Source of the DNA: an uncultured Candidatus Saccharibacteria bacterium | GTDB lineage: Bacteria; Patescibacteriota; Minisyncoccia; Phycocordibacterales; UBA5272 | Assembly (NCBI GenBank): GCA_964369115.1 | Contig: CAYJED010000004.1 | Location: 16,428 to 80,427, forward strand | DNA: 64,000 nt | Direction: 5' to 3' | Shown here: positions 1-64,000 of the stretch, piece after piece | How the letters are laid out: the number at the start of each line of letters is the position of its first letter | Position numbering within the stretch: the stretch's first letter is position 1 | The notes under the pieces: model-generated | Databases searched by the model: none | Seen by the model: the letters and a program-made list of their open reading frames with translations, nothing else | Told to the model about the DNA's origin: nothing | Made by a program: the position numbers and the translations under genes

Positions 1-863
1 TCGCTTGGTTTCAGCTTAATCAGGGTAATGCAAATGCTTACCGTGAAGCAGCTCAAAAAGCTGGTAATGCTATCTTAGGGTTTATGATAATCGTTGCTCT
101 TATGGGTGGTATTTTCTTTGCTATCCTTAGAATGGCAGGAGTAAAGACAGAGTATCTTGATATCTTTAAAAATATCTTGGTCACGAGTTTGGTGGAGCGC
201 GCATATGCAATTGATGTTATTGATGGAGGTGCCATGATGGCAAGTTGTAGTTTTGAAGATCAGCGTATTTTTGGTACTAATTGTACGTTACAAAGTGGTA
301 CCCAGGGTCAGCCTTGTGGATCAAATTACACGTGCAGGTCTGGTTTTGAGTGTAATGCTCAAATGTTTTGTGAGAAAACCCCAAGCACTAACCCAACGTT
401 TGAAGAAGCATCTCAGGGCGCACAGGCTCCAAGAGAAAATATGATAGGTGGAAGCTGTGGAAGAGACGGTATTTGTTCTGAAGGGGTTTGTGATGGTGCA
501 AGCAATACGTGTGTTAGAGGAGCGTCAGCACAAGGAACATCTCAACAACAAGCTGCAAATGTTACCGGTTCACTTAATCCAACTAATGTTACAACGCTTT
601 ACGACTTCATCCTTAATATTCTTAGACTTGTGATGCGTTTCTTTGTGTTTCCAGCTCTTATTGCTATTTGGGTATGGACTGGATTTTCTTTTGTCCTCGC
701 CCAGGGTGCACCAGAAGCGCTCGCAAAGGCAAAGAAGCTTCTTCTTTGGGCAACAATAAGTACCTTTATTATCTTTATGATTCAGGCATTTATGACAGCG
801 GTCAGGGGTACGGTGCAAAAAGTTCTTTCAGAAAAGACAGAAATTATAGAAAGACATCTATAA
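1..863 (+). CDS. T4SS-pilin-like (TrbC/VirB2-like) two-TM membrane protein with Cys-rich ectodomain; 5' partial (frame open to window start)
   Basis: The ORF is open from nt 3, so the start lies upstream of the window. The C-terminal half has two hydrophobic helices (FFVFPALIAIWVWTGF and LLLWATISTFIIFMIQAF) arranged as in paralogs 933..1619 and 3743..4144. A Cys-rich module ENMIGGSCGRDGICSEGVCD is shared with the downstream gene. Confidence 0.5.
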   Translation, partial: AWFQLNQGNANAYREAAQKAGNAILGFMIIVALMGGIFFAILRMAGVKTEYLDIFKNILVTSLVERAYAIDVIDGGAMMASCSFEDQRIFGTNCTLQSGTQGQPCGSNYTCRSGFECNAQMFCEKTPSTNPTFEEASQGAQAPRENMIGGSCGRDGICSEGVCDGASNTCVRGASAQGTSQQQAANVTGSLNPTNVTTLYDFILNILRLVMRFFVFPALIAIWVWTGFSFVLAQGAPEALAKAKKLLLWATISTFIIFMIQAFMTAVRGTVQKVLSEKTEIIERHL

Positions 864-932
864 AAACAGGGAACAACTTCCTTGCACCTTCTCTGTTTAC
901 ATTGCTACACTTATCCATATAACTTATTTTTT

Positions 933-1619
933 ATGAAAGTACTACTCCTTACCGCACTATTTACGCTCACTGTTACAACTGCTTCTGCTCAATCTGTTGC
1001 TACTTTAACAGGAGGAATAGGAACTCTTGCTGGACTGATTGATGGGTTCACAGGAAAGGTAGTGCGCGCAACAGGGGGACTCTTTATGGCGCTTGCCATG
1101 ATTACCTTCTTTTACGGTGTTGTGGAATATATCTGGGGAGCGCGTCAAGGTGATGGTGATAGAGTAAAAAGAGGGAATGAATTTCTCAAGTGGAGTCTCG
1201 TGGCGCTCTTTGTGATGTTCTCGGTATATGGCATCATTCGTTTTGGACAAAGAATAGTTTTCGGAGATGCTGACGTTAGTCGTATTGTTATCCCTCAGCT
1301 TATTATGGGTGGAAGCTCTGGTAGTCCTGGTACGGGAAGTAACCCCGGTGGTTCTGTGGGTAGTCCTGGTACAGGGTCAGGGTTACCTTCTGGTCCAGCA
1401 GAAAACATGATAGGAGGAAGTTGTGGGAGAGATGGTATTTGTTCGGAAGGAACGTGTGACGCTGTAACTAATCGTTGTGTCCCATCTTCATCCGGAAATC
1501 CAGCTGGTCCAGCAGAAAACATGATAGGAGGAAGTTGTGGGAGAGATGGTATTTGTTCGGAAGGAACGTGTGACGCTGTAACTAATCGTTGTGTCCCATC
1601 TTCATCCGGAAATCCATGA
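933..1619 (+). CDS. T4SS-pilin-like secreted two-TM protein with two exact 38-aa Cys-rich C-terminal repeats
   Basis: An ATG at 933 follows a promoter-like AT-rich spacer. A signal peptide (MKVLLLTALFTLTVTTASA) is followed by two TM helices around the loop ARQGDGDRVKRG, then a Gly/Ser/Pro linker, then 2 x GPAENMIGGSCGRDGICSEGTCDAVTNRCVPSSSGNPA. Stop is TGA at 1617. Confidence 0.55.
   Translation: MKVLLLTALFTLTVTTASAQSVATLTGGIGTLAGLIDGFTGKVVRATGGLFMALAMITFFYGVVEYIWGARQGDGDRVKRGNEFLKWSLVALFVMFSVYGIIRFGQRIVFGDADVSRIVIPQLIMGGSSGSPGTGSNPGGSVGSPGTGSGLPSGPAENMIGGSCGRDGICSEGTCDAVTNRCVPSSSGNPAGPAENMIGGSCGRDGICSEGTCDAVTNRCVPSSSGNP
1392..1616. repeat. Exact tandem direct repeat, 114-bp unit x 2 (second copy 111 bp), coding for the Cys-rich module
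   Basis: 1392..1505 is identical to 1506..1616 by direct reading. Confidence 0.9.
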
Positions 1620-1819
1620 TCAGGCTCAAGTTCTTGCACACCAGGAGAAAGGTGTGGAGAAAATGGCATGGGTACCTGTGATGATGATTTCACTTGCGGG
1701 CCATACGAACTCTAAAATGAGAAGTATTGACAATTTATAAAAACCTTATATAATAAGATAAGGTAGGCCTGATTGTACTTTTTGACAAAGAAAACAGGCT
1801 TTTTGTTCTTAGACTTTTA

Positions 1820-2404
1820 GTGAGGTATCATATGTCTACTGCTTTGTCTTCGGAAGGGGTCTCTTTCTGGAAGAAGCTTCCTTGGCTTGCACGAATTGCT
1901 CTCCTGCTGGCTGTGTACATTCTCTTCATGGAGCTTATGGGATATTTCCTTGATCGCCAAGATGAGGCTTATCACAAAAGCCAAGTGAGGCGTGCAGATC
2001 TTGCTGAGCGAGAGATTGCAGTAAAAGAGCGCGAAGCTCGCCTGCTTGCTTCTGTTCAACCAAAACCTGCACAAGAAGAGGTTCCTGATGAAGCTGTTCC
2101 AAGTGCCTGTGGAGACGAAACGTCGCTTGCGGAATTTCTAAATAATCCGCCACAGGTTCAGTATTTTGAGAAAGCTTTCTCTTTGAGTATTGGCTGTGCT
2201 TTGGTTCGGCCAAGTTTCAAAGTCAAGAACGTTCAAGGTGATGGGTATACCATTTCATATGGACGCGATCCAGAAAAATACAACTGGTATCAGGAGAACT
2301 GCAGGTCTCAACATGAATGTCTCCGCATGTTTGCTCGCTATCAGCGAGAAGGCGGATCTTTCCGTATCACCATTCATCCTGGTGGTTCTGTTACTGTTCG
2401 ATAA
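1820..2404 (+). CDS. hypothetical membrane-anchored protein
   Basis: 194-aa ORF with an N-terminal TM segment (LPWLARIALLLAVYILFMELMGYF). No recognisable family. Confidence 0.4.
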   Translation: MRYHMSTALSSEGVSFWKKLPWLARIALLLAVYILFMELMGYFLDRQDEAYHKSQVRRADLAEREIAVKEREARLLASVQPKPAQEEVPDEAVPSACGDETSLAEFLNNPPQVQYFEKAFSLSIGCALVRPSFKVKNVQGDGYTISYGRDPEKYNWYQENCRSQHECLRMFARYQREGGSFRITIHPGGSVTVR

Positions 2405-2419
2405 AGAAAGGGGTTTCTG

Positions 2420-2788
2420 ATGTCAGACAAAAAAGATGACCATGGTCACGGTGATGACAAAAAATCACCCGTAAAGAAGCTTCTCGGATTCGCTGGACTG
2501 CTTCTTGCTGTTCTCGTCTTCGTGTACTTCCTTGCTGCTGTTTTGCCGGAAATTGTTCGAGGTAGCGGGTCATTGGCTCGTGAAACTGGAACTGCTGGCT
2601 TTCAGGCTGGGCAAGGTGGACGACACTTTGCTGCTGGGATGAGGGAGTTTCTTCGGGGTATGGTAAACGAACCTCTCAAGGTTCTTGCAACCTATGCTCT
2701 GGGCGCTCTAATCCTCTTCCTGATCATCAAAGAGATGATTGTTCCTTTATTCAAGAAGGATGATCATCACGGCGGCGGTCACCCTTAA
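2420..2788 (+). CDS. small membrane protein with His/Asp/Lys-rich termini
   Basis: 122 aa with two TM segments; N-terminal KKDDHGHGDDKK and C-terminal KKDDHHGGGHP. It is 16 nt downstream of the previous gene and has a GAAAGGGG RBS. Confidence 0.4.
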   Translation: MSDKKDDHGHGDDKKSPVKKLLGFAGLLLAVLVFVYFLAAVLPEIVRGSGSLARETGTAGFQAGQGGRHFAAGMREFLRGMVNEPLKVLATYALGALILFLIIKEMIVPLFKKDDHHGGGHP

Positions 2789-2839
2789 GGCTTTATGCCT
2801 TTCGTGAGACAACACGGTTAACAAACACTGCGGGTATTA

Positions 2840-2915
2840 CTCGCAGAGAGAGGTTTTCCTCTCGCATATTGCCCAGTCGCAGTATGCGATGGGTAAACCT
2901 CTCTTTTTCATTTTA
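2840..2915 (+). terminator. nested stem-loop structure followed by a T-run (candidate intrinsic terminator or structured RNA)
   Basis: agagagaggttt pairs with aaacctctct around the inner hairpin gcatattgc..gcagtatgc, then ttttcatttt follows. Confidence 0.35.
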
Positions 2916-3019
2916 TAAAAGTAAAATATTGACATATTATAAAATACTATGTATTATACTAATTAAATGGGAATAATTCCCAAACAGTACATTATCAAAA
3001 AGAAAAGAGGTGACTCTAT

Positions 3020-3568
3020 ATGTTAGACGATAAAGATAAAGGTGGTGATGATTTGGATGGTCGGTCACCTATTGACGTCATGAATGCTCTCTTTGCGAAG
3101 CTTAACGTGACTCCAATAAGTGAGATTTCACAAAAAGAAGTCCATGCGCGCGCTAAAGCACAAGCTGAAGCTCAGCTTTTGCAATCTCCAAAACCATCAC
3201 CTGATGCTCTTGAAGCAAAACCTGAGCCTATAAAGGTTGAGCCTCAGGTGGTTACGGGGAAGCATCCACTTCCAATAAATCATCCTTATCGTGTCGAAAC
3301 ACGTAGAAGGGCAGCAGAAATAGCAAGAGGGGTTGAAAGAATGAAAGGTGGGGAAATAAAGCCCCATCATCAGCCTGAAACTTCAAAAGAAACTGAAGAG
3401 GAAGGTCAAGATACCTTCATCTTTGGACTCTCACTTTTCCAGGTGCTCATGCTTATTGCTGTTGCTATTTTTGCAACCGCTGCCATAGAAAAAGGGATGC
3501 TCGGTAGTATCGATCAAATTCCTGAGCTTTTGGAAAAGCTTGTAAAATGGCTGTATTCGCTTCTCTAG
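3020..3568 (+). CDS. hypothetical protein with C-terminal TM helix
   Basis: 182-aa ORF with an AAGAGGTG RBS. The N-terminal half is charged and Pro-rich; a hydrophobic segment LSLFQVLMLIAVAIFATAAI lies near the C-terminus. Confidence 0.4.
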   Translation: MLDDKDKGGDDLDGRSPIDVMNALFAKLNVTPISEISQKEVHARAKAQAEAQLLQSPKPSPDALEAKPEPIKVEPQVVTGKHPLPINHPYRVETRRRAAEIARGVERMKGGEIKPHHQPETSKETEEEGQDTFIFGLSLFQVLMLIAVAIFATAAIEKGMLGSIDQIPELLEKLVKWLYSLL

Positions 3569-3587
3569 GCTTGTTTCGGTTACTTTA

Positions 3588-3635
3588 CCCACTTTTGTAT
3601 GGTCTATCCATGCAAAAGTGGGTTTTTTGTTTTTT
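3588..3635 (+). terminator. rho-independent terminator
   Basis: cccacttttg..caaaagtggg hairpin followed by ttttttgttttttc. Confidence 0.5.
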
Positions 3636-3742
3636 CTGGCAACGATAAAGTATCTTTTATAATAAAAATACTTTATTTTTCCACATTTTTCCTTGCAAAG
3701 CAGCTATTCCTTTATATACTTAAAGAATAACTAACTAATAGT

Positions 3743-4144
3743 ATGAAAAAAATCTTTACAACACTATCAATTATTGCAGGACAGTTTGCAGTAGCTTCTG
3801 CTCAGGCAACTATCACTATTGGGCAAGGAGCTCAGCAGGGGCAGGTTAACGGAGGGGCGATCCTCGGACTCCTTGCGCTTGCTCAGACTATCATTACTCG
3901 TCTTGTTCCATTTGCGGTAGGAGTTGCGGTGCTTGCATTCTTCTGGTTCCTTATTCAGTTTATTGTAAAAGGTTCTCAGGATCCACAGAAGCAGTCAGAT
4001 GCAAAAGCTGGTATGGGATGGTCTATTCTCGCGCTTTTCCTTATGGTGTCTATCTGGGGAATCATTGGTCTTATTGGAAGTATCTTCGGAGTTAATCAGG
4101 GAGGAAGTGTTCCAATTCCTGGTGTTCCAGTTCCAGCAAACTAA
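3743..4144 (+). CDS. T4SS-pilin-like (TrbC/VirB2-like) secreted two-TM protein
   Basis: Signal peptide, then TM helix (VGVAVLAFFWFLIQFIV), KGSQDP loop, second helix (GMGWSILALFLMVSIWGIIGLIG). Same core as 4172..4786 and 4789..5043. Confidence 0.55.
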   Translation: MKKIFTTLSIIAGQFAVASAQATITIGQGAQQGQVNGGAILGLLALAQTIITRLVPFAVGVAVLAFFWFLIQFIVKGSQDPQKQSDAKAGMGWSILALFLMVSIWGIIGLIGSIFGVNQGGSVPIPGVPVPAN

Positions 4145-4171
4145 ATATCTTAACTTAGGTATATATACAAT

Positions 4172-4786
4172 ATGAAAAAAGCGCTGCTTGCATTATGTGT
4201 TGTTGCTCTCGGCGCTTTTTTTGCACATGCTCAAATCCAACTTGGAGATGTTCGTGTAAACGTTGGGCAGACCTGTTGGACTATTGATGGAAAGCGTGGA
4301 TGTCGTAATCCTTCTACTGGACAGTGGCAGCAAGAAACAGGTGGAGGAAACATGATTGGAGGAAATACAAACACTGGACAGATTGGAGGGTCAGGAAGTA
4401 TTAATGGGAATCGTTTTGGTTTTGGAATTGGAGGAGGTTCTGCTGGAGGAGGGGGTGGTCTCGCATACGGGAGTCAGGTGTGTGCTGTAGTTAATAGCTT
4501 TACCGGTCTTGTGCGTCTCTTTGCGCTTGCGCAGTGTGTTGTGACGCTTTCTGTGCCACTTCTTGTTGGTGTTGCACTCCTTGCTTTCTTTTGGTTCCTT
4601 GTTGAGTTTATCTGGAAAGGTCGTAACGATCCTACTCATTATGCAAAAGCAAAAGTCGGAATGTTTTGGTCTATTGTAGCTCTCTTTGTAATGGTGTCTA
4701 TTTGGGGAATTATTGGATTTATTGGAGGAGTGCTTGGTATAGGGCAAGGCGGAGGAATGCCAGGGTTTAGACTTCCAGGTGAATAG
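4172..4786 (+). CDS. T4SS-pilin-like secreted two-TM protein with Gly-rich ectodomain
   Basis: Signal peptide, Gly-rich stretch (GGNMIGGNTNTGQIGGSGSINGNRFGFGIGGGSAGGGGG), then the conserved core LAFFWFLVEFIWKGRNDP...GMFWSIVALFVMVSIWGIIGFIG. Confidence 0.55.
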   Translation: MKKALLALCVVALGAFFAHAQIQLGDVRVNVGQTCWTIDGKRGCRNPSTGQWQQETGGGNMIGGNTNTGQIGGSGSINGNRFGFGIGGGSAGGGGGLAYGSQVCAVVNSFTGLVRLFALAQCVVTLSVPLLVGVALLAFFWFLVEFIWKGRNDPTHYAKAKVGMFWSIVALFVMVSIWGIIGFIGGVLGIGQGGGMPGFRLPGE

Positions 4787-4788
4787 GT

Positions 4789-5043
4789 ATGACTGACGAT
4801 AGAATTCTTGAAAAGATTTTAGTTGAAGTATTTTGGCCACTCTACCAGCTTGCACTTGGTCTTGCCTTTTGTTATTTCCTTTATGGAGCTTTTATGTTTA
4901 TTGTTAACATGAATGATCCTGAAAAAAAACTAAAAGGTCAGCGTCATCTTCTTTGGGGACTTATTGGACTTTTTATTATCTTTTCGGCAGGAGCTATAGT
5001 TCGTCTCTTTAATGACATGCTTGGCGGAATGTTTGTCTTCTAG
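4789..5043 (+). CDS. T4SS-pilin-like core-only paralog (no signal peptide)
   Basis: 84 aa with TM helix, NDPEKK loop and second helix (LLWGLIGLFIIFSAG). It starts 2 nt after the previous stop. Confidence 0.45.
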   Translation: MTDDRILEKILVEVFWPLYQLALGLAFCYFLYGAFMFIVNMNDPEKKLKGQRHLLWGLIGLFIIFSAGAIVRLFNDMLGGMFVF

Positions 5044-5126
5044 AATTAAGTCACCTTTTCCTAATTTTAAAAGGCAAGGCCTATGTAAAATTGCCTAGAA
5101 TACTGAGTGTGCTAGAATAAAAAAAT

Positions 5127-6548
5127 ATGAACGAGACACACCAAGAGCGTATGGAAAAAATTGTCTCCCTCTGTAAACGTAGGGGATTTATTTTTCCTTC
5201 ATCAGAAATTTATGGGGGATTTTCAGGAGTATATGACTATGGTCATTACGGAACACTTCTTTTTAATAATGTAAAAGAAGCGTGGAAAAAAAGTGTTGCT
5301 CAGGAACGTCTCGATATTTTTCTTTTGGATAGTGCTATTTTTATGCACCCAACGACATGGAAAGCTTCTGGTCACGTGGATGGATTTAATGATCCACAAG
5401 TAGACTGCCGTAAATGTAAAAGTCGCTTTCGTGCAGATCATATGCTTGAAGCGTTTGGTGTACAAGCAGATAAGCAAACACTTGAGTTTATTAACGCTGA
5501 ACTTGATAAACTCCGTATGGAGAAAAAGCTTGTCTGTGGTAACTGTAAAAGTGCTGACTTGACCTCCGCAAAAGTATTTTCACTTATGGTGAAATCAAAT
5601 CTCGGTTCCCCGGTAGATGCACTCTCAGAAGAAAATGTGGTATACCTTCGTCCAGAAACTTGTGGAGGAATTTATCTTGAATACAAGAATACCGTAGACT
5701 CACTACACCCAAAACTTCCTTTTGGTATTGCACAAGTTGGTAAGGCATTTCGTAATGAAATTGTTGCAAAGCAATTTGTGTTCAGAACACGTGAGTTTGA
5801 ACAGATGGAAATGCAGTATTTCCATCACCCACAAGACACAAAAGCTATTTTTGATGAATGGCATGCATACCGCTGGAATTTTTATCTTGATTATGGTATC
5901 CCTCATGAAAAACTTAATTGGTATAAACATGAGAAGCTTGCGCATTATGCCTCAGATGCATATGACATTGAGTACAACTACGCGATGCTTGGAGGTTTTA
6001 AAGAGCTTGAAGGAATTCATGCGCGAGGGGATTGGGACCTCTCACAGCACTCAAAGTTTTCAGGGCAAGATTTAAGTTATTTTGATGAAGCCACAAAAGA
6101 GCGATTTACTCCACATATTGTAGAAACTTCTGCGGGTGTAGCTCGTATGGCACTTGCTTTCTTGGATAACGCATATACTGAAGAAGAAGTTGGAGAAGCG
6201 CGCGAAGATGGTACAAAAGATATTCGTGCTGTGCTTAAGCTAGATAAGCGCCTTGCTCCAGTTAAGGTTGCTATTTTACCTCTTTCTAAAAAAGAAGAGC
6301 TTACTACTCCTGCTAAAGAGCTTTGGAAAACGCTCTCTAAAAAATTCTTTGTTGAATACGATGATACACAATCTATTGGAAAGCGTTATCGTCGTCAGGA
6401 TGAAATTGGTACGCCATACTGTGTGACGGTAGATTTTGATACGCTTACTGATAATGCTGTTACTGTGCGTGATAGAGATACCATGACTCAGGAGAGGGTT
6501 CCTCTTACTAACCTCACTCAATATCTCGTAGAAAAGCTTGAGAAGTAG
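5127..6548 (+). CDS. glyQS: glycine--tRNA ligase, alpha2 (GlyQS) type
   Basis: 473 aa. The N-terminus RGFIFPSSEIYGGFSGVYDYGHYG, a class II core and a C-terminal anticodon-binding region are typical of dimeric GlyRS. Confidence 0.85.
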   Translation: MNETHQERMEKIVSLCKRRGFIFPSSEIYGGFSGVYDYGHYGTLLFNNVKEAWKKSVAQERLDIFLLDSAIFMHPTTWKASGHVDGFNDPQVDCRKCKSRFRADHMLEAFGVQADKQTLEFINAELDKLRMEKKLVCGNCKSADLTSAKVFSLMVKSNLGSPVDALSEENVVYLRPETCGGIYLEYKNTVDSLHPKLPFGIAQVGKAFRNEIVAKQFVFRTREFEQMEMQYFHHPQDTKAIFDEWHAYRWNFYLDYGIPHEKLNWYKHEKLAHYASDAYDIEYNYAMLGGFKELEGIHARGDWDLSQHSKFSGQDLSYFDEATKERFTPHIVETSAGVARMALAFLDNAYTEEEVGEAREDGTKDIRAVLKLDKRLAPVKVAILPLSKKEELTTPAKELWKTLSKKFFVEYDDTQSIGKRYRRQDEIGTPYCVTVDFDTLTDNAVTVRDRDTMTQERVPLTNLTQYLVEKLEK

Positions 6549-6557
6549 ATTGGGTAT

Positions 6558-7019
6558 TTGTATATACGTATGTCTGAAATTAATCTTGAAAATAAAATAG
6601 AAAGTGATGGGGCAAAAAGTCTTAACACTAGTCTTAATCAAATCCAAGAACATTTAGAAGGACTTAAAACAAAAGATGACGAACATGACAAGTTGTTCTT
6701 TATTGTGTGTGAAGCTCTTAAAGAAGAAGGCTTAGATCTTCCAAATGAAAAAATGGAAGATATTCGAGAAATGAATATTGGAGATGATCACTTCATTGTC
6801 CTTCGTTTTAAGGATGGTGTTTCTATGAGTTTTAATAAAAACCAAGAAGCTATTTTAGCTAAAATTAAAGGTGATCAATATGTTATGGAAGGGGAGGAGG
6901 TGAGATCTTATAGAGAAAAATACTACAATTACCTTGCAGCATTTCTTATTATGAAAAATAAGATTATTGATGGGAAGTCAAGATTAGCGAAAACACGACT
7001 GGAAAAACTAGGTATTTAA
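6558..7019 (+). CDS. hypothetical protein
   Basis: 153-aa ORF. An alternative start lies at 6570 (MSEIN...). No family recognised. Confidence 0.35.
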   Translation: MYIRMSEINLENKIESDGAKSLNTSLNQIQEHLEGLKTKDDEHDKLFFIVCEALKEEGLDLPNEKMEDIREMNIGDDHFIVLRFKDGVSMSFNKNQEAILAKIKGDQYVMEGEEVRSYREKYYNYLAAFLIMKNKIIDGKSRLAKTRLEKLGI

Positions 7020-7042
7020 GTAATTTTAAGAAAATAATACGC

Positions 7043-7071
7043 TTGCAACATAAGAGAAAATAGGGTATAAT
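7043..7071 (+). promoter_or_regulatory. sigma70-like promoter for rpmG
   Basis: TTGCAA, 17-bp spacer, TATAAT (7043-7048 and 7066-7071). Confidence 0.45.
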
Positions 7072-7080
7072 AGATAAATT

Positions 7081-7242
7081 ATGGCAAAGGCACAAGATAA
7101 TCTCATTCAGCTCAAGAACAAGGAAACGGGTGAAGTCTACTGGACTTCTAAGAACCGAAAGCTTGTTACTCGTAAGATTGAACTTAAGAAGTATTCAAAG
7201 AAGCTTCGTAAGCACATTACTTTTAAGGAAAGCAAGAAGTAA
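7081..7242 (+). CDS. rpmG: 50S ribosomal protein L33
   Basis: 53 aa (MAKAQDNLIQLKNKETGEVYWTSKNRKLVTRKIELKKYSKKLRKHITFKESKK), matching the L33 pattern TKNKR..P.KLEL.KY......H..FKE.K. It is below the 60-aa cutoff of the ORF track. Confidence 0.8.
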   Translation: MAKAQDNLIQLKNKETGEVYWTSKNRKLVTRKIELKKYSKKLRKHITFKESKK

Positions 7243-7265
7243 TTTTTTAAAGATAGTAAAAAAGT

Positions 7266-7294
7266 AAAAAGCAGCCGAAAGGCTGCTTTTTATT
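7266..7294 (+). terminator. rho-independent terminator of rpmG
   Basis: aaaaagcagccgaaaggctgctttttatt. Confidence 0.55.
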
Positions 7295-7410
7295 GAGAGA
7301 TCTTGTAATTTTTGTATTTTGTGGTATAATTATAAATAGTCGGACCTGTATTTCTGGTCTGGCTTTTTTCTCCAACACACATACCTCTAGATGAGGTGAA
7401 AGGGTTTCAG

Positions 7411-8208
7411 ATGAAAAAGCTCATTGGCATCTTTGCTGCAGTACTGATGCTCGCCACGGGTGTCGCGCAGGCGGGGGTGATTCAGACGATGGACTTCAGC
7501 GGGCCGGTTGCTACCGGTTCGTCGCAAGCTCCGAACGTCTGGTACACCGATCGCTATGCGCCGGCCGGCTTCCAGGTTTCTGGCAGCCAGCTTCACCTGA
7601 CCGTCGACGAGACCGGCGCTGCAGCGAATCGCGGCGGGGCCTATTCCTCAACGTTCTACGACACCCAGGGTCGCAAGTACGACTTGCAACCCGAGGTGAC
7701 CGCGGTTTCCGTCGACATGTACATCGCGCAAGAGTTCGCGTCGGCGAACCAGCGTATCGGCGGCTTGTGGGGGACGGCTTTCACCGCTTCCGACATGATC
7801 GCTGGTGTCTACCCGATCCTCGAGTTCGCGAGTGACGGCGGCGTTGCGCGTTTCCAAGGATGGGATGCTGCAACCGGCTGGAAGAACTACGGCTTGCCGT
7901 CTGGTTTTTCCTACGACACCATGTACACGCTCGGGTTCGCTCTGAACGACGGCATGGTGGACTACCTGCTGAACGGTGAATTGCTCGGCTCGGTGAATGC
8001 CTTCGGCGGTGAATACCTCGGTAACGCGATGCTGCAAGGCATCAACAAGTTCCAGGTGGGTGATGACTTCGATTCGCGCACGATCGTGTTCGACAATCTG
8101 GTCGCATCCAGCTCGGTGCCGGAGCCCGCAAGTCTTGCGCTTGCCTCCTTGGCCTGTGCCGGCGTGTTCTTCACCCGTCGGCGTAACGATAAGAAGTCGC
8201 CGGAGTAA
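7411..8208 (+). CDS. PEP-CTERM-anchored secreted protein (high-GC, likely foreign)
   Basis: An ATG at 7411 lies 11 nt after AGGTGA. The product has a signal peptide and ends in VPEPASLALASLACAGVFFTRRR, a PEP-CTERM sorting signal (VPEP motif, TM helix, Arg cluster). GC is about 60% against about 37% in the flanks. A TTGTAA-16-TATAAT promoter lies at 7303-7330. Confidence 0.6.
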   Translation: MKKLIGIFAAVLMLATGVAQAGVIQTMDFSGPVATGSSQAPNVWYTDRYAPAGFQVSGSQLHLTVDETGAAANRGGAYSSTFYDTQGRKYDLQPEVTAVSVDMYIAQEFASANQRIGGLWGTAFTASDMIAGVYPILEFASDGGVARFQGWDAATGWKNYGLPSGFSYDTMYTLGFALNDGMVDYLLNGELLGSVNAFGGEYLGNAMLQGINKFQVGDDFDSRTIVFDNLVASSSVPEPASLALASLACAGVFFTRRRNDKKSPE

Positions 8209-8247
8209 CGGTGCCAATGTGCGTGTTTTAGTGTAGACACGCACAAC

Positions 8248-8282
8248 AACCGACCTGAATTTAAGGTCGGTTTTCTTTTTTA
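8248..8282 (+). terminator. rho-independent terminator
   Basis: aaccgacct..aggtcggtt hairpin followed by ttcttttttat. Confidence 0.5.
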
Positions 8283-8318
8283 TAATTAGCAAATAATGTG
8301 TTAGAATAGCTCAAGCAT

Positions 8319-8389
8319 GGGCCTATAGTTTAGTGGCAGAACAACGGCCTCCAAATCCGTTGGTCGAGGTTCGATTCCTCGTGGGCCCG
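8319..8389 (+). tRNA. tRNA-Trp (anticodon CCA)
   Basis: Cloverleaf: acceptor stem GGGCCTA/TGGGCCC, anticodon loop CUCCAAA with U33 and A37 giving anticodon CCA, T-arm GAGGTTCGATTCCTC. No CCA is encoded. The rpmG then tRNA-Trp order is a common bacterial arrangement. Confidence 0.65.
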
Positions 8390-8445
8390 CAAAAAGTAAA
8401 ATCTCGTAAGATACAATCTTACGAGATTTTACTTTTTGCGGGCCC
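8383..8445. repeat. perfect 30-bp-stem palindrome overlapping the 3' end of tRNA-Trp
   Basis: gggcccgcaaaaagtaaaatctcgtaagat, loop aca, atcttacgagattttactttttgcgggccc. The left arm begins inside the tRNA acceptor 3' strand. Confidence 0.8.
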
Positions 8446-8658
8446 ACAGAAAGCCAACTGCTTGGCTTTCGTGAGGAATCGAATAGGGGTCGAAAATCTG
8501 CTTCGAGCAAAGCGAGGCAGATTTGTGACCGATTCCTTATCACCCATATACATAATAATTTATGTCACATGCGCAAAAAAAGGGGGGGTAAAACAGGGGT
8601 CACGAAGTCTTATATTTTTGTACTCAAAAATAGACTTTGTGACCGATTCCATCCAGTC

Positions 8659-9534
8659 TTACCTGATTCTCTTCACTATTCTAAATGTTCCGTCACTACC
8701 ATTTACTCGTATTGTAAATGTTTCAATAAAGTCTTGAGGAAGTCTAATAAAGTTTTCTTTTTCCATTTCTTCAATTGAAACTGGATAGCGTTTAAAACGT
8801 TCATTATAAGCAATGATTCCTTTTTCAAGCATCTGCGTTACTGCTTCTATTTTGTATCCTCCCTCTGCAATGGACTTAATAATTTCATCATCCGTATTGT
8901 TGTAAATAACTTTTATAAGCTCTCTTGAAAGCTTGTACTGTTTTTCTTTGTTATTGTTAAGATTACCTGTTGTTACAAGATTTCTTCCAACATACGTTGA
9001 ATATACTAAGTACACCCCATCTGGAGCGTTTGGACGTTCTGCTGCAATTGCTAAATAGTTTTCTGCAGGGTCGTAACTTCTAGTAAAAATTTGATATTGT
9101 GTTCCAAGATAAAAAGGAATTTGCCAACTTGTTGGAATTGCTTGTATGCCTCGCTCAGCAATCTTTGCTATTTCATCAAGTGGTTTTCTGTCTTTGTTTG
9201 TTGTTTCTCCCTGAGGGACTGTTAAGATACTAAAGAGGTAAGGGTATTCAAAGCGCGGATCTAGCTTTGTTATGTTTTTAAAATAGCCAATAAAGAAACC
9301 TTCTCTGCCGTCCCATGCAACAAAGTCTTGTATTGCTCGTACCCAGTACATGTCAGCAAGAAAATTATTAAACCCAAAGCTTACATATGGAAGAATTGTT
9401 TCTGGTAAGAGGGTGCGCTTTGCCATTTCAAGTTTAAGAGTAAAAGGTGGACTAAAAGCATCATGTTTACCTTGAAGTACTGCACTTATAATAAGAAGTG
9501 AGAGAGCTGCTCCAAACAAAAAAGAATTCTTCAT
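8659..9534 (-). CDS. secreted hypothetical protein (last gene of ABC exporter operon)
   Basis: 291 aa with an N-terminal signal/TM segment (MKNSFLFGAALSLLIISAVLQG). It starts 6 nt after the permease gene. Confidence 0.45.
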   Translation of the reverse strand: MKNSFLFGAALSLLIISAVLQGKHDAFSPPFTLKLEMAKRTLLPETILPYVSFGFNNFLADMYWVRAIQDFVAWDGREGFFIGYFKNITKLDPRFEYPYLFSILTVPQGETTNKDRKPLDEIAKIAERGIQAIPTSWQIPFYLGTQYQIFTRSYDPAENYLAIAAERPNAPDGVYLVYSTYVGRNLVTTGNLNNNKEKQYKLSRELIKVIYNNTDDEIIKSIAEGGYKIEAVTQMLEKGIIAYNERFKRYPVSIEEMEKENFIRLPQDFIETFTIRVNGSDGTFRIVKRIR

Positions 9535-9539
9535 AGAGA

Positions 9540-10310
9540 TTAAAAGTCTTTTTTCTTAAATACAATATGAGTAACTATAAGAAGAAGGGTGGCGTAGCTT
9601 ATAGCATAGAGTATTGCTATAAGAAAAAGAGAAGGTGAAGGAAGTGTTCCGTAGACAATGTCGTTACGAATATTAAATTTTTCTAGATTTGGAAGGAGGT
9701 AGTAGCTTCCTCGTGTTACAAGTTCAATAAACGTAGAACTTGTTGTCATAAAGACTGTTTTAAACAGTGCCCCAGCATGACCTAGGAAGAAAAAAGCAAT
9801 AGTTGTAACTGAAGCCATAAGTGGCGACATGATGCCAGAAAAGAAAAGGGAGATAAGTATAAGAAGAATAGCTTCAAAGGTGCTTAAAAATACTGAAATG
9901 AGTATAGGGGTAATGTATTCGGTACCGTTATTAAGGAAAAGTACAACACATAACGCAAGAGTAGAAAAGAGAGTAACAATACTTGTTGTTGCTGTAAGCC
10001 CTAGACATTTTCCTGCAACCACCTCAGTTCGAGAAATTGGTTTTGGTAAAAGTAAGAAAAAAGTGCGGCGTTCAATCTCTTTGTAAATAAGCATTGAACC
10101 AATAAAGATTGCCACAAACATCTGCAGTGCGTAAATTGCAGTAACTCCAAAGTTCACAATAACGCGAGTCCCTTGTTCAAGTGAGATTGAGGCAATAAAA
10201 AGTGAAAAGAGTATTATTGCGATAATAACAAAAAATGCTGAAAGAAGGATTTTGTCACGGACAGTCTCCTTAAAGGTGTTTTTTGCGATGGTGAAGATAT
10301 TTTTTAACAT
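9540..10310 (-). CDS. ABC-2 family transporter permease
   Basis: 256 aa with six predicted TM helices. It lies directly downstream of the ABC ATPase (5-nt gap). Confidence 0.6.
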   Translation of the reverse strand: MLKNIFTIAKNTFKETVRDKILLSAFFVIIAIILFSLFIASISLEQGTRVIVNFGVTAIYALQMFVAIFIGSMLIYKEIERRTFFLLLPKPISRTEVVAGKCLGLTATTSIVTLFSTLALCVVLFLNNGTEYITPILISVFLSTFEAILLILISLFFSGIMSPLMASVTTIAFFFLGHAGALFKTVFMTTSSTFIELVTRGSYYLLPNLEKFNIRNDIVYGTLPSPSLFLIAILYAISYATLLLIVTHIVFKKKDF

Positions 10311-10315
10311 AAACT

Positions 10316-11068
10316 TTAATGATCAGGATAGATGGTAACTCCTTCTTTTTTACGTTCCGCTTCAATTATTGAAACAAAAGCATCTTCTAGATCTCTATAC
10401 CCAGATGCAATCTCTTTTGGAGAACCTGTGCGAATAAGTGCACCTTGATCAATAATACCAACGGTGTCACAAATTTCTGCAACATCACCTAAAATGTGAG
10501 TATTAATGAATATCGTCTTACCCACTTCTTTACGGGCGGTAATTATTTTTTTAACTTCAGCACGCCCAAGAGGGTCAAGGCCATCAAGAGGTTCGTCTAA
10601 GAAGAGAATTTCCGGATCATTAATAAGTGCTTGAGCAAGTCCTAGTCGCTGAAGCATTCCTTTTGAATAAGTGCGTATTTTTTTATCTTTTGCGTGGTAG
10701 AGGTTAACTTCCTTTAATATCTTTATGATGATGTCTTTTTTATGAGGTATCTTAAAAAGATCTGCAATAAAATCAAGGAATTCATATCCACTTAAGTATT
10801 GGTAAAAAAGAGGAGATTCTGGCATAAAGCCAATAGACTGATGAGATGTGATGTCTTTAGGGTCTTTGCCAAGTATTTCAATTGTTCCAGAGCTTGGAGT
10901 AGAGAGTCCGACAAGCATTTTAATAGTAGAAGTTTTTCCTGCACCATTTGGTCCTATAAAACCAAATACAGAACCTTTTTTAACTGCAAAAGAAACATCT
11001 TTAACGACATTTATTTTTTTGGTTGTGCCGTAGCACTTGGAAAGATTCTTGATTGAAATAGCGTCCAT
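10316..11068 (-). CDS. ABC transporter ATP-binding protein
   Basis: Walker A GPNGAGKTST, ABC signature YSKGMLQRLGLAQAL, Walker B ILFLDEP. The internal Met (MDAISIKNLSK) is taken as the start. Confidence 0.8.
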   Translation of the reverse strand: MDAISIKNLSKCYGTTKKINVVKDVSFAVKKGSVFGFIGPNGAGKTSTIKMLVGLSTPSSGTIEILGKDPKDITSHQSIGFMPESPLFYQYLSGYEFLDFIADLFKIPHKKDIIIKILKEVNLYHAKDKKIRTYSKGMLQRLGLAQALINDPEILFLDEPLDGLDPLGRAEVKKIITARKEVGKTIFINTHILGDVAEICDTVGIIDQGALIRTGSPKEIASGYRDLEDAFVSIIEAERKKEGVTIYPDH

Positions 11069-11169
11069 ATTTGTACATGGTAACAGATATGCTTCTTTAC
11101 GTAAAATGCATAATTTACCCACAGAAAAACTATTTCTCTATGCTGTAACGATAGTATACTTCTTTACAT

Positions 11170-12243
11170 ATGGACAAAAAAATTCGTGTAGGTATTAATG
11201 GCTTTGGGCGTATCGGACGAGCCTTCTTCAAGGTTGCAAGCGCTCGCCCCGACATAGAGGTGGTAGCGGTAAATGATTTAGGGGATGTAAATAATTTGGC
11301 ATACCTTCTTCAGTACGACACTGTATACAGAGTTTCTCATTTTGATGTGCATGCCGAAATTCATGACGGAGAAACTCCAGATAAAAAAGAGCAGTATCTT
11401 GTAACAAGTGGAGAACATGAATCCCGTGTAAAAGTATTTCAGGAAAAAGACCCTGCAAGTATTCCTTGGTCATCTCTTCATGTGGATGTTGTTGTTGAAT
11501 CAACGGGGCTTTTTGTTGCTTATGACAAAGCTTCGGCGCACCTAAAAGGTGGAGCAAAAGCCGTAGTTATTTCTGCCCCTGCTAAAAAAGGTGAAGATGA
11601 GTCCGTAAAAGGTGAAACTATTTTGCTTGGAGTAAATGAAGATAAGTTTGGCACATGTAGCGTTACTTCAAACGCTTCTTGTACAACAAATGCTTCATCT
11701 CCTGTGATTGCAATTTTAGATGAAGCGATTGGTATTGAAAAAGCAATTTTAAATACCGTTCATTCATATACAGCTTCTCAGAGTATTGTAGATGGGCCAA
11801 ATAAAAAAGATTTTCGTGAAGGTCGTGCCGCAGCTCAAAACATTGTACCGTCTTCAACAGGAGCTGCTATTGCAGTAACAAAAGCTTTCCCTTCTCTTGA
11901 AGGTCTTTTTGATGGGGTTTCTATTCGTGTTCCTACTCCAGCAGGATCAATCGCAGATATTACGTTTATTGCAAAACGCGAAACAACAGCTGAAGAGGTA
12001 AATGAAATTTTGCGTAAAGCTGCAAGCACAGATAGGTGGTCTCATATTTTTCAAGCAACTGACGAGGAACTTGTTTCAAGTGATATTATCGGACTCCCGT
12101 ACGCATCAATTGCTGATCTTAAAATGACACGTGTAGTAGGGGGTACTCTTGTAAAAGTACTTGCGTGGTACGACAATGAAATGGGGTACACTAACACACT
12201 TGTTGAGCATGTGGCAAAAGTTGGACAAAAATTACAAGCATAA
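11170..12243 (+). CDS. gap: glyceraldehyde-3-phosphate dehydrogenase
   Basis: N-terminal Rossmann INGFGRIGR and the catalytic region SNASCTTN. Confidence 0.9.
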   Translation: MDKKIRVGINGFGRIGRAFFKVASARPDIEVVAVNDLGDVNNLAYLLQYDTVYRVSHFDVHAEIHDGETPDKKEQYLVTSGEHESRVKVFQEKDPASIPWSSLHVDVVVESTGLFVAYDKASAHLKGGAKAVVISAPAKKGEDESVKGETILLGVNEDKFGTCSVTSNASCTTNASSPVIAILDEAIGIEKAILNTVHSYTASQSIVDGPNKKDFREGRAAAQNIVPSSTGAAIAVTKAFPSLEGLFDGVSIRVPTPAGSIADITFIAKRETTAEEVNEILRKAASTDRWSHIFQATDEELVSSDIIGLPYASIADLKMTRVVGGTLVKVLAWYDNEMGYTNTLVEHVAKVGQKLQA

Positions 12244-12320
12244 TACTGTTCATAAATATTCACAAAAAGAGCACTTCGGTGCTCTTTTTGTTACATATTC
12301 TTGATATACTTAACGTATAT

Positions 12321-12779
12321 ATGAAAATACATCTCGCTACCGATCACGCTGGTTTCCTTTTAAAAGAACAAGTAAAAGGGTATCTTGAAACATCTGGTCA
12401 CATTGTGCATGATTTTGGTGCGCTTACTCACGTAGAAGGAGATGACTATCCTCCTTATATTGCAGAAGCTGCAAGGAAGGTGCAGCATGATGCGATGCAT
12501 GACCCGTCTATTGCAATTATTTTTGGTGGCTCAGGGCAAGGGGAGGCAATCGTTGCCAATAGATATCGTCATGTGCGTGCCATTGTATATGCTGGAGGAG
12601 ATCTCTCCCTTGTGCGTCTAGGGCGCCTTCATAATGATGCAAATGTTCTTTCGCTTGGGGCTCGTTTTGTTTCTTTTGAAGAAGCAAAAGCTGCAATCGA
12701 AGTATTTTTAACAACCACATTTTCTCATGAGGAGCGTCACTCAGATCGTGTTATTATGATTGATGAGATAACTAAATAA
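12321..12779 (+). CDS. rpiB: ribose-5-phosphate isomerase B
   Basis: The MKIHLATDHAGF start is typical of RpiB/LacAB. About 150 aa taken from the ATG at 12321. Confidence 0.75.
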   Translation: MKIHLATDHAGFLLKEQVKGYLETSGHIVHDFGALTHVEGDDYPPYIAEAARKVQHDAMHDPSIAIIFGGSGQGEAIVANRYRHVRAIVYAGGDLSLVRLGRLHNDANVLSLGARFVSFEEAKAAIEVFLTTTFSHEERHSDRVIMIDEITK

Positions 12780-12789
12780 TTTTTTATAT

Positions 12790-13008
12790 ATGGAACCAAG
12801 TCTTAAATTTTTCTTCGCACTTCTTGGAATTCTTGTTCTCGGATCGTTGTTTGTTCCGGTTGTTCATAATCCAAATCCTGTAGAATGTAATAATTATCCA
12901 GATGGTACTGGAGGGTATTATCTTAAGTGTAATGATGAGTACATTACATTGTTTAAAAAATGGACTCTTCCAAAAGATACTCCAGAAACAAGAACTAGAA
13001 CATTTTAA
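12790..13008 (+). CDS. small secreted Cys-containing protein
   Basis: 72 aa with a signal/TM segment (FFFALLGILVLGSLFVP) and then Cys residues (CNNYPDG..CND). Confidence 0.35.
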   Translation: MEPSLKFFFALLGILVLGSLFVPVVHNPNPVECNNYPDGTGGYYLKCNDEYITLFKKWTLPKDTPETRTRTF

Positions 13009-13014
13009 TTACGT

Positions 13015-13167
13015 ATGAATTTAAAGTTTCTTATAACACTTCTTGCTGTTGTGGTTGCAGCTCTCTTCGTTCCTATTATTCCAAGTGATGTTACAGGATG
13101 TGATCAAGACGGGGTATGTGAAGATACTTCAATGTATGTTTCTATGTACGATAAGTTTCTTAAGTAG
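13015..13167 (+). CDS. small secreted Cys-containing protein, paralog of 12790..13008
   Basis: 50 aa (MNLKFLITLLAVVVAALFVPIIPSDVTGCDQDGVCEDTSMYVSMYDKFLK). It shares the LLxxxVxxxLFVP signal core with its neighbour. Below the ORF-track cutoff. Confidence 0.3.
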   Translation: MNLKFLITLLAVVVAALFVPIIPSDVTGCDQDGVCEDTSMYVSMYDKFLK

Positions 13168-13208
13168 CTTGTGTATAGCTCTTTATAATTAGAGGTATAC
13201 TCTTTAGT

Positions 13209-13877
13209 ATGACTATTACTCCAGCGATATTAGAGCCAACATATGAACATGTTACCCACAAACTTTTTCTTTTAGAAGGGGTTACAGAATGGGTGCAAAT
13301 TGATCTTTGTGACGGTATTGCTGGTCTTGAAAAAACGTGGCTCCCTTATAAAGAAAAACATCTCCCTGATGGTTTTTCTTATGAATTTGATTTGATGGTT
13401 AAGGATTGGAGAAAGTATGTTCCTCGGGTGATTGCTCTTGGGGCTAAACGTATAGTGGTGCATGTAGATTCATTTTCTTATGATGATATAAGTGAACTTA
13501 TTGCTATGGTTGCGCCACACTTTATTTTTCTTGGTCTTTGTGGATCAAATGAAGGAGAGTTGAAGGCTTTTGCTGAGAAAGTGCATCACGCAGAACAGCT
13601 TTACCATAAACTTTTTATTCAGGTGATGGGAATTGCTAAAGTTGGCACTCAGTCTCAGCCATTTGATGAACGAGTACTTAAACGTATATCATATTTACGA
13701 GATCATTGTCGGAATATTGATATTCAGGTAGACGGGAGCATGAACCCGGAAACTATTTTTGTTGTAAAGGAGCATGGTGTGCGGTGTGTCATTGTGGGCT
13801 CATACATAACTCGTCACGGAAATAATCACAAAGAAATTAAAAAAACATTAGAAACACTACGTGCCCACTACGGATAA
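13209..13877 (+). CDS. ribulose-phosphate 3-epimerase family protein (divergent)
   Basis: TIM-barrel-like spacing with QIDLCDG (compare the HxDxMDG motif of RPE). It sits between rpiB and the transketolase subunits. Confidence 0.45.
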   Translation: MTITPAILEPTYEHVTHKLFLLEGVTEWVQIDLCDGIAGLEKTWLPYKEKHLPDGFSYEFDLMVKDWRKYVPRVIALGAKRIVVHVDSFSYDDISELIAMVAPHFIFLGLCGSNEGELKAFAEKVHHAEQLYHKLFIQVMGIAKVGTQSQPFDERVLKRISYLRDHCRNIDIQVDGSMNPETIFVVKEHGVRCVIVGSYITRHGNNHKEIKKTLETLRAHYG

Positions 13878-13937
13878 AATGTTTATAAAAGATATTAACT
13901 GGTAAGTAGTATGTGGTGACTATATACTACAAAGTAT

Positions 13938-14804
13938 ATGCATTCACTTACTGACGTAGAAGTAGAAGCGCTTACGCTTCGCGCTGAAGATATTCGAGAA
14001 AGTATTATTAAAATGCTTATGGAAGCAGGGAGCGGACATACTGCAGGGCCACTCGGTATGACAGATGTTTTTACACTCCTCTATTTTAGAGTACTTAAAC
14101 ACAATCCGCGACATCCTGAATGGATTGAGCGCGACAGAGTTATTCTTTCTAATGGTCATATTGCGCCGGTTCTGTACGCTACCATGGCTCACGCTGGGTA
14201 TTTTTCTATCTCTGAACTCAAAACACTTCGTCGTTTTGGTTCACGTCTTCAGGGGCACCCGCACCGTGAGATGCTTCCTGGCCTTGAAACTTCATCAGGA
14301 CCTCTTGGGTCAGGTCTTTCTCAGGCAATTGGTATGGCTCTTATGGATAAGCTTGAGGAGCATAAGCCAGACAGACACTTTTATTGCCTTATGGGTGATG
14401 GAGAAATTAATGAAGGGCAGATGTGGGAATCGTTTCTCCTTCTCAATAAGTACAAGCTAAATAAAGTTATTTCTATTATTGATCGTAATACAATTCAAAT
14501 TGATGGCTATACAGAAGACGTCCTTCCTCTTGAGTCTTTAACTGCAAAAATGGAAGCATTTAATTTTCAGGTAATTGATGTAGATGGTCATAATTTTAGA
14601 GATATTATGCAAGCAATTGGTCGTGCAAAAAGCACCCTTGATAAACCTACGGTTATCATCGCACACACAATCCCAGGTAAGGGAGTTACTGCTTTTGAAG
14701 GTGACTATAGATGGCACGGTAAAGCTCCCAACGAAGAAGAGGGTCGTGCTGCACTTAAAGAGCTTCGAAGTCTTAAAGGTAAAGTTCACTACGGAGAATT
14801 ATAA
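13938..14804 (+). CDS. transketolase, N-terminal (thiamine-diphosphate binding) subunit
   Basis: GHTAGPLGMTD, GDGEINEGQMWE and SNGH.. motifs. At 288 aa it covers only the N-terminal half of a fused transketolase. Confidence 0.85.
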   Translation: MHSLTDVEVEALTLRAEDIRESIIKMLMEAGSGHTAGPLGMTDVFTLLYFRVLKHNPRHPEWIERDRVILSNGHIAPVLYATMAHAGYFSISELKTLRRFGSRLQGHPHREMLPGLETSSGPLGSGLSQAIGMALMDKLEEHKPDRHFYCLMGDGEINEGQMWESFLLLNKYKLNKVISIIDRNTIQIDGYTEDVLPLESLTAKMEAFNFQVIDVDGHNFRDIMQAIGRAKSTLDKPTVIIAHTIPGKGVTAFEGDYRWHGKAPNEEEGRAALKELRSLKGKVHYGEL

Positions 14805-14814
14805 TTTTTTATAT

Positions 14815-15801
14815 ATGCTTAGAAAAACAGTATTTACTTCTGAAGAAGAACAAAAAGCAACAAGAGAAGGTTTTGGTGAGGGTCTTGTGAATGCCGGAAC
14901 AAAAGACAGTCGCATCGTAGCTTTATGTGCTGATCTTACTGAAAGTGTGAAGATGGATGGATTTCGTAGCAAGTTCCCTAAAAGATTTTTTGAGGTTGGG
15001 ATTACAGAACAAGCTATGTCAGGATTAGCTTCAGGTGCAGCCGCTATGGGATATGTACCTTTTATTGCAAGCTACGCAATGTTTTCTCCTGGAAGAAACT
15101 GGGAGCAAATAAGAACAACTATTGCTTACAATAATGTTCCTGTTAAGGTAGTCGGAGCTCATGCTGGAATTTCTGTTGGGCCAGATGGGGCAACTCATCA
15201 AGCGATTGAAGATATTGCAATTATGCGTATGATTCCAAATATGGAGGTGTACGTTCCTTGTGATGCGGTGGAAGCTCGTGCTATTACAGAGCATATTGCA
15301 GAGACGGATAAGCCTGCATACCTTCGTCTTACTCGAGAAAAAACACCCCTCCTTCTTTCTGATACCTATACATGGAATCATGGTAAGGCTTATGCTCTTT
15401 ATGTTTCTCAGCATAAGTACGGTGGAGATTTTACACAAAATGTTGCTATTATTTCTTGCGGACCTATTATTTATGAAGCTATTAAGGCGGCTATAGCTCT
15501 TGAGAAAGAAGGTATAGGGGTGACTGTAGTAAACGTTCCTCAGGTAAAACCTTTAGATACTGCATTTCTTCTTCGTCTTGTGAAAAATGTAAGAGCAATT
15601 GTTACAGTCGAAGAACATCAAGTGTCAGGTGGTTTAGGAAGTGCTATTGCAGAATATTTAAGCGAACATCACCCAATTCGTATTGGTCGTGTTGGAGTGA
15701 GTGATCGATTTGGTCAAAGTGGAAAAATGAACGAGTTGTATGAAGAGTACGGACTTACCGCAAAACATGTTGCTGCAAAAGTTCGTGAAGTGTTACATTA
15801 G
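14815..15801 (+). CDS. transketolase, C-terminal (pyrimidine-binding/C-terminal domain) subunit
   Basis: FEVGITEQAMSGLASGAA... and C-terminal domain motifs. An ATG at 14815 lies 11 nt after the N-subunit stop. Confidence 0.85.
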   Translation: MLRKTVFTSEEEQKATREGFGEGLVNAGTKDSRIVALCADLTESVKMDGFRSKFPKRFFEVGITEQAMSGLASGAAAMGYVPFIASYAMFSPGRNWEQIRTTIAYNNVPVKVVGAHAGISVGPDGATHQAIEDIAIMRMIPNMEVYVPCDAVEARAITEHIAETDKPAYLRLTREKTPLLLSDTYTWNHGKAYALYVSQHKYGGDFTQNVAIISCGPIIYEAIKAAIALEKEGIGVTVVNVPQVKPLDTAFLLRLVKNVRAIVTVEEHQVSGGLGSAIAEYLSEHHPIRIGRVGVSDRFGQSGKMNELYEEYGLTAKHVAAKVREVLH

Positions 15802-15813
15802 CTATAATATAAT

Positions 15814-16577
15814 ATGAATTTTATAAGAGAAAATGTAAGTAACGCAATAAGAAGAATTTCTGGTAAAGAGGTCCCAAGTCCTGCAATTATAAAATCAATC
15901 TCATAAGAGGCTGGTAAAAATGAGCTTGCTATAAGAGGTGATATTTTTTGGTATTTTGATGAATTGGAGTTGAGAGATGAGCGTCTACGTAATAGACAGT
16001 TCTTGATGTTGGGAGTGCTGATGCTGCTTTTGCTGAGTATTGTGAGAAAAAGTTTTCTTCACAAGTTGTGTGTATTGATATTAAAGAGGGTGAGTTAGGA
16101 AAGAATCATGCTAGAGCTGTTGCTGGAGATGCAAGAAAACTTCCTTTTAAAGATGAGAGTTTTGATCTTGTCGTTTCTGCGGCTTCGATGCCACACCTTT
16201 TTGCTCCGTACAGAGACGATATTACGGATGAGCTAATTCCAATTATTGGAGTAGTAAAAGAAAAAGCTTTAGAAGATATTCTTGCTGTATTTAGAGAATC
16301 GTATCGAGTTACCAAAAATAAAGGCCAAATTAGAATGGGTACCTTTTCAGATGTTGAGCTACTGAAGAATAGCCATAACTATCTCGGTAAAGATTTTAAA
16401 TATACTGATGCTCAAGGAATAGAAAAAGTGCACAACTCAGAAGATGAGTTTAATCAAATGTTAGACAGAGCTTTTCTTATAAAGGAAGCACTTACTATTT
16501 TTGAAAAAGAAACCGGTGCACGTTGCATATTTAAGGAAACAAAAACTGGCGGCCTTATTATTATAATGAAATCTTAA
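15814..16577 (+). pseudogene. class I SAM-dependent methyltransferase, N-terminally disrupted (frameshifted remnant)
   Basis: Motif I (VLDVGSADAAF) and motif II-like KLPFKDESFDLVVS are in frame at 15996..16577, but a TAG lies two codons upstream of motif I. Short ORFs in other frames (MNFIRENV..., MSVYVIDSS*) fill 15814..15995. Confidence 0.35.
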
Positions 16578-16587
16578 ACTTTAAAAC

Positions 16588-16619
16588 AAAAAACCGAAGC
16601 CTTTAGGCTTCGGTTTTTT
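16588..16619. terminator. bidirectional rho-independent terminator
   Basis: aaaaccgaagcc tttag ggcttcggtttttt between convergent genes. Confidence 0.6.
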
Positions 16620-16634
16620 ATAATTGTTATTTTC

Positions 16635-17624
16635 CTAAATAATTGAAAGCTCGTATTCTTTAGGTGCTTTCTTGAGAAGCTCCTCAAGAGCTGTCTCAGA
16701 AAGAAGTCCTTCTTGGGCTCCGACGTGTTGCACAACATTCATACTGTTGATCGGTGCTCGTCTCATTGCGTACGGTGCATCATATCCTTTTGCAAGGTAG
16801 GCAATGAAGGTAGAAAAGAATGCATCGCCAGCTCCGGTGCGTTCAAGCGGTGGAGCTAGGTCTGGGTAAAGTGGCATACTGAAATAGCTGTTATCGTACT
16901 TCATGTAGGCACCATGTGGACCATCTGTTACAAGTATCACCTTTGGGCCAAGAGCGTGTAATCCATCAAGAAGCTCTTTGATAGTTGCTCCTTCATGTGA
17001 AAGAAGTTGCTCTGCTTCTTCTTTGTTCATACAGACTACTTCCGTACATTTATAAAGATCTGCAAGTTGTGGACCAAAACCAAGCTGGAAAGTCCCTGGT
17101 TGGAAAGCGAGTTTTATTTCAGGGTTATTCTTTACGTATTCAATAAGATCGTAATGGAAAGGAAGAGTGTGTTTTCCAAGAGATGAAAGGTAAAGCCACT
17201 TTGGTTTTCCAATTTCTGGAATCAGAGGAGTGAATTCTTCGTGTTTGATAAGAATAGTTCTATCGTCTTCTTTCCAGAGTACGTAGTGATAGTTCGTCTT
17301 TTTACCTTCTTCTTGCCGAACGAAGTCTGTAGCAACACCTTCTTTGGTAAGTTGTGCTAGACATTCATCCCCATGGGCATCTTTTCCTAAAGAGGTAAGA
17401 AGGGCGGATTTGAGCCCCAACCGAGCTGCTGAGACCGATGCATTTGCACTGTTTCCTACAGCTGGAAGTATGTATACATCATCAAAAGGAACTTTCATTC
17501 CATAAGGGATACAGATCTCACGTCCGTGAGCTGTTTCTTGTAAATGTCCAATTGAAAGTCTAATAAAAGCATCAACGACAGTGTCCCCAATAGCAATAAA
17601 ATCAAATTCTTGTTTGGTTTCCAT
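16635..17624 (-). CDS. PfkB-family carbohydrate kinase
   Basis: 329 aa with the C-terminal GAGDAFFSTFIAYLAKG (PfkB signature 2) and an N-terminal GG-like motif. Confidence 0.75.
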   Translation of the reverse strand: METKQEFDFIAIGDTVVDAFIRLSIGHLQETAHGREICIPYGMKVPFDDVYILPAVGNSANASVSAARLGLKSALLTSLGKDAHGDECLAQLTKEGVATDFVRQEEGKKTNYHYVLWKEDDRTILIKHEEFTPLIPEIGKPKWLYLSSLGKHTLPFHYDLIEYVKNNPEIKLAFQPGTFQLGFGPQLADLYKCTEVVCMNKEEAEQLLSHEGATIKELLDGLHALGPKVILVTDGPHGAYMKYDNSYFSMPLYPDLAPPLERTGAGDAFFSTFIAYLAKGYDAPYAMRRAPINSMNVVQHVGAQEGLLSETALEELLKKAPKEYELSII

Positions 17625-17667
17625 ATCCCTTAAGTGTAGCAGGTTATATGGTGTATACTGTGTTGAT

Positions 17668-18558
17668 ATGAAGACATTGATACCGCAAAGCGAGTTTTAC
17701 CTCGAAACCATTAATGAGTATAAGCGTAACGGAAAAGCTATTGCTCACTTTAATATTTCTAATCTTGATCAAGCGCGTGCAATTGCAGAAGTTGCACAGG
17801 AACTTAATCAGCCTGTTATTATCGGTGCTTCAGAAGGGGAGCGAGAGTATATGGGTGTTGAAATGGTGCGTACTATCGTTACTGAGCTTAATGAAGAGTA
17901 CGATGTGCCAATTTTCTTAAATGCAGATCATACCTATTCACTTGAGAAAGTAATGGAAGTGGTAGAAGCAGGGTATGATAGTGTTATCGTAGACGGCGCT
18001 AAACTTTCTTATGAAGAAAATGTTGCTCTTGTAAAAAGTTGTGTAGATTGGGTAAGGGTGTATGAACAGAAAACAGGTAAGCGTGTACTTGTAGAAGCAG
18101 AACTTGGGTATATTGGTCAGTCATCATCACTTAACGCAGCTCTTCCAGAAGGGGTGAGTGAAGAAAATATTACAACTCCCGAGCAAGCAAAAGATTTTGT
18201 GCTTCGCACAGGTATTGATATGTTTGCTCCGGCAATTGGAAATGTGCATGGCATGCTTATAGATGCTCCGATGCCAAAGTTACACATCGATCGTCTTTCA
18301 GCTATCGCTACTTCAGTAGATACTCCACTTGTGCTTCATGGCGCATCTGGAAATACAGATGAAGATCTCTCTCTAGCAATTAAGCATGGTATCGCTCTTA
18401 TTCACATTAACACCGAGATTCGTAAAGCGTTCCGCGATGGTGAGATGAACTACCTCGAAGAACATCCAAATGAAGTTGCACCATATAAGTTTGGTCGCGA
18501 AGGTCAAGAAGAAATGAAGAAGGTGGTGCGTGCAAAGATGGAACTATACGTTAAGTAA
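17668..18558 (+). CDS. fba: class II fructose-bisphosphate aldolase
   Basis: FNISNLDQARAI, LNADHT, VLHGASG and GIALIHINTE motifs of class II FBA/tagatose-bisphosphate aldolases. Start taken at the ATG at 17668; it is divergent from pfkB across a 43-bp spacer. Confidence 0.8.
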   Translation: MKTLIPQSEFYLETINEYKRNGKAIAHFNISNLDQARAIAEVAQELNQPVIIGASEGEREYMGVEMVRTIVTELNEEYDVPIFLNADHTYSLEKVMEVVEAGYDSVIVDGAKLSYEENVALVKSCVDWVRVYEQKTGKRVLVEAELGYIGQSSSLNAALPEGVSEENITTPEQAKDFVLRTGIDMFAPAIGNVHGMLIDAPMPKLHIDRLSAIATSVDTPLVLHGASGNTDEDLSLAIKHGIALIHINTEIRKAFRDGEMNYLEEHPNEVAPYKFGREGQEEMKKVVRAKMELYVK

Positions 18559-18562
18559 TAAT

Positions 18563-18588
18563 AAAACCGACACATCTGTGTCGGTTTT
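18563..18588. terminator. bidirectional rho-independent terminator
   Basis: aaaaccgacacatctgtgtcggtttt. Confidence 0.6.
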
Positions 18589-18598
18589 ATTATATGTG

Positions 18599-19081
18599 CT
18601 ACACAATTTTTGAGATGTATTCCCCGACTGTGTACGCTATAAAAGCGCACGTGCTTCCAATTGCTACAGACTGTAATGCAAGTGTAAGGGGGTTCCTTTT
18701 TAGAATTTTTGCACGAAGGAAACCTATAAGAGCAAAAGTAATTATAGTAAATAGTGTTGAGAGAACAAACTTATTTGCTTGTATCGCGAAAATAATTGGT
18801 AGAAGTGGAATAAAACCAATAACAGTAAATGACGTAAATGTTGCAAGCGCATCTTTAAATGCTTTCTTTTCATTTTCTTTCACCTGAGAGTCCTCTGCCA
18901 GATAGTCAGCAGACGCCATAGAAAATCCATCAGAAAAAAGGTTTGCAAGACCAAGAATAATAATAACCCTTGTATCAAGCCCAGCACCTACTGCTCCTGC
19001 CATAACTGCAAAGGTAGTAACTGCGCCGTCAGATCCTCCATAGACGAGGCTAGGGAGGTATTTTTGAATAGTTTCTTTCAT
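18599..19081 (-). CDS. VIT1/CCC1-family membrane protein
   Basis: LVYGGSDGAVTTFAVMAGAVGAG near the N-terminus plus several TM helices. Confidence 0.55.
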   Translation of the reverse strand: MKETIQKYLPSLVYGGSDGAVTTFAVMAGAVGAGLDTRVIIILGLANLFSDGFSMASADYLAEDSQVKENEKKAFKDALATFTSFTVIGFIPLLPIIFAIQANKFVLSTLFTIITFALIGFLRAKILKRNPLTLALQSVAIGSTCAFIAYTVGEYISKIV

Positions 19082-19136
19082 AAAAAATAGTATATACTAA
19101 AAATACATTTATTTATATTTATCGATATTTACTATT

Positions 19137-20279
19137 ATGCAGCACGATTACAACAAAGAAGCGTTAGAGCTCCATCTTAAGCATCATGGAAAAATTGAAG
19201 TAGTGGCAAAAGTTCCACTTGAAAACAGGGATGATCTATCAAGAGCCTATTCTCCTGGTGTTGGGGAAATTTCAAAAGTAATTGCTGAAGATGTTTCTAA
19301 AAGTTATGATCTTACGCTTAAAGGAAATACTGTTGCAATTATTTCAGATGGATCAGCTATTTTAGGGCTTGGTAATCTCGGAAGTCATGCTGCTATTCCT
19401 GTTATGGAAGGGAAGGCTGCAATTCTTAAAACGTTTGCTGGAGTTGATGCATTTCCAATTTGTTTAGATACACAAGATACTGAAGAAATTATAAAAGCTG
19501 TGAAGCAGCTTGCTCCAGTGTTTGGTGCAATTAACTTAGAAGACATTGCAGCGCCTCGGTGCTTTGAAATAGAAGAACGTTTACGTCGTGAGCTCTCTAT
19601 TCCTGTAATGCACGATGATCAGTGGGGGACTGCAACGGTGGTGCTTGCTGGACTCATTAATGCTCTTAAGGTAACTGATCGTACAAGAAAAGATGTTCGC
19701 ATTGTGGTAAATGGAGTAGGGGCGGCAGGGGTTGCTATTTCAAGGTTACTTCTCTCGTATGGATTTTCACACATACTCTTTTGTGATAGTAAAGGAATTG
19801 TACATAGTGATCGCACTGATCTCACAAAGGAAAAAATCGAACTTCTTTCTAAGAGTGAAGAAAAAGGATTTGAAGGATCTCTTTCTCAGGCGGTACAAGG
19901 GGCGGATGTTTTTATTGGAGTATCAAAAGCAGGGGCTCTCACCGAAGAGACGGCCCGTAGTATGAACAAAGATGCAATTGTATTTGCTCTTGCAAACCCT
20001 GTTCCTGAAATTATGCCAGATGTTGCTCGTGAGGCAGGGGTGGCTGTTATTGCAACAGGGCGCAGTGATTTTCCTAATCAACTTAATAACTCCCTTGTAT
20101 TTCCTGGAATATTTAAGGGAATGCTTGCAAAAAGAACTGCACAGTTTACCGATGAAGTATTTATGAAAGCGGCACTTGCGCTTGCTGCTCATGTAAAAAA
20201 TCCTACAAGAGACATGGTGCTTCCGACGATGTTTGATAAAGAGCTTGTTTCAGTAATTGCTCGTTCTGTACAAGAATAA
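19137..20279 (+). CDS. NAD(P)-dependent malic enzyme (short form)
   Basis: YSPGVG, the AAxxIPVMEGKA region, GAGAAG and a HDDQ(W)GTA-like stretch. 380 aa. Confidence 0.8.
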   Translation: MQHDYNKEALELHLKHHGKIEVVAKVPLENRDDLSRAYSPGVGEISKVIAEDVSKSYDLTLKGNTVAIISDGSAILGLGNLGSHAAIPVMEGKAAILKTFAGVDAFPICLDTQDTEEIIKAVKQLAPVFGAINLEDIAAPRCFEIEERLRRELSIPVMHDDQWGTATVVLAGLINALKVTDRTRKDVRIVVNGVGAAGVAISRLLLSYGFSHILFCDSKGIVHSDRTDLTKEKIELLSKSEEKGFEGSLSQAVQGADVFIGVSKAGALTEETARSMNKDAIVFALANPVPEIMPDVAREAGVAVIATGRSDFPNQLNNSLVFPGIFKGMLAKRTAQFTDEVFMKAALALAAHVKNPTRDMVLPTMFDKELVSVIARSVQE

Positions 20280-20382
20280 AAACACCTTACGTATTCATGG
20301 GATAGGTAAGGTGTTAAAGGTTTAATTTTTGTTGACGGGTGATATCTCGCAGCTCTTGATAAAGCGTTTTAATATAGGATGT

Positions 20383-21045
20383 TCAACTGGGAGACATAGA
20401 TTCTTGTGTTATGTTTCTAAAGACAATAGCTGTTACAGCTTGCTCATACTTTGGAAACCATAGCTCAGTTTCTTTTATTTTTTGTTGAGCTTTTTCATTT
20501 CCCATAGCCTTAATCGTCCACATGTTGTCAATTCTGTCCTCAGCTTTCACAATAAACGGACGCCACGACTTTGTTTCCAGGAGGCGTGCATGGTACATCT
20601 CATTGGTTTCGCTAATATGTTTTTGTTTTGTAACACACCAAGTGTCCTCTGCTACTTTAGTGCCAAGAAGCAATTGAACATGTGACATTTCAAGAACAGA
20701 ATGGACGTGTCCTCGGTTTTTGGCAACCTCCTCGAAACAGTCGTGAACAATTATCTCAACGATACATAAGACGTCAAAAACTCTAAACTTTTTCTGTCTT
20801 TCAATCATTCGAATCGCTGAGCGCACAATATGAAAAATGTACGCTTCGCCACTTGATCTCGGAGGAGTATCTACATGGCCGTCAAAAGCAATATCAAATG
20901 CGGTATCGATAAGTGTGAGACATTCTTCGCTAAAAGGTGTTCCTGTAAGACTCTTATGAATAAGAGCTCTCAGGTTTTCTCGTACTGGTTCACGCTGATT
21001 GATGCCATACATGAGACGAATAAACGATTGCTCGCTCATGGTCAT
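20383..21045 (-). CDS. HD-domain protein, RelA/SpoT-type (p)ppGpp hydrolase-like
   Basis: IVHD...E and KAEDRIDNMWT (compare KLADRLHNMRT of SpoT HD domains). Confidence 0.5.
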   Translation of the reverse strand: MTMSEQSFIRLMYGINQREPVRENLRALIHKSLTGTPFSEECLTLIDTAFDIAFDGHVDTPPRSSGEAYIFHIVRSAIRMIERQKKFRVFDVLCIVEIIVHDCFEEVAKNRGHVHSVLEMSHVQLLLGTKVAEDTWCVTKQKHISETNEMYHARLLETKSWRPFIVKAEDRIDNMWTIKAMGNEKAQQKIKETELWFPKYEQAVTAIVFRNITQESMSPS

Positions 21046-21137
21046 AACCCCTTAAGTAAAAGAACAAAGTACTCAAACACTACAATATTTTTTATGGTAA
21101 GTCAAAATACGTTTTTTGTGGTAAAGTAGAAACTACT

Positions 21138-22358
21138 ATGTCATTTTCTTTTGAAATCACTAAACGCTCTGAGGAAGTTAAGCTTGCTCGGGCGGGGGTC
21201 ATTCATACACCCCATGGAGATGTTCTTACACCTGCTTTTATTACTGTTGGCACAAAAGCTACTGTAAAGTCGCTTACTGTAGAAGATGTAAAAGATCTTG
21301 TCGGATCTCAGTGTGTTCTAGCAAATACCTATCATCTTTACCTTCAGCCAGGGGATGAACTTGTAGCGCGTCATGGAGGTTTTGCAAAAATGATGGGTTG
21401 GGAAGGTCCAACATTTACTGACTCAGGTGGATTTCAAGTGTTTTCACTCGGGCAGGCTATTGGTCACGGAGTGAGTAAGATTGCGACATCAGATGAGATT
21501 AGTAAACGGGAAACCTCTGAGCAGGAAAAAGAAAAAACTCATGAACGTCTCGCGAAAATTGATGACGACGGAGTAACGTTTAAGTCTGTTCACGATGGGT
21601 CGGAACACAGATTTACTCCAGAGCGTAGTATGCAAATACAGCACAATCTGGGCGCTGATATGTTTTTTGCATTTGATGAATGCACTTCCCCGCTTGCTCC
21701 AGTTGAATATCAGAAGAAAGCAATAGCACGAACCCATGCTTGGGCAAAAAGAAGTTTAGACGAACATAAGCGTCTTGGTGTTTCTTCGGCAACAGGGAAG
21801 CAGCAAGCGCTTTTTGGTGTGGTGCAAGGTGGGTCCTATGAAGAACTTCGTAAGGAGTCTGCGCGAGTACTTGGAGCAATGGACTTTGATGGATATGGAA
21901 TAGGGGGCAGTTTTACTAAAGAAGACATGGGTACAGCAGTGCACTGGGTAAATGAAATTCTTCCAGAGGGTAAGCCACGACATTTGCTTGGTATTGGAGA
22001 ACCTCTTGATATATTGCTTGGTATTGAAAATGGTGTTGATACCTTTGATTGTGTTGCGCCTACGCGTATTGCTCGTAATGGTGCAATTTATACTCGTGAT
22101 GGACGCATCAATCTTAATAATGCGCAGTTTAAAGAAGATATGTCTCCACTTTCAGATGACCCATCATGGTATACCCATCGTTATACAAAATCTTATGTGG
22201 CGCATCTTTTTAGATCAGATGAAATGCTTGCAGCAACACTTGCTTCTGTTCATAATCTTCGCTTTCTAACTGCGCTCTGTGAAGAAGCAAGAGAACATAT
22301 TCTTAAGGGAACATTTTTGGAATTTAAAGAAAATTTTATTAAGCGGTACTACAAATAA
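21138..22358 (+). CDS. tgt: queuine tRNA-ribosyltransferase
   Basis: TPAFITVGTKATVK, GGFQVFSLG and LGIGEP motifs. 406 aa with an insert relative to minimal Tgt. Confidence 0.8.
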   Translation: MSFSFEITKRSEEVKLARAGVIHTPHGDVLTPAFITVGTKATVKSLTVEDVKDLVGSQCVLANTYHLYLQPGDELVARHGGFAKMMGWEGPTFTDSGGFQVFSLGQAIGHGVSKIATSDEISKRETSEQEKEKTHERLAKIDDDGVTFKSVHDGSEHRFTPERSMQIQHNLGADMFFAFDECTSPLAPVEYQKKAIARTHAWAKRSLDEHKRLGVSSATGKQQALFGVVQGGSYEELRKESARVLGAMDFDGYGIGGSFTKEDMGTAVHWVNEILPEGKPRHLLGIGEPLDILLGIENGVDTFDCVAPTRIARNGAIYTRDGRINLNNAQFKEDMSPLSDDPSWYTHRYTKSYVAHLFRSDEMLAATLASVHNLRFLTALCEEAREHILKGTFLEFKENFIKRYYK

Positions 22359-22410
22359 TAAAAGTAAGTAAAACAAAAGCGCCTAAGGAGGGCGCTTTTC
22401 ATTTCTTGAG

Positions 22411-22752
22411 CTATTCTTCGTTCATGATGTGGTGGTAGACATCTTTTGTGTAAATGACTCCGTAGACAAAAGCTCCGATTAGTAATGTGATGAACCACTT
22501 ACCTACCGCTCCGCTACCATACACAAGACCGCTACTTGCTATAGCAGAAAGAAGAAACGACAGCAAGTAGGTTTTTTTTATTACGTTAGATATATTCTTC
22601 GTTACACACAAGACACTTAGAGATTTAGCAGGAATGGTGTTTTTATTTTTTTCACCGTAGAGTACTTGGTCTCCGTTCCAACCAAGTACTGCTGAGAGAA
22701 TTCCACAGCTAAGTATTACAAATGTCACAAGCCACGTAATGAGCTGTTCCAT
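22411..22752 (-). CDS. small membrane protein
   Basis: 113 aa with three hydrophobic segments. Confidence 0.35.
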   Translation of the reverse strand: MEQLITWLVTFVILSCGILSAVLGWNGDQVLYGEKNKNTIPAKSLSVLCVTKNISNVIKKTYLLSFLLSAIASSGLVYGSGAVGKWFITLLIGAFVYGVIYTKDVYHHIMNEE

Positions 22753-22816
22753 GACTATTCTCCAAAGAAAGGGTTTAGTATCAGGTCCTTTTTGATGCTA
22801 TAATTGATTATCATCT

Positions 22817-24865
22817 ATGTCAAGCAATCAGAAAAAAACTGAAGGTTCTTTTGTTCTTAAGGGGTTTGTTCCTGCTGGAGATCAGCCAAAAGCAATTAAA
22901 GGTCTTGTTGAGGGTCTCAAGAAGGGTCTTAAAAAACAGACCCTCTTAGGTGCCACTGGAACAGGAAAGACATTTACTATTGCAAATGTTATACAAGAAG
23001 CACAAAAGCCCACACTTGTTATTGCTCACAATAAGACACTTGCTGCTCAGCTTGCACAAGAGTTTAGAAGTTTTTTTCCGGACGCTGCGGTTCACTACTT
23101 TGTTTCGTATTATGACTACTATCAGCCTGAAGCATATATGCCAGTTACTGATACCTATATCGAAAAGGATGCACAAATTAACGAAGAGATTGATCGTCTT
23201 CGCCATGCTTCCACCCAAGCTCTCCTTACACGCAAAGATACAATTATCGTGGCGTCAGTATCATGTATTTATGGTCTAGGTTCACCTGAAGATTATGAGC
23301 GAGAGAACATGCTTATTAAGCTAGGTGATGCAACCACTAAAATTGAGCTTATGCAACGCTTCGTTGCTATCTACTATGAGCGCACAAATGCCGATCTTTC
23401 ACCGGGAACATTTAGAGCTATTGGTAACCGTATCGACATTATGCCAATTTCTGAAACGGTTATGCTTCAGATTGAAATTGCCGGAGGAAAGATCTCGTAC
23501 CTTCAAATTGTTGATCCAATTTCTATGAAGGTAATCAAGGAAGTAAATGAATATTTTATTTTCCCGGCAAAGCACTTTATTTCTGATATCCCAACTCGTG
23601 AAAGAGCTGTTGCAACCATCGAAGAAGAGCTCAAGCTTCGACTAGAGGAGCTTGATCAGCAAGGAAAGATACTTGAAGCAGAGCGTCTCAAGCGTCGTAC
23701 TCGTTATGATGTAGCAATGATTCGTGAGGTTGGTTTTTGTCAGGGTATAGAAAATTACTCACGACATCTTTCTGGTAAGGATCCTGGTGTTGCCCCAGAT
23801 ACTCTTCTTGAATATTTCCCTCACGATAAGGATGGAAAGCCAGAATTTCTTACTATTATCGACGAGTCGCACGTGACTCTTCCACAGCTTCATGGAATGT
23901 ATGCAGGGGATCAGTCTCGTAAAGGAACGCTTGTTGAGTATGGATTTCGACTCCCTTCAGCAAAAGATAACCGTCCACTTCGCTATGAAGAATTTGAAGA
24001 GCGCATCAAAGAAGTGATTTATGTAAGTGCGACACCTGGAAATTACGAGAGAACAGAATCTGAACAAGTCGTGGAACAGATTATTCGCCCAACAGGGCTA
24101 CTGGACCCTGTACTTGAAGTTCGTAAAGTAAAAGAAGTTACTTCATACAAAGGGCAGGTACATGACTTTATTGATGAAGCAGTGAAGGATGTTAAAAAAG
24201 GTGGGCGAGTGCTTGTAACAACACTTACCAAAAAGATGGCTGAAAACTTAGCTGAATATCTTCGTGAGCAAGGAGTAAAAGCAGAGTATGTGCACTCAGA
24301 TGTAAAGACTATTGACCGCATCCAGATACTTACTCGTTTTAGAAAAGGGGAATTTGATTGTCTTGTAGGAGTTAACCTTCTTCGCGAAGGACTTGATCTT
24401 CCTGAGGTGACACTTATTGGTATCTTAGATGCTGACAAAGAAGGATTCCTTCGTTCAGAGACGTCACTTATTCAGACTATCGGTCGTGCTGCGCGTAACT
24501 CGGACGGTCGTGTGATTCTCTATGCTGATGTGATGACAGGGTCACTTGAACGAGCTATTGCAGAAACAAATCGTCGTCGCGGTATTCAGGAAGTGTACAA
24601 CAAAGAGCATGGTATTACCCCAACAACAATTAAGAAACATATTCACGACATCACTGAAGAGCTTCAAAGTAAGCATGCTAAGGCTGTAAATGAAGAATTA
24701 AGCGTTGATCAAAAACTCTTTAAGAAAAATCCAGATAAGTTAATTAAGCTTAAAGAAAAGCAGATGAAGGAAGCGGTGAAGATTCTTGATTTTGAAACTG
24801 CAGCGATACTTCGTGATGAACTTGAGGTGCTTAAAGAGAGGCTTTCAAATAAAGCTGATAAATAG
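22817..24865 (+). CDS. uvrB: excinuclease ABC subunit B
   Basis: GATGTGKT Walker A, the beta-hairpin YYDYYQPEAY, the DESH box, a helicase C domain and a C-terminal UVR domain. Confidence 0.95.
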   Translation: MSSNQKKTEGSFVLKGFVPAGDQPKAIKGLVEGLKKGLKKQTLLGATGTGKTFTIANVIQEAQKPTLVIAHNKTLAAQLAQEFRSFFPDAAVHYFVSYYDYYQPEAYMPVTDTYIEKDAQINEEIDRLRHASTQALLTRKDTIIVASVSCIYGLGSPEDYERENMLIKLGDATTKIELMQRFVAIYYERTNADLSPGTFRAIGNRIDIMPISETVMLQIEIAGGKISYLQIVDPISMKVIKEVNEYFIFPAKHFISDIPTRERAVATIEEELKLRLEELDQQGKILEAERLKRRTRYDVAMIREVGFCQGIENYSRHLSGKDPGVAPDTLLEYFPHDKDGKPEFLTIIDESHVTLPQLHGMYAGDQSRKGTLVEYGFRLPSAKDNRPLRYEEFEERIKEVIYVSATPGNYERTESEQVVEQIIRPTGLLDPVLEVRKVKEVTSYKGQVHDFIDEAVKDVKKGGRVLVTTLTKKMAENLAEYLREQGVKAEYVHSDVKTIDRIQILTRFRKGEFDCLVGVNLLREGLDLPEVTLIGILDADKEGFLRSETSLIQTIGRAARNSDGRVILYADVMTGSLERAIAETNRRRGIQEVYNKEHGITPTTIKKHIHDITEELQSKHAKAVNEELSVDQKLFKKNPDKLIKLKEKQMKEAVKILDFETAAILRDELEVLKERLSNKADK

Positions 24866-25236
24866 TTTTCTTTTTAAGATTCATTTTTAAGAATATTTTT
24901 TGCTTTCAACGTAGTGCATTTGTTTTTATTTGTAAGTGGTTTTTGTTTTTAGCTTTCCATCGAAAAAGACGGAATAATTTCTTGCTATAAATTTTCCTCT
25001 GCCTCGGCTCGTCAGCCTGCGGCAAGCTTTTTCTCACGGAAAGCTCGGAGTTATTTGGATACAGGGGTCATGTCTAGGCCTTGCCTAGACACATAGGCAA
25101 GGCCTATGTAATTTAGTGTTTTTTATTTAAAAAGCTTTACACATTAAGCATTTTTGTGCTATTGACTTTTATATAAAAATATGCTATTATATAGATAGTA
25201 TCTGATCTTTGTTTTTATACCTCTGAAAGGTAAATC

Positions 25237-25632
25237 ATGAAAGCTGTTAAGATTTTCGTTGCCGCTTCCTTCCTTGTAATGATTTCGTTTTTTGGTTTCC
25301 GTTACTTTAGCGAAACTGAGAACCAAAAAGTCAACTCCTTCATCCCAAAAGATGTTCCTCCTTTACATCTCGTGAAGGCAAATCAAAATATTTACCCTCA
25401 ACCGGTAAACATGGTTTCTCTCGTTATTTATTTTGAAAATGAGGTCACCGATGTACAGGAGTTTGCCAACAGGGTTTACTTGTCGGAGGGCATTGTTGAG
25501 TTTCGTGCGGGCAAAGGAGGGAAAATCTTTCAGATTCTGTTTGACCCTGGTTACACGAGTCATGCAGATCTTATTACTGCAGTGTATTCAAGAATTGATG
25601 ACCCTTCGCTCTTTGTTAAAAAAGAGCTTTAA
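25237..25632 (+). CDS. hypothetical secreted/membrane-anchored protein
   Basis: 131 aa with an N-terminal TM segment. Confidence 0.35.
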   Translation: MKAVKIFVAASFLVMISFFGFRYFSETENQKVNSFIPKDVPPLHLVKANQNIYPQPVNMVSLVIYFENEVTDVQEFANRVYLSEGIVEFRAGKGGKIFQILFDPGYTSHADLITAVYSRIDDPSLFVKKEL

Positions 25633-25782
25633 ACACCCGACACCCGCCAAGCATCTGCTTTGGCGGGTGCTTTTGTTTCCATTAGAGCTTTGCCAACAAG
25701 ATATTTTTATAATTTTATTATCTTTTTCAAAGAAATCCCATATTTTGCAAGTTTTTATAAGGAAGCGTATACTAATTATTGT

Positions 25783-26313
25783 ATGAAAAGATATGTACCG
25801 ATACTTATAGGAATTGTTGCTCTTTGTGCCGTATTATACGTAGGAAGTACCCAGACAGGGGAAGATAAGGTTGTAGTAGAAGCTGAAGAGACTACAGAGC
25901 TCACTTCATTTAAAGGAACAGTAACTCGTGCTATTACAGATGGTGAAGCAGTGCTTCAGTATTCATTTGATATGCCGCTTACTGCAACAGCTACAGTTGA
26001 GCGCGACGGCGCACTTGTAAAAGTGACTGACGCTGACGCTCTCTTGGCTGCGGTATATATGAGCTACGAAGGTGCTCGTAATTATTCACCAGCACAGTAT
26101 ATTGCAAATGTTCTTGTGCCAAATGTAAGCTCAGTAACTGACGCAGGTACTGTTTCTACAGGTCTTTACGAATGGACTGTTGTTGAATCAGAGTGGACCA
26201 CATGGCATGTTGCTCGTGCTGACACTGAGGGTAAGTGGCTTTTCGTTGTTGAATCAAAGAAAGCTGACGTTGAAAAAGTACTCCCACTTCTTGAAAGTAT
26301 TTCAGGAAACTAG
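25783..26313 (+). CDS. hypothetical secreted protein
   Basis: An ATG at 25783 follows AAGGAAG. A signal/TM segment is followed by a Thr/Val-rich domain. Confidence 0.4.
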   Translation: MKRYVPILIGIVALCAVLYVGSTQTGEDKVVVEAEETTELTSFKGTVTRAITDGEAVLQYSFDMPLTATATVERDGALVKVTDADALLAAVYMSYEGARNYSPAQYIANVLVPNVSSVTDAGTVSTGLYEWTVVESEWTTWHVARADTEGKWLFVVESKKADVEKVLPLLESISGN

Positions 26314-26405
26314 TCTTTAGTCTTTATTTATTAAAAAAGAAAACACGGCATGTGCCGTGTTTTCTTTTTTTGAATGACTAGCATAAACATGCTAGAGTGG
26401 ATGGT

Positions 26406-27437
26406 ATGAGTAAAAAAGTCTTTGTGGGAATGTCTGGGGGAGTTGACTCCTCTGTATCGGCTGCACTTCTTAAAGAAGCTGGATATGATGTGACTGGTGT
26501 TTTTATAAAAGTATGGCAACCAGACTTTATAGAGTGTACTTGGAAAGAAGATAGATTAGATGCGATGAGTGTTGCGGCGACATTAGATATCCCATTTCTT
26601 ACGCTTGATCTTGAGAAAGAGTATAAAGAGGGGGTAATTGATTATATGATCAAGGAGTACAGAGAAGGAAGAACTCCTAACCCAGATGTTATGTGTAACC
26701 GTGAAGTAAAGTTCGGTGCTTTTTATGCATGGGCAAAAAAAGAGGGTGCTGACTATGTAGCAACAGGGCATTATGCTCATCATAACGGTGTATCGCTTGT
26801 AAAAAGTGAAGATGAATTAAAAGATCAAACATACTTTTTGTGGACATTAAAAAAAGAAATTATTCCCCATGTTCTTTTTCCTGTTGGACAAATGGAAAAG
26901 TCTAAAGTACGAGAAGAAGCAAAGCGCTTTAATTTACCAGTTGCAGACAAGAAAGATAGTCAGGGATTATGTTTTGTCGGAACAATTGATATTAAGACTC
27001 TCCTTAAGGAATATATTGAAGAAAAGAGAGGAGATGTAATAAATGAAAGCGGGGAAGTGATCGGGTATCACGACGGAGTAACATTCTTTACGCTTGGCGA
27101 GCGTCACGGTTTTACTATTACAAAGAAAAGCACAGATGATACTCCGTATTTTGTTATTGCAAAAGACTTTGAAAAAAATACACTCACTGTAGCTCATACA
27201 CCAAAAGAAGAACAGAAGGGGGAGATTATAACAGTTCACTCAGAAAATTTTACACTACCAATTGTACAAGGTGCTCTCTATGAGGCGCGTGCTCGTTATC
27301 GCGCTCCTCTTGCCCGCGTAGAAGCGGTGAGCTCTACTTCATTTAAAGTACTTGAGGGTTCACTTGTAGCAATTAGTGGTCAATCGCTTGTGCTCTACGA
27401 TAAAGAGGTTTGTATAGGAGGAGGGGTGATAGTGTAA
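26406..27437 (+). CDS. mnmA: tRNA-specific 2-thiouridylase MnmA
   Basis: PP-loop SGGVDSSV and the later Cys motifs. About 343 aa. Confidence 0.85.
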   Translation: MSKKVFVGMSGGVDSSVSAALLKEAGYDVTGVFIKVWQPDFIECTWKEDRLDAMSVAATLDIPFLTLDLEKEYKEGVIDYMIKEYREGRTPNPDVMCNREVKFGAFYAWAKKEGADYVATGHYAHHNGVSLVKSEDELKDQTYFLWTLKKEIIPHVLFPVGQMEKSKVREEAKRFNLPVADKKDSQGLCFVGTIDIKTLLKEYIEEKRGDVINESGEVIGYHDGVTFFTLGERHGFTITKKSTDDTPYFVIAKDFEKNTLTVAHTPKEEQKGEIITVHSENFTLPIVQGALYEARARYRAPLARVEAVSSTSFKVLEGSLVAISGQSLVLYDKEVCIGGGVIV

Positions 27438-27483
27438 TATTTTTAGATAGAAGAAAATCGGTAAGGCAAAGCCTTACCGATTG

Positions 27484-27828
27484 TTAGCTAAAGAGACCAC
27501 CCTTTAGTTGTTTGTAATCTTCTATTTTTGAAAGGCACATGACGGAAGCAAGTTGCAGTGTACGGGTTTCAATCTCCAGAGTTACTTCTTTTCCAAGGGT
27601 AAATGGAAGCGGCGCCCCAAGTCCTTCGTGCCAGTGATTGCAAATGTGTGGAGCACCACCGTGAGGACTTTCTAGACGATGGTCTTCAAAAAGGATGTAC
27701 TTCTTTTCTTTATTGGGAAAGACACACTCAACAACAATTACTTTTTCATTTGTTTTCACAGAAAAAGTAATTTTATTTTTTCTGCATATCTCAAGCGCTT
27801 GACGCGTAAGATGTTTCATCGATCTCAC
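27484..27828 (-). CDS. hypothetical protein
   Basis: 114-aa ORF with a His/Cys cluster (HICNHWHEG). Confidence 0.3.
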   Translation of the reverse strand: MRSMKHLTRQALEICRKNKITFSVKTNEKVIVVECVFPNKEKKYILFEDHRLESPHGGAPHICNHWHEGLGAPLPFTLGKEVTLEIETRTLQLASVMCLSKIEDYKQLKGGLFS

Positions 27829-27878
27829 AGCTTCTCCTTGTGGGTAAAGGTAAAGGGGCGACCGAAGGTCGCCCCTTT

Positions 27879-28445
27879 TCAGGCGGTAATGTTTTCTGCA
27901 AGGAAAAGACTTTCAGCCACGGAGCGGCTATGCGTTTCCGCGAGTAGCCCTACAAACATTTCCGAGGTAACCGTAATTACATCTTTGTCTTGAAGCTTTC
28001 GTAGATGTTCTGCACGGTAGAGGTTTCCGTAGTGGCTTCGCATCATTGCTTCGTCTGCATAAGCAAGTTCATGCATCTGAATGTCGCAGCAATGGCCGAG
28101 TTCAAAACGAATACCGTAAGGAAGAAGAGCCTTATTGATGTGATGTCGCGTAGAGCCTGCCATGGCAAGATGCATCACAGCCTCCTCGATTCGCATCGTT
28201 TCCCTGCTGATATAACGCTTGTGCCTGTGGTAGAGAGCAAACGGAACAGCAAGAAAGATGAAGTCTTTCGTCCCGGCAGCGTGATCTGCAAAGAGAAGTA
28301 CTGCCTTGGCTGCATCTTCAGGAATGTGAGTTTCCTCACACACAAGAAGAATCGCGTCCACGGTCTCCTTACTCAGGTGCTTGAAAGCGCTTTGCGGAAC
28401 AGGAAAGCGGGTTTTCCGAGTCGGATTACGAACAATGCCACACAC
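27879..28445 (-). CDS. hypothetical protein (moderately GC-rich)
   Basis: 188-aa ORF with no recognised family, followed by a terminator hairpin at about 27845..27872. Confidence 0.3.
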   Translation of the reverse strand: MCGIVRNPTRKTRFPVPQSAFKHLSKETVDAILLVCEETHIPEDAAKAVLLFADHAAGTKDFIFLAVPFALYHRHKRYISRETMRIEEAVMHLAMAGSTRHHINKALLPYGIRFELGHCCDIQMHELAYADEAMMRSHYGNLYRAEHLRKLQDKDVITVTSEMFVGLLAETHSRSVAESLFLAENITA

Positions 28446-28501
28446 GATGTATCTCCTTTAAGGTTGAGAAAGAACGAGGTCTACCAGCATATGCAAAAGC
28501 T

Positions 28502-29335
28502 CTATATATTTCCTTTTATTTCTTGAAAATTTTTGATAGAAGAAAGATTTCCTCGCTTTTTAAGGCTCTCTATTTTTTTAATAATTGCACGAGTGTTTTC
28601 TTTAGTTGTTTCCGTTACCTGTGCGAAGTCATACGACAAAATGCCTGTATCAAGTGGAATTTCTCCTAAGATGCTATCTTTGTATTTTTCTTGTACATGA
28701 GCATAAAACTCATTATTTGTTGGCTTATTAATGACAGCGTAACATGGTATCATTGTTTTTTTACAAATATCATAAATTTGTTCAAATACTTTTACGCTAT
28801 TTCGATGGGGCTCTATTACTCCTATCACTGCATCAATACCCGCGTAGAGTCCGTAATTAAGCATGTCTGCTCCTGCAACACTGTCGATCACCACATGTCC
28901 TTTTCCTTCATCAAGAAGTCCTAAGTAAAATTTAAGAGGACCAGAGAGAGCGTGAGCACATTTGGTTTGAAAAAGAAGATCAGGGCTTCCGAGGCCGATG
29001 TTAATGAGAGAAAGGCGAGGGGAAATTTTGGTAACAATTTTTTCTGTGTATGCATCAAGCGGTTCTAGTGTAAACAGTGAAGCGGTATTTTCTTGTAGAG
29101 CAAGATTAAGGAGTCTATCATTTTCTGTAAGTCCAACAGCCTCCAAAAAGTCTTTATCAGTCTTATGCATGAGTGGAGTTTTTTCTGGATCAACACCAAG
29201 ATTTGAAGTAAGGTCCATGTTATGGTCCGCATCAATTGCCAAAACAGAAATACCCATATCTTCTATGGTCTTTGTCATAAGCCATGAGGTTGAGCTTTTT
29301 CCTGAGCCACCTTTTCCAACAAAAGCAATTTTCAT
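28502..29335 (-). CDS. ParA/MinD/CooC-family P-loop ATPase
   Basis: Deviant Walker A (KIAFVGKGGSGKSS) and an Asp-rich switch region. Confidence 0.6.
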   Translation of the reverse strand: MKIAFVGKGGSGKSSTSWLMTKTIEDMGISVLAIDADHNMDLTSNLGVDPEKTPLMHKTDKDFLEAVGLTENDRLLNLALQENTASLFTLEPLDAYTEKIVTKISPRLSLINIGLGSPDLLFQTKCAHALSGPLKFYLGLLDEGKGHVVIDSVAGADMLNYGLYAGIDAVIGVIEPHRNSVKVFEQIYDICKKTMIPCYAVINKPTNNEFYAHVQEKYKDSILGEIPLDTGILSYDFAQVTETTKENTRAIIKKIESLKKRGNLSSIKNFQEIKGNI

Positions 29336-29382
29336 ACTTTTATCCTAACAAAAAATACTATTATATGCAAACTATTTGCATA

Positions 29383-30054
29383 TTAGTGATCATGAGCGTG
29401 CGTATGTTTTTTATGATAACGAATTTCAAGATAGATAATCCAAAGTACAATAACTGAAAGAGAAGTGATGCTTGCAAACTCTAAAAGATGAAATTGTTCG
29501 TGATTAATATCTTTTCCTAACAGGTACACAAGAAGTGCTGCGATAGGAGATCCTCCTTGTGCGATAGCACCATAAGTAATCGTTTTTCTTACACTAAGTC
29601 CAAGCCCTCTAAAAAGAGTAAGTGTTCCTATGATTTTTGGGAATTCATGAATAATGATACCAACGGTTGCAGCGTATCCTAAAAATGGATTAAGGAGATA
29701 TGTTGCCCCGATAACAGTCCCATCAATTAGTGAATGAAATGCTTCACTTATAACAATACCTTTTACACCACCTTCTTTCGGGTCGTGGTGATGATGAGAA
29801 GAAAATCGAGCGAGAATAAAAAGGGTAATAAGTCCAACAATGCCACTTATTATTATTGTTCGTAATGTAATGTCTTCACCGTGTTCATGAAATGTAGAGT
29901 ACAGCGCCACTGATAAAAGTGTGACACCTATAATAAGTGTTATGCGCTTAAACGTAGTGCTTTCTTTTTTGGTTCGCAAAAAAAGTGCAATGAAAGCAAG
30001 AAGAGGGAGCGCGCTTGCGCTTATGAGCATAAGAAGAAAAGAAGGAAATACCAT
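29383..30054 (-). CDS. ZIP-family metal (zinc) transporter, ZupT-like
   Basis: Multi-TM protein with a His-rich loop (HHHHDPKEGG), IIIHEFPK (compare HNxPEG) and a C-terminal His cluster. Divergent from a Fur-family regulator. Confidence 0.5.
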   Translation of the reverse strand: MVFPSFLLMLISASALPLLAFIALFLRTKKESTTFKRITLIIGVTLLSVALYSTFHEHGEDITLRTIIISGIVGLITLFILARFSSHHHHDPKEGGVKGIVISEAFHSLIDGTVIGATYLLNPFLGYAATVGIIIHEFPKIIGTLTLFRGLGLSVRKTITYGAIAQGGSPIAALLVYLLGKDINHEQFHLLEFASITSLSVIVLWIIYLEIRYHKKHTHAHDH

Positions 30055-30123
30055 ATAAAAATAAGTTTATACTTTTTGCAATTTATTTGCAAGAAAGACT
30101 ATTATGTGGTATAGTATATAGAT

Positions 30124-30552
30124 ATGGCAGTCTACTCAAAAGACGAACTCACGCTCATGCTTCAGGAGGCGGGGCTTCGCATTACAGATCATCGACTTAC
30201 TGTTTTGTCTACGGTAGCAAAGTGTCGCAATCCGGTCACTGTTCATGAACTTGTAGAAATACTTCGTAAGAAAGAAAATATTGACCAGGCAACTGTTTAT
30301 AGAAATTTAGCTTCACTCCACGAAGCTCATCTTCTTAGACGTCTTGATTTTAATCATGGACACGCTCACTACGAACTTGAAACAGGGCGCGCTTCACATC
30401 AGGTCGTGTGTCATAAGTGTGAGACTATTGAAAAGATAGAAGGTATTTCTGTGGAAGATGCAATTAAGAAAATGCTTAAGAAGAGTAAAAAGTTTAAAAC
30501 CACAACAACGCACTCTCTTGAAATTTACGGAGTATGCAGAAAATGCGATTAA
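30124..30552 (+). CDS. zur: Fur-family transcriptional regulator (likely Zur)
   Basis: DNA-binding helix ATVYRNL and C-terminal CHKC..CRKC metal sites. Adjacent to the ZIP transporter. Confidence 0.7.
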   Translation: MAVYSKDELTLMLQEAGLRITDHRLTVLSTVAKCRNPVTVHELVEILRKKENIDQATVYRNLASLHEAHLLRRLDFNHGHAHYELETGRASHQVVCHKCETIEKIEGISVEDAIKKMLKKSKKFKTTTTHSLEIYGVCRKCD

Positions 30553-31667
30553 CAGTACTTTTTATTTCGCTTCTCTTTGTCTTTGGAAATCTCTTTGCAC
30601 AGGAGTCTCAACTGTTAGAAGATAAAGAGCTAATGCTTCTTGGCCAAGTTGAAAAAGTGCTGACTACAAAAATAGATGATGTTCCTAATACTGAAGTAAC
30701 GGCAGTATATACAACACTCAAAGTAAAGCTTTTAGATGGTGAACAAAAAGATACTTCTATCGTAATAGAAGACTCCTCATTTAATGTTGCTGAAGGAGAT
30801 AAGGTGTATGTTCGTTATGTTATTACGAAAGATGGAGATGAATATTATTCAATTGCAGAAATATACAGACTAGACGGACTTCTTCTTCTTGTGGGTATTT
30901 TTATTGGAGCTGTACTTCTTTTTGGAAGAAAACAAGGATTTTTATCACTCGTCGCACTCTTTATTTCTTTTGGGGTTATTTTTAAGCTTCTTTTCCCTCA
31001 AATGTTAAGCGGAGGAAATATTGTGCTTATTGCAACACTTGGAGCACTTCTTTCTCTTTTTGTGGTGATGTATGTAACACATGGGTTTACTCGGCTTACT
31101 ACCTCAGCATTTCTTGGGTGTACGTTTTCTGTTATAACAACACTTCTTTTTGCACGATTTGCTGCAGATCTTACAAAGGTGACAGGCTTTTCAAGTGAAG
31201 AAAGCGTTTTCCTTAACATGGCAACAAACGGTAATCTTGATTTTGTCGGACTTCTTATTGGTGGAATTATTATTGGAGTAATTGGAGTTATTGATGATGT
31301 TGCGATTACACAAGCTTCAATTGTGCATGAGTTACGACATACTGACAGCTCTCTTTCACCAAAAGTGTTGTATGGAAAAGCAATTAAAATAGGAAGAGAT
31401 CATATGGGTGCAGTAATTAATACCCTTATCTTGGCATACACCGGAGCATCACTCCCCCTTATCCTTCTTTTGTATGGCAGTAATGCTTCGTTTGTGGAAC
31501 TTATTAATAGAGAAGCGCTTACAACTGAAATTATACGAAGTATCGCAGGGTCACTCGGGCTTTTACTTGCAGTACCGCTTACTACGCTTATTGCTATTTT
31601 CTTAATGAAAAATAAAGAGTACGTAGAGTCTTCTAAAGGTTCTCATGTTCACCGTCATCGCCACTAA
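30534..31667 (+). CDS. YibE/F-like integral membrane protein
   Basis: Signal peptide, a periplasmic domain of about 100 aa, then 6-7 TM helices and a His-rich C-terminus. Overlaps the zur stop by 19 nt. Confidence 0.4.
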   Translation: MQKMRLTVLFISLLFVFGNLFAQESQLLEDKELMLLGQVEKVLTTKIDDVPNTEVTAVYTTLKVKLLDGEQKDTSIVIEDSSFNVAEGDKVYVRYVITKDGDEYYSIAEIYRLDGLLLLVGIFIGAVLLFGRKQGFLSLVALFISFGVIFKLLFPQMLSGGNIVLIATLGALLSLFVVMYVTHGFTRLTTSAFLGCTFSVITTLLFARFAADLTKVTGFSSEESVFLNMATNGNLDFVGLLIGGIIIGVIGVIDDVAITQASIVHELRHTDSSLSPKVLYGKAIKIGRDHMGAVINTLILAYTGASLPLILLLYGSNASFVELINREALTTEIIRSIAGSLGLLLAVPLTTLIAIFLMKNKEYVESSKGSHVHRHRH

Positions 31668-31794
31668 TATTTTGATATACTTTTATATATGATTAAGGCA
31701 CAAGACTAGTTAACTTCACTAATCCCGTAAGACGCATTAAATCAAGTATGTCTAAGTAAGATAAAAGGTATCCTAAACAGGATACCTTTTACTT

Positions 31795-31945
31795 TGCTAA
31801 TCGATACTTCGGAAGAAACCCCGAGACGGAACCGTAGTTGTCGTTGGCATTGTCGACATCGTTGGTGTCGAACTTGACCTTGTCGTCATTGAACTTGAAG
31901 TACGGAGACTTCGAGAAATCGGAATCGGCATTCGGAGCTTTTACT
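31795..31945 (-). pseudogene. degenerate fragment homologous to the C-terminus of 32306..33202
   Basis: The minus strand encodes APNADSDFSKSPYFKFNDDKVKFDTNDVDNANDNYG, compared with APGADSGFSESPYFELIGVEVRFDTHVVGYAFDVYG in the intact gene. Nucleotide identity is about 80%. A stop lies immediately upstream and there is no start. Confidence 0.45.
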
Positions 31946-32305
31946 ATTTCCCGTCCACATCACAAACCACGAGGTATGATATGCACATAAATCACGGTTC
32001 TGTATTTAATCCAACAGCACAATATTACTTGTCTGTCTTAGAAAATAGTAAGCAGTATCTCTAGAGCAACAACACTGTCATAAAAACCTTAATCTTTATG
32101 ATCCTGATTGTGATTTCTCATAGGAGAAAGAGTTCGGTGATAGCAATCCGTGAACTGCTATACACTAACCTAGACTCAGATATTATTATATCAAAAAATA
32201 TAAAAAATTGCCTACGGCAATAAAAAAGAGGGTTTGCTTTCGCAAACCCTCTCAAGGATTCAAGGATCAAGAAATCAAAAGACTCAAGATCCCAAAGTGC
32301 AAGTA

Positions 32306-33202
32306 TCAACCTTGCGGAAGACACACCGAAGCCGAGCCATAGACGTCGAAGGCATAGCCGACAACGTGGGTGTCGAACCTGACCTCGACGCCAATGAGCT
32401 CGAAGTACGGAGACTCCGAGAAACCGGAATCGGCACCCGGAGCAAACTCGTCACCCGCACAGTCAATCCAGAGATCGTCATAGTGCTGGAGACGCTCAGG
32501 GTGAGTCAGGAGCATAATGCCGATGGCAAATGCACCCAAACCGCATTCATTTGCGTTCATTACTTCACGGGCACGGCGAACCGAGCGACCGCGATGACGG
32601 ATACCAAATTGTGCAGGTACCACCAGGATGTCCTGATCCTTTTGCTCGTCACCGAGCTTCTGGAAAATGGACACGGACTTGGCGGATTGACGGAGCTGAT
32701 TTGAACCAAGCTGACCTTCACGGTAGTTGTAGAACGCACCGTTTCTGGTTTGCTTGATCAAGTCGAACACTTTTTGCACGGCTTCACCATAAGTGGAGCC
32801 CACCTTTTCCCATCGTGGAATGGCGAACCATCCTTCGGCGTTTTCAGGTAGCGTAGCTTCGGCAAGCTTTTCATTGGCATAGCCGATACCAGGGAACAGT
32901 TCACGGAGTCGGTTGGTCTGCTCGGTGATACCCTTGGGCTTTTTGTAGCTCGACAGGTAACCGAACGTCGACTTCACTTCCTCGCCCTTGTACTTGTCGG
33001 AGACCGACAAGTCTTTGAGCGTCGCCAGGGCGACCTCGCCGATGTTGCCGACGAGTTCGTCGCCGTGTTCGATGACACGCTGTGCACCGTCCTTGTCGAG
33101 ACCGAGTTCGGTCACGATCTTTTCGACAGCATCAGCGATGAGGCGGTTGATCTGCTTGATTTGACCTGCGGTTGCAGGAATGACTTGAGTAATCCCGTTC
33201 AT
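32306..33202 (-). CDS. hypothetical protein (GC-rich, likely acquired)
   Basis: 298-aa ORF at about 55% GC; the antisense frames are open, as expected for GC-rich DNA. Confidence 0.45.
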   Translation of the reverse strand: MNGITQVIPATAGQIKQINRLIADAVEKIVTELGLDKDGAQRVIEHGDELVGNIGEVALATLKDLSVSDKYKGEEVKSTFGYLSSYKKPKGITEQTNRLRELFPGIGYANEKLAEATLPENAEGWFAIPRWEKVGSTYGEAVQKVFDLIKQTRNGAFYNYREGQLGSNQLRQSAKSVSIFQKLGDEQKDQDILVVPAQFGIRHRGRSVRRAREVMNANECGLGAFAIGIMLLTHPERLQHYDDLWIDCAGDEFAPGADSGFSESPYFELIGVEVRFDTHVVGYAFDVYGSASVCLPQG

Positions 33203-33728
33203 GGGTTATCTCTCCTTGTAAATGTTCAAACTCGGTTTACATTGCCGAAACAATTTGCCACAGATTGTGACTCCTACAATAATAGCATGAAAGTAGTAAA
33301 AAGTCAAGGTAAAAAACATAGTAAAAACAGCGTTTTTTAGACGCTGTTTTTACTTTCTAGCACCCTTCTCGTGCTAGCTGTTGAAGGTGAGCCAGTACTA
33401 TCTAGGGTGGAACACCATTGAAAACGAGATAATAAAATGGAAAACAGTTTTCAATAAGTACCCGAACCGACTTTTAGCACTAACTAATTATGAATAATAT
33501 CTATATTTTACAATCTTTTCATAGAAAAACCATCAAAAAGATTTTCTAATTTATATACCGTATCTGGTATAGAACTATGCATTAGTGAGTAAAATCAAGC
33601 AAAAACCTAACCTTGACATTATTGTTTACCAATGCTATAATATAACAACTGAACTAACCCTAAATGAAAGAGGGAAAGTTAGTCGGTGTATGTTACGAAA
33701 ACATACATGCTCATTACAGGAGAAAGAC

Positions 33729-34058
33729 ATGAGCCATTTCGATGAGAAGGACAACTTGTTCGGGCCTGCTCGCGCCTCCATGCGTGCACGTCTCGGCGAG
33801 TTCATGGATGTCTACATGGATGCCAAAATCAAGATCGCCCAGAAGCTGGCCGACAAGATCGCCGGCGAAAATGATGTCGAACAACTGATGGCACTCCGCG
33901 CCAAGTTGAACGATGTCATGTTCGCTGAAGATGACATCACCCAGCTGGATACGAAGATCAAGGCGCTGTTGGCGATGTTGCAGACGAACGCAACTGCCTT
34001 CATCACTCTTCGACAGCAGTGGAAGTCGTCCATCGAGGACACTCACGGCCGTCATTGA
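33729..34058 (+). CDS. hypothetical protein, high-GC gene within the AT-rich element
   Basis: An ATG at 33729 follows AGGAGAAAG. 109 aa, acidic and helical, about 55% GC. Confidence 0.45.
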   Translation: MSHFDEKDNLFGPARASMRARLGEFMDVYMDAKIKIAQKLADKIAGENDVEQLMALRAKLNDVMFAEDDITQLDTKIKALLAMLQTNATAFITLRQQWKSSIEDTHGRH

Positions 34059-34476
34059 GCCCTGTCCAGCTTCAAAAAAAGCCCTACTTCGGTAGGGCTT
34101 TTTTCTATACTAAATTTATCTGTTATAACAGAGAAATAACAGATAATTAGCGTAACTATTCCGACTATCTTTTTTGTTGTTATAACAACCAAAAAACAAC
34201 TATTTTTAGTAAAACTTTTTATCTCATTCTGATTGTTATAACAATCAAATAACAATTACGGAGCTGTTTACCAATTGTGATATAATACACACATAAACCT
34301 AACCCTTTCTATCACTAAAAAGGTATGGTTTTCAAAATCACGCTAAATGATAAAGATCTCCCAATGAGCTCTCACATTTAGCGTGTCGTATCTGGAAACG
34401 GATACGGGCCGGGTAACTGGCCAGAGGTTCGTTGGGAGTTTTTTGCTTTTATAAATAAAAATCACGCTAAATAATT

Positions 34477-34992
34477 ATGAGTACAAATACAAAAAAGATT
34501 TGCAAATACTGTAAATCTGAAATCATTTTGTCTGCTAAAAAATGTCCACAATGTCAGTCGGACCTTCGTAACTGGTTTGTAAGACACTGGATTATTTCAA
34601 TACTTATCGGACTTGTTGTTCTTGGAATAATAGGATCAGGATCAAACAAAAATACAACGACTGATAGTTCAAAAATACCGCAAGGATCAACTGAAAAACA
34701 ATCAGGTAAACAATATGTAGAGGTGGTGAGGTTTAGTGGAAAGGGTCAGAAAAGTTCAGAACCTTTCAAGATCAGTGGAAGTAGGTTCAAAGTTACTTAC
34801 GATTGTAAGGGTGACACCGCGACTACATATTGTGGAGCTTTTGCGTATAAAGTCGGTAGCAATATACCTCAAGGTGTTATGAATGCCACACAAGCAGTAA
34901 AGGATGAAACTGTTATATATGGATCTGGTGAATATTACATAACAGCTAACACAATGGGTGATTTTTCTATGGTTATTTACGACTATAAGTAA
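34477..34992 (+). CDS. zinc-ribbon membrane protein
   Basis: N-terminal CKYC..CPQC zinc ribbon, a TM helix, then an extracellular beta-rich domain. Confidence 0.45.
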   Translation: MSTNTKKICKYCKSEIILSAKKCPQCQSDLRNWFVRHWIISILIGLVVLGIIGSGSNKNTTTDSSKIPQGSTEKQSGKQYVEVVRFSGKGQKSSEPFKISGSRFKVTYDCKGDTATTYCGAFAYKVGSNIPQGVMNATQAVKDETVIYGSGEYYITANTMGDFSMVIYDYK

Positions 34993-35044
34993 CAAAAACA
35001 ATAACTCATTATCGTGGTAAAATACATATAAGTTATAGAACTTT

Positions 35045-35734
35045 ATGGACGGTAATGAGGACTTCAACAAGAGCACATATTGGGTACTTTCTGAACTCAA
35101 AGAAGAGAGTTTTGTGCTTTCGGATAACGATCAAGAAATAGAATTTTGTTTTGATGGTAGAAAAAGCTCACCAGATAAAAAAGTTCAAGATAGGGTGCTT
35201 CGTTTTCTCGAGAAAGAAAAAGCTGTTTCCCTTACAGCGTTTTATATAAAACCAAAGCCACTAAAAAACCTAACTAGAAATTTTGATACCTATGGGTATG
35301 GACCAATTGGATATGATGTAAAACTACTACAGCCGAGATTTGATGAACTGTACAATGAATATTCTGCTTTCAAGTCAAACAAAAATAATAAAGAGCAGTA
35401 TCAGTTCAATCTCACTATCTATCACGACAGAGGAACATTTTTTGTTGATGAGAAGAGAAAAATAGAATTCAGAAATCTTATAAGACCACTTATTATTGAG
35501 ATACTGTATAAAGCAAAAGGTAAAGATGTTGCTTCGGATAAAATAAAAACAGGGCTACAGAAAAAACTACTGAAAGATGGGCACGTTGATAATATCACAA
35601 GTATCATTGACGATATGCGCAAGAGTATAAAAAAGCACCTAAAGATAGATCCTAAAATAGTTCTACCTGATGGTGTTTCTGGTCCTGGTTACAGAATTGG
35701 AGATATCGAAATCAATATTGTAAGAGAAAAATAG
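35045..35734 (+). CDS. hypothetical protein
   Basis: 229-aa ORF; no family recognised. Confidence 0.4.
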   Translation: MDGNEDFNKSTYWVLSELKEESFVLSDNDQEIEFCFDGRKSSPDKKVQDRVLRFLEKEKAVSLTAFYIKPKPLKNLTRNFDTYGYGPIGYDVKLLQPRFDELYNEYSAFKSNKNNKEQYQFNLTIYHDRGTFFVDEKRKIEFRNLIRPLIIEILYKAKGKDVASDKIKTGLQKKLLKDGHVDNITSIIDDMRKSIKKHLKIDPKIVLPDGVSGPGYRIGDIEINIVREK

Positions 35735-35858
35735 ATAAGACCTTGTAGGTATGGTGTGAATTATCATACTGAACAGCTTACTTTGTAACGGTTTCTGAAT
35801 TCCTATAAGGTCGTAATGGGTATGTAATAGGCCCATACATATTTCCTACAATGTTTTT

Positions 35859-36011
35859 ATGACGCTCGAAGAGTTCATAAAAACAATAGGCAAAGAAGCG
35901 GATGGACTATCTCAAGAAGAGATTGAGTTTTACTATACCGTAACAGTAAAAACCTTCGATATATTTTTTGATAGATACAAGAAAGAAAAAATGTTGGTAG
36001 CACACGGATAA
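35859..36011 (+). CDS. small hypothetical protein upstream of recombinase (possible directionality or regulatory factor)
   Basis: 50-aa ORF MTLEEFIKTIGKEADGLSQEEIEFYYTVTVKTFDIFFDRYKKEKMLVAHG. It ends 31 nt before the recombinase. Confidence 0.25.
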   Translation: MTLEEFIKTIGKEADGLSQEEIEFYYTVTVKTFDIFFDRYKKEKMLVAHG

Positions 36012-36042
36012 TTCATCATAAAAATGATAAAATATAACTATA

Positions 36043-37830
36043 ATGGACCAACCAATTTATGTCATAGGGTATGCTAGAGTGAGTACCCCAAAACAAGCTC
36101 AAACTGGTGAGAGTTTGGAGGCACAAGAAAAAGCAATAAGAAAATATTGTGAAAAGAAAGGATATGCCCTCTTTCCTGATAACAAAGTTTTCAAAGAGCC
36201 ATATTCTGGGAGTAATCTTTTCAGGCCAGCATACAGAGAAATACTAGGAATTATAAAGAACAATATACATTCAAAAACAAAGGTAAAATATTTAGTATTT
36301 TGGGACTTTGATCGTCTCACGAGAGGAGGTTCGGCTGATTATGATCAGATATGGAAAGATGTTTCTGAATATGGCGTTGAATTGAGAGATACAACAGAAA
36401 TAATTCAAGAGGAAGTAAATATTATAAAGGAAGAGTTTGGTCTTGATATTGAATATGGTTGGAGCACAGCCAGACCAAGTGAAGAAGCTGAAAAAACAAA
36501 AGCAGAAGACGCAAGGAAACATAAGCGAAAAATATTGCAGACAATGATAACGGCGGAGATCCGTCTAACGATAGATGGCTATCACATAGGAAGACCTGAT
36601 TATGGTTTTCAAAACAAAAAGATTTTTGTGGGCACAAAGAAAAAATGTATCCAGGAAAGATTTGAACCCGAAGCGGTATTTGTTGAAAGAATATACAAAC
36701 TTCGTGCTGAAGGGGTGCTTTCTGATCAAGAAATTTGTAACGATGTGAATACTTTAGGATATAAAAGTAGAACTTTCAATAAATGGAACAAAGACAAGAC
36801 AAAAGTGTTGAGTGTTTCCGGGGGCAATAAACTGACCATAAAGCAGTTACAAGATATGATCAAGCGTTTTACTTACTGTGGTGTTATCTGTGAACGGTGG
36901 ACCAAATATCAGCCGATAAAAGCAAAGTATGAAGGTCTTGTGACTGTTGATCAGTGGAATACAGCAAACAGAGGTAAGGTTCAATTGGAAATAGGAGACG
37001 ACGATTATTTCACTTTGCTAAAAGATGTAAATATTCATAGTAAGAAGCGTAAAAAATATAACCCTAACTTTCCTTTCAAAGGTGTTTTGATGTGTGAAGT
37101 ATGTGGTAAGGTGATGAAGGCAAGCGCTTCAACTGGTAAAAGTGGGAAACCTTTTCCGGCTTATCATTGTGGTAGAGGTCACAAAAATAACGGTATCCCT
37201 AAAAAAGAACTTGAAGATGCTTTCAATAATTACTTGGAAAAGATAAAATTCACTGATAAGTTCTTGAATATTTTTGAAAAGACAGTTTATCTACAATTCA
37301 GAAAGAGAGAAGGAGAGCTTGCTGATTATACAAGCAAGGCAAATATCAATGTTGGAGAATTAGAAGCGCAGAAATCTGCACTTATAAAGTCATTCCCAGC
37401 AGCAACTCACCCAGAGGTTAGAAAAGGAATAGAAGATGAGATAACTAAACTGCAAGACGAGATTGCTAAAGCAAGATCACAAAGAGATAAAATGGAGATC
37501 GAAGAAGCTGACGTTGAGAATTTTATTGCTTGGTGTAAGGAAACAATGGAACACCCAACAAAAATCCTTACAGATATTAGGTCCGAGCAAGAATTAGCGA
37601 ACACTTTTTTACTTTTCTTTGAGAAGTTTCCTACCTATACAGAATTAGTTAGTGGAACACCTAAACTATCTTTAGTTTTCAAGCTTTCAGAAGAATTCAA
37701 GGTCAATCAAGACCTGTTGGTGAGCCAGTACTATCTAGGGTGGAACACCATTGAAAACGAGATAATAAAATGGAAAACAGTTTTCAATAAGTACCCGAAC
37801 CGACTTTTAGCACTAACTAATTATGAATAA
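36043..37830 (+). CDS. large serine recombinase (attP-form C-terminus)
   Basis: N-terminal resolvase domain (IGYARVSTPKQAQTGESLEAQ), a recombinase domain, a zinc ribbon (CEVCGKV...HCGRGH) and a coiled coil. The last 37 codons are encoded by the left end of copy 2. Confidence 0.85.
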   Translation: MDQPIYVIGYARVSTPKQAQTGESLEAQEKAIRKYCEKKGYALFPDNKVFKEPYSGSNLFRPAYREILGIIKNNIHSKTKVKYLVFWDFDRLTRGGSADYDQIWKDVSEYGVELRDTTEIIQEEVNIIKEEFGLDIEYGWSTARPSEEAEKTKAEDARKHKRKILQTMITAEIRLTIDGYHIGRPDYGFQNKKIFVGTKKKCIQERFEPEAVFVERIYKLRAEGVLSDQEICNDVNTLGYKSRTFNKWNKDKTKVLSVSGGNKLTIKQLQDMIKRFTYCGVICERWTKYQPIKAKYEGLVTVDQWNTANRGKVQLEIGDDDYFTLLKDVNIHSKKRKKYNPNFPFKGVLMCEVCGKVMKASASTGKSGKPFPAYHCGRGHKNNGIPKKELEDAFNNYLEKIKFTDKFLNIFEKTVYLQFRKREGELADYTSKANINVGELEAQKSALIKSFPAATHPEVRKGIEDEITKLQDEIAKARSQRDKMEIEEADVENFIAWCKETMEHPTKILTDIRSEQELANTFLLFFEKFPTYTELVSGTPKLSLVFKLSEEFKVNQDLLVSQYYLGWNTIENEIIKWKTVFNKYPNRLLALTNYE

Positions 37831-38061
37831 TATCTATATTTTACAATCTTTTCATAGAAAAACCATCAAAAAGATTTTCTAATTTATATACCGTATCTGG
37901 TATAGAACTATGCATTAGTGAGTAAAATCAAGCAAAAACCTAACCTTGACATTATTGTTTACCAATGCTATAATATAACAACTGAACTAACCCTAAATGA
38001 AAGAGGGAAAGTTAGTCGGTGTATGTTACGAAAACATACATGCTCATTACAGGAGAAAGAC

Positions 38062-38391
38062 ATGAGCCATTTCGATGAGAAGGACAACTTGTTCGGGCCT
38101 GCTCGCGCCTCCATGCGTGCACGTCTCGGCGAGTTCATGGATGTCTACATGGATGCCAAAATCAAGATCGCCCAGAAGCTGGCCGACAAGATCGCCGGCG
38201 AAAATGATGTCGAACAACTGATGGCACTCCGCGCCAAGTTGAACGATGTCATGTTCGCTGAAGATGACATCACCCAGCTGGATACGAAGATCAAGGCGCT
38301 GTTGGCGATGTTGCAGACGAACGCAACTGCCTTCATCACTCTTCGACAGCAGTGGAAGTCGTCCATCGAGGACACTCACGGCCGTCATTGA
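38062..38391 (+). CDS. hypothetical protein (identical copy of 33729..34058)
   Basis: Exact duplicate. Confidence 0.45.
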   Translation: MSHFDEKDNLFGPARASMRARLGEFMDVYMDAKIKIAQKLADKIAGENDVEQLMALRAKLNDVMFAEDDITQLDTKIKALLAMLQTNATAFITLRQQWKSSIEDTHGRH

Positions 38392-38809
38392 GCCCTGTCC
38401 AGCTTCAAAAAAAGCCCTACTTCGGTAGGGCTTTTTTCTATACTAAATTTATCTGTTATAACAGAGAAATAACAGATAATTAGCGTAACTATTCCGACTA
38501 TCTTTTTTGTTGTTATAACAACCAAAAAACAACTATTTTTAGTAAAACTTTTTATCTCATTCTGATTGTTATAACAATCAAATAACAATTACGGAGCTGT
38601 TTACCAATTGTGATATAATACACACATAAACCTAACCCTTTCTATCACTAAAAAGGTATGGTTTTCAAAATCACGCTAAATGATAAAGATCTCCCAATGA
38701 GCTCTCACATTTAGCGTGTCGTATCTGGAAACGGATACGGGCCGGGTAACTGGCCAGAGGTTCGTTGGGAGTTTTTTGCTTTTATAAATAAAAATCACGC
38801 TAAATAATT

Positions 38810-39325
38810 ATGAGTACAAATACAAAAAAGATTTGCAAATACTGTAAATCTGAAATCATTTTGTCTGCTAAAAAATGTCCACAATGTCAGTCGGACCTTC
38901 GTAACTGGTTTGTAAGACACTGGATTATTTCAATACTTATCGGACTTGTTGTTCTTGGAATAATAGGATCAGGATCAAACAAAAATACAACGACTGATAG
39001 TTCAAAAATACCGCAAGGATCAACTGAAAAACAATCAGGTAAACAATATGTAGAGGTGGTGAGGTTTAGTGGAAAGGGTCAGAAAAGTTCAGAACCTTTC
39101 AAGATCAGTGGAAGTAGGTTCAAAGTTACTTACGATTGTAAGGGTGACACCGCGACTACATATTGTGGAGCTTTTGCGTATAAAGTCGGTAGCAATATAC
39201 CTCAAGGTGTTATGAATGCCACACAAGCAGTAAAGGATGAAACTGTTATATATGGATCTGGTGAATATTACATAACAGCTAACACAATGGGTGATTTTTC
39301 TATGGTTATTTACGACTATAAGTAA
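38810..39325 (+). CDS. zinc-ribbon membrane protein (identical copy)
   Basis: Exact duplicate of 34477..34992. Confidence 0.45.
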   Translation: MSTNTKKICKYCKSEIILSAKKCPQCQSDLRNWFVRHWIISILIGLVVLGIIGSGSNKNTTTDSSKIPQGSTEKQSGKQYVEVVRFSGKGQKSSEPFKISGSRFKVTYDCKGDTATTYCGAFAYKVGSNIPQGVMNATQAVKDETVIYGSGEYYITANTMGDFSMVIYDYK

Positions 39326-39377
39326 CAAAAACAATAACTCATTATCGTGGTAAAATACATATAAGTTATAGAACTTT

Positions 39378-40067
39378 ATGGACGGTAATGAGGACTTCAA
39401 CAAGAGCACATATTGGGTACTTTCTGAACTCAAAGAAGAGAGTTTTGTGCTTTCGGATAACGATCAAGAAATAGAATTTTGTTTTGATGGTAGAAAAAGC
39501 TCACCAGATAAAAAAGTTCAAGATAGGGTGCTTCGTTTTCTCGAGAAAGAAAAAGCTGTTTCCCTTACAGCGTTTTATATAAAACCAAAGCCACTAAAAA
39601 ACCTAACTAGAAATTTTGATACCTATGGGTATGGACCAATTGGATATGATGTAAAACTACTACAGCCGAGATTTGATGAACTGTACAATGAATATTCTGC
39701 TTTCAAGTCAAACAAAAATAATAAAGAGCAGTATCAGTTCAATCTCACTATCTATCACGACAGAGGAACATTTTTTGTTGATGAGAAGAGAAAAATAGAA
39801 TTCAGAAATCTTATAAGACCACTTATTATTGAGATACTGTATAAAGCAAAAGGTAAAGATGTTGCTTCGGATAAAATAAAAACAGGGCTACAGAAAAAAC
39901 TACTGAAAGATGGGCACGTTGATAATATCACAAGTATCATTGACGATATGCGCAAGAGTATAAAAAAGCACCTAAAGATAGATCCTAAAATAGTTCTACC
40001 TGATGGTGTTTCTGGTCCTGGTTACAGAATTGGAGATATCGAAATCAATATTGTAAGAGAAAAATAG
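39378..40067 (+). CDS. hypothetical protein (identical copy)
   Basis: Exact duplicate of 35045..35734. Confidence 0.4.
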   Translation: MDGNEDFNKSTYWVLSELKEESFVLSDNDQEIEFCFDGRKSSPDKKVQDRVLRFLEKEKAVSLTAFYIKPKPLKNLTRNFDTYGYGPIGYDVKLLQPRFDELYNEYSAFKSNKNNKEQYQFNLTIYHDRGTFFVDEKRKIEFRNLIRPLIIEILYKAKGKDVASDKIKTGLQKKLLKDGHVDNITSIIDDMRKSIKKHLKIDPKIVLPDGVSGPGYRIGDIEINIVREK

Positions 40068-40375
40068 ATAAGACCTTGTAGGTATGGTGTGAATTATCAT
40101 ACTGAACAGCTTACTTTGTAACGGTTTCTGAATTCCTATAAGGTCGTAATGGGTATGTAATAGGCCCATACATATTTCCTACAATGTTTTTATGACGCTC
40201 GAAGAGTTCATAAAAACAATAGGCAAAGAAGCGGATGGACTATCTCAAGAAGAGATTGAGTTTTACTATACCGTAACAGTAAAAACCTTCGATATATTTT
40301 TTGATAGATACAAGAAAGAAAAAATGTTGGTAGCACACGGATAATTCATCATAAAAATGATAAAATATAACTATA

Positions 40376-42091
40376 ATGGACCAACCAATTTATGTCATAG
40401 GGTATGCTAGAGTGAGTACCCCAAAACAAGCTCAAACTGGTGAGAGTTTGGAGGCACAAGAAAAAGCAATAAGAAAATATTGTGAAAAGAAAGGATATGC
40501 CCTCTTTCCTGATAACAAAGTTTTCAAAGAGCCATATTCTGGGAGTAATCTTTTCAGGCCAGCATACAGAGAAATACTAGGAATTATAAAGAACAATATA
40601 CATTCAAAAACAAAGGTAAAATATTTAGTATTTTGGGACTTTGATCGTCTCACGAGAGGAGGTTCGGCTGATTATGATCAGATATGGAAAGATGTTTCTG
40701 AATATGGCGTTGAATTGAGAGATACAACAGAAATAATTCAAGAGGAAGTAAATATTATAAAGGAAGAGTTTGGTCTTGATATTGAATATGGTTGGAGCAC
40801 AGCCAGACCAAGTGAAGAAGCTGAAAAAACAAAAGCAGAAGACGCAAGGAAACATAAGCGAAAAATATTGCAGACAATGATAACGGCGGAGATCCGTCTA
40901 ACGATAGATGGCTATCACATAGGAAGACCTGATTATGGTTTTCAAAACAAAAAGATTTTTGTGGGCACAAAGAAAAAATGTATCCAGGAAAGATTTGAAC
41001 CCGAAGCGGTATTTGTTGAAAGAATATACAAACTTCGTGCTGAAGGGGTGCTTTCTGATCAAGAAATTTGTAACGATGTGAATACTTTAGGATATAAAAG
41101 TAGAACTTTCAATAAATGGAACAAAGACAAGACAAAAGTGTTGAGTGTTTCCGGGGGCAATAAACTGACCATAAAGCAGTTACAAGATATGATCAAGCGT
41201 TTTACTTACTGTGGTGTTATCTGTGAACGGTGGACCAAATATCAGCCGATAAAAGCAAAGTATGAAGGTCTTGTGACTGTTGATCAGTGGAATACAGCAA
41301 ACAGAGGTAAGGTTCAATTGGAAATAGGAGACGACGATTATTTCACTTTGCTAAAAGATGTAAATATTCATAGTAAGAAGCGTAAAAAATATAACCCTAA
41401 CTTTCCTTTCAAAGGTGTTTTGATGTGTGAAGTATGTGGTAAGGTGATGAAGGCAAGCGCTTCAACTGGTAAAAGTGGGAAACCTTTTCCGGCTTATCAT
41501 TGTGGTAGAGGTCACAAAAATAACGGTATCCCTAAAAAAGAACTTGAAGATGCTTTCAATAATTACTTGGAAAAGATAAAATTCACTGATAAGTTCTTGA
41601 ATATTTTTGAAAAGACAGTTTATCTACAATTCAGAAAGAGAGAAGGAGAGCTTGCTGATTATACAAGCAAGGCAAATATCAATGTTGGAGAATTAGAAGC
41701 GCAGAAATCTGCACTTATAAAGTCATTCCCAGCAGCAACTCACCCAGAGGTTAGAAAAGGAATAGAAGATGAGATAACTAAACTGCAAGACGAGATTGCT
41801 AAAGCAAGATCACAAAGAGATAAAATGGAGATCGAAGAAGCTGACGTTGAGAATTTTATTGCTTGGTGTAAGGAAACAATGGAACACCCAACAAAAATCC
41901 TTACAGATATTAGGTCCGAGCAAGAATTAGCGAACACTTTTTTACTTTTCTTTGAGAAGTTTCCTACCTATACAGAATTAGTTAGTGGAACACCTAAACT
42001 ATCTTTAGTTTTCAAGCTTTCAGAAGAATTCAAGGTCAATCAAGACCTGTTGGTGACCCTACGGAGAGTCGAACTCCGCTTCCAGGCATGA
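40376..42091 (+). CDS. large serine recombinase (integrated-form C-terminus, reads into tRNA-Glu antisense)
   Basis: Identical to 36043..37830 for 560 aa, then diverges at the GGTGA core into ...TLRRVELRFQA encoded by the complement of the tRNA-Glu 3' half. Confidence 0.8.
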   Translation: MDQPIYVIGYARVSTPKQAQTGESLEAQEKAIRKYCEKKGYALFPDNKVFKEPYSGSNLFRPAYREILGIIKNNIHSKTKVKYLVFWDFDRLTRGGSADYDQIWKDVSEYGVELRDTTEIIQEEVNIIKEEFGLDIEYGWSTARPSEEAEKTKAEDARKHKRKILQTMITAEIRLTIDGYHIGRPDYGFQNKKIFVGTKKKCIQERFEPEAVFVERIYKLRAEGVLSDQEICNDVNTLGYKSRTFNKWNKDKTKVLSVSGGNKLTIKQLQDMIKRFTYCGVICERWTKYQPIKAKYEGLVTVDQWNTANRGKVQLEIGDDDYFTLLKDVNIHSKKRKKYNPNFPFKGVLMCEVCGKVMKASASTGKSGKPFPAYHCGRGHKNNGIPKKELEDAFNNYLEKIKFTDKFLNIFEKTVYLQFRKREGELADYTSKANINVGELEAQKSALIKSFPAATHPEVRKGIEDEITKLQDEIAKARSQRDKMEIEEADVENFIAWCKETMEHPTKILTDIRSEQELANTFLLFFEKFPTYTELVSGTPKLSLVFKLSEEFKVNQDLLVTLRRVELRFQA

Positions 42092-42125
42092 GAAGCCTGT
42101 GTCCTAGCCGATAGACGATAGGGCC
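42051..42125 (-). tRNA. tRNA-Glu (anticodon CUC), CCA encoded
   Basis: The reverse complement folds as a cloverleaf: acceptor GGCCCTA/TAGGGTC, anticodon stem CAGGC/GCCTG with loop UUCUCAU, T-arm CGGAG-TTCGACT-CTCCG, 3' ACCA. Confidence 0.7.
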
Positions 42126-42341
42126 ACATAACATTTGTAACCAAATGTTCGGGCGGTCATTTGCCATAAAACCTAACAAATGATGTAGCCGATATTAGTT
42201 TTAGGTTTAAGTTAGTAGTTTTTAGTAAATACTAAGAAACTTGCAACTTTTACTGCAAAAACTAAGTAATCTGGATAATACCATGTTTTTGTCCTTAATG
42301 CAAATAGTCTATATTTTATAAGGTTTTTTAGAAATAGACTA

Positions 42342-42371
42342 TTGACAATATTGTTTAAATTGTTGTATAAT
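42342..42371 (+). promoter_or_regulatory. sigma70-like promoter
   Basis: TTGACA, 18-bp spacer, TATAAT. Confidence 0.4.
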
Positions 42372-42496
42372 GCTTGACTTTTTGTTACAGATTTGCTATA
42401 ATTACATTACACAATAGTTAAAGTGTTAAGTCAATAATACCTGTAAAGGTGTTTTATTTTTCACTGAAAATTATTTCAAAATCCTGACACGATCCG

Positions 42497-43060
42497 TTGA
42501 TGAAGCGTAATCATCTTCTTATGATAAACAAAATCTACAAGGTTACTCAGATGCTCGCGTTTGTGCCTTTCATGGCTATTCCGAGTATTTCAGTTTCCTC
42601 ACATATAGGTTCACTTGAGACGCGCCCCGTAACAAAGGAAGTCCGCAGAGTGGAAAGTATTCGTCAAGAACGTGCAGAGGCTATTAATGCTTTCTTTGAA
42701 GAACGTAATATGCCACTTCACGGAACAGGTATGACATTCGTTCTTGTTGCTGAAAAATACGGTCTTGATTGGCGTCTTCTTCCAGCGATTGGAATTCGTG
42801 AATCATCCGGTGGAAAAGCGGCTTGTGGATACAATGCCTTTGGTTGGGGCTCATGCAAGCTCGGACATAATTATTCAAGTTATGAAGAGGCCATTGAAGT
42901 TATTGGTAAAAATCTAGGAGGAGCAAATAAAAATACTGCTCGTTATTATGCCGGTAAAACAACCGAAGAAAAGCTTTATCACTATAACGGATCGGTAGAA
43001 CCTCCATACATTGGCGAAGTACTCGCAATCATGGATATGATCTCCGAAGATATTGACTAA
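42497..43060 (+). CDS. peptidoglycan hydrolase-like (glucosaminidase/muramidase family) secreted protein
   Basis: Signal peptide, then LLPAIGIRESSGG...YNAFGWG, resembling the ESGWG..NNLFG motifs of glucosaminidase domains. Confidence 0.4.
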   Translation: MMKRNHLLMINKIYKVTQMLAFVPFMAIPSISVSSHIGSLETRPVTKEVRRVESIRQERAEAINAFFEERNMPLHGTGMTFVLVAEKYGLDWRLLPAIGIRESSGGKAACGYNAFGWGSCKLGHNYSSYEEAIEVIGKNLGGANKNTARYYAGKTTEEKLYHYNGSVEPPYIGEVLAIMDMISEDID

Positions 43061-43184
43061 TTACGGTATCAAACAAAGCATCACCCTCGTAAGAGGGTGG
43101 TGCTTTGTTATTTTGTATTGTAAAAAGTGCATGGTAGGATAGTTTTTAGACTGTTCACTTTTTACAACACGGAGGACATCTGAA

Positions 43185-43478
43185 ATGAGAGTTTTGATTG
43201 TTGCTTCTCGTGGTCTTTTGGCATTACTTGCTGGAAGCAGTCTCCTGTATCAAGCAACTCCTGCGCAACTCATTCCGGTCGGCGGGTTTCCTGTCCCGAA
43301 GGATGATTCCTACAGGATGATGCTGGCTGACAGGCTGTTTACGCACAGCGCCTTCCGCACCCATCTTCCTCGCTTCGGTAAGCGTGCTCCTCATGGAGGT
43401 AGTGCTATGTTGCGCCAGCATGCAAGGATGAATGATCGCCGGCGTGGCGGGCGTCTCGGTTCTCGTAAGGGGCGCTGA
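43185..43478 (+). CDS. small secreted Arg-rich hypothetical protein (high GC)
   Basis: 97 aa with a signal peptide, about 58% GC. A terminator hairpin aaagccgcacccgttgggtgcggcttttt follows. Confidence 0.3.
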   Translation: MRVLIVASRGLLALLAGSSLLYQATPAQLIPVGGFPVPKDDSYRMMLADRLFTHSAFRTHLPRFGKRAPHGGSAMLRQHARMNDRRRGGRLGSRKGR

Positions 43479-43556
43479 GATTGAGGCTGTCCAGAAATAT
43501 GAAAGCCGCACCCGTTGGGTGCGGCTTTTTACATTCTTGTAGCACTTTCTAGTGCG

Positions 43557-43862
43557 TTAGTCCTTCTTATCAATCTTATTGATTGGACTTTTTACAAATA
43601 CGAAGTAGACAACGGCAAGTACTGCAACAAAATCAATCAAGCTTGAGATAAACGCCCCGTACTTAAATGTCACTTCTGTCATCGGTACTGTGTATGAAAG
43701 AGAGTTGAGGTTACCTGCTGCACCGGTAATTGCTCCGATAAGAGGGTTGATGAGATTTTCTACAATTGAGTTAACAATCTTTGTCACTGCTCCACCCATG
43801 ATAATACCTACCGCGAGCCCAAGCACTCCTTTTTCTCGAATAAAACTAATGAATTCTTTCAT
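43557..43862 (-). CDS. mscL: large-conductance mechanosensitive channel
   Basis: MKEFISFIREKGVLGLAVGIIMGGAVTKIV... matches the MscL N-terminus and TM1. 101 aa from the internal Met. Confidence 0.8.
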   Translation of the reverse strand: MKEFISFIREKGVLGLAVGIIMGGAVTKIVNSIVENLINPLIGAITGAAGNLNSLSYTVPMTEVTFKYGAFISSLIDFVAVLAVVYFVFVKSPINKIDKKD

Positions 43863-43934
43863 GGTTTGTGTAATTGAATTAGTATAAAGATAAGTATAGT
43901 CTTTTCGGGTCTCGCTGTATATACTTTCACTACT

Positions 43935-45065
43935 ATGGAGCAAAAAGAAAAATTCTCCCTTAAAGATCATCTTTTTAATGAAGCAAAAGTACAAAAGATC
44001 ACTAAAGAAATAGCTCAAGTACATTCTTCATTTAAAAAGTCTGCTTTTGTAAAAGAAACAGTACAAGCTTTTCCAAATCTCGGATTAAAAGAGCGTATAT
44101 TTCATATACGAGAAATGCTTAAGAAGTATTTACCGGAAGATTATAAAGATGCGATAAAAGTTCTTCTTTCGTCACTACCAGAGGAACTCGATCCAACAAA
44201 AGAAGATGATGATTTTGGGGATTTTATTTATGCACCATATGGGGACTTTGTGGCAACATATGGGAAAGATGCAAAAAATCTTAAAATCTCATTACAAGCG
44301 CTTCACGAGATTACACGACGTTTTTCTTGTGAAGATGCAATTCGTTCTTTTATAAATAATCATCAAGAAGAAACATTAAAGACATTAGAGAAGTGGACGA
44401 AAGACAAGAACTACCATGTGCGAAGACTTGTAAGCGAAGGAACACGTCCTAAGCTTCCTTGGTCGCGTAAGATAGGTATGTCTATAGAAAAAGCAATACC
44501 GCTTCTTGATGAGCTTTTTTATGACACAACTCGCTATGTAACACGCAGTGTTGCAAATCATATGAATGATATTGCAAAGCTTGATCCAAAGCTTGTACTT
44601 ACCACCCTTAAGCGATGGAAAGCTTCTAAGAAACAAAGTGACAGTGAAATGAACTTTATCATTAAGCATTCACTTCGCACCCTTGTAAAAGAGGGGAATG
44701 TCGAAGCGTTTTCTCTCCTTGGGTTTACACAGAGTGCTACTATTACACTTAAGAATTGTACAGCTTTAGAAAAAGCGAAGGTGGGAGATGTTCTTACATT
44801 TTCTTTTATGCTAGAGAGTGACAGAGATACAGAAGCAATGATCGACTATGTGATGCTATTTCAAAATAAAAGTGGAAAACAAGATAGTAAAAAAGTGTTT
44901 AAACTAAAAAAGCTCACTCTTACAAAAGGGGAGAAGGTGGAAGTGGCGAAACGCCATCCGTTACGAGCGGAGATGACAACTCGAACACTTTATAAAGGTA
45001 AACACACTGTCATTATTCAAGTGAATAGTAAAAAGCTTCACGAATTTAGTTTTGATTTAGTATAG
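43935..45065 (+). CDS. DNA alkylation repair (AlkD-like HEAT-repeat) family protein
   Basis: 376 aa, all-helical, with a YHVRRLVSEGTRPKLPW-type motif. A weak call. Confidence 0.35.
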   Translation: MEQKEKFSLKDHLFNEAKVQKITKEIAQVHSSFKKSAFVKETVQAFPNLGLKERIFHIREMLKKYLPEDYKDAIKVLLSSLPEELDPTKEDDDFGDFIYAPYGDFVATYGKDAKNLKISLQALHEITRRFSCEDAIRSFINNHQEETLKTLEKWTKDKNYHVRRLVSEGTRPKLPWSRKIGMSIEKAIPLLDELFYDTTRYVTRSVANHMNDIAKLDPKLVLTTLKRWKASKKQSDSEMNFIIKHSLRTLVKEGNVEAFSLLGFTQSATITLKNCTALEKAKVGDVLTFSFMLESDRDTEAMIDYVMLFQNKSGKQDSKKVFKLKKLTLTKGEKVEVAKRHPLRAEMTTRTLYKGKHTVIIQVNSKKLHEFSFDLV

Positions 45066-45252
45066 TAAAGGTTTAGTTGTAGATCTTTTACTCCCCGCAT
45101 ATACAAAAATTCCGAGAAAGAATCTCGGAATTTTTGTATATGCGGTGTATGTGAGTTAAGTACCCACAGGTCTAGACCCTGTAAAGGTATTTTAGCATCC
45201 TTTTCTTACTCTAAAATATGTATGTGGGTCACTATTGTTTTTAGATAAAATA

Positions 45253-45924
45253 CTACATTCCAACAATCTGTATGACTAACATCGCTATCTTTTTCTTATC
45301 TTCATCTGACAAAGAAACCCTAGAACCTTCTAACCTAAAATTAAAATAATCATCACTAATAAGATAGGCACCGATAAACTCAGTCATATCTTCCAAGGTA
45401 TTCATACTAAGTAAACCAGTATCTCTATTTTGCCTGTGGTAAACATCCATACCCGCGAGACCGTTGCAAATACCTTTAATGTTAAGAAATGCATACAGCT
45501 CTATATATGGATGAAACTTTTCATCAATATCATTTGATCCATTTAAGAAATTAATGAGGGCTTGCTCGTATCCAGCTTGATTTTGAAAAACATGAGCAGA
45601 TTCATGAGCTAATTTAACAAGAAGTTGCTCTTTAGCGCTATCAACACCCCAACCGAAACTGTCTACATTCTCTCTACGAAATGGCATGGCACCGAGAGCG
45701 ATCTGAGACATTCCATTTTCAAGTCTTTTTGTACTTGATTCAGCACTTGCTTCATTAATACTAAGTTCTCCGTTTACCACAGAAAGAATTTTACCAACTC
45801 TTAATGAATTTCTACTTTCTACATTGAGTAATACTTGATCCATAATCGGGGAAAGTCCAGAGAATAATCTTCTTGGTGCAGATTCTTGTATTGGATTATT
45901 GCTTTTTGATTCCGGTGTTTTCAT
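45253..45924 (-). CDS. HExxH-motif hypothetical protein (putative metallopeptidase-like)
   Basis: LAHESAHVF motif. Flanked by about 70-bp imperfect direct repeats. Confidence 0.4.
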   Translation of the reverse strand: MKTPESKSNNPIQESAPRRLFSGLSPIMDQVLLNVESRNSLRVGKILSVVNGELSINEASAESSTKRLENGMSQIALGAMPFRRENVDSFGWGVDSAKEQLLVKLAHESAHVFQNQAGYEQALINFLNGSNDIDEKFHPYIELYAFLNIKGICNGLAGMDVYHRQNRDTGLLSMNTLEDMTEFIGAYLISDDYFNFRLEGSRVSLSDEDKKKIAMLVIQIVGM

Positions 45925-46074
45925 AAATTATGTATCTGGGTCACTCCGATACTTTTTTATTTTTGCGGTGTATGTGAGTTAAGTACCCACGGTCTTAAGT
46001 GTTATAAGGCTATTTTAGCACTTTTTCTCTATGGATGCTAAGGCAAGTGAGTCGGGTATTCCAAATGCCAACAA

Positions 46075-46830
46075 ATGCCAATTTTTGGTATAATACAAGG
46101 TATGACAGTCGGCGAATTAGTAGCACAAATAGCATCTCAGAACTCCTCTCCCACATCAAAGGATATGGCTTCATCTATTGAGAAAGTCAGAGAAATCTAT
46201 GAGAAGAATTTCGGACCCGAAGCTCCTTTTAGGAAAGCTTTAGAAAAGAATATGGAAATGGTAAATTCTGCCGTTGAATCTGTAAGACCTCAACTTGAGA
46301 CAATGGAAAGACTTCGGTCTTCAATTCCGCACATAACACTTCCAAGGATGATAGAAGAAGATGATTATTTGCTTCCCGAAATGATAAACCCAATTCGTGA
46401 AGTGAGAGTAACTAATATTCACGAACTAACTGGTTACAAATCTAACAGGCAAAGCGATGTTGTAGTCGCTGAATATCTACTCCCTAAAAATGCCACATGG
46501 GGAAGTTTGGATATTAAATTTTTAGATGGACATATTGTTCAAGTTTCTTACCCAAGAATGAAATCAATGAAATTTGATTACAAAGATATGGGATTTTTGA
46601 ATATAAAAAGAAATATACCAAATTTAAAATGGGAACTGTTTAGAGCAATCGCAGAAAATGGAGGTGCACTGACAAAAGATAATTTTGATAGAAGGTTTGG
46701 TAGAAATGTTAAATATGAACTCAATAAAGCTCTCAAAAAGTTTTTTGGTATGAATACTGATCCAATAACCCATTACACTAAATGGCATGGATACCGTACC
46801 AAATTCTCTCTCAGAGGTGAACGATATTAG
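46075..46830 (+). CDS. hypothetical protein
   Basis: 251-aa ORF; no family recognised. Confidence 0.35.
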   Translation: MPIFGIIQGMTVGELVAQIASQNSSPTSKDMASSIEKVREIYEKNFGPEAPFRKALEKNMEMVNSAVESVRPQLETMERLRSSIPHITLPRMIEEDDYLLPEMINPIREVRVTNIHELTGYKSNRQSDVVVAEYLLPKNATWGSLDIKFLDGHIVQVSYPRMKSMKFDYKDMGFLNIKRNIPNLKWELFRAIAENGGALTKDNFDRRFGRNVKYELNKALKKFFGMNTDPITHYTKWHGYRTKFSLRGERY

Positions 46831-46964
46831 AATTGTCATTTTATTTGGAATGACGCTTAAAAGACTTTTTACTATATAGGTAAAAAGTCTTTTATTTTAT
46901 AGATAATCTCATCAGTCAGTCATAGAAAGTAAAAAGAAATTGTCATTTTGTCATTCAATGACGA

Positions 46965-48305
46965 ATGTTAGTAGAAGAGTTTAATAAGATCCTCTTCTCT
47001 AAAAACCCTATGGCAAAAGAAAAGATCATATGGTCTGCAGTTGCTCGCAAACTGCAAGACCTGATCAAAAACGGATACAATCCGCGCAAGTTAAGCGAGA
47101 ACGAACGAAGAGACTTGGAAAGGTCAATAAAGGAATTCGGAACAGTTGTTCCAGTGATCCTCAATACTGGCTCCCGAACCAATATTATTATTGGTGGCGA
47201 ACAACGAGTCAAAGTATATGCCGATCTCGGCATAGCAGAGATTGAGTGCATGATACCCTCCCGAGAGCTAACGCTTGAGGAAGAGCGAGAACTCAATCTT
47301 CGTCTCAACAAGAACACGGGTTCGTGGAATGAAGAACTTCTCAAAGAGTTTGATATGAGCCTGCTTCTTGATATCGGTTTTGGAGATGAAGAATTACAAA
47401 ACCTATTTGATGATGTTGACCTTGTCGAGGATGACTTTAACCTTGAAAAAGCACTCAAGGAAACAATTAAGCCGAAAGTAAAATCAGGAGAAATTTGGGA
47501 GCTTGGGAAACATCGCCTACTTGTCGGCGATTCTACGGATCAGGAACTCGTGCAGAAGCTCATGAACGGAGACTTGGCGGACATTGTGTACTGCGACCCG
47601 CCATACAACATCGGCTTGGACTATTCCAAAGGAGTTGGAAACAAGGAAAAATACCAGGGTTCGTATTCAGGCAAGGACGACTCCAAGAAAGACAGCGACT
47701 ACATGGATTTCTTGGACAAGAGCATGGAAGTGGCAAAAAGTATCAGCAAGAAAAATGCCCACTTCTTCTATTGGTGCGATTCCTCATATCTTTGGATGGT
47801 TCAAACCTTGTATGCAAAACACAAGGTAGATTCCAAGCGTGTCTGCATGTGGATCAAGAACAACCAGAACCCTACTCACAAGATTGCCTTTAATAAAGTG
47901 TACGAGCCGTGTGTATACGGAACGCTCGGCAAGCCATATCTCAATACAGGAATGAATAACACCAACGAGATCCTTAACCAAGAAGTAACCACTGGCAATC
48001 AAGTACACGATGAAATCCTAGACATGATAGATATCTGGATTGAGAAAAGGGACAACGCTCAGTCGTACCAGCACCCTACGCAAAAACCCGTCACCTTAAA
48101 CGAGAAACCATTTAAGCGTTGCAGTTCTCCACTGCATATCATCTACAGCGGATTTGCAGGAAGCGGTAGTGACCTAATTGCCGCCGAAGAACTACATCGC
48201 GTATGGCGTGGCGTTGAGAAAGATCTCATCTTCGCAACCATTGTCATTGACCGATGGGAGAAATTTACCAACCTTAAGGCAAAGAAAATCTATGAAAATA
48301 AATAA
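46965..48305 (+). CDS. ParB-like nuclease domain fused to DNA methyltransferase (DPPY, N6-adenine/N4-cytosine class)
   Basis: N-terminal ParB-like region (...GYNPRKLSENERRDLERSIKEFG..), then the DPPY motif IV (IVYCDPPYN) and, C-terminal to it, an FAGSGS AdoMet-binding motif with HPTQKP. Confidence 0.75.
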   Translation: MLVEEFNKILFSKNPMAKEKIIWSAVARKLQDLIKNGYNPRKLSENERRDLERSIKEFGTVVPVILNTGSRTNIIIGGEQRVKVYADLGIAEIECMIPSRELTLEEERELNLRLNKNTGSWNEELLKEFDMSLLLDIGFGDEELQNLFDDVDLVEDDFNLEKALKETIKPKVKSGEIWELGKHRLLVGDSTDQELVQKLMNGDLADIVYCDPPYNIGLDYSKGVGNKEKYQGSYSGKDDSKKDSDYMDFLDKSMEVAKSISKKNAHFFYWCDSSYLWMVQTLYAKHKVDSKRVCMWIKNNQNPTHKIAFNKVYEPCVYGTLGKPYLNTGMNNTNEILNQEVTTGNQVHDEILDMIDIWIEKRDNAQSYQHPTQKPVTLNEKPFKRCSSPLHIIYSGFAGSGSDLIAAEELHRVWRGVEKDLIFATIVIDRWEKFTNLKAKKIYENK

Positions 48306-49041
48306 AAGAGACACATTCAAAGTTGGCGATCACATCATTGCTTGCGGTGATTCGCTGGACAAGGCATTTGTCGGCAAGGTCATAGGAAGCAATAAGATAC
48401 GAGCGGTCGTCACTGATCCTCCATACGGCGTTGCGTATGTTGAGAATAAGAAAGGCTTTCTGAAACTTAGCTCTGATGAAGATAAAGCTATAACCAACGA
48501 TCATATCCAAACCGAAGAAGAGTATGGGGAGTTTACCCGCAAATACTTGGGAGCGGTTATTCCATATCTTGAAGAATACAATGCGGTCTACATTTTCAAT
48601 GCCGATCCGATGTTCCCGAGCCTACGCTCTGGCATGAAGTCCGCTGGTTTCTACTACAGCCAAATGATAATTTGGCTCAAGAACCAGCCCGTCATGAGCC
48701 GAAAGGATTACTTGTCGATGTATGAACTCATTGCATACGGTTGGTTCGGTAAGCATCGAATGGAACGGTCTAAAGCGAGAAATGTTATCTACCACCCCCG
48801 ACCGACCAAATCCAGACTTCACCCGACACAAAAACCGATCGGACTGCTCAGAAAAATCATCCCTAACTCAACAAAGGTCGGTGACATTGTTTACGATCCA
48901 TTCCTTGGAAGTGGCTCAACCGCTATTGCCTGTGAACACTTAGGTCGAAAGTGTGTCGGTATCGAGCTTGATGAAGCATATGTAGAAACTACGCTCAAAA
49001 GACTCGAAAAGCTCACTGGCGAAACAGCGATAAAGCTCTAA
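48292..49041 (+). CDS. DNA methyltransferase (DPPY class), second subunit or paralog
   Basis: VVTDPPYG, HPTQKP and DPFLGSGST motifs. Overlaps the upstream methyltransferase by 14 nt. Confidence 0.75.
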   Translation: MKINKRDTFKVGDHIIACGDSLDKAFVGKVIGSNKIRAVVTDPPYGVAYVENKKGFLKLSSDEDKAITNDHIQTEEEYGEFTRKYLGAVIPYLEEYNAVYIFNADPMFPSLRSGMKSAGFYYSQMIIWLKNQPVMSRKDYLSMYELIAYGWFGKHRMERSKARNVIYHPRPTKSRLHPTQKPIGLLRKIIPNSTKVGDIVYDPFLGSGSTAIACEHLGRKCVGIELDEAYVETTLKRLEKLTGETAIKL

Positions 49042-49045
49042 TGAA

Positions 49046-49420
49046 ATGATGGAAGAAGACTTTTCAAAAGATCCATACAAGAAGCAAGTCTACGAGACTT
49101 ACGCTCTTTGGAAGTCTTTTCCTTCGTTTCTCAAGGGACAGCCAAGAGTAGCGCTTGAGAAATTTGGTATTGAGGAGGAATCAGCGTTTGAACTGCTTGC
49201 CATAAAGACTCAGGCTGAATTCTCGAAAACATACAAGGTCGATACCGGCACGCTCACGGATTGGAATAAGAGACTTGAGAAAGATGGACTAGTCAAAGAC
49301 ATCAACTCTTGGGCAAGAAAGCTGACTCCGAATGTTATCTTTGCGCTCTATAAGAACATCATCAAAAGCGGCAAAGCTCATGAAGTGAGAGCTTGGTTTG
49401 AGATTATAGAAAACAACTAG
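49046..49420 (+). CDS. hypothetical protein
   Basis: 124 aa, starting 4 nt after the methyltransferase stop. Possibly HTH-like. Confidence 0.35.
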   Translation: MMEEDFSKDPYKKQVYETYALWKSFPSFLKGQPRVALEKFGIEEESAFELLAIKTQAEFSKTYKVDTGTLTDWNKRLEKDGLVKDINSWARKLTPNVIFALYKNIIKSGKAHEVRAWFEIIENN

Positions 49421-49421
49421 T

Positions 49422-49622
49422 ATGAAAAAGATTAACTTAGAAGAAATAAATAGTATTCTCTCGGACACCATTCACAAGGTGTTGAATAAGGAAATACCAC
49501 TCAAGCAGGCATCGGTGATTGCTCGTCTTACAGCAACGCTTTCAAAGAACATTGCGAACACTGATCTTAAAGATCGGGTTGAATTCTTGGAAAGCATACT
49601 AAGAAAAAATAAAGACTCATGA
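49422..49622 (+). CDS. hypothetical small protein
   Basis: 66 aa, translationally coupled (ATGA overlap with the next gene). Confidence 0.3.
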   Translation: MKKINLEEINSILSDTIHKVLNKEIPLKQASVIARLTATLSKNIANTDLKDRVEFLESILRKNKDS

Positions 49623-51109
49623 AAAATCTCAGTAACATTTTAAGAAGATCATCAATAACGCCTTTTGAACGAGTGAAGACGCTTGTTCATAATGATATTC
49701 ACAAAGAAAAGACTGGCGAAAGCATGTTGTCTGACTCCGAAGTGTATGTATTGATAGATAGCTGGAACCCAAGAGTAATCGAGGCAAAAGAATATAACAG
49801 ATATGTGGGTATTGTTCGCTTAGAAAATACCATGAAGATGGATGCTCAAATGTTTTTAAACAGAGCGGAAATAGCACTGTTGCGAAATCAAAGAGTGCTT
49901 GATAGTTTCGTTTTCAATGCAACCTTGCTTAAGGCGTTAGCGGAGCAAGAATTTCTCAAGGATATCCCGAGAGAAGAAAGCATGCAGTTTCTTACTGAGC
50001 ATACTTATTTTGAGTATCAAAAACTGCTTCATATTTTCACCTTCAACAATCTACCGAAGGAAATTCAAAATGATTTATTCCTGCTCGATGAATATGCTAA
50101 CTGCGACAAACGATATTTAGAGGACGAGGTATTTCTTTATGAGAGATTTAAGGACGGTACTGAGTTAAGCAAACAAGACAAAGATCTCATCATTGGTCGT
50201 ATCTACTCTGGTATGTACTACGAGGGAGCAAAGAAGATAAAGAAAAGTACATCAGAGAAAGATGGATTTTTGATCCACCACTTCTTTGGTGAATTACCCG
50301 TAGAAGATATCTTCAAAAAGATGGCATACGATGCACATATTCAATACGACGATAGTGATTTTGAAAGCAAAGTCTTATCAGGACTAGAGGAATATGTAAA
50401 AAACAAAAATATAAGCATGGAGTCTTTGGTTAAGGATGCAATATCTCGTTGGCTAGACGAAGGGTTGTTCGTGAATGACTACTCACCGATTTTTATGAGC
50501 GAGCGTTTCAATACCTGGAATGGAAACACTAAAAAGAATCATAAGGAGCTATTCACAGCTTGGTACACGGAACTGAAAAAGTCCGAGCAGGTTTTTCAAA
50601 GTTTGTTTGATGCAAAGAAGCTAGAAAAAGGATCTGTCGAGATAGAGATACTGGGAATGAAGAAAACGCTGGAGATTGTAACCGGCACTAGTTTGCTCGC
50701 TTGCAAAGAGAATCTGCTCTTTATTTCTGAATATAAGCGACAGGTTGAAATGCTTTTACCAGCTGCAAATATGCATCTCTTTGTGAAGAAGCATGCGTAT
50801 CCAGTTAAAAGCTACAAAACACTTTGCGAGTTTAAGAACCTAGCTGAAAGATTTTCCATTCAGTTTGATATTGATATAACCGATCAATACGATCATTTCA
50901 TTAATTCATACAAAGAAGAAGTTGCTCTTTTAAACCACAGTATGAGTAGGCTACTAGATACGGCAACCGAATATCTCTACACGGAAAAATCTTCGCATTA
51001 CATTCCCGATATTAATGAGGGTGGTTTCTTGTTTGATACCGAGAAGGATGACGGTGTAGCTGAAATTGCTAATTTATATTCTGAGGAGTTTAAAAAGCTA
51101 GGAATGTAA
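49619..51109 (+). CDS. hypothetical protein (496 aa), last gene of methylase operon
   Basis: Long ORF with no recognised motif, coupled to the upstream genes. Confidence 0.4.
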   Translation: MKNLSNILRRSSITPFERVKTLVHNDIHKEKTGESMLSDSEVYVLIDSWNPRVIEAKEYNRYVGIVRLENTMKMDAQMFLNRAEIALLRNQRVLDSFVFNATLLKALAEQEFLKDIPREESMQFLTEHTYFEYQKLLHIFTFNNLPKEIQNDLFLLDEYANCDKRYLEDEVFLYERFKDGTELSKQDKDLIIGRIYSGMYYEGAKKIKKSTSEKDGFLIHHFFGELPVEDIFKKMAYDAHIQYDDSDFESKVLSGLEEYVKNKNISMESLVKDAISRWLDEGLFVNDYSPIFMSERFNTWNGNTKKNHKELFTAWYTELKKSEQVFQSLFDAKKLEKGSVEIEILGMKKTLEIVTGTSLLACKENLLFISEYKRQVEMLLPAANMHLFVKKHAYPVKSYKTLCEFKNLAERFSIQFDIDITDQYDHFINSYKEEVALLNHSMSRLLDTATEYLYTEKSSHYIPDINEGGFLFDTEKDDGVAEIANLYSEEFKKLGM

Positions 51110-51219
51110 ATTTTTTATTTTCCTTTACCACCTTTCTGAACAGGCTGACCTTGGCTTGGTGTTGGTCGTGGCGCTGGCTGGGGTTTTGGCGCTGGTTTAG
51201 AGTTATTATTTGCCATATA

Positions 51220-51669
51220 TTAGATAAAAATCATTAGCAATATACCGACTAGGAATAATGTAAGTGCTTGTTTGTAATCCTTGTTCTTGCCTTCCAAAGC
51301 TTTTGAATTATCATCAAACGCTTTTTGATAATCTGAGAGTAATTGATCTAAAAGGGTTTCAGTTTTCATTGAACGATAATCTTTTGGATCATTATAAAAA
51401 TCCACTACGCCCGTATTATATGTTTTAACTTTCAATGTTTGCCAAAGGAAATATCCAGAAAAGAGCAGAATCATTATCGGTATTACTTGAAGAGCATGGA
51501 TATGATGAAAACTTTGTATGTAGAAAATGAGAATAGCTCCCTCTAGTGGAATCATTACTCCTGCTTTTGCATCAAGTCCGTTATCGGCATTGAGTAAATA
51601 ATCAACCTTGCTTCTTGTTGCATTTACAAGTATTTCTAGTGATTTGGTTTTGTCTTCATGCTCGGTCAT
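51220..51669 (-). CDS. small membrane protein co-transcribed downstream of Type III res
   Basis: 149 aa with two central TM helices and one C-terminal TM helix. Its start overlaps the res stop by 4 nt. Confidence 0.4.
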   Translation of the reverse strand: MTEHEDKTKSLEILVNATRSKVDYLLNADNGLDAKAGVMIPLEGAILIFYIQSFHHIHALQVIPIMILLFSGYFLWQTLKVKTYNTGVVDFYNDPKDYRSMKTETLLDQLLSDYQKAFDDNSKALEGKNKDYKQALTLFLVGILLMIFI

Positions 51670-53960
51670 ATAACATCCTTTAAATTATCCCAACCGTTCA
51701 AGCTCGGAGAGTAAGTATATTTCTTTCCTGAATTGAGTTTCCAACCATTCGGGCCGTCTTGAACAGCAATACCACCAGCTATATTCTTTTTACCTTTGAG
51801 CCATTCTTGCAGCGCCTCGGCTTTGTATTTAGTATCGGCAATTTCAGCAGTAGATCCTTTCTTGGTGTCTACGATCCAAACCTTGTCTTTTGTCTTAAAA
51901 ATCCAATCAGGATAAAAGAGTTTTTCTTTATTCTCGTCAGGGTTGTAGTAAGCAAGCGAGAAATATTCGCTTCCTGAATCACCGTTTTTGTACCACCATT
52001 CAATAGCTTTGTGCTCTTCTAGGAATTTAATGAATTCCTTTTCGTTATCTTCGCCTTTGTAATCTCTCTCGATATAAAACGGAGCCATAGCCGATTTCTT
52101 CACACTCATTTCTTCGTACTGGTCGGTATAGAAAAGACTCTCACGAGGAATCTCAATTTGCTCCGTTCGTTTTGCGCGCTCAGATTTGCGATTTACTTCT
52201 TGTTCACGGATTGGACGATAGACTGCAAGAGCATCACCGATCACAGGAGCGAGAACGCTTGCTTGGTTCAACAGGTCGTTAACGATAATGTTGTAAATAA
52301 CATGGCGTGTTTCTCCTGTATTGTTCAATAACCAAACATTAAGAGCGGTCTTGAGCTTTCCCCATGAACGCTCTGGTGCAAATTTCTTGTTTTCGTCAGT
52401 CTGCTTTGCAATAAGGTTAAAGCAGAATAAGTTGTATAGGCGTTCAAGATCATACTGGGACATTTCTTGATCGTGGCTTCCACCTTCTGCCAGTAGCTCT
52501 TTTGTGAAATTATCATAATCGTCAATTTCCACATTAACGATTAGTCCATTCGTAACTGTTACAGATATATCTAAACCTTTGTCTTTCAGTCGCTTGAGTA
52601 CCTTAGTTTCTTTTTCATTGATTCCAAAATACTTATCTGCTACTTTTTGAAATACGTCTTGGAAAGAATCACCAAGGTCGTTATAGTCGGTACGACTCAT
52701 GAATACGGAATCAACCATAATAGGCTTAACAGATTGCTTGCGGTAACTTCCGTAAATGGCAGGTCGGTTTTGTTCTGTAGATTTAGAGTAACCCGTGATG
52801 ACTTCGTTTCTTTTGTAGTTGGTATAAAGATAACCTAGATTTAATTCTGGCTTTGGAAAATGAAAACCTAGAGGCATACGAAGAATACGGCCAACAGTCT
52901 GAATAGCAAAAGTTGGGTTTTTAATCTCACGGAACATCACAAGCACACTTGCGCGAGGACAATCCCAGCCTGTCGCGGCGGCTTGTTTAAAAAGAAGAAA
53001 TGATACTGGCGAATTGTTTCTCTCGATGTCTTCAAGGTTGATCTTATCTTCGGAAAGCCACACCGCAATCTCATGCTCAAAAACACCTTTTGATTTAAGA
53101 AAGTCAGTTATCAAAGCTTGTTTTGTTACTCCACCTGACTCCTTACTTGCTTTGTCGTCATTTGGAAGCTGTACCAATACGAGAGGGTTCACTTCAACAC
53201 CAATTTCTTTGTAATACGCCACAAGCTCGGCTCGTTTGTTATATGCGAGAGTCAAAAGAATATCGTCCTGATCCATTCCCGCAAATTCTTTTTTAGCCAA
53301 ATCTTCTTCTGTCTGAAAAATAATCTTTTCTTTGATAAGCCCCTCACGCACAACATCGGCACGATTAACGTCTACAGTCACGCCTACTGTTTGCGGGGTA
53401 GCAGAAACACCGATAATAATTCGGGGCTTAATAACATTCTGGATAAGGTCGCTTGCAAGCACCGTGGACGAGGCGATATGTTCCTCGTCGATGATAAGTA
53501 CCACTTCGCGACCTTGCGAGTGTGTAGCTTCAAGATATTCGTCAAAAGTAGTATTCAATTCTCCCTCAGTGCGGAGCTTACGGTTTGTTTGCGCGCGAGA
53601 CACCAACTTCTGCCAGTTTATGAAAAAGACACCGCTTCGAGGGATGCAACCGTCACGGAGATCATTCAAATCAAGGAGCGTATTTTCGCTTGCACCGCCG
53701 TAATATGAAAAAAGTTTGTCTTTGGATTGCATCGCAAGCGAGTCTGAGTTTGTGATCCACAGAAATCCAACGTCAGCATTCTGGAAGCGTGGATCAGAAA
53801 CAATATCGCGGAGAAACTGCGCCATCATAATTGTCTTACCCGATCCAGTTGGAGATTTAAAAGTCAGGTTTAAATTACGATCGCCAAGTTTCCAAAGCGT
53901 CAGGAATTTCTCCTTGAGTTGTGAGATTGCAGTTTCTTGGAATGGTTTAAGTGCGAACAT
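51666..53960 (-). CDS. res: Type III restriction enzyme, Res subunit (SF2 helicase-nuclease)
   Basis: KPFQETAI, Walker A SPTGSGKT, the DEEH box, SAT motif, and helicase motif VI-like QTVGRILR. Confidence 0.8.
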   Translation of the reverse strand: MFALKPFQETAISQLKEKFLTLWKLGDRNLNLTFKSPTGSGKTIMMAQFLRDIVSDPRFQNADVGFLWITNSDSLAMQSKDKLFSYYGGASENTLLDLNDLRDGCIPRSGVFFINWQKLVSRAQTNRKLRTEGELNTTFDEYLEATHSQGREVVLIIDEEHIASSTVLASDLIQNVIKPRIIIGVSATPQTVGVTVDVNRADVVREGLIKEKIIFQTEEDLAKKEFAGMDQDDILLTLAYNKRAELVAYYKEIGVEVNPLVLVQLPNDDKASKESGGVTKQALITDFLKSKGVFEHEIAVWLSEDKINLEDIERNNSPVSFLLFKQAAATGWDCPRASVLVMFREIKNPTFAIQTVGRILRMPLGFHFPKPELNLGYLYTNYKRNEVITGYSKSTEQNRPAIYGSYRKQSVKPIMVDSVFMSRTDYNDLGDSFQDVFQKVADKYFGINEKETKVLKRLKDKGLDISVTVTNGLIVNVEIDDYDNFTKELLAEGGSHDQEMSQYDLERLYNLFCFNLIAKQTDENKKFAPERSWGKLKTALNVWLLNNTGETRHVIYNIIVNDLLNQASVLAPVIGDALAVYRPIREQEVNRKSERAKRTEQIEIPRESLFYTDQYEEMSVKKSAMAPFYIERDYKGEDNEKEFIKFLEEHKAIEWWYKNGDSGSEYFSLAYYNPDENKEKLFYPDWIFKTKDKVWIVDTKKGSTAEIADTKYKAEALQEWLKGKKNIAGGIAVQDGPNGWKLNSGKKYTYSPSLNGWDNLKDVI

Positions 53961-53963
53961 AGA

Positions 53964-55700
53964 TTAAATGCGGTTAATTTCTTTATAAACTTCAAGGATC
54001 GGTTCGGGAATATCTTCGACACGGATAGTCCTCGTAGAATAATCATTCTTATACTCATTCTTACCCCAACCAAAAACATACAGCGTTGTTGGCTGATTTT
54101 TCTTCTCAAGAATCTTTATAATTTCTTTAAGTTTTGTTTTATCTTCCGTGAAATAGATAGCGGTTAACTTTCCGTTACCTTCAAAAATTTGCCACCACTC
54201 ATTTTTATCGACTTCATTTGAGGTGTTTTCTCGGAGTGCGATCATCTCTCCAGCCTGATAAGTAATTTTAATTTTTGCCTCATCAGAAATACGATGTAAC
54301 TTATCTACGTTTACCATATCGGTTTTAAAGTAAGATAAATTCCCACTAAGACCCTCGACTTTCACTCCTTTTCTGTTTTTATATCCTTTAATAACGCGTT
54401 TCAATCGCTCATATGTAACTTCTTCACAGATCTTATTTTCATTATTCGTACAAAGAATAAACTTACGATTACCACCATCTTGTTTATTGAGTTCAAGAAC
54501 GGCATGACCTGTAGTACCAGAGCCAGCGAAAAAATCGAGAATAACAGCATCTCTTTTGTCACTCATAACTCTTAAACTATCCATTACTGCGTAGAGAGAT
54601 TTTGGATAAGAAAATATTTGAAGTTCTGCGAAAATATCTTTTAATAGATTTGTTCCGTAAGCAGTCGAAGAATATTCTTTCTTATCCCACCAAGTCATAG
54701 GCAAAATTCCATCTTCGTTCATTCGTCCCTTTACATAAATCTGAAGTTTGCTTTTTTGTATACGAGATTGAAATTCATCCTGTTCATTCATGAATCTTTC
54801 AATACCCCAACGCCAACGTCTTTGCTTGCCGTCATCATCAATTGGATAGATTATTTCCTCTCCCTTTTTAGGCTTTTCTAATAATTGGTAATCTTCTAAA
54901 TTGTCGTCCCATGTTAATTTAGGCAACCTAATTGAATCTTTGGTTGCAAAGATCGGGTAGTACATTTTTGGAGACTCTTCTCGCATACTTCCGGGCTTGC
55001 GGAAGTTAACCCATTCAAAAGCACCATTCGCGTCTTTTTCATCATATCGGTCAATTTGAGACTGGTTTCTATCAAGTCTGGACACAAAAGCGGATTCTGT
55101 TTTTCCAAAAAAGACGGCATATTCGTGGGTAATAGATATTCCTTTTGTTGTAGATCTGCCCGCTGGATTGTTTCTGATAGGCACAGTTCCTAAATGATTG
55201 AATTCTCCAAAAATTTCTTCCATCAAGAGAATCAGTCTTGAAATTTCATAATCATCAATCGTGACGCAAATTATGCCATTTTCTTTGAGCAAGTTTTTAG
55301 CCAAACGCAACCTCTTTTCCATAAAAGAGATCCACTTGCTATGGCGAAAATTGTCGTTCTTATCTACATAGTCATTGTTGTATCGCCAGTCTGTTGCGCC
55401 GGTATTGTATGGCGGATCCGCGTAAATAACATCGACTGCGCCGCGATGCGTATAGTTCAAAACAGAAAGCGAGTGGTAATTATCTCCCTCGATTAGAATG
55501 TTCGTCGGGAGTGAATTATCAGAAACTAACTTTCTACTTTTAACTTCTTTAAGAAGAGGAATATTCGTCTCGCATTGCAAAACGACATCCTCTGGTTTAT
55601 CTTCCCAGACGAGTCCGTATTTTTTGCGATTCTTTAATTTTTTTATTTCAGATTGTAAATCTGAAATTTGAGCGCGTAGCTCTTTTTCTGTTTGAGACAT
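53964..55700 (-). CDS. mod: Type III restriction-modification system Mod methyltransferase
   Basis: IYADPPYNTG (motif IV) and FFAGSGTTGHA (motif I). 578 aa, immediately upstream of res. Confidence 0.85.
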   Translation of the reverse strand: MSQTEKELRAQISDLQSEIKKLKNRKKYGLVWEDKPEDVVLQCETNIPLLKEVKSRKLVSDNSLPTNILIEGDNYHSLSVLNYTHRGAVDVIYADPPYNTGATDWRYNNDYVDKNDNFRHSKWISFMEKRLRLAKNLLKENGIICVTIDDYEISRLILLMEEIFGEFNHLGTVPIRNNPAGRSTTKGISITHEYAVFFGKTESAFVSRLDRNQSQIDRYDEKDANGAFEWVNFRKPGSMREESPKMYYPIFATKDSIRLPKLTWDDNLEDYQLLEKPKKGEEIIYPIDDDGKQRRWRWGIERFMNEQDEFQSRIQKSKLQIYVKGRMNEDGILPMTWWDKKEYSSTAYGTNLLKDIFAELQIFSYPKSLYAVMDSLRVMSDKRDAVILDFFAGSGTTGHAVLELNKQDGGNRKFILCTNNENKICEEVTYERLKRVIKGYKNRKGVKVEGLSGNLSYFKTDMVNVDKLHRISDEAKIKITYQAGEMIALRENTSNEVDKNEWWQIFEGNGKLTAIYFTEDKTKLKEIIKILEKKNQPTTLYVFGWGKNEYKNDYSTRTIRVEDIPEPILEVYKEINRI

Positions 55701-56004
55701 AGGGGTACAGTTCTATGTCTCGGCTATCCATATTTGGTTTGTATAGAAACGGCAAAGAGGGACAGCCGAGCCTGTACCCCATAATGGTGCTACCCCGAAA
55801 GGTTCCTGTTATGGAACTCGGACTGCCCCTCTTTGCCTATAACAGGTAAGAGAAAACAGTCCTTTCGGGGACGAAGCACTAAATATATAAACACTATGGG
55901 GTACAAATGAACTCTAACATAAAAACACCTCTAAATAAAGGCTTATTTAGAGGTGTTTACCAACAGTCTGGACTTTGCGAGTGCTTCGCGTCATTTAATA
56001 GTAT

Positions 56005-56328
56005 GTGGACGATATTGAGGCCGTTATCAAGGCCAGCCAGCATTTCAAATATGAGGAATCCGAGGTAAGTTATGCTTTCAACAAAGCCTCTGACTTACCG
56101 GAATCTAAGTCGAATCTGAAGCGAGCCATAAAGGAGCGCATTCAGCTTTTGTGCGCTTCATATATTTCACTGGCTTCTTTCTTGCCTGATGAGGATGCGG
56201 AATATTTGCTCGGCCTTCATGGAGAGCAGAAGAAAAAGCGATCAATTAAAATCATGATGCGAATGATGAAAGAAATGGATAAGCTCGAAAAAGAGATCCG
56301 TAATTTTGATCCGTTTTCACCTCTATAA
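56005..56328 (+). CDS. hypothetical protein (GTG start; duplicate at 59374..59697)
   Basis: 107-aa ORF downstream of a 15-bp-stem hairpin. No clear RBS. Confidence 0.25.
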   Translation: MDDIEAVIKASQHFKYEESEVSYAFNKASDLPESKSNLKRAIKERIQLLCASYISLASFLPDEDAEYLLGLHGEQKKKRSIKIMMRMMKEMDKLEKEIRNFDPFSPL

Positions 56329-56419
56329 AAAATTGAGCGGACTCGCTTCGCGAGTAAATGCCAAAGGGTCAAAGAACCCAAGAGTCAAAGAATCAGAAAA
56401 ATACAAAGAGACAACAGGT

Positions 56420-58261
56420 CTAAGATTCAGACTTGCGGAGACGGAACACGAACTCAACGTCCGGAATCCACGCGCTGTCGGGCGACGCCCAACTGCGGCG
56501 CAGCCACAAACCGCCAACGTCGCGTTCGAGGCGGAAGACGTACGGGCTGCCGCCGGAGTCAGCGATTTGCTTCATACCAATACGTACCCATTCATTGAGA
56601 GGTTGATCTTTGTATTTAAGACGATAGTTAGGACCAGTATCAGGAGGACACAACTCCAAGCCAAGCGTTTGTGCGCGTTCGTAAATTTGGTCAGTGGTAG
56701 CGCTTGTCTTGAATCCGAGGTCAGCGACAGTAAGACGGATGAGTGTTGCTTCTTCGCGAGTCTTTCCGGGAATGAAGTCGCGATTTTTCATCATAGACTT
56801 TGCGTAATCAGAAATATTTATGTGAGCCGCTTCCATTTCAGCAATTAACTGTTCAGTAGTCTTGCCTCCGATCTCTACGCTTTCTCTGCGGATTTTCTTT
56901 TCAGGGAATGAAGTGTAGACATGTTCAAGACCTTCCGGCAATTTTTGGAATATGCCTGGTTCAAGCTGTCCGACATAGGCTTTGGTGTCTTTTGTGATCT
57001 GACTTGGCACGTGAGCAATATCTTCTTTTGTACACTCAAAAATAACAAGCATGTCTTCCTCGGTGTTTCGCCCTTTGCGTAGTTCAGCGATACGAGGGTC
57101 TGTCTGATAACCGAACCCTTCAATTGATGAATTGATTTCGTAGAGGAATACTAAATCGTCTTTGGTAAAGGGTTCATCCTGTTCACGCTTCTGGTCGAGA
57201 GCGGTCAGTATTTTCATATCTCCGCTTTTCTTGCGGTACGCATCAGCCTCACCACCAAAGTCTTGGAGTTTTGCATCAAGTGCTTCCTGCATAATTGGCT
57301 CTACGCCCTGATGCGGAAGAATACCTCTCACTTCGCCGATTCTATTGTCGCCCTCCATGCGGATCGCAAGACGAGGTTGGGTTGGTTCGCCGTTTGAATC
57401 ATTCGTGTAATAAACATAAAAGTCGCCATTCTCTATTTGTGTTTCTGCTGTCGATTTACCGGCAGTACACCAACCAGTTCCTTTTCCTTCAAGTGACTCA
57501 AATAATTGTTCGGCATCGCCGCTCTGTCCTTGTTGATATTTTTTCCATTCACCTTTAACTTCCTCGCGGTTCTCCATTGAAGCGGCGAGAGATTTTGAAA
57601 TGAGTTCGGCGTATAAGCTCGGAAACTTTTGAGAAAAGGCTTCGCGGATTTCAGGCTCTTTGAGATTCTTATTGTCTTCTTTTACCTTGAGATAAATATC
57701 AGCAATCTGTGCCAACGGCTCGCGGTAGATATCGGGGTATGGTGCAACAGTACTATCGGTACGCTTTTTGAACTCGCCACGCTCCTTGTCGAACTGTGAA
57801 AGTTTAGTGATATTTTTCCAAACGAAGTACTTGAACCACGCTGGGTACATAGCATCGTCTGAAGTAAGGTACTCCATCCACGCATCAAGCGATGCCCGCT
57901 GATCTTCAATAGCAACATCCATCATTTGTTCACGGACATTGTCAGGAATTTCCTCTACTGCTTGTCCGCGCTCGCGGGCGATGCGTTTCTGTAATTCAAA
58001 ATATGATTCAGGAAAATTCTCCTTCTTTATGATGAACGCATCATATATTTTATCGCGAAACATTTCGAGATTGCGTTCGCGTTTCTTTTCGTCAGGGTTA
58101 AGAAAAACATTCTCCAAGCGATCCATGTATGCCTCGATACGCTCGGCAGGATCGTTCGGCATTTTTTCGCCAGTGTGTCGCTCCTCTCGCACAACTGCCC
58201 GATTTACCTCGGGAGAGGTTTGGAGTTCTGGGCTTTTAAGATGGAGCGGATGTTTTTCCAT
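56420..58261 (-). CDS. DGR target protein with C-terminal CLec-like variable region (copy 1)
   Basis: 613 aa. The C-terminus SGGSPYVFRLERDVGGLWLRRSWASPDSAWIPDVEFVFRLRK corresponds codon-for-codon to the Asn-rich TR. There is no signal peptide. Confidence 0.8.
   Translation of the reverse strand: MEKHPLHLKSPELQTSPEVNRAVVREERHTGEKMPNDPAERIEAYMDRLENVFLNPDEKKRERNLEMFRDKIYDAFIIKKENFPESYFELQKRIARERGQAVEEIPDNVREQMMDVAIEDQRASLDAWMEYLTSDDAMYPAWFKYFVWKNITKLSQFDKERGEFKKRTDSTVAPYPDIYREPLAQIADIYLKVKEDNKNLKEPEIREAFSQKFPSLYAELISKSLAASMENREEVKGEWKKYQQGQSGDAEQLFESLEGKGTGWCTAGKSTAETQIENGDFYVYYTNDSNGEPTQPRLAIRMEGDNRIGEVRGILPHQGVEPIMQEALDAKLQDFGGEADAYRKKSGDMKILTALDQKREQDEPFTKDDLVFLYEINSSIEGFGYQTDPRIAELRKGRNTEEDMLVIFECTKEDIAHVPSQITKDTKAYVGQLEPGIFQKLPEGLEHVYTSFPEKKIRRESVEIGGKTTEQLIAEMEAAHINISDYAKSMMKNRDFIPGKTREEATLIRLTVADLGFKTSATTDQIYERAQTLGLELCPPDTGPNYRLKYKDQPLNEWVRIGMKQIADSGGSPYVFRLERDVGGLWLRRSWASPDSAWIPDVEFVFRLRKSES
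56432..56564 (-). repeat. DGR variable repeat VR (copy 1)
   Basis: The reverse complement matches TR 58554..58686 at 110/133 positions; all 23 mismatches are opposite TR adenines. Confidence 0.85.
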
Positions 58262-58553
58262 ATATGGTTCGCATTATAGCATAAATTACTGCGAAATAAA
58301 GAGGTTTTTGGTATACTATTTTCAGATTGGTTTCATTGAACGGCTACGGTTTTTCAAGACCAATTTACTTCATGTAGATTGAGAGCGCGAACGGTTACGG
58401 CTTTTCGCGGAGGATGTGCATTGAGGTCTTTAAAAAGAAAAAACTTGGTGCGACGCGCTGGTTGATTTTCGATCACGCATAACGATACAGCACGGCTTCT
58501 GGCATATCATGTGCGCTTAAGTCGGCGGTGAGATGGATGGCGTGCCGCACAAA

Positions 58554-58686
58554 CGCTGACTCCGACGGCAACCCGAACGTCTTCAACCTCGAACGCAACG
58601 ATGACGGTTTGTGGCTGAACAACAATTGGGCGAAACCCGACAACACGTGGAATCCGGACAATAAGTTCGTGTTCCGTCTCCGAAAC
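58554..58686 (+). repeat. DGR template repeat TR (copy 1)
   Basis: Non-coding AAC-rich repeat (translating as ...SDGNPNVFNLERNDDGLWLNNNWAKPDNTWNPDNKFVFRLRN), followed by a hairpin ccgcgac..gtcgcgg. Confidence 0.85.
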
Positions 58687-58710
58687 TATTTTCTTTTCCG
58701 CGACCTCATG

Positions 58711-59121
58711 TTACATGTCGCGGTTTTTCTTTTCAGGGTTGGCAAGATTTTTCTTCCAACCGCCAAACATCTTGCCAACTTCTTCGAGTTTCAATGCAAC
58801 GCTCTCACAGTGAGCGTTTGAAATAAGCTTGCCCTCCCATGCAACAGAAACAAGAAACTTTAGTGTGTCTAACACCAAAATACACTCATTAATTTTCTCC
58901 TCTTTCTTATCTTTTTCTATAAAATAGGCAATGTATGACAATTCAAGCAGATCGAGAAACTTGTTCTCAATTCGTGAGCCAATTGTATAGCGTGCCCCTT
59001 TAGCAATATGCGGAACAATATTAACCCAAATCAAATAGCCCTCTTTAATCCTGTTGAGAATCGAGGCGTTGTTGGTGTGCGAAAGTCGGGGGGGGGGGGG
59101 GAGATTAGTAGCTCGGTTCAT
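58711..59121 (-). CDS. avd: Avd-like four-helix-bundle accessory protein (copy 1)
   Basis: About 130 aa with HIAKGARYTIGSRIENKFLDLLELSYIA...LEEVGKMFGGWKK, resembling the Avd/23S-rRNA-IVS four-helix-bundle family. A poly-C run (14 nt) encodes PPPP near the N-terminus. Confidence 0.6.
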   Translation of the reverse strand: MNRATNLPPPPRLSHTNNASILNRIKEGYLIWVNIVPHIAKGARYTIGSRIENKFLDLLELSYIAYFIEKDKKEEKINECILVLDTLKFLVSVAWEGKLISNAHCESVALKLEEVGKMFGGWKKNLANPEKKNRDM

Positions 59122-59211
59122 ATCTACAATAATATCATTTCTGTCGAAAACTTACTCGTCGCATGGCGAGAATTCCTCCATGGAAAACGGACTGCCCCTC
59201 TTTGCCTATAA
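59008..59211 (+). pseudogene. truncated 5' fragment of the DGR reverse transcriptase (copy 1 of duplication)
   Basis: Identical to the first 60 codons of the 62377.. ORF (...ENLLVAWREFLHGKR), then interrupted by the duplication junction. Confidence 0.6.
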
Positions 59212-59373
59212 CAGGTAAGAGAAAACAGTCCTTTCGGGGACGAAGCACTAAATATATAAACACTATGGGGTACAAATGAACTCTAACATAAAAACACCTC
59301 TAAATAAAGGCTTATTTAGAGGTGTTTACCAACAGTCTGGACTTTGCGAGTGCTTCGCGTCATTTAATAGTAT

Positions 59374-59697
59374 GTGGACGATATTGAGGCCGTTATCAAG
59401 GCCAGCCAGCATTTCAAATATGAGGAATCCGAGGTAAGTTATGCTTTCAACAAAGCCTCTGACTTACCGGAATCTAAGTCGAATCTGAAGCGAGCCATAA
59501 AGGAGCGCATTCAGCTTTTGTGCGCTTCATATATTTCACTGGCTTCTTTCTTGCCTGATGAGGATGCGGAATATTTGCTCGGCCTTCATGGAGAGCAGAA
59601 GAAAAAGCGATCAATTAAAATCATGATGCGAATGATGAAAGAAATGGATAAGCTCGAAAAAGAGATCCGTAATTTTGATCCGTTTTCACCTCTATAA
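59374..59697 (+). CDS. hypothetical protein (duplicate of 56005..56328)
   Basis: Exact duplicate. Confidence 0.25.
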   Translation: MDDIEAVIKASQHFKYEESEVSYAFNKASDLPESKSNLKRAIKERIQLLCASYISLASFLPDEDAEYLLGLHGEQKKKRSIKIMMRMMKEMDKLEKEIRNFDPFSPL

Positions 59698-59788
59698 AAA
59701 ATTGAGCGGACTCGCTTCGCGAGTAAATGCCAAAGGGTCAAAGAACCCAAGAGTCAAAGAATCAGAAAAATACAAAGAGACAACAGGT

Positions 59789-61630
59789 CTAAGATTCAGA
59801 CTTGCGGAGACGGAACACGAACTCAACGTCCGGAATCCACGCGCTGTCGGGCGACGCCCAACTGCGGCGCAGCCACAAACCGCCAACGTCGCGTTCGAGG
59901 CGGAAGACGTACGGGCTGCCGCCGGAGTCAGCGATTTGCTTCATACCAATACGTACCCATTCATTGAGAGGTTGATCTTTGTATTTAAGACGATAGTTAG
60001 GACCAGTATCAGGAGGACACAACTCCAAGCCAAGCGTTTGTGCGCGTTCGTAAATTTGGTCAGTGGTAGCGCTTGTCTTGAATCCGAGGTCAGCGACAGT
60101 AAGACGGATGAGTGTTGCTTCTTCGCGAGTCTTTCCGGGAATGAAGTCGCGATTTTTCATCATAGACTTTGCGTAATCAGAAATATTTATGTGAGCCGCT
60201 TCCATTTCAGCAATTAACTGTTCAGTAGTCTTGCCTCCGATCTCTACGCTTTCTCTGCGGATTTTCTTTTCAGGGAATGAAGTGTAGACATGTTCAAGAC
60301 CTTCCGGCAATTTTTGGAATATGCCTGGTTCAAGCTGTCCGACATAGGCTTTGGTGTCTTTTGTGATCTGACTTGGCACGTGAGCAATATCTTCTTTTGT
60401 ACACTCAAAAATAACAAGCATGTCTTCCTCGGTGTTTCGCCCTTTGCGTAGTTCAGCGATACGAGGGTCTGTCTGATAACCGAACCCTTCAATTGATGAA
60501 TTGATTTCGTAGAGGAATACTAAATCGTCTTTGGTAAAGGGTTCATCCTGTTCACGCTTCTGGTCGAGAGCGGTCAGTATTTTCATATCTCCGCTTTTCT
60601 TGCGGTACGCATCAGCCTCACCACCAAAGTCTTGGAGTTTTGCATCAAGTGCTTCCTGCATAATTGGCTCTACGCCCTGATGCGGAAGAATACCTCTCAC
60701 TTCGCCGATTCTATTGTCGCCCTCCATGCGGATCGCAAGACGAGGTTGGGTTGGTTCGCCGTTTGAATCATTCGTGTAATAAACATAAAAGTCGCCATTC
60801 TCTATTTGTGTTTCTGCTGTCGATTTACCGGCAGTACACCAACCAGTTCCTTTTCCTTCAAGTGACTCAAATAATTGTTCGGCATCGCCGCTCTGTCCTT
60901 GTTGATATTTTTTCCATTCACCTTTAACTTCCTCGCGGTTCTCCATTGAAGCGGCGAGAGATTTTGAAATGAGTTCGGCGTATAAGCTCGGAAACTTTTG
61001 AGAAAAGGCTTCGCGGATTTCAGGCTCTTTGAGATTCTTATTGTCTTCTTTTACCTTGAGATAAATATCAGCAATCTGTGCCAACGGCTCGCGGTAGATA
61101 TCGGGGTATGGTGCAACAGTACTATCGGTACGCTTTTTGAACTCGCCACGCTCCTTGTCGAACTGTGAAAGTTTAGTGATATTTTTCCAAACGAAGTACT
61201 TGAACCACGCTGGGTACATAGCATCGTCTGAAGTAAGGTACTCCATCCACGCATCAAGCGATGCCCGCTGATCTTCAATAGCAACATCCATCATTTGTTC
61301 ACGGACATTGTCAGGAATTTCCTCTACTGCTTGTCCGCGCTCGCGGGCGATGCGTTTCTGTAATTCAAAATATGATTCAGGAAAATTCTCCTTCTTTATG
61401 ATGAACGCATCATATATTTTATCGCGAAACATTTCGAGATTGCGTTCGCGTTTCTTTTCGTCAGGGTTAAGAAAAACATTCTCCAAGCGATCCATGTATG
61501 CCTCGATACGCTCGGCAGGATCGTTCGGCATTTTTTCGCCAGTGTGTCGCTCCTCTCGCACAACTGCCCGATTTACCTCGGGAGAGGTTTGGAGTTCTGG
61601 GCTTTTAAGATGGAGCGGATGTTTTTCCAT
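59789..61630 (-). CDS. DGR target protein (copy 2, identical)
   Basis: Identical 613-aa product, VR included. Confidence 0.8.
   Translation of the reverse strand: MEKHPLHLKSPELQTSPEVNRAVVREERHTGEKMPNDPAERIEAYMDRLENVFLNPDEKKRERNLEMFRDKIYDAFIIKKENFPESYFELQKRIARERGQAVEEIPDNVREQMMDVAIEDQRASLDAWMEYLTSDDAMYPAWFKYFVWKNITKLSQFDKERGEFKKRTDSTVAPYPDIYREPLAQIADIYLKVKEDNKNLKEPEIREAFSQKFPSLYAELISKSLAASMENREEVKGEWKKYQQGQSGDAEQLFESLEGKGTGWCTAGKSTAETQIENGDFYVYYTNDSNGEPTQPRLAIRMEGDNRIGEVRGILPHQGVEPIMQEALDAKLQDFGGEADAYRKKSGDMKILTALDQKREQDEPFTKDDLVFLYEINSSIEGFGYQTDPRIAELRKGRNTEEDMLVIFECTKEDIAHVPSQITKDTKAYVGQLEPGIFQKLPEGLEHVYTSFPEKKIRRESVEIGGKTTEQLIAEMEAAHINISDYAKSMMKNRDFIPGKTREEATLIRLTVADLGFKTSATTDQIYERAQTLGLELCPPDTGPNYRLKYKDQPLNEWVRIGMKQIADSGGSPYVFRLERDVGGLWLRRSWASPDSAWIPDVEFVFRLRKSES
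59801..59933 (-). repeat. DGR variable repeat VR (copy 2, identical to copy 1)
   Basis: Offset of 3369 from VR copy 1. Confidence 0.85.
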
Positions 61631-61922
61631 ATATGGTTCGCATTATAGCATAAATTACTGCGAAATAAAGAGGTTTTTGGTATACTATTTTCAGATTGGT
61701 TTCATTGAACGGCTACGGTTTTTCAAGACCAATTTACTTCATGTAGATTGAGAGCGCGAACGGTTACGGCTTTTCGCGGAGGATGTGCATTGAGGTCTTT
61801 AAAAAGAAAAAACTTGGTGCGACGCGCTGGTTGATTTTCGATCACGCATAACGATACAGCACGGCTTCTGGCATATCATGTGCGCTTAAGTCGGCGGTGA
61901 GATGGATGGCGTGCCGCACAAA

Positions 61923-62055
61923 CGCTGACTCCGACGGCAACCCGAACGTCTTCAACCTCGAACGCAACGATGACGGTTTGTGGCTGAACAACAATTGGGC
62001 GAAACCCGACAACACGTGGAATCCGGACAATAAGTTCGTGTTCCGTCTCCGAAAC
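61923..62055 (+). repeat. DGR template repeat TR (copy 2)
   Basis: Offset of 3369 from TR copy 1. Confidence 0.85.
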
Positions 62056-62079
62056 TATTTTCTTTTCCGCGACCTCATG

Positions 62080-62490
62080 TTACATGTCGCGGTTTTTCTT
62101 TTCAGGGTTGGCAAGATTTTTCTTCCAACCGCCAAACATCTTGCCAACTTCTTCGAGTTTCAATGCAACGCTCTCACAGTGAGCGTTTGAAATAAGCTTG
62201 CCCTCCCATGCAACAGAAACAAGAAACTTTAGTGTGTCTAACACCAAAATACACTCATTAATTTTCTCCTCTTTCTTATCTTTTTCTATAAAATAGGCAA
62301 TGTATGACAATTCAAGCAGATCGAGAAACTTGTTCTCAATTCGTGAGCCAATTGTATAGCGTGCCCCTTTAGCAATATGCGGAACAATATTAACCCAAAT
62401 CAAATAGCCCTCTTTAATCCTGTTGAGAATCGAGGCGTTGTTGGTGTGCGAAAGTCGGGGGGGGGGGGGGAGATTAGTAGCTCGGTTCAT
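62080..62490 (-). CDS. avd: Avd-like accessory protein (copy 2)
   Basis: Identical to copy 1. The G14 tract lies at 62457..62470. Confidence 0.6.
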   Translation of the reverse strand: MNRATNLPPPPRLSHTNNASILNRIKEGYLIWVNIVPHIAKGARYTIGSRIENKFLDLLELSYIAYFIEKDKKEEKINECILVLDTLKFLVSVAWEGKLISNAHCESVALKLEEVGKMFGGWKKNLANPEKKNRDM

Positions 62491-63480
62491 ATCTACAATA
62501 ATATCATTTCTGTCGAAAACTTACTCGTCGCATGGCGAGAATTCCTCCATGGAAAACGGAGCCGTAAAGATGTAGCCCAATTTTCAGTGCATCTGACCGA
62601 TAATATACTTGCCCTTCATCGTGAACTCGTTGATAAGACCTACCATCACGGTCCATACAAAGCTTTTCGTATCAACGATCCTAAGCCGCGCGATATTCAT
62701 AAGGCGAGTGTTCGTGATCGGTTACTTCACCATGCTATTTATAGAATTTTGTATCCATATTTTGATCCTAAATTTATTTTTGATTCATACTCATGTCGTC
62801 GTGGCAAAGGCACGCACCGTGCGCTTGATAGATTCCGAGACTATGCGCGCAAAGTTTCTAAAAATCATATCCAAACGGTGTGGGTGTTAAAGTGCGATAT
62901 CAGAAAGTTTTTTGCAAACATTGATCACAGAATTTTGGAAGATATTTTGAAACTCAGGATGGGAGATGAAGATGTGATACGGCTTTTCAGAGAAATAGTC
63001 GGCAGTTTTAATACCAAAGACAAACACGGTGTCGGTCTCCCTCTTGGCAATTTGACGAGCCAGCTACTAGTAAACATTTATATGAATGAGTTTGATCACT
63101 TTCTCAAGCGAGATTTGAAAATTAAATACTGCGTCAGATATGCGGATGATTTTGTTATCCTGCATAAAGACAAAAAATATTTAGAAAGTGTCTTGCCAAA
63201 AATCTCTGCATTTTTAGAGACAAGGCTCAAGCTTTCTCTGCATCCCGATAAGGTATTTATAAAAACATTCGCTTCGTGCGTGGACTTTCTTGGTTGGGTG
63301 CATTTTCCGCATCATCGCGTACCGAGGACATCAACAAAAAAGAGAATGTTCAGAAATTTAAATCAAAACCCAAAAAAGGAATCACTAAGTTCCTATGCTG
63401 GACTTCTGAGTCACGGCGATACACATGAATTACGAGAGACGATATTTGAGCGGTATTCAGACAATAAGGAGAAAAACTGA
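62377..63480 (+). CDS. DGR-type reverse transcriptase (5' boundary uncertain; ORF overlaps avd on the opposite strand)
   Basis: RT motifs: RINDPKPRDIHKASVRDRLLHHAI (1-2), LKCDIRKFFANIDH (3), GLPLGNLTSQLLVNIYM (4, the DGR-type SQ variant), YADD (5), LHPDK (6), FLGW (7). Confidence 0.8.
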   Translation: MRNNINPNQIALFNPVENRGVVGVRKSGGGGEISSSVHIYNNIISVENLLVAWREFLHGKRSRKDVAQFSVHLTDNILALHRELVDKTYHHGPYKAFRINDPKPRDIHKASVRDRLLHHAIYRILYPYFDPKFIFDSYSCRRGKGTHRALDRFRDYARKVSKNHIQTVWVLKCDIRKFFANIDHRILEDILKLRMGDEDVIRLFREIVGSFNTKDKHGVGLPLGNLTSQLLVNIYMNEFDHFLKRDLKIKYCVRYADDFVILHKDKKYLESVLPKISAFLETRLKLSLHPDKVFIKTFASCVDFLGWVHFPHHRVPRTSTKKRMFRNLNQNPKKESLSSYAGLLSHGDTHELRETIFERYSDNKEKN

Positions 63481-63554
63481 TTTTTGAGTTACCAACACCT
63501 ACCACTCGGGACGCTCTGGACTCCTAGGGCGAGTTGCGTCATCAATGTAGCTGT

Positions 63555-64000
63555 ATGAAAACAACAGCACCAATTGGCTACGAAATGACCCAAGTAGTCC
63601 AAACGCCAATAAAAGCACGATATTGCCTCTATGCCCGTAAATCGACGGAATCAGAAGAAAGACAAGTCCTTTCAATAGATTCACAGATCAAGGAAATGTT
63701 ACAGCTCGCAGAAAGAGAAGGCCTTGAGATTGTGGCAATGAAAAGAGAGTCCCACTCTGCCAAAGAGACAGGGCAACGACCCGTGTTCAATGAAATAATC
63801 GAAGAGCTCAGACAAGAGAAATTCAATGCGATATTAACTTGGGCACCTGATCGAATTAGCAGAAATGCCGGTGACTTGGGAAAGATAGTGGATCTCATGG
63901 ATGCAGGTAAGCTACTTCAAATACGGACATTTGGGCAAACATTTTCTAATAATCCCAATGAGAAGTTCCTCTTAATGATCCTCGGATCGCAGGCAAAGCT
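63555..64000 (+). CDS. serine recombinase (resolvase-domain N-terminus), 3' partial at window end
   Basis: MKTTAPIGY...YCLYARKSTESEERQVLSIDSQ...LTWAPDRISRN shows the catalytic Ser motif and the start of the resolvase fold. The ORF runs off the window. Confidence 0.7.
   Translation, partial: MKTTAPIGYEMTQVVQTPIKARYCLYARKSTESEERQVLSIDSQIKEMLQLAEREGLEIVAMKRESHSAKETGQRPVFNEIIEELRQEKFNAILTWAPDRISRNAGDLGKIVDLMDAGKLLQIRTFGQTFSNNPNEKFLLMILGSQAK

Follow-up and report, generated by a model that had tools for sequence, protein, structure and literature searches.

The right-hand end of the window (the whole stretch of DNA analysed, 64 kb in length) carries genes for a reverse transcriptase (RT), for Avd and for a 613-residue target protein, together with a TR/VR repeat pair, as listed in Table 1. 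Most of these features are present twice. An offset-3369 identity scan and self-megablast consistently showed the two units to be 100% identical, with a period of 3369 nucleotides. The initial annotation left this duplication unremarked: the TR and VR that it cited belong to copy 1, and the sole intact RT gene follows copy 2. Two further perfect tandem duplications are found elsewhere in the window. The RT gene is followed by the start of a large serine recombinase gene, a match to the recombinase encoded after the RT in two related loci, L001 and L087.

Table 1. Coordinates of features at the locus, numbered from the first nucleotide of the window.
Feature	Coordinates	Strand	Remarks
Tandem unit, copy 1	55819–59191		Features as in copy 2, each 3369 nucleotides lower
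Target, copy 1	56420–58261	−	
VR, copy 1	56433–56564		Within minus-strand target
TR, copy 1	58551–58685	+	
avd, copy 1	58711–59121	−	
RT 5′ stump	59008–59211	+	67 aa; closes copy 1
G14 repeat, copy 1	59088–59101		
Tandem unit, copy 2	59188–62560		100% identical to copy 1; adjoins intact RT
Conserved ORF	59374–59697	+	107 aa, from ORF list; downstream of target, opposite strand; uncharacterized
Target, copy 2	59789–61630	−	613 aa
VR, copy 2	59802–59933	−	Target codons 567–609
Conserved structured RNA domain	61800–61919	+	5′ of TR; 45-locus alignment, covariation
A-rich block of RNA domain	61800–61813	+	
Helix A	61817–61828 with 61908–61919	+	12 bp; abuts TR
Hairpin B	61832–61843	+	
Helix C	61859–61867 with 61888–61895	+	
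TR, copy 2	61920–62054	+	Adenine-bearing sense strand; adjoins intact RT
GC-rich hairpin	62067–62102	+	CCGCGAC / 12-nt loop / GTCGCGG, then TTTTTCTTTT; from sequence
avd, copy 2	62080–62490	−	136-aa longest ORF; conserved core from ~aa 20
RT	62377–63480	+	367-aa longest ORF; conserved core from ~aa 38–40, at 62494
G14 simple-sequence repeat, copy 2	62457–62470	+	In ~70-nt head-to-head avd/RT core spacer
Large serine recombinase, 5′ part	63555–64000	+	From translation; runs off window end; island context

The RT reading frame is intact and contains all the expected motifs, and its translation has GLPLGNLTSQ as motif 4 and YADD as the catalytic motif, exactly as quoted in the initial annotation. 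It matches Pfam RVT_1. Its best match in the PDB, spanning the full length with E = 2.7e-44, is 8ub7_A, the brt protein of Bordetella phage BPP-1; the best group II RT in the same comparison is well behind (E = 3e-21), as are the retron RTs. In the alignment with Brt, LGNLTSQ is matched by IGSLTSQ, which is the SQ-type form of motif 4 ([I/L/V]GxxxSQ). Judged by the best PDB match and this motif, the RT is of the DGR (diversity-generating retroelement) type. The presence of an Avd gene close to the TR is confirmed by Pfam, where avd scores 45.4 bits against bAvd (cut-off 40); its score against NCBIfam DivGenRetAVD is 58.8 bits, below the cut-off of 80.

The TR and VR had been described as a 133-nucleotide alignment with 23 mismatches, all at template adenines. 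A gapless alignment of TR 58554–58686 with the reverse complement of VR 56432–56564 gives 24 mismatches, 23 of them at template adenines (13 A>G, 5 A>T and 5 A>C). The restriction to adenines therefore stands and the 133rd column does not: the remaining mismatch is a C/G in the last column, the first base beyond a repeat that is 132 nucleotides long with 23 of 23 mismatches at TR adenines. Extending the repeat by three nucleotides at its 5′ end (58551–58685 and 56433–56567) gives 135 nucleotides and 24 of 24, and the probability that all 24 would land on the 40 adenines of the TR is 2.6e-16, in agreement with the earlier reading of the pattern as a DGR signature. The quoted TR and VR peptides, the 613-residue target, the 136-residue avd frame and all the strands are also as described when the sequence is re-read. 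Of the 24 mismatches, 22 affect the first or second position of a codon, and AAC and AAT codons are abundant in the TR. Among 95 homologs, codon entropy within the VR is approximately 3 bits where the codon is templated by AAC or AAT, and approximately 0.2 bits elsewhere. The additional 5′ A>T (AAC in the TR, ATC in the VR, Ile566) is invariant in 95/95 homologs; it is therefore a fixed difference, and the working VR comprises codons 567–609. These are not the last 43 codons of the target gene, as had been stated, since four more (KSES) come after them. TR and VR share an A-free 18-mer, GTTCGTGTTCCGTCTCCG, after which they diverge (CAAG in the VR, AAAC in the TR); as a sequence pattern, this is consistent with an IMH/IMH* boundary. 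The block is not directly followed by a GC-rich inverted repeat, the nearest hairpin being approximately 95 nucleotides away. In Wu et al. (2018, PMC5758913), such repeats follow the IMH in only 34% of DGRs.

The target consists of an uncharacterized N-terminal part (approximately residues 1–420) and a C-terminal domain (residues 425–613) that carries the VR. Sequence searches of Pfam, NCBIfam and the PDB gave no match for the target, Pfam gave nothing meaningful for nine divergent members of its family, and an exact-sequence lookup returned no record. The predicted structure of the last 189 residues is a divergent C-type-lectin (CLec) fold with a pLDDT of 95.7, as the initial annotation had expected for this C-terminus, and the model confidently places the VR within that fold. 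The closest known systems include the structurally solved CLec-fold variable proteins of DGRs, namely Treponema TvpA (2y3c) and Mtd (1yu0), and CLec domains of the FGE/EgtB type. The target is a soluble cellular protein of uncharacterized function, and its family comprises more than 5,400 sequence clusters of uncharacterized Patescibacteria proteins; where the source is named, relatives of both target and RT are almost all from Patescibacteria. The model thus ties a large uncharacterized family to a confident, divergent CLec fold, and backs the published expectation that unannotated VR domains in CPR are new CLec variants.

The TR is flanked by conserved RNA structure on both sides, which the initial annotation had not noted. 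On its 5′ side, an alignment of 45 loci analysed with RNAalifold has compensatory changes in 20 of the 32 pairs of the domain, and pair counts give 92.3% paired, compared to 25–45% in slid controls; none of 500 shuffles reached the observed values. No Rfam family matches there. On its 3′ side, 10–15 nucleotides past the TR, 59 of 64 sequences have a hairpin that leads into a T-run; its 5′ arm covaries and takes 49 distinct forms, and its tail is TTTTTCTTT. In the window, its 12-nucleotide loop contains the avd stop codon. From its sequence and by analogy, this hairpin may be terminator-like, a putative Avd-binding stem–loop of the DGR RNA, or both. The analogy is with BPP-1, whose DGR RNA carries an Avd-binding stem–loop right after the TR and, bordering the TR on its 5′ side, a duplex described as cPRT Stop (Handa et al., 2024 preprint). 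Both the 3′ hairpin and the TR-abutting helix A covary; helix A pairs two segments that both lie upstream of the TR, whereas the BPP-1 duplex pairs upstream with downstream sequence. This covariation-supported map around the TR of an architecture B3 element helps to carry the ribonucleoprotein model of BPP-1 over to CPR elements.

We then compared the window with independently assembled contigs that are 99.3–99.6% identical to it, and found that they differ from it almost only in the VR, at positions of TR adenines. These positions account for 20 of 20 differences in L089, 24 of 28 in L090, and 10 of 12 in L003–5, which are three contigs from other samples. In all of these contigs the TR is unchanged. 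Variation of the VR at TR adenines among near-identical strains, with an invariant TR, indicates from sequence comparison that the DGR is recently active.

The initial annotation had called the layout unusual. Its description is correct, in that TR and VR are inverted relative to each other, with avd and target on the minus strand and RT and TR on the plus strand. However, the gene order TR-(avd)-RT with avd reversed is the published architecture B3, which is normal for CPR DGRs and accounts for 90% of them (Wu et al. 2018, PMC5758913). In our own set, all 76 related loci with a detected avd have it immediately upstream of the RT and on the other strand, and TR and VR are inverted in 16 of 67. 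The window and the CPR DGRs of Wu et al. (2018) and of Roux et al. (2021, PMC8144416; clade 2) share the same host group, an avd reversed between TR and RT, a cellular rather than phage-borne location, and a VR domain with no CLec signature detectable by sequence. Nothing fundamental differs, and only the perfect tandem duplication is particular to the window. In the portions of the CPR DGR literature that we searched, we found no mention of the conserved 5′ RNA domain or of a repeat tract between avd and RT.

The resemblance to the BPP-1 DGR (mtd-avd-TR-brt) extends to a homologous RT and Avd, adenine-specific mutagenesis, a CLec-fold domain with the VR at its C-terminus, an A-free, IMH-like block closing the TR/VR homology, a duplex abutting the 5′ edge of the TR, and a stem–loop directly beyond its 3′ end. 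The window differs in that avd is inverted and faces the RT gene head to head; most of the conserved accessory RNA structure precedes the TR, where BPP-1 has it in a 140-nucleotide downstream spacer; no GC-rich cruciform follows the IMH; and the target gene is inverted relative to the TR and encodes a soluble cellular protein, whereas the BPP-1 target is a phage tail fibre.

We therefore read the element, with a probability of roughly 0.93, as a chromosomal DGR of the Patescibacteria type with architecture B3, located on a recombinase and restriction-modification island and working by the mechanism proposed below. This reading is backed by data on the A-specific TR/VR pattern, RT and Avd homology, the CLec fold, recent activity, the RNA helices and the hairpin. 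The earlier interpretation is partly supported: it holds for a real DGR, but not for an exceptional layout. The element adds one well-documented, active example to the large CPR DGR clade and leaves the known DGR mechanism unchanged. In the proposed mechanism, a discrete RNA of approximately 300 nucleotides would be transcribed from the plus strand, comprising the structured 5′ domain, the 135-nucleotide TR, a U-rich stretch, and the GC-rich hairpin with its U-run. RT and Avd would reverse-transcribe the TR, misincorporating opposite template adenines, and the cDNA would replace the VR, that is, approximately the last 43 residues of the CLec-fold domain at the C-terminus of the target. Some 20 binding-surface residues would be randomised and the scaffold residues kept fixed. 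Because this exchange depends on homology, the target gene would be free to lie either way relative to TR and RT. Within this scheme, the ends of the transcript, the place of priming, the RNA element bound by Avd or RT, and the role of helix A as a stop for cDNA synthesis are inferred.

An RT derived from a group II intron, a retron or a defence system (DRT/Abi), with a coincidental repeat beside it, might be suggested by the top NCBIfam match, group_II_RT_mat (152 bits), and by weaker matches to Drt3a and retron models, in a library that holds no DGR-RT model. We consider it hardly credible: the scores are far under their cut-offs (152 against 300 for group_II_RT_mat, 57 against 235 for retron_St85), an Rfam scan found no group II intron RNA and no retron RNA, Avd and an A-biased TR/VR pair adjoin the RT, and Brt is far ahead in the PDB comparison, with SQ-type motif 4 in the RT. 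It is also very improbable that the element is a fossil that has stopped diversifying its target, whether a DGR in decay or a repeat diverged in the ordinary way. One RT copy is truncated, neither avd nor RT has an unambiguous start codon, and changes in homopolymer length may disrupt these starts; but the other RT frame is complete, random divergence would not confine 24/24 mismatches to adenines, and near-identical strains differ in the VR while keeping the TR.

The initial annotation also pointed out that a TR-to-RT transcript would be antisense to avd. In the corresponding model, TR and RT are co-transcribed as one long plus-strand RNA, antisense through avd, which serves as template. TR and RT are indeed on the same strand with only avd, on the other strand, between them; a simple promoter scan found no sigma-70-like promoter there for a separate RT transcript; and BPP-1 has an essential Sp RNA downstream of its TR. 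That scan found fewer sigma-70-like sites than in shuffled sequence and none usefully placed, and it overlooked the post-TR hairpin, whose loop is larger than its limit. This hairpin with its T-rich tail has classic intrinsic-terminator anatomy, conserved and covarying across the relatives, and the strongly conserved, covarying RNA domain is upstream of the TR rather than downstream. Since the conserved structured RNA that contains the TR closes with a terminator-like hairpin, no transcript antisense to avd is required, and we judge the long-RNA model improbable, although partial read-through past the hairpin may occur. The two identical cassettes probably stem from an error of assembly or from a very recent duplication. 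A genuine arrangement of two full target/TR/avd cassettes served by one RT, with a microhomology-mediated origin, gains something from a junction within the 12-nucleotide imperfect microhomology ATGGAA[CT/AA]CGGA, from contigs L003–5, which end 16 nucleotides inside the left boundary of the unit, and from the two other perfect duplications in the window, one of them a 4.3-kb unit that encodes a serine recombinase of its own and lies beside a tRNA, where tandem insertion is biologically plausible. It is nevertheless doubtful. Near-identical strains differ at 20–24 VR positions and at 0–4 positions elsewhere, so that two real copies should diverge quickly, yet these are identical even in the VR. 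Moreover, L087 has the same flanks and a single copy, L089 and L090 continue across the left boundary into a MTase gene, the junction 26-mer was not found in JGI metagenome contigs, and three perfect duplications in 64 kb suggest a habit of the assembler.

Duplication by the DGR itself was considered and rejected: the junction joins the RT 5′ coding region to an intergenic spacer through plain microhomology, and the other two perfect duplications in the window are unrelated to it.

The initial annotation did not include the hypervariable repeat between avd and RT. At the same site, relatives have G8–G18 or (GA)n, and close relatives have poly-G lengths of 10, 11, 13, 14, at least 15, and 18, as read from consensus assemblies, where homopolymer errors are common. 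Poly-G phase variation is found at simple-sequence-repeat contingency loci in Neisseria and Campylobacter. These loci likewise have long homopolymer or dinucleotide repeats at the 5′ ends of genes, with lengths that differ among close relatives. A search of the literature for a connection between DGRs and homopolymeric tracts or phase variation returned nothing relevant. A conserved coding role (poly-Pro in Avd or poly-Gly in RT) was rejected, as the lengths of 8–18 do not follow multiples of 3 and the ORFs do not run consistently through the tract. The conserved repeat could regulate the element, and we suggest, as an unlikely idea, that it is a slipped-strand phase-variation switch turning expression of Avd and/or RT, and hence targeted hypermutation, on and off within a population. 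If so, the switch and the upstream structured RNA would define a CPR-specific mode of DGR control. Alternatively, the tract may be no more than a purine-rich element of a promoter or ribosome-binding site.

Finally, the 107-residue ORF downstream of the target, which has no match in Pfam, is also called as a gene in L001, L002, L003–5, L087, L089 and L090.

The element is a genuine, active diversity-generating retroelement (DGR) of the standard Patescibacteria type. The initial annotation identified it correctly, and the peptides, reverse transcriptase (RT) motifs, ORFs and strands that it quoted all match what we find. The RT matches Pfam RVT_1. Among solved structures it is closest to chain A of PDB 8ub7 (E = 2.7e-44, residues 40-360 aligned with 9-323 of 328), which tblastn against annotated phage genomes identifies as Bordetella phage BPP-1 brt. 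In this alignment GVGLPLGNLTSQL lies opposite GVGIPIGSLTSQL and YADD opposite YMDD, with group II intron RTs (3e-21) and retron-type RTs far behind. NCBIfam has no DGR-RT model, and the scores of the RT against its group II, retron and DRT models are all far under their cut-offs. The avd gene, a minus-strand ORF of 136 aa, matches Pfam bAvd over threshold; it also matches the NCBIfam Avd model, but under threshold.

The template repeat (TR, 58554-58686) aligns without gaps to the reverse complement of the variable repeat (VR, 56432-56564), with 24 mismatches in 133 columns. Twenty-three of these are A in the plus-strand TR, replaced in the VR by G (13), T (5) or C (5); the remaining one, C/G, occupies the final column and is the first base outside the repeat. 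The earlier description of 133 nt with 23 mismatches, all at TR adenines, thus holds for 132 nt and fails at column 133, because that column is already beyond the repeat. The homology also reaches 3 nt further 5' (58551-58685 against 56433-56567), with one added A>T. The probability of 24 out of 24 mismatches landing on the 40 adenines of the 135-nt TR is P = 2.6e-16, and 22 of the 24 TR/VR mismatches affect codon positions 1 or 2. At their 3' ends TR and VR have a common A-free 18-mer and then diverge, forming an IMH/IMH*-like boundary; no GC-rich cruciform was found directly after it.

Alignment of 95 target homologs (77-99% identical) gives a C-terminal variability of ~3 bits where the TR codon is AAC, AAT or AAA, and of ~0.2 bits at adenine-free TR codons. 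Ile566 (AAC in the TR, ATC in the VR) is invariant among these homologs, and the working VR is therefore codons 567-609. Contigs that were assembled independently from other samples match the window at 99.3-99.6% identity, and nearly all their differences from it lie in the VR. Contig L089 differs at 20 positions in 4,675 nt, all 20 in the VR at TR-adenine positions; contig L090 has 28 differences, 24 of them in the VR at such positions; and the related loci L003-L005 have 12, of which 10 are in the VR at TR adenines and another is at a TR thymine. All of these contigs carry the TR unchanged. This concentration of differences in the VR is the signature of recent mutagenic retrohoming. The difference at the TR thymine (window 56456), which lies beside mutated adenines, represents a rare non-adenine change.

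What had been overlooked is that the cassette is present twice: 55819-59191 and 59188-62560 are 100% identical, a tandem duplication of period 3369. The unit contains a 107-aa ORF, the VR-bearing target gene, the TR and avd, and it takes in just 184 nt from the 5' end of the RT gene, so that copy 1 ends in a 67-aa RT stump (59008-59211). The junction sits in an imperfect 12-nt microhomology, ATGGAA[CT/AA]CGGA. We think it likelier (probability about 0.7) that the doubled cassette is an artefact of assembly or arose very recently than that it is a stable, genuine duplication, which we regard as rather unlikely. The VR is the fastest-changing part of this lineage, and two real coexisting copies ought therefore to have different VRs; the VRs of the two copies are identical. 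The JGI contig L087 has the same neighbors as the window (ResIII of 764 aa, methyltransferase (MTase) of 578 aa, 107-aa ORF, target, avd, RT and serine recombinase) and carries a single cassette, its two alignments to the window overlapping by exactly one unit. L089 and L090 continue uninterrupted across the left boundary into the MTase gene, and the junction 26-mer was not found in JGI metagenome contigs.

Two further perfect tandem duplications occur in the window. In one (33386-42056, period 4333), three small ORFs make up the unit together with a LOOT RNA and a large serine recombinase. This array looks like two insertions of one mini integrative element, or else like a product of the assembly artefact suspected at the DGR. 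The other (1390-1616) is a duplication of 113 nt with a period of 114, equal to 38 codons, within ORF 882-1619.

The cassette is flanked on one side by a type III-like restriction-modification pair and on the other by a large serine recombinase that passes the window end. Relative to the window, the related locus L001 carries an additional recombinase plus ParB (8320-10588), inserted in the interval from the DGR to the MTase. Since relatives have added recombinase and ParB genes nearby, the cassette lies on a variable island.

Features of the DGR, its RNA and its surroundings
Feature	Position	Remarks
Island context	46965-48305, 51666-55700, 63555-64000	ParB_N-MTase fusion; ResIII helicase/nuclease and N6/N4 MTase; large serine recombinases
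107-aa ORF	59374-59697 (+) and 56005-56328 (+)	Found consistently in close relatives, where it lies downstream of the target and on the other strand
Perfect hairpin, 16 bp	59292-59327	Comes after the 107-aa ORF when read from the target
VR of copy 2	59802-59933	
TR of copy 2	61920-62054	
Sole complete RT	62377-63480	After copy 2
12-bp helix (helix A), predicted	61817-61828 with 61908-61919	3' strand abuts first TR base
Two other predicted helices in 5' block		Small hairpin; 8-bp helix
A-rich block	61800-61813	Invariant
U-rich block	62056-62066	Invariant
LOOT RNA RF03000	34296-34422 and 38629-38755	84.5 bits
tRNA	42054-42125	Adjoins the 33386-42056 array

The gene arrangement had been called unusual, a view that we do not share. 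The order TR-(avd)-RT, in which avd is encoded on the reverse strand, is architecture B3 of Wu et al. (2018; PMC5758913), who state that it makes up 90% of their CPR set. From species-representative genomes, almost all being Patescibacteria MAGs, we collected 80 loci that code for relatives of this RT; avd is directly upstream of the RT on the opposite strand in all 76 loci with a detected avd. Roux et al. (2021; PMC8144416) describe a DGR clade restricted to Patescibacteria. A TR/VR pair was detected in 67 loci, with 1,312 of 1,442 mismatches at TR adenines. In 50 of these loci the target lies upstream in the same direction, and in 9 it lies upstream but inverted, as in the window; the rest have a downstream target, inverted in 7 and co-directional in 1. 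Target orientation therefore varies freely, as expected from homology-directed cDNA exchange.

An alignment of 45 loci showed a conserved block of ~120 nt 5' of the TR, in which RNAalifold predicts three helices. In these, 92.3% of cells are paired, compared to 25-45% with the partners slid, and 188 cells are changed on both sides, compared to 19-42; none of 500 shuffles reached the values observed. On the other side, ~12 nt past the TR end, a GC-rich hairpin leads into TTTTTCTTT. Its window version consists of CCGCGAC, a 12-nt loop holding the avd stop codon, and GTCGCGG; 59 of 64 sequences have the hairpin, and among them are 49 distinct 5' arms, each having a matching 3' arm. No Rfam family covers the TR-flanking region. 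According to the preprint of Handa et al. (2024), the BPP-1 ribonucleoprotein has a stem-loop right after the TR that binds Avd and, at the 5' edge of the TR, a “cPRT Stop” duplex; comparable elements are predicted in 207 of 278 Avd-containing DGRs. In the window RNA a hairpin and a predicted duplex occupy similar places, but both strands of that duplex (helix A) come from upstream of the TR and not from either side of it. We infer that the TR is carried in a discrete structured RNA of ~300 nt, in which the 3' hairpin would be a terminator and/or an Avd-binding element, and helix A would be the stop point of cDNA synthesis, coinciding with the 5' limit of TR/VR homology. Such an RNA would make the TR-to-RT transcript antisense to avd, envisaged in the initial annotation, unnecessary, although there may be partial read-through. 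There is complementarity between an A-rich block (TAAAAAGAAAAAAC) on the 5' side of the RNA domain and a U-rich block (TATTTTCTTTT) that comes right after the TR. Judged by their complementarity, the two could form a long-range duplex around the whole TR; both sides are invariant, hence there is no covariation signal.

The conserved cores of avd and RT are head to head, ~50-100 nt apart, and all 19 aligned junctions (18 loci plus the window) have in this spacer a hypervariable simple-sequence repeat, polypurine when read on the strand of the RT and consisting of either poly-G or (GA)n with n of ~11-16. Poly-G of at least 8 occurs in 32 of 76 loci, ranging from G8 to G18 across the RT clade at a fixed position in a spacer of ~70 nt (window 62457-62470; copy 1 59088-59101). 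Close relatives have G10, 11, 13, 14 (the window), at least 15, and 18, lengths that homopolymer assembly errors may affect, and short-read contigs end at the tract. The lengths have no multiple-of-3 pattern, and ORF continuity over the tract is inconsistent. In the (GA)n loci an in-frame RT ATG follows within a few bases, and the tract may therefore act as a ribosome-binding element; the window has ATT at this position, and the canonical starts of avd and RT are only beyond the tract. A phase-variable or translational control element is possible, a phase-variation switch being a possible but unproven reading of the sequence. A literature search for links between DGRs and homopolymeric tracts or phase variation found nothing relevant.

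The 613-aa target has no sequence match in Pfam, NCBIfam or PDB and no hydrophobic segment. Its whole-protein model is of poor quality over the VR and gave no Foldseek match. An exhaustive search showed the family to be very large and modular, with 5,418 representatives at 50% clustering, many of which have in common only residues 1 to ~420. This N-terminal module (aa 1-420; 60371-61630, minus strand) is common to thousands of proteins and has strongly conserved motifs including GTGWCTAG and EGFGY; neither a Pfam domain nor a confident fold match was found for it. The C-termini joined to it differ and are often far longer (up to 1,585 aa). An 84%-identical homolog in GCA_013815345.1 (locus L006, 6001-7842), for which gene calling gives neither an RT nor an avd within 6 kb, is either an orphan or served in trans. 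It lies among housekeeping genes, with release factor, FtsEX, CTP synthase and seryl-tRNA synthetase as its neighbors.

Follow-up and report, generated by a model that had tools for sequence, protein, structure and literature searches.

Microhomology-mediated tandem duplication and amplification is known in bacteria from the Roth/Andersson school. DGRs of CPR bacteria with the order TR-(avd)-RT were reportedly also described by Paul et al. in 2017. This order is architecture B3, which makes up 90% of CPR DGRs (Wu et al. 2018, PMC5758913). In multi-target DGRs, more than one VR-bearing target lies beside one RT (Schillinger et al. 2012, PMC3521204; Wu et al. 2018, PMC5758913), and DGRs with several VRs have been ascribed to gene duplication (Schillinger et al. 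2012, PMC3521204). A Stenotrophomonas DGR carries eight tandem targets with only five unique VRs, for which the authors flagged a possible assembly error (Wu et al. 2018, PMC5758913).

The locus analysed here lies in a 64000-nucleotide stretch of DNA (the window) from a member of the Paceibacterota (CPR). It resembles multi-target DGRs in having more than one VR-bearing target beside one RT, but here the duplication extends to the TR, avd and an RT stub, and the event is polymorphic between near-clonal populations, having occurred twice with different end points. The diverged end state is seen in two relatives (L045 and L111), whereas identity between the window copies is still 100%. Like the Stenotrophomonas DGR, the locus has tandem targets whose VRs are identical, although the join in the window was checked in independent assemblies and reproduced. 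As in CPR B3 systems, the host belongs to the Patescibacteria and avd lies on the opposite strand between TR and RT; the target, however, is inverted relative to TR and RT in the window lineage. The exact tandem unit, the 4–5-nt junction microhomology, the polymorphism and a likely instability recall bacterial microhomology duplications, although the present host is an uncultured CPR bacterium. The duplication is an early and fairly ordinary step towards the known multi-target form, and its novelty is modest because multi-target DGRs are already accepted to have arisen by gene duplication. So far this has been inferred from paralogues that are old and diverged. The present locus shows the stage of zero divergence, as a polymorphism whose two sets of end points are independent, in near-clonal wild populations whose DGR is demonstrably rewriting its VR. 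The locus offers a natural system for the divergence rate of duplicated VRs, a possible role of a second TR and avd, and possible selection for the duplication.

Structure of the DGR and of the duplication unit

The features of the locus are listed in Table 1. Each unit contains the 107-aa ORF (+), the 613-aa target (−) with its VR, the TR (+), avd (−) and the 5′ end of the RT ORF, and the full-length RT adjoins copy 2 only. Sequence comparison and a k-mer offset scan gave 0 mismatches in 3369 nt between the units, and their identity extended by 0 nt leftward and by 4 nt (CGGA) rightward. As the two units are identical throughout, so are VR1 and VR2 in the assembled sequence. These results bear out the preliminary description on the identical 3369-bp units, the 4-bp microhomology common to both sites, the identical VRs, the truncated RT copy (an ORF at 59008..59211 with 60 codons ahead of the join) and the complete RT after copy 2 alone. 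The same description had noted a 'ttcct..atggaa' similarity between the join and the left flank. This similarity is present but weak (12/20 ungapped matches, a level reached by approximately 4% of random site pairs sharing 4 nt), and it does not amount to significant homology.

Table 1 Features of the DGR locus (window coordinates)
Feature	Position	Strand	Remarks
Structured intergenic stretch	55701..55910	+	Both types of duplication have their left ends here (55794, 55819)
Duplication unit copy 1	55819..59187	.	3369 nt, identical to copy 2
107-aa hypothetical ORF copy 1	56005..56328	+	Copy 2 at 59374..59697
DGR target gene copy 1	56420..58261	-	613 aa; copy 2 at 59789..61630
VR1	56433..56567	-	3′ end of target; 135 nt, 82% identity to TR
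TR1	58551..58685	+	Template repeat, copy 1; TR2 at 61920..62054
avd copy 1	58711..59121	-	136 aa with ATG 59121 as start, 107 aa with TTG 59034; copy 2 at 62080..62490
Truncated RT 5′ fragment at join	59008..59187	+	60 codons from ATG, or 37 from GTG 59077
Poly-G tract	59088..59101	.	14 nt; antisense overlap of avd/RT 5′ ends; copy 2 at 62457..62470
Duplication unit copy 2	59188..62556	.	3369 nt; join A at 59187/59188, CGGA microhomology
VR2	59802..59936	-	3′ end of target copy 2
Complete DGR reverse transcriptase	62377..63480	+	367 aa from ATG; 344 aa from GTG 62446

All 24 mismatches between TR and VR fall at TR adenines (A>G 13, A>T 6, A>C 5), with 16 of the 40 TR adenines unchanged in VR, and the TR was invariant across public contigs. 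The final ~18 nt of the repeat (GTTCGTGTTCCGTCTCCG), GC-rich and IMH-like, are identical in TR and VR, and the VR covers codons near the C-terminus of the target ORF. The target protein had no match in Pfam, NCBIfam or PDB sequences; its homologues in Patescibacteria number more than 2300, none with a Pfam domain. An AlphaFold2 model of the target, whose VR would be expected in a C-type-lectin-like or Ig-like fold, had a mean pLDDT of 60.5, falling below 50 across residues 539–595, which is too low for a fold search. The product of avd matched Pfam bAvd (E 1.2e-11; 45.4 bits, exceeding the cut-off of 40) and NCBIfam DivGenRetAVD (E 5e-16; 58.8 bits, under its cut-off of 80). The RT matched RVT_1 (E 2e-23) and its translation contains LGNLTSQ and YADD, with more than 200 RT relatives lying beside TR/VR pairs. 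Gene callers on other contigs picked GTG 62446 as the RT start, which would make the fragment at the join 37 codons long. A family search for the 107-aa ORF found none, and the exact protein is present on many public contigs. The locus is a genuine DGR with the CPR-typical TR-(avd)-RT layout.

The stretch containing the left end points of both duplication types is highly structured (RNA fold −81 kcal/mol, z −5.6; DNA hairpin z −3.8), and Logan contigs break on either side of it. It had no match in Rfam and was conserved only in the relative L001. We also considered a site-specific mobile cassette that is excised and integrated, and rejected it: there is no recombinase within the unit, the unit ends have just 4 nt in common rather than att-like repeats, and the right end cuts the RT ORF.

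The DGR is active in nature

Contigs from other runs were identical with the window outside the VR, yet differed from it at 11–22 VR positions. Among 11 VR copies on otherwise identical contigs there were approximately nine distinct sequences, with only five differences off the TR adenines. In addition, contigs L099, L104 and L091 are interrupted in the VR, suggesting that it varies within a sample. Thus the DGR is active in nature and VR diversification is ongoing. An inactive DGR that kept the two VRs identical after an older duplication, an option raised in the preliminary description, would account for the identity of VR1 and VR2 and for nothing else. It is highly improbable, given that near-clonal contigs from many runs differ almost only in the VR and there at TR adenines, that contigs break inside the VR, and that both the RT and the avd have intact ORFs.

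The duplication is derived and polymorphic

A single copy was found in L001 (~87% nucleotide identity, same flanks) and in L195 (87–91%, with the same RT side and the same methylase/Res side). In the near-identical run L099 (SRR13608707, 99.9% identical) a continuous sequence leads from the RT past the unit end and across the TR as far as the VR, with no branch at the unit end. The single copy in this run and in the relatives with the same flanks marks the duplication as derived, and as a polymorphism rather than a fixed feature. A different join at the same locus (join B), in which TR nucleotide 58640 is joined to 55794 with a 5-nt microhomology, was present in L091 and in L092 (=L100), from two assemblies (ERZ2272111 and ERZ2227285). 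The target gene and the 107-aa ORF lie inside both duplication types. Four relatives (L045, L111, L063 and L179) have two diverged targets.

Join A was recovered in L098 (ENA ERZ2271983), which matched the window base for base across the join, while its VR2 differed at 20 sites and its poly-G tract had 12 G rather than 14. Two Logan contigs ended at telling positions, L104 (ERR4405440) exactly at 59191 and L088 (ERR4405441) exactly at 55848 (55818+30). We regard both as branch signatures of join A because these are the positions expected in the Logan assembly graph, which we take to have k=31. The end of L104 may have a technical cause, as several contigs (L104, L108 and L194) stop ~90 nt beyond the poly-G tract. 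Beyond the window, join A is supported by a single good contig (L098), by another that is noisy (L108) and by two coinciding contig ends, and as the ENA assemblies may stem from one study, they are independent at the run level, not necessarily at the population level. Since the join occurs in an independent ENA assembly and two Logan contigs end at the predicted branches, a pure assembly artefact is unlikely. We also considered chimeras made in the library, for example by amplification. Microhomology joins are typical of chimeras and coverage of the ENA contigs was low (2–4x), but chimeras do not recur base for base, whereas join A was identical in the window and L098, and join B was identical in two assemblies; such an origin is very unlikely.

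In wider look-ups of exact proteins, neither the target nor the 136-aa avd had a match, nor did either version of the RT or the join-spanning 67-aa ORF, and matches were obtained for the 107-aa ORF, the 107-aa avd and the methylase. No JGI metagenome scanned for the unit-end 24-mer contained it, a protein-guided JGI scan returned only relatives of ≤93% identity, none with an exact duplication of the cassette, and a literature search for the run accessions gave no match. The 'very recent duplication' of the preliminary description is upheld by the join in L098 and the single-copy relatives with the same flanks. The assembly artefact that it had also proposed is not supported for the join itself, but may still account for the copy number and for the VRs appearing identical.

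Copy number and identity of the two VRs

The join might be present in a minority of cells or in a circular by-product, with a loop of the assembly graph walked twice; in that case most cells would not have the two-copy genome with identical VRs that the assembly shows. The copies are identical down to the 14-G homopolymer, and the near-identical run L099 has no branch at the unit end. In the same contig a second exact tandem duplication comprises a serine-recombinase element at tRNA-Glu, which another MAG (GCA_052035195.1) has only once, on a contig of 4569 nt with breaks 110–126 nt outside the element ends. As this element is duplicated in the window contig and occurs once in the other assembly, the assembler may have unrolled graph loops. 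However, a loop requires join reads, and the join was found in an independent assembly with a different VR; a non-replicating 3.4-kb circle cutting the RT gene is unlikely at assembly-level abundance; and join B shows that tandem duplication does occur at this locus. On balance, we consider an assembly effect on copy number doubtful, though worth weighing.

Short-read or polished assemblies yield identical copies by construction. Identical VRs had been described as unexpected if the DGR was active after the duplication. This argument is weaker than claimed, both because assembly makes copies identical and because in L098, with the same join, VR2 differs at 20 sites. VR1 and VR2 may truly be identical, provided that there has been no homing since the duplication in the window lineage, or their identity may be an assembly consensus effect. 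It does not follow from the different VR2 of L098 that the window VRs were collapsed, as the window lineage may have had no homing after the duplication. We did not accept the two VR copies of L091 as proof of independent diversification, as they differ at three adenine sites, only in the last 13 nt of the contig. In L045 the paralogues have diverged except for an identical block of 390 nt that includes the identical VRs, as would be expected if a repeat had been collapsed; this is a further point for an assembly effect in the window. Identical VRs in assembled multi-target DGRs, as in the window and L045, should not be read as evidence of inactivity.

Origin of the duplication

Taken together, the target-TR-avd part of an active CPR-type DGR has probably undergone a real tandem duplication here, very recent in evolutionary terms, and tandem duplication through microhomology, at least twice at this locus, is the best explanation of the data. 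The event would have been an illegitimate recombination or a replication template switch between a site at 55819, in the intergenic stretch to the left of the cassette, and a site 60 codons into the RT ORF, which have just the 4 nt CGGA in common. Its product would be two targets, two TRs and two avd genes with one intact RT serving all. Other populations of the near-clonal lineage have either a single copy or the independent duplication (58640 joined to 55794). That both copies are functional DGR targets is inferred, as is any selective benefit.

A retro-duplication was also considered, in which the DGR RT would have copied a long + strand transcript, with its 5′ end near 55794/55819 and running via the TR toward the RT, and the cDNA integrated beside its source. 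The starts of the two duplication types are no more than 25 nt apart and lie in a structured stretch that has + strand features downstream of it, and one type ends inside the TR. The DGR RT, however, misincorporates at template adenines (here at 24 of the 40 TR adenines), whereas the unit has 873 A on its + strand and zero differences between copies. As adenine mutagenesis is absent between the copies, we rejected this route, which we hold to be extremely improbable.

The poly-G tract varies from 9 to 18 G among near-identical and close contigs, and a tract of 8–12 G occurs at the same place in 33 of 80 relatives. Speculatively, the locus could be a hot spot at which target-doubling duplications recur and reach high frequency in clonal wild CPR populations under natural selection for a larger hypervariable repertoire, here seen at its first step, with the length-variable poly-G (or GA) repeat in the overlapping 5′ ends of avd and RT as a phase-variable on/off switch of the whole retroelement; we consider this rather unlikely.

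The inverted target of the window lineage is co-oriented with TR and RT in the relatives L002 and L003, and no terminal inverted repeats that would explain the inversion were found among relatives. Separately, the window contains two further exact tandem duplications.

The duplicated cassette and its contents

Direct comparison of 55819..59187 with 59188..62556 gave 0 mismatches in 3369 positions, in independent agreement with a k-mer offset scan and with an ORF map whose period was also 3369, confirming the identity of the two units claimed in the preliminary description. Past the unit ends, the match stopped at once on the left (0 nt) and continued for 4 nt on the right (CGGA), and this sole extension bears out the 4-bp microhomology described at the junction (59187|59188; hereafter join A). 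The ORF map likewise showed the RT (reverse transcriptase) cut to its first 60 codons within the unit, with an intact RT following copy 2 only. All 24 mismatches between the TR (template repeat) and the VR (variable repeat) were located at TR adenines, and the cassette was thus assigned as a genuine DGR (diversity-generating retroelement). VR and TR have opposite orientations, and the TR-(avd)-RT layout is the one that Wu et al. named 'B3' and found in 90% of CPR DGRs (PMC5758913). The relatives of the window RT were all from Patescibacteria MAGs.

Features of the cassette and of other duplicated or adjacent regions in the window
Feature	Position	Strand	Details
107-aa ORF	First in each unit	+	ORF map
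Target gene	Second in unit	-	ORF, 613 aa; 135-nt VR at 3' end
TR	Third in unit	+	TR/VR repeat pair
avd	Fourth in unit	-	Pfam bAvd E 1.2e-11; NCBIfam Avd E 5e-16, under its cut-off
RT ORF, first 60 codons	Last in unit		
Intact RT	After copy 2 only		RVT_1; motifs LGNLTSQ and YADD
14-G tract	59088..59101 and 62457..62470		In 113-nt antisense overlap of avd and RT 5' ends
Type III-like restriction-modification pair	51666..55700		Res 764 aa, Mod 578 aa; directly left of cassette
Second exact tandem duplication	33386..42056		Period 4333; 5-nt GGTGA at joins
Third tandem duplication	1390..1617		114 nt x 2, 38 codons in frame; 1 mismatch, at last base

The duplication in other public contigs

A contig from another assembly (L098, the same as L102; ENA ERZ2271983) aligned continuously with window 58408..61207 and was identical to the window across 59187|59188, with a G tract of 12 rather than 14 and 20 differences in VR2. 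An assembly artefact, one of the options put forward in the preliminary description, is therefore unlikely to be the source of the junction, as join A recurred identically beside a different VR2. The terminal sequence of a noisy 614-nt contig (L108) also resembled join A and not the RT. Furthermore, one Logan contig (L104, ERR4405440) ended exactly at 59191, the final base common to both continuations, and another (L088, ERR4405441) exactly at 55848 (55818+30), as predicted for k=31, which we take to be the graph k of the Logan contigs. In contig L099 (SRR13608707, 99.9% identical), the sequence ran unbroken from the RT past the unit end through the TR and into the VR, indicating a population without join A. 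One cassette was also found in two more distant loci, L001 (~87% nucleotide identity) and L195 (87–91%, with the same genes on both sides). Taken together, these contigs argue that join A is real and the duplication polymorphic.

A different junction (join B) was present in L091 (ERZ2272111; 3190..3240) and L092 (the same as L100; ERZ2227285; 1..70), in which 58640, nt 90 of the TR, was joined to 55794, a point 25 nt to the left of where the unit starts in the window; the microhomology was 5 nt (CCCGA) and the period 2842 nt. Copy 1 of this type had a truncated TR and was missing avd. In these two assemblies the locus was tandemly duplicated independently of join A. Common to both duplication types are the target and the 107-aa ORF; with join A, a whole TR and avd are duplicated as well.

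VR diversification

Exact-protein look-ups retrieved contigs belonging to numerous public runs and assemblies, with 100% identity to the window's left flank over up to 11.7 kb (L084, window 43964..55718). Within the unit, 11–22 of the 12–23 differences per contig fell in the VR, and over 11 VR copies only five differences in total lay off TR adenines. Since otherwise identical contigs varied almost only in the VR and at TR adenines, the earlier option of an inactive DGR was rejected: the DGR is active. Three contigs (L099, L104 and L091) terminated within the VR, as is to be expected if a sample contains several versions of the VR. Because L098 combines the same join A with a different VR2, either the VR has been rewritten at least once after the join formed or the join has formed twice.

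Contigs that matched the window at 100% everywhere but in the VR came from many unrelated-looking SRR, ERR and DRR runs and ENA/NCBI metagenome assemblies; across datasets, this CPR lineage is remarkably clonal.

Identical VRs and assembly

Because 614 nt separate each VR from the nearest unit boundary, the VRs cannot be phased with short reads. The copy number and the VR identity shown by the window are both compatible with a graph loop traversed by the assembler, which would print the copies as identical; the different VR2 of L098 does not prove that the identical VRs are such an artefact. The same contig carries a second exact tandem duplication, that of a small integrative element. The element encodes a large serine recombinase and also carries three hypothetical genes and a LOOT RNA (Rfam RF03000, 84.5 bits); its insertion site is the 3' end of tRNA-Glu (42051..42125, - strand). 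The recombinase gene crosses the element end, giving 595 aa at the internal join and 571 aa at the tRNA. In another MAG (GCA_052035195.1, L189) the element occurred once, on a 4569-nt contig breaking just outside the element ends, which is compatible with loop unrolling. At a related locus, L045, the targets are a tandem pair of paralogues (679 and 714 aa; 6126..6942 and 8367..9182). Upstream they are ~75–80% identical, but a 390-nt stretch, VRs included, is 100% identical in both (24 A-site changes in the VRs compared with the TR); this fits either gene conversion or repeat/assembly collapse. Wu et al. expressed the same assembly caution for Stenotrophomonas.

Formation of the duplication

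The junction microhomology is only 4–5 nt and wider similarity was not significant (join A, 12/20 matches, p ~0.04; join B, 10/20); of the similarities previously described at join A, the 4-bp microhomology stood, and the degenerate resemblance to the left flank was real but weak. Illegitimate recombination or replication template switching between such sites would fit these joins. A cDNA origin was excluded, because the + strand of the unit contains 873 A and the copies show no difference. The left end points of joins A and B are 25 nt apart, both in a strongly structured intergenic stretch (55701..55910; RNA fold z -5.6, DNA hairpin z -3.8), a coincidence that is only suggestive. This stretch, conserved in L001 only, gave no match in an Rfam search, and contains an imperfect inverted repeat (55751–70/55819–37). 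Logan contigs of several runs stopped on either side of 55719..55838, and T55838A was seen in L093–L095; more alleles of this segment probably exist.

Relatives of the cassette

No exact cassette duplication was found among 160 related loci; diverged second targets were present in L045, L111, L063 and L179. It is accepted that multi-VR DGRs originate by duplication, and in one case a DGR was duplicated and its RT then lost (PMC3521204); recent paralogue duplication has been reported in cyanobacteria (PMC7517822). The window duplication is thus an example of this known process that is polymorphic, recurrent and of zero age.

The target has the same orientation as the TR and RT in L002 (7322..9272) and L003 and is inverted in the window (compared segment 59696..61650), L001, L004 and L005; in L011, L012 and L109 it sits downstream of the RT and is encoded by the opposite strand. 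Comparison of L002/L003 with the window revealed no terminal inverted repeats around the inverted segment. In this DGR family both the position and the orientation of the target are very plastic.

Poly-G tract and other features

Poly-G length ranged from 9 to 18 across near-identical and close contigs, and 8–12 G occurred at the same place, near the RT start, in 33 of 80 relatives (L001–L080); in L008 a GA repeat replaces the poly-G and both long ORFs are open. In the window, two things depend on tract length modulo 3: the presence of an in-frame canonical start for the RT and the size of the avd product (136 or 107 aa). The tract may be a phase-variable DGR switch or a homopolymer sequencing error, and we treat the switch as a hypothesis because homopolymer lengths in short-read assemblies are unreliable. 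In L194 (SRR24788625), a ~90% identical relative, the Logan contig ended at the base just before join A (equivalent to window 59187), 86 nt past an 18-G tract, which may mark a breakpoint that recurs or a technical limit past the homopolymer. The Type III-like Res/Mod pair is missing from this relative. The 114-nt duplication belongs to ORF 882..1619, which encodes a small protein whose N-terminus is hydrophobic and whose C-terminus, where the duplication lies, is rich in Cys.

What the first reader, a model, noticed from the sequence alone, without database searches (positions are those of the whole stretch)
62457..62470. G14 homopolymer inside the avd N-terminal codons and the RT leader (in both cassette copies): candidate phase-variation switch
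A 14-G run on the plus strand (59088..59101 and 62457..62470) encodes LPPPPR at the start of the minus-strand avd ORF. It also lies in the plus-strand region between the TR and the RT catalytic core, where the long RT ORF translates it as KSGGGGE. Homopolymers of this length are prone to slipped-strand mispairing, so a change of one nucleotide would alter the reading frame at the avd N-terminus, or the RT leader, or both. This could switch the DGR on and off. The avd ORF also appears to lack the first helix of canonical Avd, and stops lie a short distance upstream in all three frames.
Basis: partly seen in the sequence, partly recalled or inferred. Interest (0 to 1): 0.6.

Follow-up and report, generated by a model that had tools for sequence, protein, structure and literature searches.

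The report
Repeat-tract on/off switch in a retroelement
The 14-G run is the local form of a fast-changing simple repeat that almost all related protein-diversifying retroelements of ultra-small (CPR) bacteria carry in the first codons of their helper gene avd, and it most likely switches the element on and off at random.

Summary
The G14 runs are real (59088-59101 and 62457-62470). They lie in one perfect 3369-bp tandem duplication, so they count as one observation.

On the minus strand the run encodes codons 7-12 (LPPPPR) of a bona fide Avd. This falls in a predicted disordered tail before helix 1; all four helices are predicted. On the plus strand the run sits at the 5' edge of the part of the RT that aligns to Bordetella bRT.

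In 161 related Patescibacteria DGR loci, avd and RT are always divergent. About 90% carry an uninterrupted simple repeat at this same spot:
- G7-14, (GA)n of 10-50 nt, or G/GA hybrids.
- Once (GT)24, and twice a tract on the opposite strand.

Four further results:
- Contigs with identical flanks differ only in tract length.
- The avd ATG is in frame in 33% of repeat-bearing loci, as expected by chance, but in 13 of 13 repeat-less loci (p=2e-6).
- Out-of-frame loci keep intact Avd and RT bodies.
- In this window, G11, G14 and G17 keep both Avd and the long RT ORF open. Every other length truncates both.

Best reading: a slipped-strand phase-variation switch that gates the DGR. It is not proven, because I had no read-level data, and decoding by transcriptional or ribosomal slippage remains possible. 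I found no published report of it.

The parts
62457..62470 (.). G14 (plus strand) / C14 (minus strand) simple-sequence tract, copy 2. Codons 7-12 of avd, and the leader of the RT.
59088..59101 (.). The same tract in copy 1 of the tandem duplication. Not an independent observation.
62080..62490 (-). avd, 136 aa, copy 2. ATG at 62490, disordered tail residues 1-20, four-helix bundle residues 21-127.
   Evidence: Pfam PF22296 bAvd, 45.4 bits against a cut-off of 40. AF2 model pLDDT 85. About 960 homologues.
58711..59121 (-). avd, copy 1, identical to copy 2.
62377..63480 (+). DGR reverse transcriptase, longest ORF of 367 aa. Canonical starts are ATG 62377 or GTG 62446, both upstream of the tract. 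The bRT-homologous core begins at residue 40, just after the tract. An in-frame ATT at 62473 sits where relatives have ATG.
   Evidence: Pfam RVT_1. PDB 8ub7 bRT, E=2.7e-44, query residue 40 = bRT residue 9..
59008..59211 (+). Truncated RT stub of 67 aa, cut by the duplication junction at 59188-59191.
61907..62058 (+). Template repeat (TR), copy 2. Same sense as the RT, convergent with avd. Copy 1 is at 58538-58689.
   Evidence: TR/VR alignment: 25 of 30 mismatches are at TR adenines.
59789..61630 (-). Target gene of 613 aa, copy 2, with the variable repeat at its C-terminal end (59798-59948). Copy 1 is at 56420-58261.
55819..62560 (.). Perfect tandem duplication (2 x 3369 bp) that holds target gene + TR + avd + the 5' end of the RT.

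Best explanation
The G14/C14 run is a hypermutable simple-sequence repeat inside the 5' coding region of avd. It falls in a disordered N-terminal tail that tolerates any in-frame length, and it overlaps the leader of the divergently transcribed RT.

Proposed mechanism (inferred): slipped-strand mispairing during replication changes the tract length. Only lengths of 3n+2 (G11, G14, G17) leave the avd ATG at 62490 in frame with the four-helix bundle. In this lineage the same lengths leave the upstream RT starts in frame with the RT core. Bordetella work shows that RT needs Avd for cDNA synthesis, so tract length would act as a heritable, reversible, stochastic ON/OFF switch for adenine mutagenesis of the target gene. 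Cells would diversify when ON and lock in a variable-protein allele when OFF. The window's G14 is an ON allele.

Shown here: the tract, its coding position, its conservation, its length hypervariability, the frame statistics and the in-silico ON/OFF outcomes.

Inferred: switching within populations, loss of Avd protein in OFF alleles, and the effect on DGR activity.
For: 1. The element is a bona fide DGR. It has a bAvd, an RT homologous to bRT, and a TR/VR pair with 25 of 30 mismatches at TR adenines.
2. A repeat sits at the same place in nearly all relatives, with avd and RT always divergent: 80 metagenome loci and about 68 of 80 species-representative genomes across many CPR lineages, with Avd identity down to 30%.
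3. The motif is not conserved. It is G(n), (GA)n, hybrids, (GT)24 in L105, poly-G on the avd strand in L040 and (CT)n on the RT strand in L153. What is kept is repetitiveness, not sequence.
4. Repeats are otherwise almost absent: 146 hits at the junction against 10 elsewhere in 708 kb.
5. Of 20 locus pairs with at least 95% (mostly 100%) identical 120-nt flanks, 10 differ in tract length. Nine of those 10 differ by a non-multiple of 3.
6. The avd ATG is in frame in 43 of 131 repeat-bearing loci, against 48 expected by chance (p=0.41). It is in frame in 13 of 13 repeat-less loci (Fisher p=1.8e-6) and in a 14th, L161. Interrupted or decayed tracts (L037, L095, L106) are in frame.
7. Synonymous codon turnover at Ser/Ile/Leu/Arg right next to the tract shows that avd is translated up to it, and no start codon lies between the tract and helix 1.
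8. OFF loci keep an intact Avd body (90 of 94) and an intact RT (75 of 80), so OFF alleles are not decaying.
9. Simulation of G10-G18: Avd is 135-137 aa and RT 366-368 aa only at G11, G14 and G17. Otherwise Avd is 24-30 aa and the long RT ORF 32-66 aa. Stops in all upstream frames prevent rescue by another start.
10. Tract-encoded residues lie in a region with pLDDT below 50, before helix 1.
Against: - I have no read-level data, so heterogeneity within one population is unproven.
- Homopolymer lengths in assemblies, especially nanopore MAGs, can be wrong by 1 nt. The (CT)n class, which is less prone to this error, gives the same 33% (24 of 72).
- Two-thirds of natural consensus alleles being OFF is equally what one expects if frame does not matter, because RNA polymerase or ribosomes could slip on the tract.
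- Conservation of a contingency repeat across phylum-level divergence is unusual.
- In distant relatives RT has its own ATG after the tract (33 of 41), so the claim that both genes switch holds only for this sub-family. Even here an ATT start at 62473 would make RT independent of the tract.
- The two duplicated target genes have identical variable repeats, which gives no sign of ongoing mutagenesis in this genome.
Confidence: 0.6

Rival explanations
1. Frame-agnostic decoding. The tract is a programmed slippery site. RNA polymerase stutters on G/C runs, or P-site tRNAs re-pair after a shift of 1 nt on C(n) or 2 nt on (CU)n. Each allele would then yield some full-length Avd whatever its DNA length. 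The tract would act as an expression attenuator or noise generator rather than a heritable switch.
For: - Frames are exactly random among 131 loci.
- OFF loci stay intact.
- Tracts (mono 7-14 nt, di 10-50 nt) are at or above the roughly 9-nt RNA-DNA hybrid length at which slippage is known for A/T runs (my own knowledge; the paper listed, PMC1088944, covers A/T runs).
Against: - Known programmed slippage genes keep a fixed out-of-frame arrangement, whereas here the arrangement is random.
- To my knowledge no precedent exists for efficient slippage on (CT)n dinucleotide runs.
- Repeat-less relatives are always simply in frame (13 of 13), so there is no intrinsic need for recoding.
- Length differences between otherwise identical contigs show that DNA-level change occurs in any case.
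Confidence: 0.2
2. A nucleic-acid element. The homopurine/homopyrimidine tract would form H-DNA or another structure, set promoter spacing in the tight divergent avd/RT region, or be a functional part of the TR-containing DGR RNA. Its translation would be incidental.
For: - Most tracts are homopurine on the RT/TR-sense strand.
- A TAnnnT hexamer often follows the tract directly in RT orientation.
- The tract lies in the RT 5' leader in distant relatives.
Against: - The motif and strand are not conserved: (GT)24 in L105, and reversed strand in L040 and L153.
- Lengths of 7 to 50 nt are incompatible with a -35/-10 spacer.
- The scan found no sigma-70-like promoter at the tract.
- Thirteen or 14 relatives have intact avd and RT with no tract at all.
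- Its distance to the RT ATG varies from 9 to 60 nt.
Confidence: 0.1
3. A neutral mutational hotspot. The repeat would arise and persist by slippage bias in repair-poor CPR genomes, in a tolerant disordered tail of a dispensable gene, with no selected function.
For: - The tail is disordered and tolerant.
- Frames are random.
Against: - Repeats are confined to this one site (146 against 10 in 708 kb).
- They stay pure across Avd lineages only 30-40% identical.
- The motif is replaced rather than lost.
- OFF alleles remain under purifying selection.
Confidence: 0.08
4. A sequencing or assembly artefact, for example poly-G from two-colour chemistry or a homopolymer error.
For: - The exact length of a 14-nt homopolymer is hard to call.
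- The window contains two suspiciously perfect tandem duplications.
Against: - Independent assemblies from many projects carry G9-G14 at the identical site with the same flanks (L001-L004).
- The tract is internal to the contig, and the ORFs are open on both strands.
- More than 130 homologous loci have a repeat at this spot.
Confidence: 0.02

Closest known systems
CT-dinucleotide and poly-G/C contingency loci with the repeat in the 5' coding region. Examples are Helicobacter pylori outer-membrane protein genes such as sabA/oipA, and Campylobacter jejuni and Neisseria meningitidis poly-G genes.
   Same: An uninterrupted repeat lies a few codons after the start and is read as (LS)n or Pro/Gly runs. 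Length varies between near-identical strains. Only one frame in three is ON, and strains show a mix of ON and OFF alleles. (Own knowledge; PMC2715451, PMC4965091 and PMC3315296 as listed.)
   Different: - The gated gene is not a surface antigen or a methylase. It is the accessory subunit of a targeted hypermutation machine.
- The hosts are free-living or episymbiotic CPR bacteria, not host-adapted pathogens.
- The repeat position is kept across very deep divergence while the motif turns over.
- The tract also overlaps a divergent gene's leader.
Prototype DGR of Bordetella phage BPP-1 (avd-TR-brt).
   Same: It has an RT homologous to bRT (E=2.7e-44), a bAvd-family four-helix protein, and a TR/VR pair with adenine-specific differences at the 3' end of a target gene.
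   Different: - avd is inverted and sits between the TR and the RT.
- Its 5' end overlaps the RT leader.
- A simple repeat sits in its first codons.
- No such tract or switch is described for BPP-1 in the papers I could search.
Haemophilus influenzae hifA/hifB divergent fimbrial genes with a (TA)n repeat.
   Same: One repeat placed between two divergent genes controls both at once. (Own knowledge.)
   Different: There the repeat sets -35/-10 spacing of overlapping promoters. Here it lies inside an ORF, its length range of 7-50 nt excludes a spacer role, and no promoter hexamers were found.
Phase-variable Type III mod genes (phasevarions).
   Same: A stochastic repeat switch in an enzyme gene has genome-wide or downstream consequences rather than changing a single surface structure (PMC5909438, listed).
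   Different: The downstream effect here would be switching a mutator of one gene on or off, not changing a methylome.
Programmed transcriptional slippage (IS transposases, Thermus dnaX).
   Same: A long homopolymer lies in a coding region where the frame encoded in the DNA need not equal the frame that is expressed (PMC1088944, listed).
   Different: Those cases use A/T runs with a conserved out-of-frame layout. Here the layout is random and most tracts are dinucleotide.

Membership tests
Diversity-generating retroelement (DGR) | A reverse transcriptase of the DGR type. | tested here: met
   Pfam RVT_1 at 83.6 bits. The best PDB match is Bordetella bRT 8ub7, E=2.7e-44, over residues 40-360.
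Diversity-generating retroelement (DGR) | A template/variable repeat pair that differs almost only at template adenines. | tested here: met
   TR 61907-62058 against VR 59948-59798: 25 of 30 mismatches are A-to-N. The remainder lie at the alignment ends.
Diversity-generating retroelement (DGR) | An Avd accessory protein (four-helix bundle). | tested here: met
   PF22296 bAvd at 45.4 bits, above the cut-off of 40. AF2 predicts four helices, pLDDT 85.
Diversity-generating retroelement (DGR) | A variable repeat within a C-type-lectin-like or Ig-like ligand-binding domain at the target C-terminus. | tested here: inconclusive
   The variable repeat is at the C-terminus, but the target has no Pfam match. 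Its fold was not modelled.
Repeat-mediated phase-variable (contingency) locus | An uninterrupted simple repeat, above the instability threshold, inside an ORF or promoter. | tested here: met
   C14 forms codons 7-12 of avd. Relatives have mono runs of 7-14 nt and dinucleotide runs of 10-50 nt.
Repeat-mediated phase-variable (contingency) locus | Tract-length polymorphism between otherwise near-identical sequences. | tested here: met
   Ten of 20 pairs with at least 95% identical flanks differ in tract length, nine of them by a non-multiple of 3. The window's own clade has lengths 9, 9, 10, 14 and 14 and 11 (P0002 and P0003).
Repeat-mediated phase-variable (contingency) locus | Length changes toggle an intact against a truncated product. 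| tested here: met
   In silico only. G11, G14 and G17 give Avd of 135-137 aa. Other lengths give 24-30 aa.
Repeat-mediated phase-variable (contingency) locus | High-frequency, reversible switching within a clonal population. | not testable with these tools
   This needs read pile-ups or culture. The only indirect support is that OFF alleles remain intact.
Repeat-mediated phase-variable (contingency) locus | A phenotype (here DGR activity) that follows the ON/OFF state. | not testable with these tools
   No expression or activity data were available.
Programmed transcriptional slippage / recoding site | A conserved out-of-frame arrangement that requires slippage for the functional product. | tested here: not met
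   Frame states are about 1:1:1 across 131 loci, and repeat-less relatives are in frame.
Promoter-spacer repeat switch (hifA/B, porA, opc type) | A tract between the -35 and -10 hexamers, with total spacing near 17 nt. | tested here: not met
   No promoter-like site at the tract. Tract lengths of 7-50 nt. avd is coding right up to the tract.
H-DNA-forming homopurine/homopyrimidine mirror repeat as a structural element | Homopurine strand asymmetry conserved among homologues. | tested here: not met
   (GT)24 in L105. Reversed strand in L040 and L153. Thirteen or 14 loci have no tract.

The most novel reading that the evidence does not exclude
The CPR-specific DGR clade may carry a built-in two-tier evolvability device. 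A slippage-driven stochastic switch in the first codons of avd, co-phased with the RT leader in this sub-family, would turn a targeted hypermutation machine on and off. This would give bursts of diversification followed by heritable lock-in. Retention of a repeat at one codon position across phylum-scale divergence, while its motif turns over (G(n), (GA)n, (GT)n, and strand flips), would be an unusually clear case of selection for mutability itself.
Probability: 0.5. Interest if true: 0.85.

Novelty: new variant of a known kind. Interest (0 to 1): 0.72.

Why it matters
How cells limit the cost of a DGR that keeps mutating a useful gene is an open question. A recent Bacteroides DGR study says so explicitly and expects bursts of mutagenesis separated by quiescence.

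A repeat-based ON/OFF switch on Avd would be a concrete, testable answer for the large DGR clade restricted to Patescibacteria (Roux et al. 2021, clade 2). These organisms have tiny genomes and few regulators.

There are practical consequences too:
- Gene callers annotate these avd genes inconsistently, at 107, 115, 131-137 or 160-213 aa for near-identical genes.
- Surveys that score DGRs as complete or active should take tract phase into account.
- Tract phase in metagenomic reads could serve as a read-out of DGR state in uncultured bacteria.

Tried and rejected
- An exact-sequence look-up of the window's Avd found no contig, although an identical cluster representative exists.
- The key CPR DGR paper (Paul et al. 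2017, PMC5436926) is not held, so I cannot exclude that it mentions the tract.
- Six full-text searches or in-paper searches linking DGR or Avd with homopolymer, poly-G/C, repeat, phase variation or slippage found nothing relevant.
- The promoter/terminator scan around the tract found no promoter at the tract. I rejected the promoter-spacer idea.
- The Shine-Dalgarno idea for the G or (GA)n tract was rejected. The distance to the RT ATG varies from 9 to 60 nt in distant relatives, and many close relatives have no start after the tract.
- I considered that avd starts after the tract at the TTG of 'ASIL'. I rejected this because that Leu codon varies synonymously (TTG/CTG/CTC) and the preceding Ser/Ile codons also vary synonymously.
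- A profile search of Avd against PDB sequences gave no hit.
- The viral contig collection holds only one relative (L161), which has no repeat and is in frame. The family is therefore cellular.
- The hairpin downstream of the target gene looked like a possible DGR target-recognition hairpin. It is followed by a T-run and sits about 65 nt past the stop, so it is more likely an ordinary terminator.

Full report
**Observation.** The plus strand carries G14 at 59088-59101 and at 62457-62470. No run of 10 or more G occurs in 100 dinucleotide-preserving shuffles. The only other G or C run of 7 or more in the 64 kb is a G7 at 8582. The two tracts are not independent. Positions 55819-59191 and 59188-62560 are 100% identical, forming a 3369-bp tandem duplication with a 4-nt CGGA junction. 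The duplication contains the target gene, the TR, avd and the first 61 codons of the RT. Copy 1 therefore ends in a 67-aa RT stub, and only copy 2 continues into a full RT.

**What the locus is.**
- ORF 62080-62490 (minus strand, 136 aa) matches Pfam bAvd above its cut-off.
- ORF 62377-63480 (plus strand, 367 aa) is an RVT_1 reverse transcriptase. Its best solved relative is the Bordetella DGR enzyme bRT (8ub7, E=2.7e-44).
- A 152-nt plus-strand template repeat (61907-62058) matches the 3' end of the minus-strand 613-aa gene (59798-59948). Of 30 mismatches, 25 are at template adenines.

This is a bona fide DGR with the layout target(-), TR(+), avd(-), RT(+). avd is inverted between the TR and the RT.

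**Where the tract sits.**
- On the minus strand the tract is codons 7-12 of avd (MNRATN-LPPPPR-LSHTNNASILNRIKEGY...).
- AlphaFold2, run with 28 homologues, gives pLDDT 85 and four helices (21-38, 41-67, 70-96, 102-127). Residues 1-20 score below 50.
- On the plus strand the long RT ORF reads the tract as GGGG. bRT aligns only from residue 40, which equals bRT residue 9, so the homologous RT core begins right after the tract.
- No ATG, GTG or TTG lies between the tract and the conserved H-I-Y-N-N-I-I-S-V-E-N-L-L. The canonical starts (GTG 62446, ATG 62377) lie upstream of the tract. An in-frame ATT at 62473 sits where relatives have ATG.

**Relatives.** The Avd has about 960 homologues, named where named as Paceibacterota, Minisyncoccota or Patescibacteria. 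Their N-termini read (LS)n, PPP(P) or mixtures exactly where ours reads LPPPPR. I fetched 80 metagenome loci, 80 species-representative genome loci and one viral locus.
- In every locus that holds both genes, avd and RT are divergent, with their 5' ends abutting or overlapping.
- An uninterrupted simple repeat lies between the conserved Avd helix 1 and the conserved RT N-terminus in about 90% of loci.
- In the close Avd family (57-99% identity) it is (GA)n of 10-50 nt on the RT strand in most loci, and G7-G14 in the window's clade.
- In a distant Avd family (30-44% identity; RT 50-65%) it is G7-G13.
- Hybrids (GA)nG(n) occur in L018 and L088. L105 has (GT)24. L040 has poly-G on the avd strand. 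L153 has (CT)n on the RT strand.
- Elsewhere in the 708 kb of these loci there are only 10 comparable repeats, against 146 at this junction.

The conserved property is thus a repeat at this position, not a particular sequence or strand.

**Is the tract translated in avd?** The evidence says yes.
- The codons just 3' of the tract in avd (D-x-A-S-I-L-N-R) vary synonymously among loci: Ser TCG/TCC/TCT, Ile ATT/ATC, Leu TTG/CTG/CTC, Arg CGA/CGG/AGA. Translation must therefore begin upstream of them.
- No start codon lies between them and the tract.
- An ATG sits 14-23 nt beyond the tract in all loci. It is the antisense of a conserved RT His codon.
- In the repeat-less loci of the close family (L100, L103, L106, L107) this ATG is in frame through linkers of 24-36 nt.
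- Overall 13 of 13 repeat-less loci have an in-frame ATG, and so does the viral L161.

**Signature of hypermutability and phase.**
- Among 20 locus pairs with at least 95% (mostly 100%) identical 120-nt flanks on both sides, 10 differ in tract length. Nine of these differ by a non-multiple of 3. One example is L005, L013 and L014, which have identical flanks and tracts of C8, C9 and C9 with or without a CT unit.
- The window's own clade (96-99% Avd identity) has lengths 9, 9, 10, 14 and 14, and 11 in P0002 and P0003.
- Across 131 de-duplicated repeat-bearing loci the avd ATG is in frame in 43 (33%). Random phase predicts 48 (p=0.41). The ratio is the same for (CT)n (24 of 72) and for homopolymers (18 of 60).
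- Repeat-less loci are 13 of 13 in frame (Fisher p=1.8e-6). Interrupted or decayed tracts (L037, L095, L106) are also in frame.
- Out-of-frame loci are not decaying. The Avd body is intact in 90 of 94 and the RT in 75 of 80, similar to in-frame loci.

**Consequences in this window.** I simulated G10 to G18. Avd is full length (135-137 aa) and the long RT ORF is open (366-368 aa) only at G11, G14 and G17. At every other length Avd stops after 24-30 aa and the long RT ORF after 32-66 aa. Stops in all three frames within 33 nt upstream of the avd ATG rule out rescue from another start. The two ORFs are co-phased because the candidate start ATG of each gene is the antisense of a conserved His codon of the other (RT 'H-I-Y', Avd 'V-P-H-I'). 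In all 18 state-0 loci of the close family, the avd ATG and an RT ATG 65-80 nt upstream of the tract are in frame together.

In the distant family the RT has its own ATG 9-60 nt downstream of the tract (33 of 41). The gene that is gated universally is therefore avd. RT dependence on the tract is specific to this sub-family and uncertain.

**Mechanism.** The best-supported reading is a classical slipped-strand contingency switch placed in the 5' codons of avd. The window's allele (G14) is ON. Bordetella work shows that RT needs Avd for cDNA synthesis (PMC6182149, abstract). An OFF allele should therefore silence mutagenic retrohoming and fix the current variable-protein sequence, and slippage back would re-arm it.

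The main rival is that frame does not matter because RNA polymerase or ribosomes slip on the tract. This also predicts random DNA phase and intact OFF alleles. It fits less well for three reasons: most tracts are dinucleotide, known recoding sites keep a fixed out-of-frame layout, and repeat-less relatives are simply in frame.

Structural or promoter roles are disfavoured by several results:
- motif and strand turnover;
- the length range of 7-50 nt;
- the absence of promoter hexamers;
- the existence of repeat-less relatives.

An artefact is excluded by the many independent assemblies that carry a tract at the same site. The exact length of any single homopolymer call remains uncertain.

**Comparison and novelty.** The closest analogues in how it works are 5'-coding CT repeats in Helicobacter outer-membrane protein genes, poly-G genes in Campylobacter and Neisseria, and phase-variable mod genes. 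The element itself is a DGR of the Patescibacteria-restricted clade. I found no report linking DGRs, Avd or CPR DGRs to simple repeats, phase variation or slippage. The primary CPR DGR paper could not be read. I rate the finding a new variant of known kinds: a contingency switch controlling a targeted mutator.

**Limits.**
- All evidence is comparative and in silico.
- There are no reads, transcripts or proteins.
- The loci are not phylogenetically independent, although de-duplication and the consistency across three repeat classes reduce this concern.
- The true RT start in this clade is unresolved.
- The two perfect tandem duplications in the window (3369 bp and 4333 bp) may be assembly artefacts. 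The identical variable repeats in the two target copies give no sign of current activity.

Noticed in passing
window 55819-59191 and 59188-62560: A perfect 3369-bp tandem duplication of target gene + TR + avd + the RT 5' end, with a CGGA microhomology junction. The two target genes have identical variable repeats, which is unexpected for an active DGR. It is either a very recent event or an assembly artefact.
   Followed up: partly
window 33386-37723 and 37719-42056: A second perfect tandem duplication (period 4333, GGTGA junction). Each unit carries a LOOT RNA (Rfam RF03000; 34296-34422 and 38629-38755). The right end falls inside tRNA-Glu (42051-42125, minus strand), which suggests a tandemly integrated small element or a misassembly.
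   Followed up: partly
window 62488-62490 / 62377-62379, and homologous loci L001-L108: The candidate start ATG of each gene is the exact antisense of a conserved His codon (CAT) of the other gene (RT 'H-I-Y...', Avd 'V-P-H-I'). The two divergent ORFs are therefore codon-aligned antisense on both sides of the tract and are in frame or out of frame together.
   Followed up: partly
L081-L108: Avd proteins 57-89% identical to the window's occur in genomes assigned to very different CPR lineages: Moranii-, Ryan-, Vogel-, Magasanik-, Andersen-, Levyi-, Davies-, Roizman-, Dojka- and Woesebacteria. A few are in bins labelled non-CPR. This suggests horizontal spread of the cassette, or mis-binning.
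   Followed up: no
(protein clusters P0001-P0156): Gene callers annotate near-identical avd genes as 107, 110, 115, 131-137 or 160-213 aa, depending on tract phase. Database Avd lengths for this family are therefore unreliable.
   Followed up: partly
window 59710-59724 (minus-strand sense): A GC-rich 6-bp hairpin (ACTCGC-GAA-GCGAGT on the target-gene strand) followed by a T-run, about 65 nt downstream of the target gene's stop. It looks like an intrinsic terminator rather than the DGR target-recognition hairpin.
   Followed up: partly
window ~63550-64000 (+) and 53964-55700 (-): A serine-recombinase-like ORF starts just downstream of the RT and runs off the window. An N6/N4 DNA methylase (PF01555) lies just upstream of the duplicated cassette. 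This may be a mobile-element context for the DGR.
   Followed up: no
L106 junction: A CT-rich but non-repetitive linker (CTTCTTCTTTCTCCTTCT) sits at the tract position and is in frame. It looks like a decayed repeat fixed in the ON phase.
   Followed up: no

Follow-up and report, generated by a model that had tools for sequence, protein, structure and literature searches.

A large serine recombinase gene beside a diversity-generating retroelement, likely the integrase of a tRNA-Ser island with relatives across Patescibacteria

The genomes of Patescibacteria are tiny, mostly without CRISPR, and abound in diversity-generating retroelements (DGRs). How they gain defence and diversification systems is poorly understood. 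Several described kinds of element are close enough to serve for comparison. SCC elements, with their recombinases CcrA, CcrB and CcrC, use the 3' end of a conserved housekeeping gene as their insertion site, form tandem composites, include recombinase-less pseudo-elements and carry restriction-modification (RM) and defence cargo. The tycheposons of Prochlorococcus are modular cargo elements of streamlined genomes, found at tRNA genes including tRNA-Ser(tga) and stacked in islands, and some of them are PICI-like with terS (10.1101/2020.12.28.424599). Tyrosine recombinases occur in 910 of the 937 elements surveyed in that study (tycheposons and cryptic elements together), large serine recombinases (LSRs) being in the minority. 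Targeting of the 3' end of tRNA genes is attributed to tyrosine integrases in the Islander paper (PMC4383910), and an LSR is used by the phage satellite PLE (PMC6002521). Genomic islands and RM systems in Patescibacteria are treated in PMC12455944.

Here, we analyzed a stretch of 64,000 nucleotides, called the window below, at the end of which a frame is open on the plus strand from an ATG at 63555 to the last nucleotide, 64000. Its 148 codons read MKTTAPIGYEMTQVVQTPIKARYCLYARKSTESEERQVLSIDSQ...DRISRN..., and the Pfam Resolvase N-terminal domain (PF00239) covers residues 25-147 with E=9e-17 (62 bits against a cut-off of 23.3). The nucleophile motif YxRxS...SxxxQ is legible as YARKSTESEERQVLSIDSQ (YARKS...SIDSQ). 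This gene, SR2, follows the end of the reverse transcriptase (RT) frame of a DGR at 63480 after a spacer of 74 nt, and it is thus the resolvase-type N-terminus that the original prediction had placed just after the RT stop, running off the window. It had been counted as the second recombinase; it is actually the third LSR gene copy in the window, as another recombinase, SR1, is present twice. In our view, a composite island of about 20 kb is likely present at the 3' end of a tRNA-Ser(tga) gene, with SR2 as its integrase.

63555..64000, plus strand: 5' part of SR2 (148 of 441 codons), putative island integrase (Pfam; overlap with L081)

An exact look-up of the RT protein, meant to extend the contig, gave no record. 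The rest of the gene was obtained with a 48-nt exact-match pattern drawn from the window end, which retrieved one metagenome contig, JACCDT010485258.1 (L081, 1419 bp). The reverse complement of this contig matches window positions 63881-64000 at 120 of 120 nt and carries the frame on to a stop, giving a protein of 441 aa; the overlap is confined to these 120 nt of a gene conserved between genomes, and the join may be chimeric. The extension goes on to a tRNA-Ser gene. In the completed protein, the domains Resolvase (E=5.9e-21), Recombinase (PF07508, E=6.9e-14) and Zn_ribbon_recom (PF13408, E=2.7e-9) were detected, the latter two being present in L014 as well. By this architecture, and provided that the join with L081 holds, SR2 is a large serine recombinase.

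The relatives of SR2 are uniformly about 440 aa long. The nearest solved structure is that of the SPbeta integrase YokA/SprA (9dxh, E=1.7e-12). With the serine integrases of this type (SPbeta SprA/YokA, A118, TP901-1, phiC31), SR2 shares the three domains and the nucleophile motif, and its gene is likewise terminal in the integrated element, reading toward the junction. It differs from them in sequence, as no relative above 30% identity was found among the phage genomes deposited in GenBank. It also differs in its target, the 3' end of tRNA-Ser, of the kind that PMC4383910 ascribes to tyrosine integrases. No recombination directionality factor was recognized for SR2, either in family searches or in the ORF between SR2 and the right end of the island; this small ORF, considered as a candidate, is conserved in L003 only and has no family match. 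The top NCBIfam match of SR2 is CcrB (129 bits against a cut-off of 900), followed by XisF (78.5 against 375), CcrA (66 against 700) and CcrC (65.4 against 900); all these scores are below the curated cut-offs, and an assignment as a Ccr or XisF equivalog was rejected. SR2 and SR1 are only about 24% identical, over the catalytic domain. At three loci (L008 9953-12689, L026 12-2748, L076 5309-8021), SR2 stands convergent with a paralog of about 55% identity, with 20-23 nt of overlap between the two 3' ends.

Searches with the 148-aa fragment brought up more than 1200 related proteins, with 67-91% identity among the 120 best listed. In GTDB species genomes, it matched at least 536 sites, nearly all in Patescibacteria MAGs. 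From the GTDB matches, 80 loci were fetched (L001-L080), to which 37 loci from IMG/VR were added; the relatives belong to Patescibacteria almost throughout both sets. Many SR2 proteins in databases are fragmentary, and the contigs of L001, L005, L011, L041 and L051 end inside the gene; such breaks are expected in assemblies when a sequence is shared among co-assembled genomes, and they count as a further sign of mobility. Between full-length SR2 proteins, the median pairwise identity across all locus pairs is 74%. In the same pairs, the chromosomal genes flanking the islands reach 39% (RuvX-like) and 28-61% (other families, most at 51% or less). An identity so far above that of the flanking genes is a signal of horizontal spread, and from this comparison of sequences we infer that the islands are mobile.

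It could be argued instead that the site is a fixed defence hot-spot, where genes near tRNA-Ser come and go by other routes while SR2 is vertically inherited and domesticated. Highly variable cargo beside a constant SR2 and constant ends would fit this view, as would the fact that no excision product was seen in the searches of the locus and of IMG/VR. However, the median identity of 74% in SR2 is far above the mostly 28-51% of neighbouring housekeeping genes. The islands also occupy genes for five tRNA-Ser isoacceptors in differing chromosomal neighbourhoods, and two islands or tandem arrays can be present in a single genome (L007/L065, both in one MAG; L089/L090). We therefore regard a fixed hot-spot as quite improbable, and keep to the reading of SR2 as the integrase of a mobile island.

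The tRNA-Ser association is consistent across the loci. In L081, the SR2 stop is followed by a terminator, ATGTACTCGGGTCGCC..GGGAACGCTCCGATAATAAGTTGTCTTG, the core GCGG and then, about 300 nt past the stop, a tRNA-Ser(tga) gene that is encoded on the other strand and has its 3' end toward SR2. Among the 54 genome loci having any tRNA downstream of SR2 (ARAGORN), the first one is a tRNA-Ser on the opposite (minus) strand in 51, at 0.1-8.5 kb from SR2, and the anticodons are of five kinds (gct 23, tga 14, act 6, cga 4, gga 4). Upstream of SR2, only three tRNAs of any kind were found over all loci. The relevant tRNA is this tRNA-Ser just past the window end, and not the tRNA-Glu at 42051 from which the original prediction had drawn the accessory stretch.

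Next to the tRNA, a right arm of the form ..ACTCGGGTCGC-N~25-GGGTTGACTCCGATA..TTG, or its variant ..GTCACAGC..GGGTCAACAAAACTAACAGGTTGTCAAT, was recognized. An HMM of this arm gave 46 matches, 45 on the SR2 strand; 36 of the 46 adjoin the 3' end of tRNA-Ser, and the rest adjoin tRNA-Ser fragments, contig ends or attP-type junctions. No conserved DNA was found immediately past the SR2 stop, the arm being at variable distance from it, beside the tRNA. At the other end, a left-end motif of about 110 nt reads GCGG, then TG.A....G.GTTAAGTACCC....TAAGG.TATT.TAGCA....GGGTCGGGGTC. It was found 17 times by nhmmer at E<1e-5 in the window and the loci, always on the SR2 strand, and lies mostly upstream of the ParB-methylase or p251 genes, directly after a terminator hairpin. 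On its opposite strand, the motif holds TGCTAAAAT, an extended -10-like box pointing across the junction toward mini-element genes. Covarying GGGT/ACCC segments in the motif could reflect RNA pairing or protein-binding repeats. As a known RNA it was rejected, as an Rfam search of 45000-46200 gave only weak microRNA and sRNA matches, far below the gathering scores.

In the window, these ends delimit the following features, the island running from 45142 to about 1.2 kb beyond the window end, i.e., about 20.0 kb from core to core.

45142..45145, plus strand: GCGG core, left island junction (attL-type), with the p376/AlkC terminator hairpin (45095-45145) to its left
45133..45238, plus strand: left-end motif, copy 1, GCGG then TGTATGTGAGTTAAGTACCCAC..TAAAGGTATTTTAGCA..GTGGGTC (nhmmer E=4.8e-25)
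45253..45924, minus strand: p223, sole gene of an 823-bp recombinase-less mini-element (45146-45964) between island-end sequences
45933..45968, plus strand: attP-type junction, made of the right-end remnant TATCTGGGTCACTCCGATAC (45933-45952), a T-rich spacer and the core GCGG (45965-45968)
45957..46061, plus strand: left-end motif, copy 2, left end of the main element (nhmmer E=1.6e-24)
46102..46830, plus strand: p251 (family F64), first gene of the main element, start probably at 46102 (MTVGELV) as in L030 and L043
46965..48305, plus strand: ParB-N and N6/N4 DNA methyltransferase (family F1; Pfam, PHROGs)
48178..49041, plus strand: second N6/N4 DNA methyltransferase
49046..49420, plus strand: p124 (family F11), small conserved backbone protein
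49619..51109, plus strand: p496 (family F8), conserved backbone protein with 121 homologs
51220..51669, minus strand: PycTM-like membrane protein of 149 aa (PADLOC PycTM, Pycsar effector transmembrane, E=1.9e-5, weak)
51666..55700, minus strand: type III RM system, Res 51666..53960 and Mod 53964..55700

Only GCGG is common to both island ends. It is the reverse complement of the last two acceptor-stem bases of tRNA-Ser, the discriminator and the first C of CCA, and it occurs at 45142-45145, at 45965-45968 and, in the merged sequence, at 65175-65178; a core of 4 bp is weak on its own. The tRNA-Ser genes that are unoccupied (L004 9119, L012 15201, L016 10999, L090 16233) read CTCCGC, then an A-rich stretch and a terminator hairpin, and an attB rebuilt from the outer left flank of the window (hairpin 45095-45145) and the tRNA side of the right junction resembles these flanks. 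A putative att dyad, GGGT..CCGA.TA, is present on both arms around the 4-bp GCGG; it is imperfect and was judged by eye. The empty site of this exact locus was not found through homologs of AlkC (p376), the only close match being a 1767-bp piece from this population that stops at the repeat. For circular or attP forms in IMG/VR, a strict pattern gave no match, and a relaxed one gave two chance matches in coding DNA. In L082, a short-read contig from this population with 99.9% identity, the sequence breaks off 10 nt past the core at 45142-45145.

The main element runs from 45965 to the tRNA-Ser. Attached to its left is the mini-element, whose gene p223 had no match in family searches. Junctions of the attP type like the one between the two are found at L006 8990, L010 15026 and L024 1039, and the combination of mini-element and tandem junction also occurs in these three loci. 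Recombinase-less one-gene mini-elements at tRNA-Ser form short arrays at 45146-45964 of the window, L010 14408-15821 and L024 73-1205. The original prediction spoke of one composite island or several nested ones; in the window, a mini-element and a main element stand in tandem, and SR1 belongs to a separate element, described below. Ahead of p251, positions 46062-46101 hold direct repeats CAAATGCCAA-CAAATGCCAA and a TATAAT box, kept in L030 and L043, which look like an operator.

From these observations, the following mechanism may be proposed. SR2 would recombine an element site, composed of a right arm ...ACTCGGGTC..GGGA/TT.ACTCCGATA..TTG, the core GCGG and a left arm TGTA..GTTAAGTACCC..., with the acceptor-stem and discriminator end of tRNA-Ser genes. 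Integration would regenerate the tRNA at the SR2-proximal junction and leave the core beside the former tRNA terminator at the distal one. Repeated integrations would build tandem arrays, represented in the window by the 823-bp mini-element and the main element. Under this scheme, the empty site would read as the AlkC terminator ..TTTTTGTATAT joined to the tRNA-Ser sequence GCGGAGGAGGTGAG, and a circle or tandem form would read ..CTCCGATAATAAGTTGTCTTG-GCGG-TGTATGTGAGTTAAGTACCC. That SR2 acts as catalyst at these sites, that excision may continue and that phage-like packaging could mediate transfer (some relatives bear terminases) are deduced from the comparison; the tRNA-Ser association, the conserved ends, the gene identities, the domain architecture and the variability of the cargo are directly visible in it.

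For the comparison of backbone and cargo, the ORFs of all loci were clustered into families. The series p251, ParB-N/methylase, second methylase, p124 and p496 of the window is colinear with L043, L034, L030, L013, L021, L037 and the IMG/VR loci L089/L090. The ParB-methylase family F1 lies upstream of SR2 in 25 of the 80 loci. The p496 family is restricted to Patescibacteria; the AF2 model of p496 is of high confidence (pLDDT 89.7, pTM 0.82), and its structural matches were uninformative, being generic helical bundles only. In most other islands, the backbone consists of ParB-methylase, a TerS-like protein (PHROG terminase small subunit, E=1.9e-6) and TerL (Terminase_6C, E=4.6e-7). No kinship of p124 or p496 to the TerS-like (family F3) or terminase proteins was detected by hhalign, and no terminase, replication or transfer gene was recognized in the element of the window.

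These terminase genes raise the question of a phage origin, since ParB-methylase beside terminase is a common phage arrangement. SR2 could be the integrase of a former temperate phage of Patescibacteria, left in a decayed and immobile prophage which later gained defence genes; the relatives with TerS-like and TerL near SR2 and the recovery of 37 loci among the viral predictions of IMG/VR go in this direction. Nevertheless, the set ParB-methylase, TerS, TerL and SR2 recurs in L053 and in at least 15 IMG/VR loci, side by side in the latter, and genes for capsid, portal or tail are missing there; such a recurrent compact set looks selected rather than left by random decay. SR2 is moreover intact and much better conserved than its flanks, and the deposited phage genomes lack a close relative of it, as noted above. 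A decayed prophage is accordingly unlikely, and an island with SR2 as its integrase remains the preferred explanation.

Between the backbone and SR2 is a slot whose content changes from island to island: type I RM in about 19 genome loci, type III RM in 5, a DGR (target, Avd and RT) in 7-8 genome loci and 3 IMG/VR loci, and other genes too. In the window, the slot holds the PycTM-like protein, the type III Res/Mod pair and the DGR. The PycTM-like gene is directly downstream of Res, an arrangement kept in L006 and L083. As the content of the slot varies across related islands, the DGR is one of several interchangeable cargoes; it belongs to the island and is no fixed part of the chromosome.

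The same slot bears on the possibility that SR2 acts locally as an invertase or resolvase, inverting or resolving a DNA segment so that, for instance, RM specificity or expression of the DGR target is switched. Phase variation through recombinases adjacent to type I RM loci with several hsdS genes is a known phenomenon, and type I RM systems having two hsdS-like genes are often found upstream of SR2. Against this, SR2 has the full LSR architecture and not the invertase form of about 190 aa, and elsewhere its neighbours are type III RM genes or DGRs, or cargo is absent altogether. Within the island of the window, no inverted repeats came to light apart from the TR/VR pairs of the DGR, and the association with tRNA-Ser would be left unexplained. 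Such a role is scarcely credible for SR2, which we continue to treat as an integrase.

The DGR consists of the following features, most of which are present twice.

62377..63480, plus strand: DGR reverse transcriptase (Pfam RVT_1 E=2.1e-23; PADLOC RT)
62080..62490, minus strand: bAvd-like accessory protein (Pfam PF22296 E=1.2e-11), duplicate at 58711..59121
61920..62054, plus strand: template repeat (TR), duplicate at 58551-58685
59789..61630, minus strand: DGR target of 613 aa with variable repeat (VR) 59802-59936, identical copy at 56420..58261 with VR 56433-56567
55819..62560: perfect tandem duplication with a 3369-bp unit (55819-59187 and 59188-62556) and a 4-bp CGGA overlap or microhomology

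All 24 mismatches between TR and VR are at TR adenines, and with its RT, Avd and adenine-specific TR/VR pair the DGR is genuine. Its 613-aa target gene had no family match. Each 3369-bp unit contains a 107-aa ORF, the target gene, the TR, Avd and the first ~180 nt of RT, and the duplication has left a truncated 5' copy of RT at 59008-59191. As the two copies are identical, VRs included, the duplication is either very recent or an artefact of assembly. The segment 55702..55870, proposed in the original prediction as an att-like repeat, was rejected as an att site; it is the intergenic region between Mod and the start of this duplication and covers its left edge. The suggestion that the DGR may ride on a mobile element fared better: the DGR is between conserved ends, beside an intact SR2 and in the same slot as in relatives, on an island that is probably mobile. 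Compared with DGRs of phages and prophages, of which that of Bordetella phage BPP-1 is the prototype, it is alike in RT, Avd, adenine-specific TR/VR and mobile carrier; it differs in that the carrier is a tRNA-Ser island of non-viral appearance, the target is unmatched and the cassette is tandemly duplicated.

A second, orphan DGR target was found at 31755-33212 (gene 32306..33202, minus strand; VR2 32315-32443; TR2 31810-31938). VR2 and TR2 differ at 26 positions, 18 of them TR adenines, and neither Avd nor RT is adjacent. The segment is 87% identical in DNA to the target and TR of the DGR in the SR2 island of L021 (2951-4182), the homology ending where the Avd of L021 begins.

Outside the island, SR1 and its surroundings have the following layout.

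36043..37830 and 40376..42091: copies of the gene for SR1, a large serine recombinase (595 vs 571 aa)
33386-42056: SR1 element of 4333 bp as a perfect tandem pair (33386-37718 and 37719-42051), junctions sharing GGTGA

Besides SR1, each element has ORFs of 157, 171 and 229 aa; the tRNA-Glu(ctc) gene (42051-42125, minus strand) contains the right junction in its 3' end. Because the ORF of SR1 reads across the element junction, its two copies differ in the C-terminus. An Rfam LOOT RNA (RF03000) is present once per SR1 element, at 34296-34422 and 38629-38755 (84.5 bits against a gathering score of 46.4). Thus, the original prediction of an accessory stretch from tRNA-Glu onward with both recombinases in it has to be revised: SR1 is beyond tRNA-Glu in its own 4333-bp tandem element, and the island starts only at 45142. 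The segment between, 42126-45141 (p187, MscL-like and AlkC-like), is outside the conserved ends, and L010 and L021 show synteny for p187, the MscL-like gene and tRNA-Glu(ctc). An inversion of the whole island relative to these two loci was considered and rejected, as their islands are at a different tRNA-Ser gene, beside the same p187/MscL/tRNA-Glu block. The AlkC-like DNA alkylation repair gene (43935-45065) has relatives of at most 59% identity, save one identical fragment from the same population; the few with an organism name are from outside Patescibacteria (Saprospiraceae, Chitinophagaceae, Vitreimonas), which suggests that the gene was acquired from outside the phylum. Far from the island, a 113-nt unit is present at 1390-1502 and 1504-1616 (100% identical), with a 67% copy at 424-536, inside the ORFs 84..863 and 882..1619.

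Taken as a whole element, the island resembles SCC elements (see PMC10055296) in its 3'-end target, tandem arrays, recombinase-less units and RM cargo; it differs in using tRNA-Ser and not rlmH, in its single recombinase gene, in the host phylum and in the low CcrB score of SR2. With tycheposons, SR2 islands share modular cargo, a tRNA target, stacking and, in some relatives, terS, whereas tycheposons often carry replication genes, which were not recognized in the island of the window, and tyrosine recombinases predominate among the elements surveyed with them, SR2 being an LSR. With phage satellites (PICI, PLE, P4-like), they have in common a small size, an integrase at one end and defence cargo, and there are relatives with TerS/TerL and no capsid. 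However, SR2 islands have no known helper phage, replication module or capsid-remodelling genes, and the element of the window has p124/p496 where the terminase genes stand in relatives.

The kind of element is thus already known, namely a site-specific integrative island, and the family appears to be large and undescribed. No description of SR2 elements was found in the literature, by a search that was incomplete, and an earlier description is possible. More tentatively, as a possibility which we hold with somewhat less than even confidence, SR2-type elements may form a phylum-wide island family of Patescibacteria. Its highly conserved integrase would act at the acceptor end of any tRNA-Ser, next to a backbone of ParB-methylase with either a terminase pair or p124/p496. 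Its slot would shuttle RM systems and DGRs between distantly related ultra-small bacteria, and single-gene cassettes that lack a recombinase but have the same sites at their ends would be mobilized in trans and give integron-like arrays at tRNA-Ser. Such islands would explain the movement of RM systems and DGRs across the phylum. Also, a recognizable integrase with a tRNA-Ser target and defined ends would delimit accessory DNA in thousands of fragmented MAGs, many of them broken within the SR2 gene itself. Finally, with its predicted att pair, SR2 could serve as a serine integrase in genetic tools for Patescibacteria, which have almost none.
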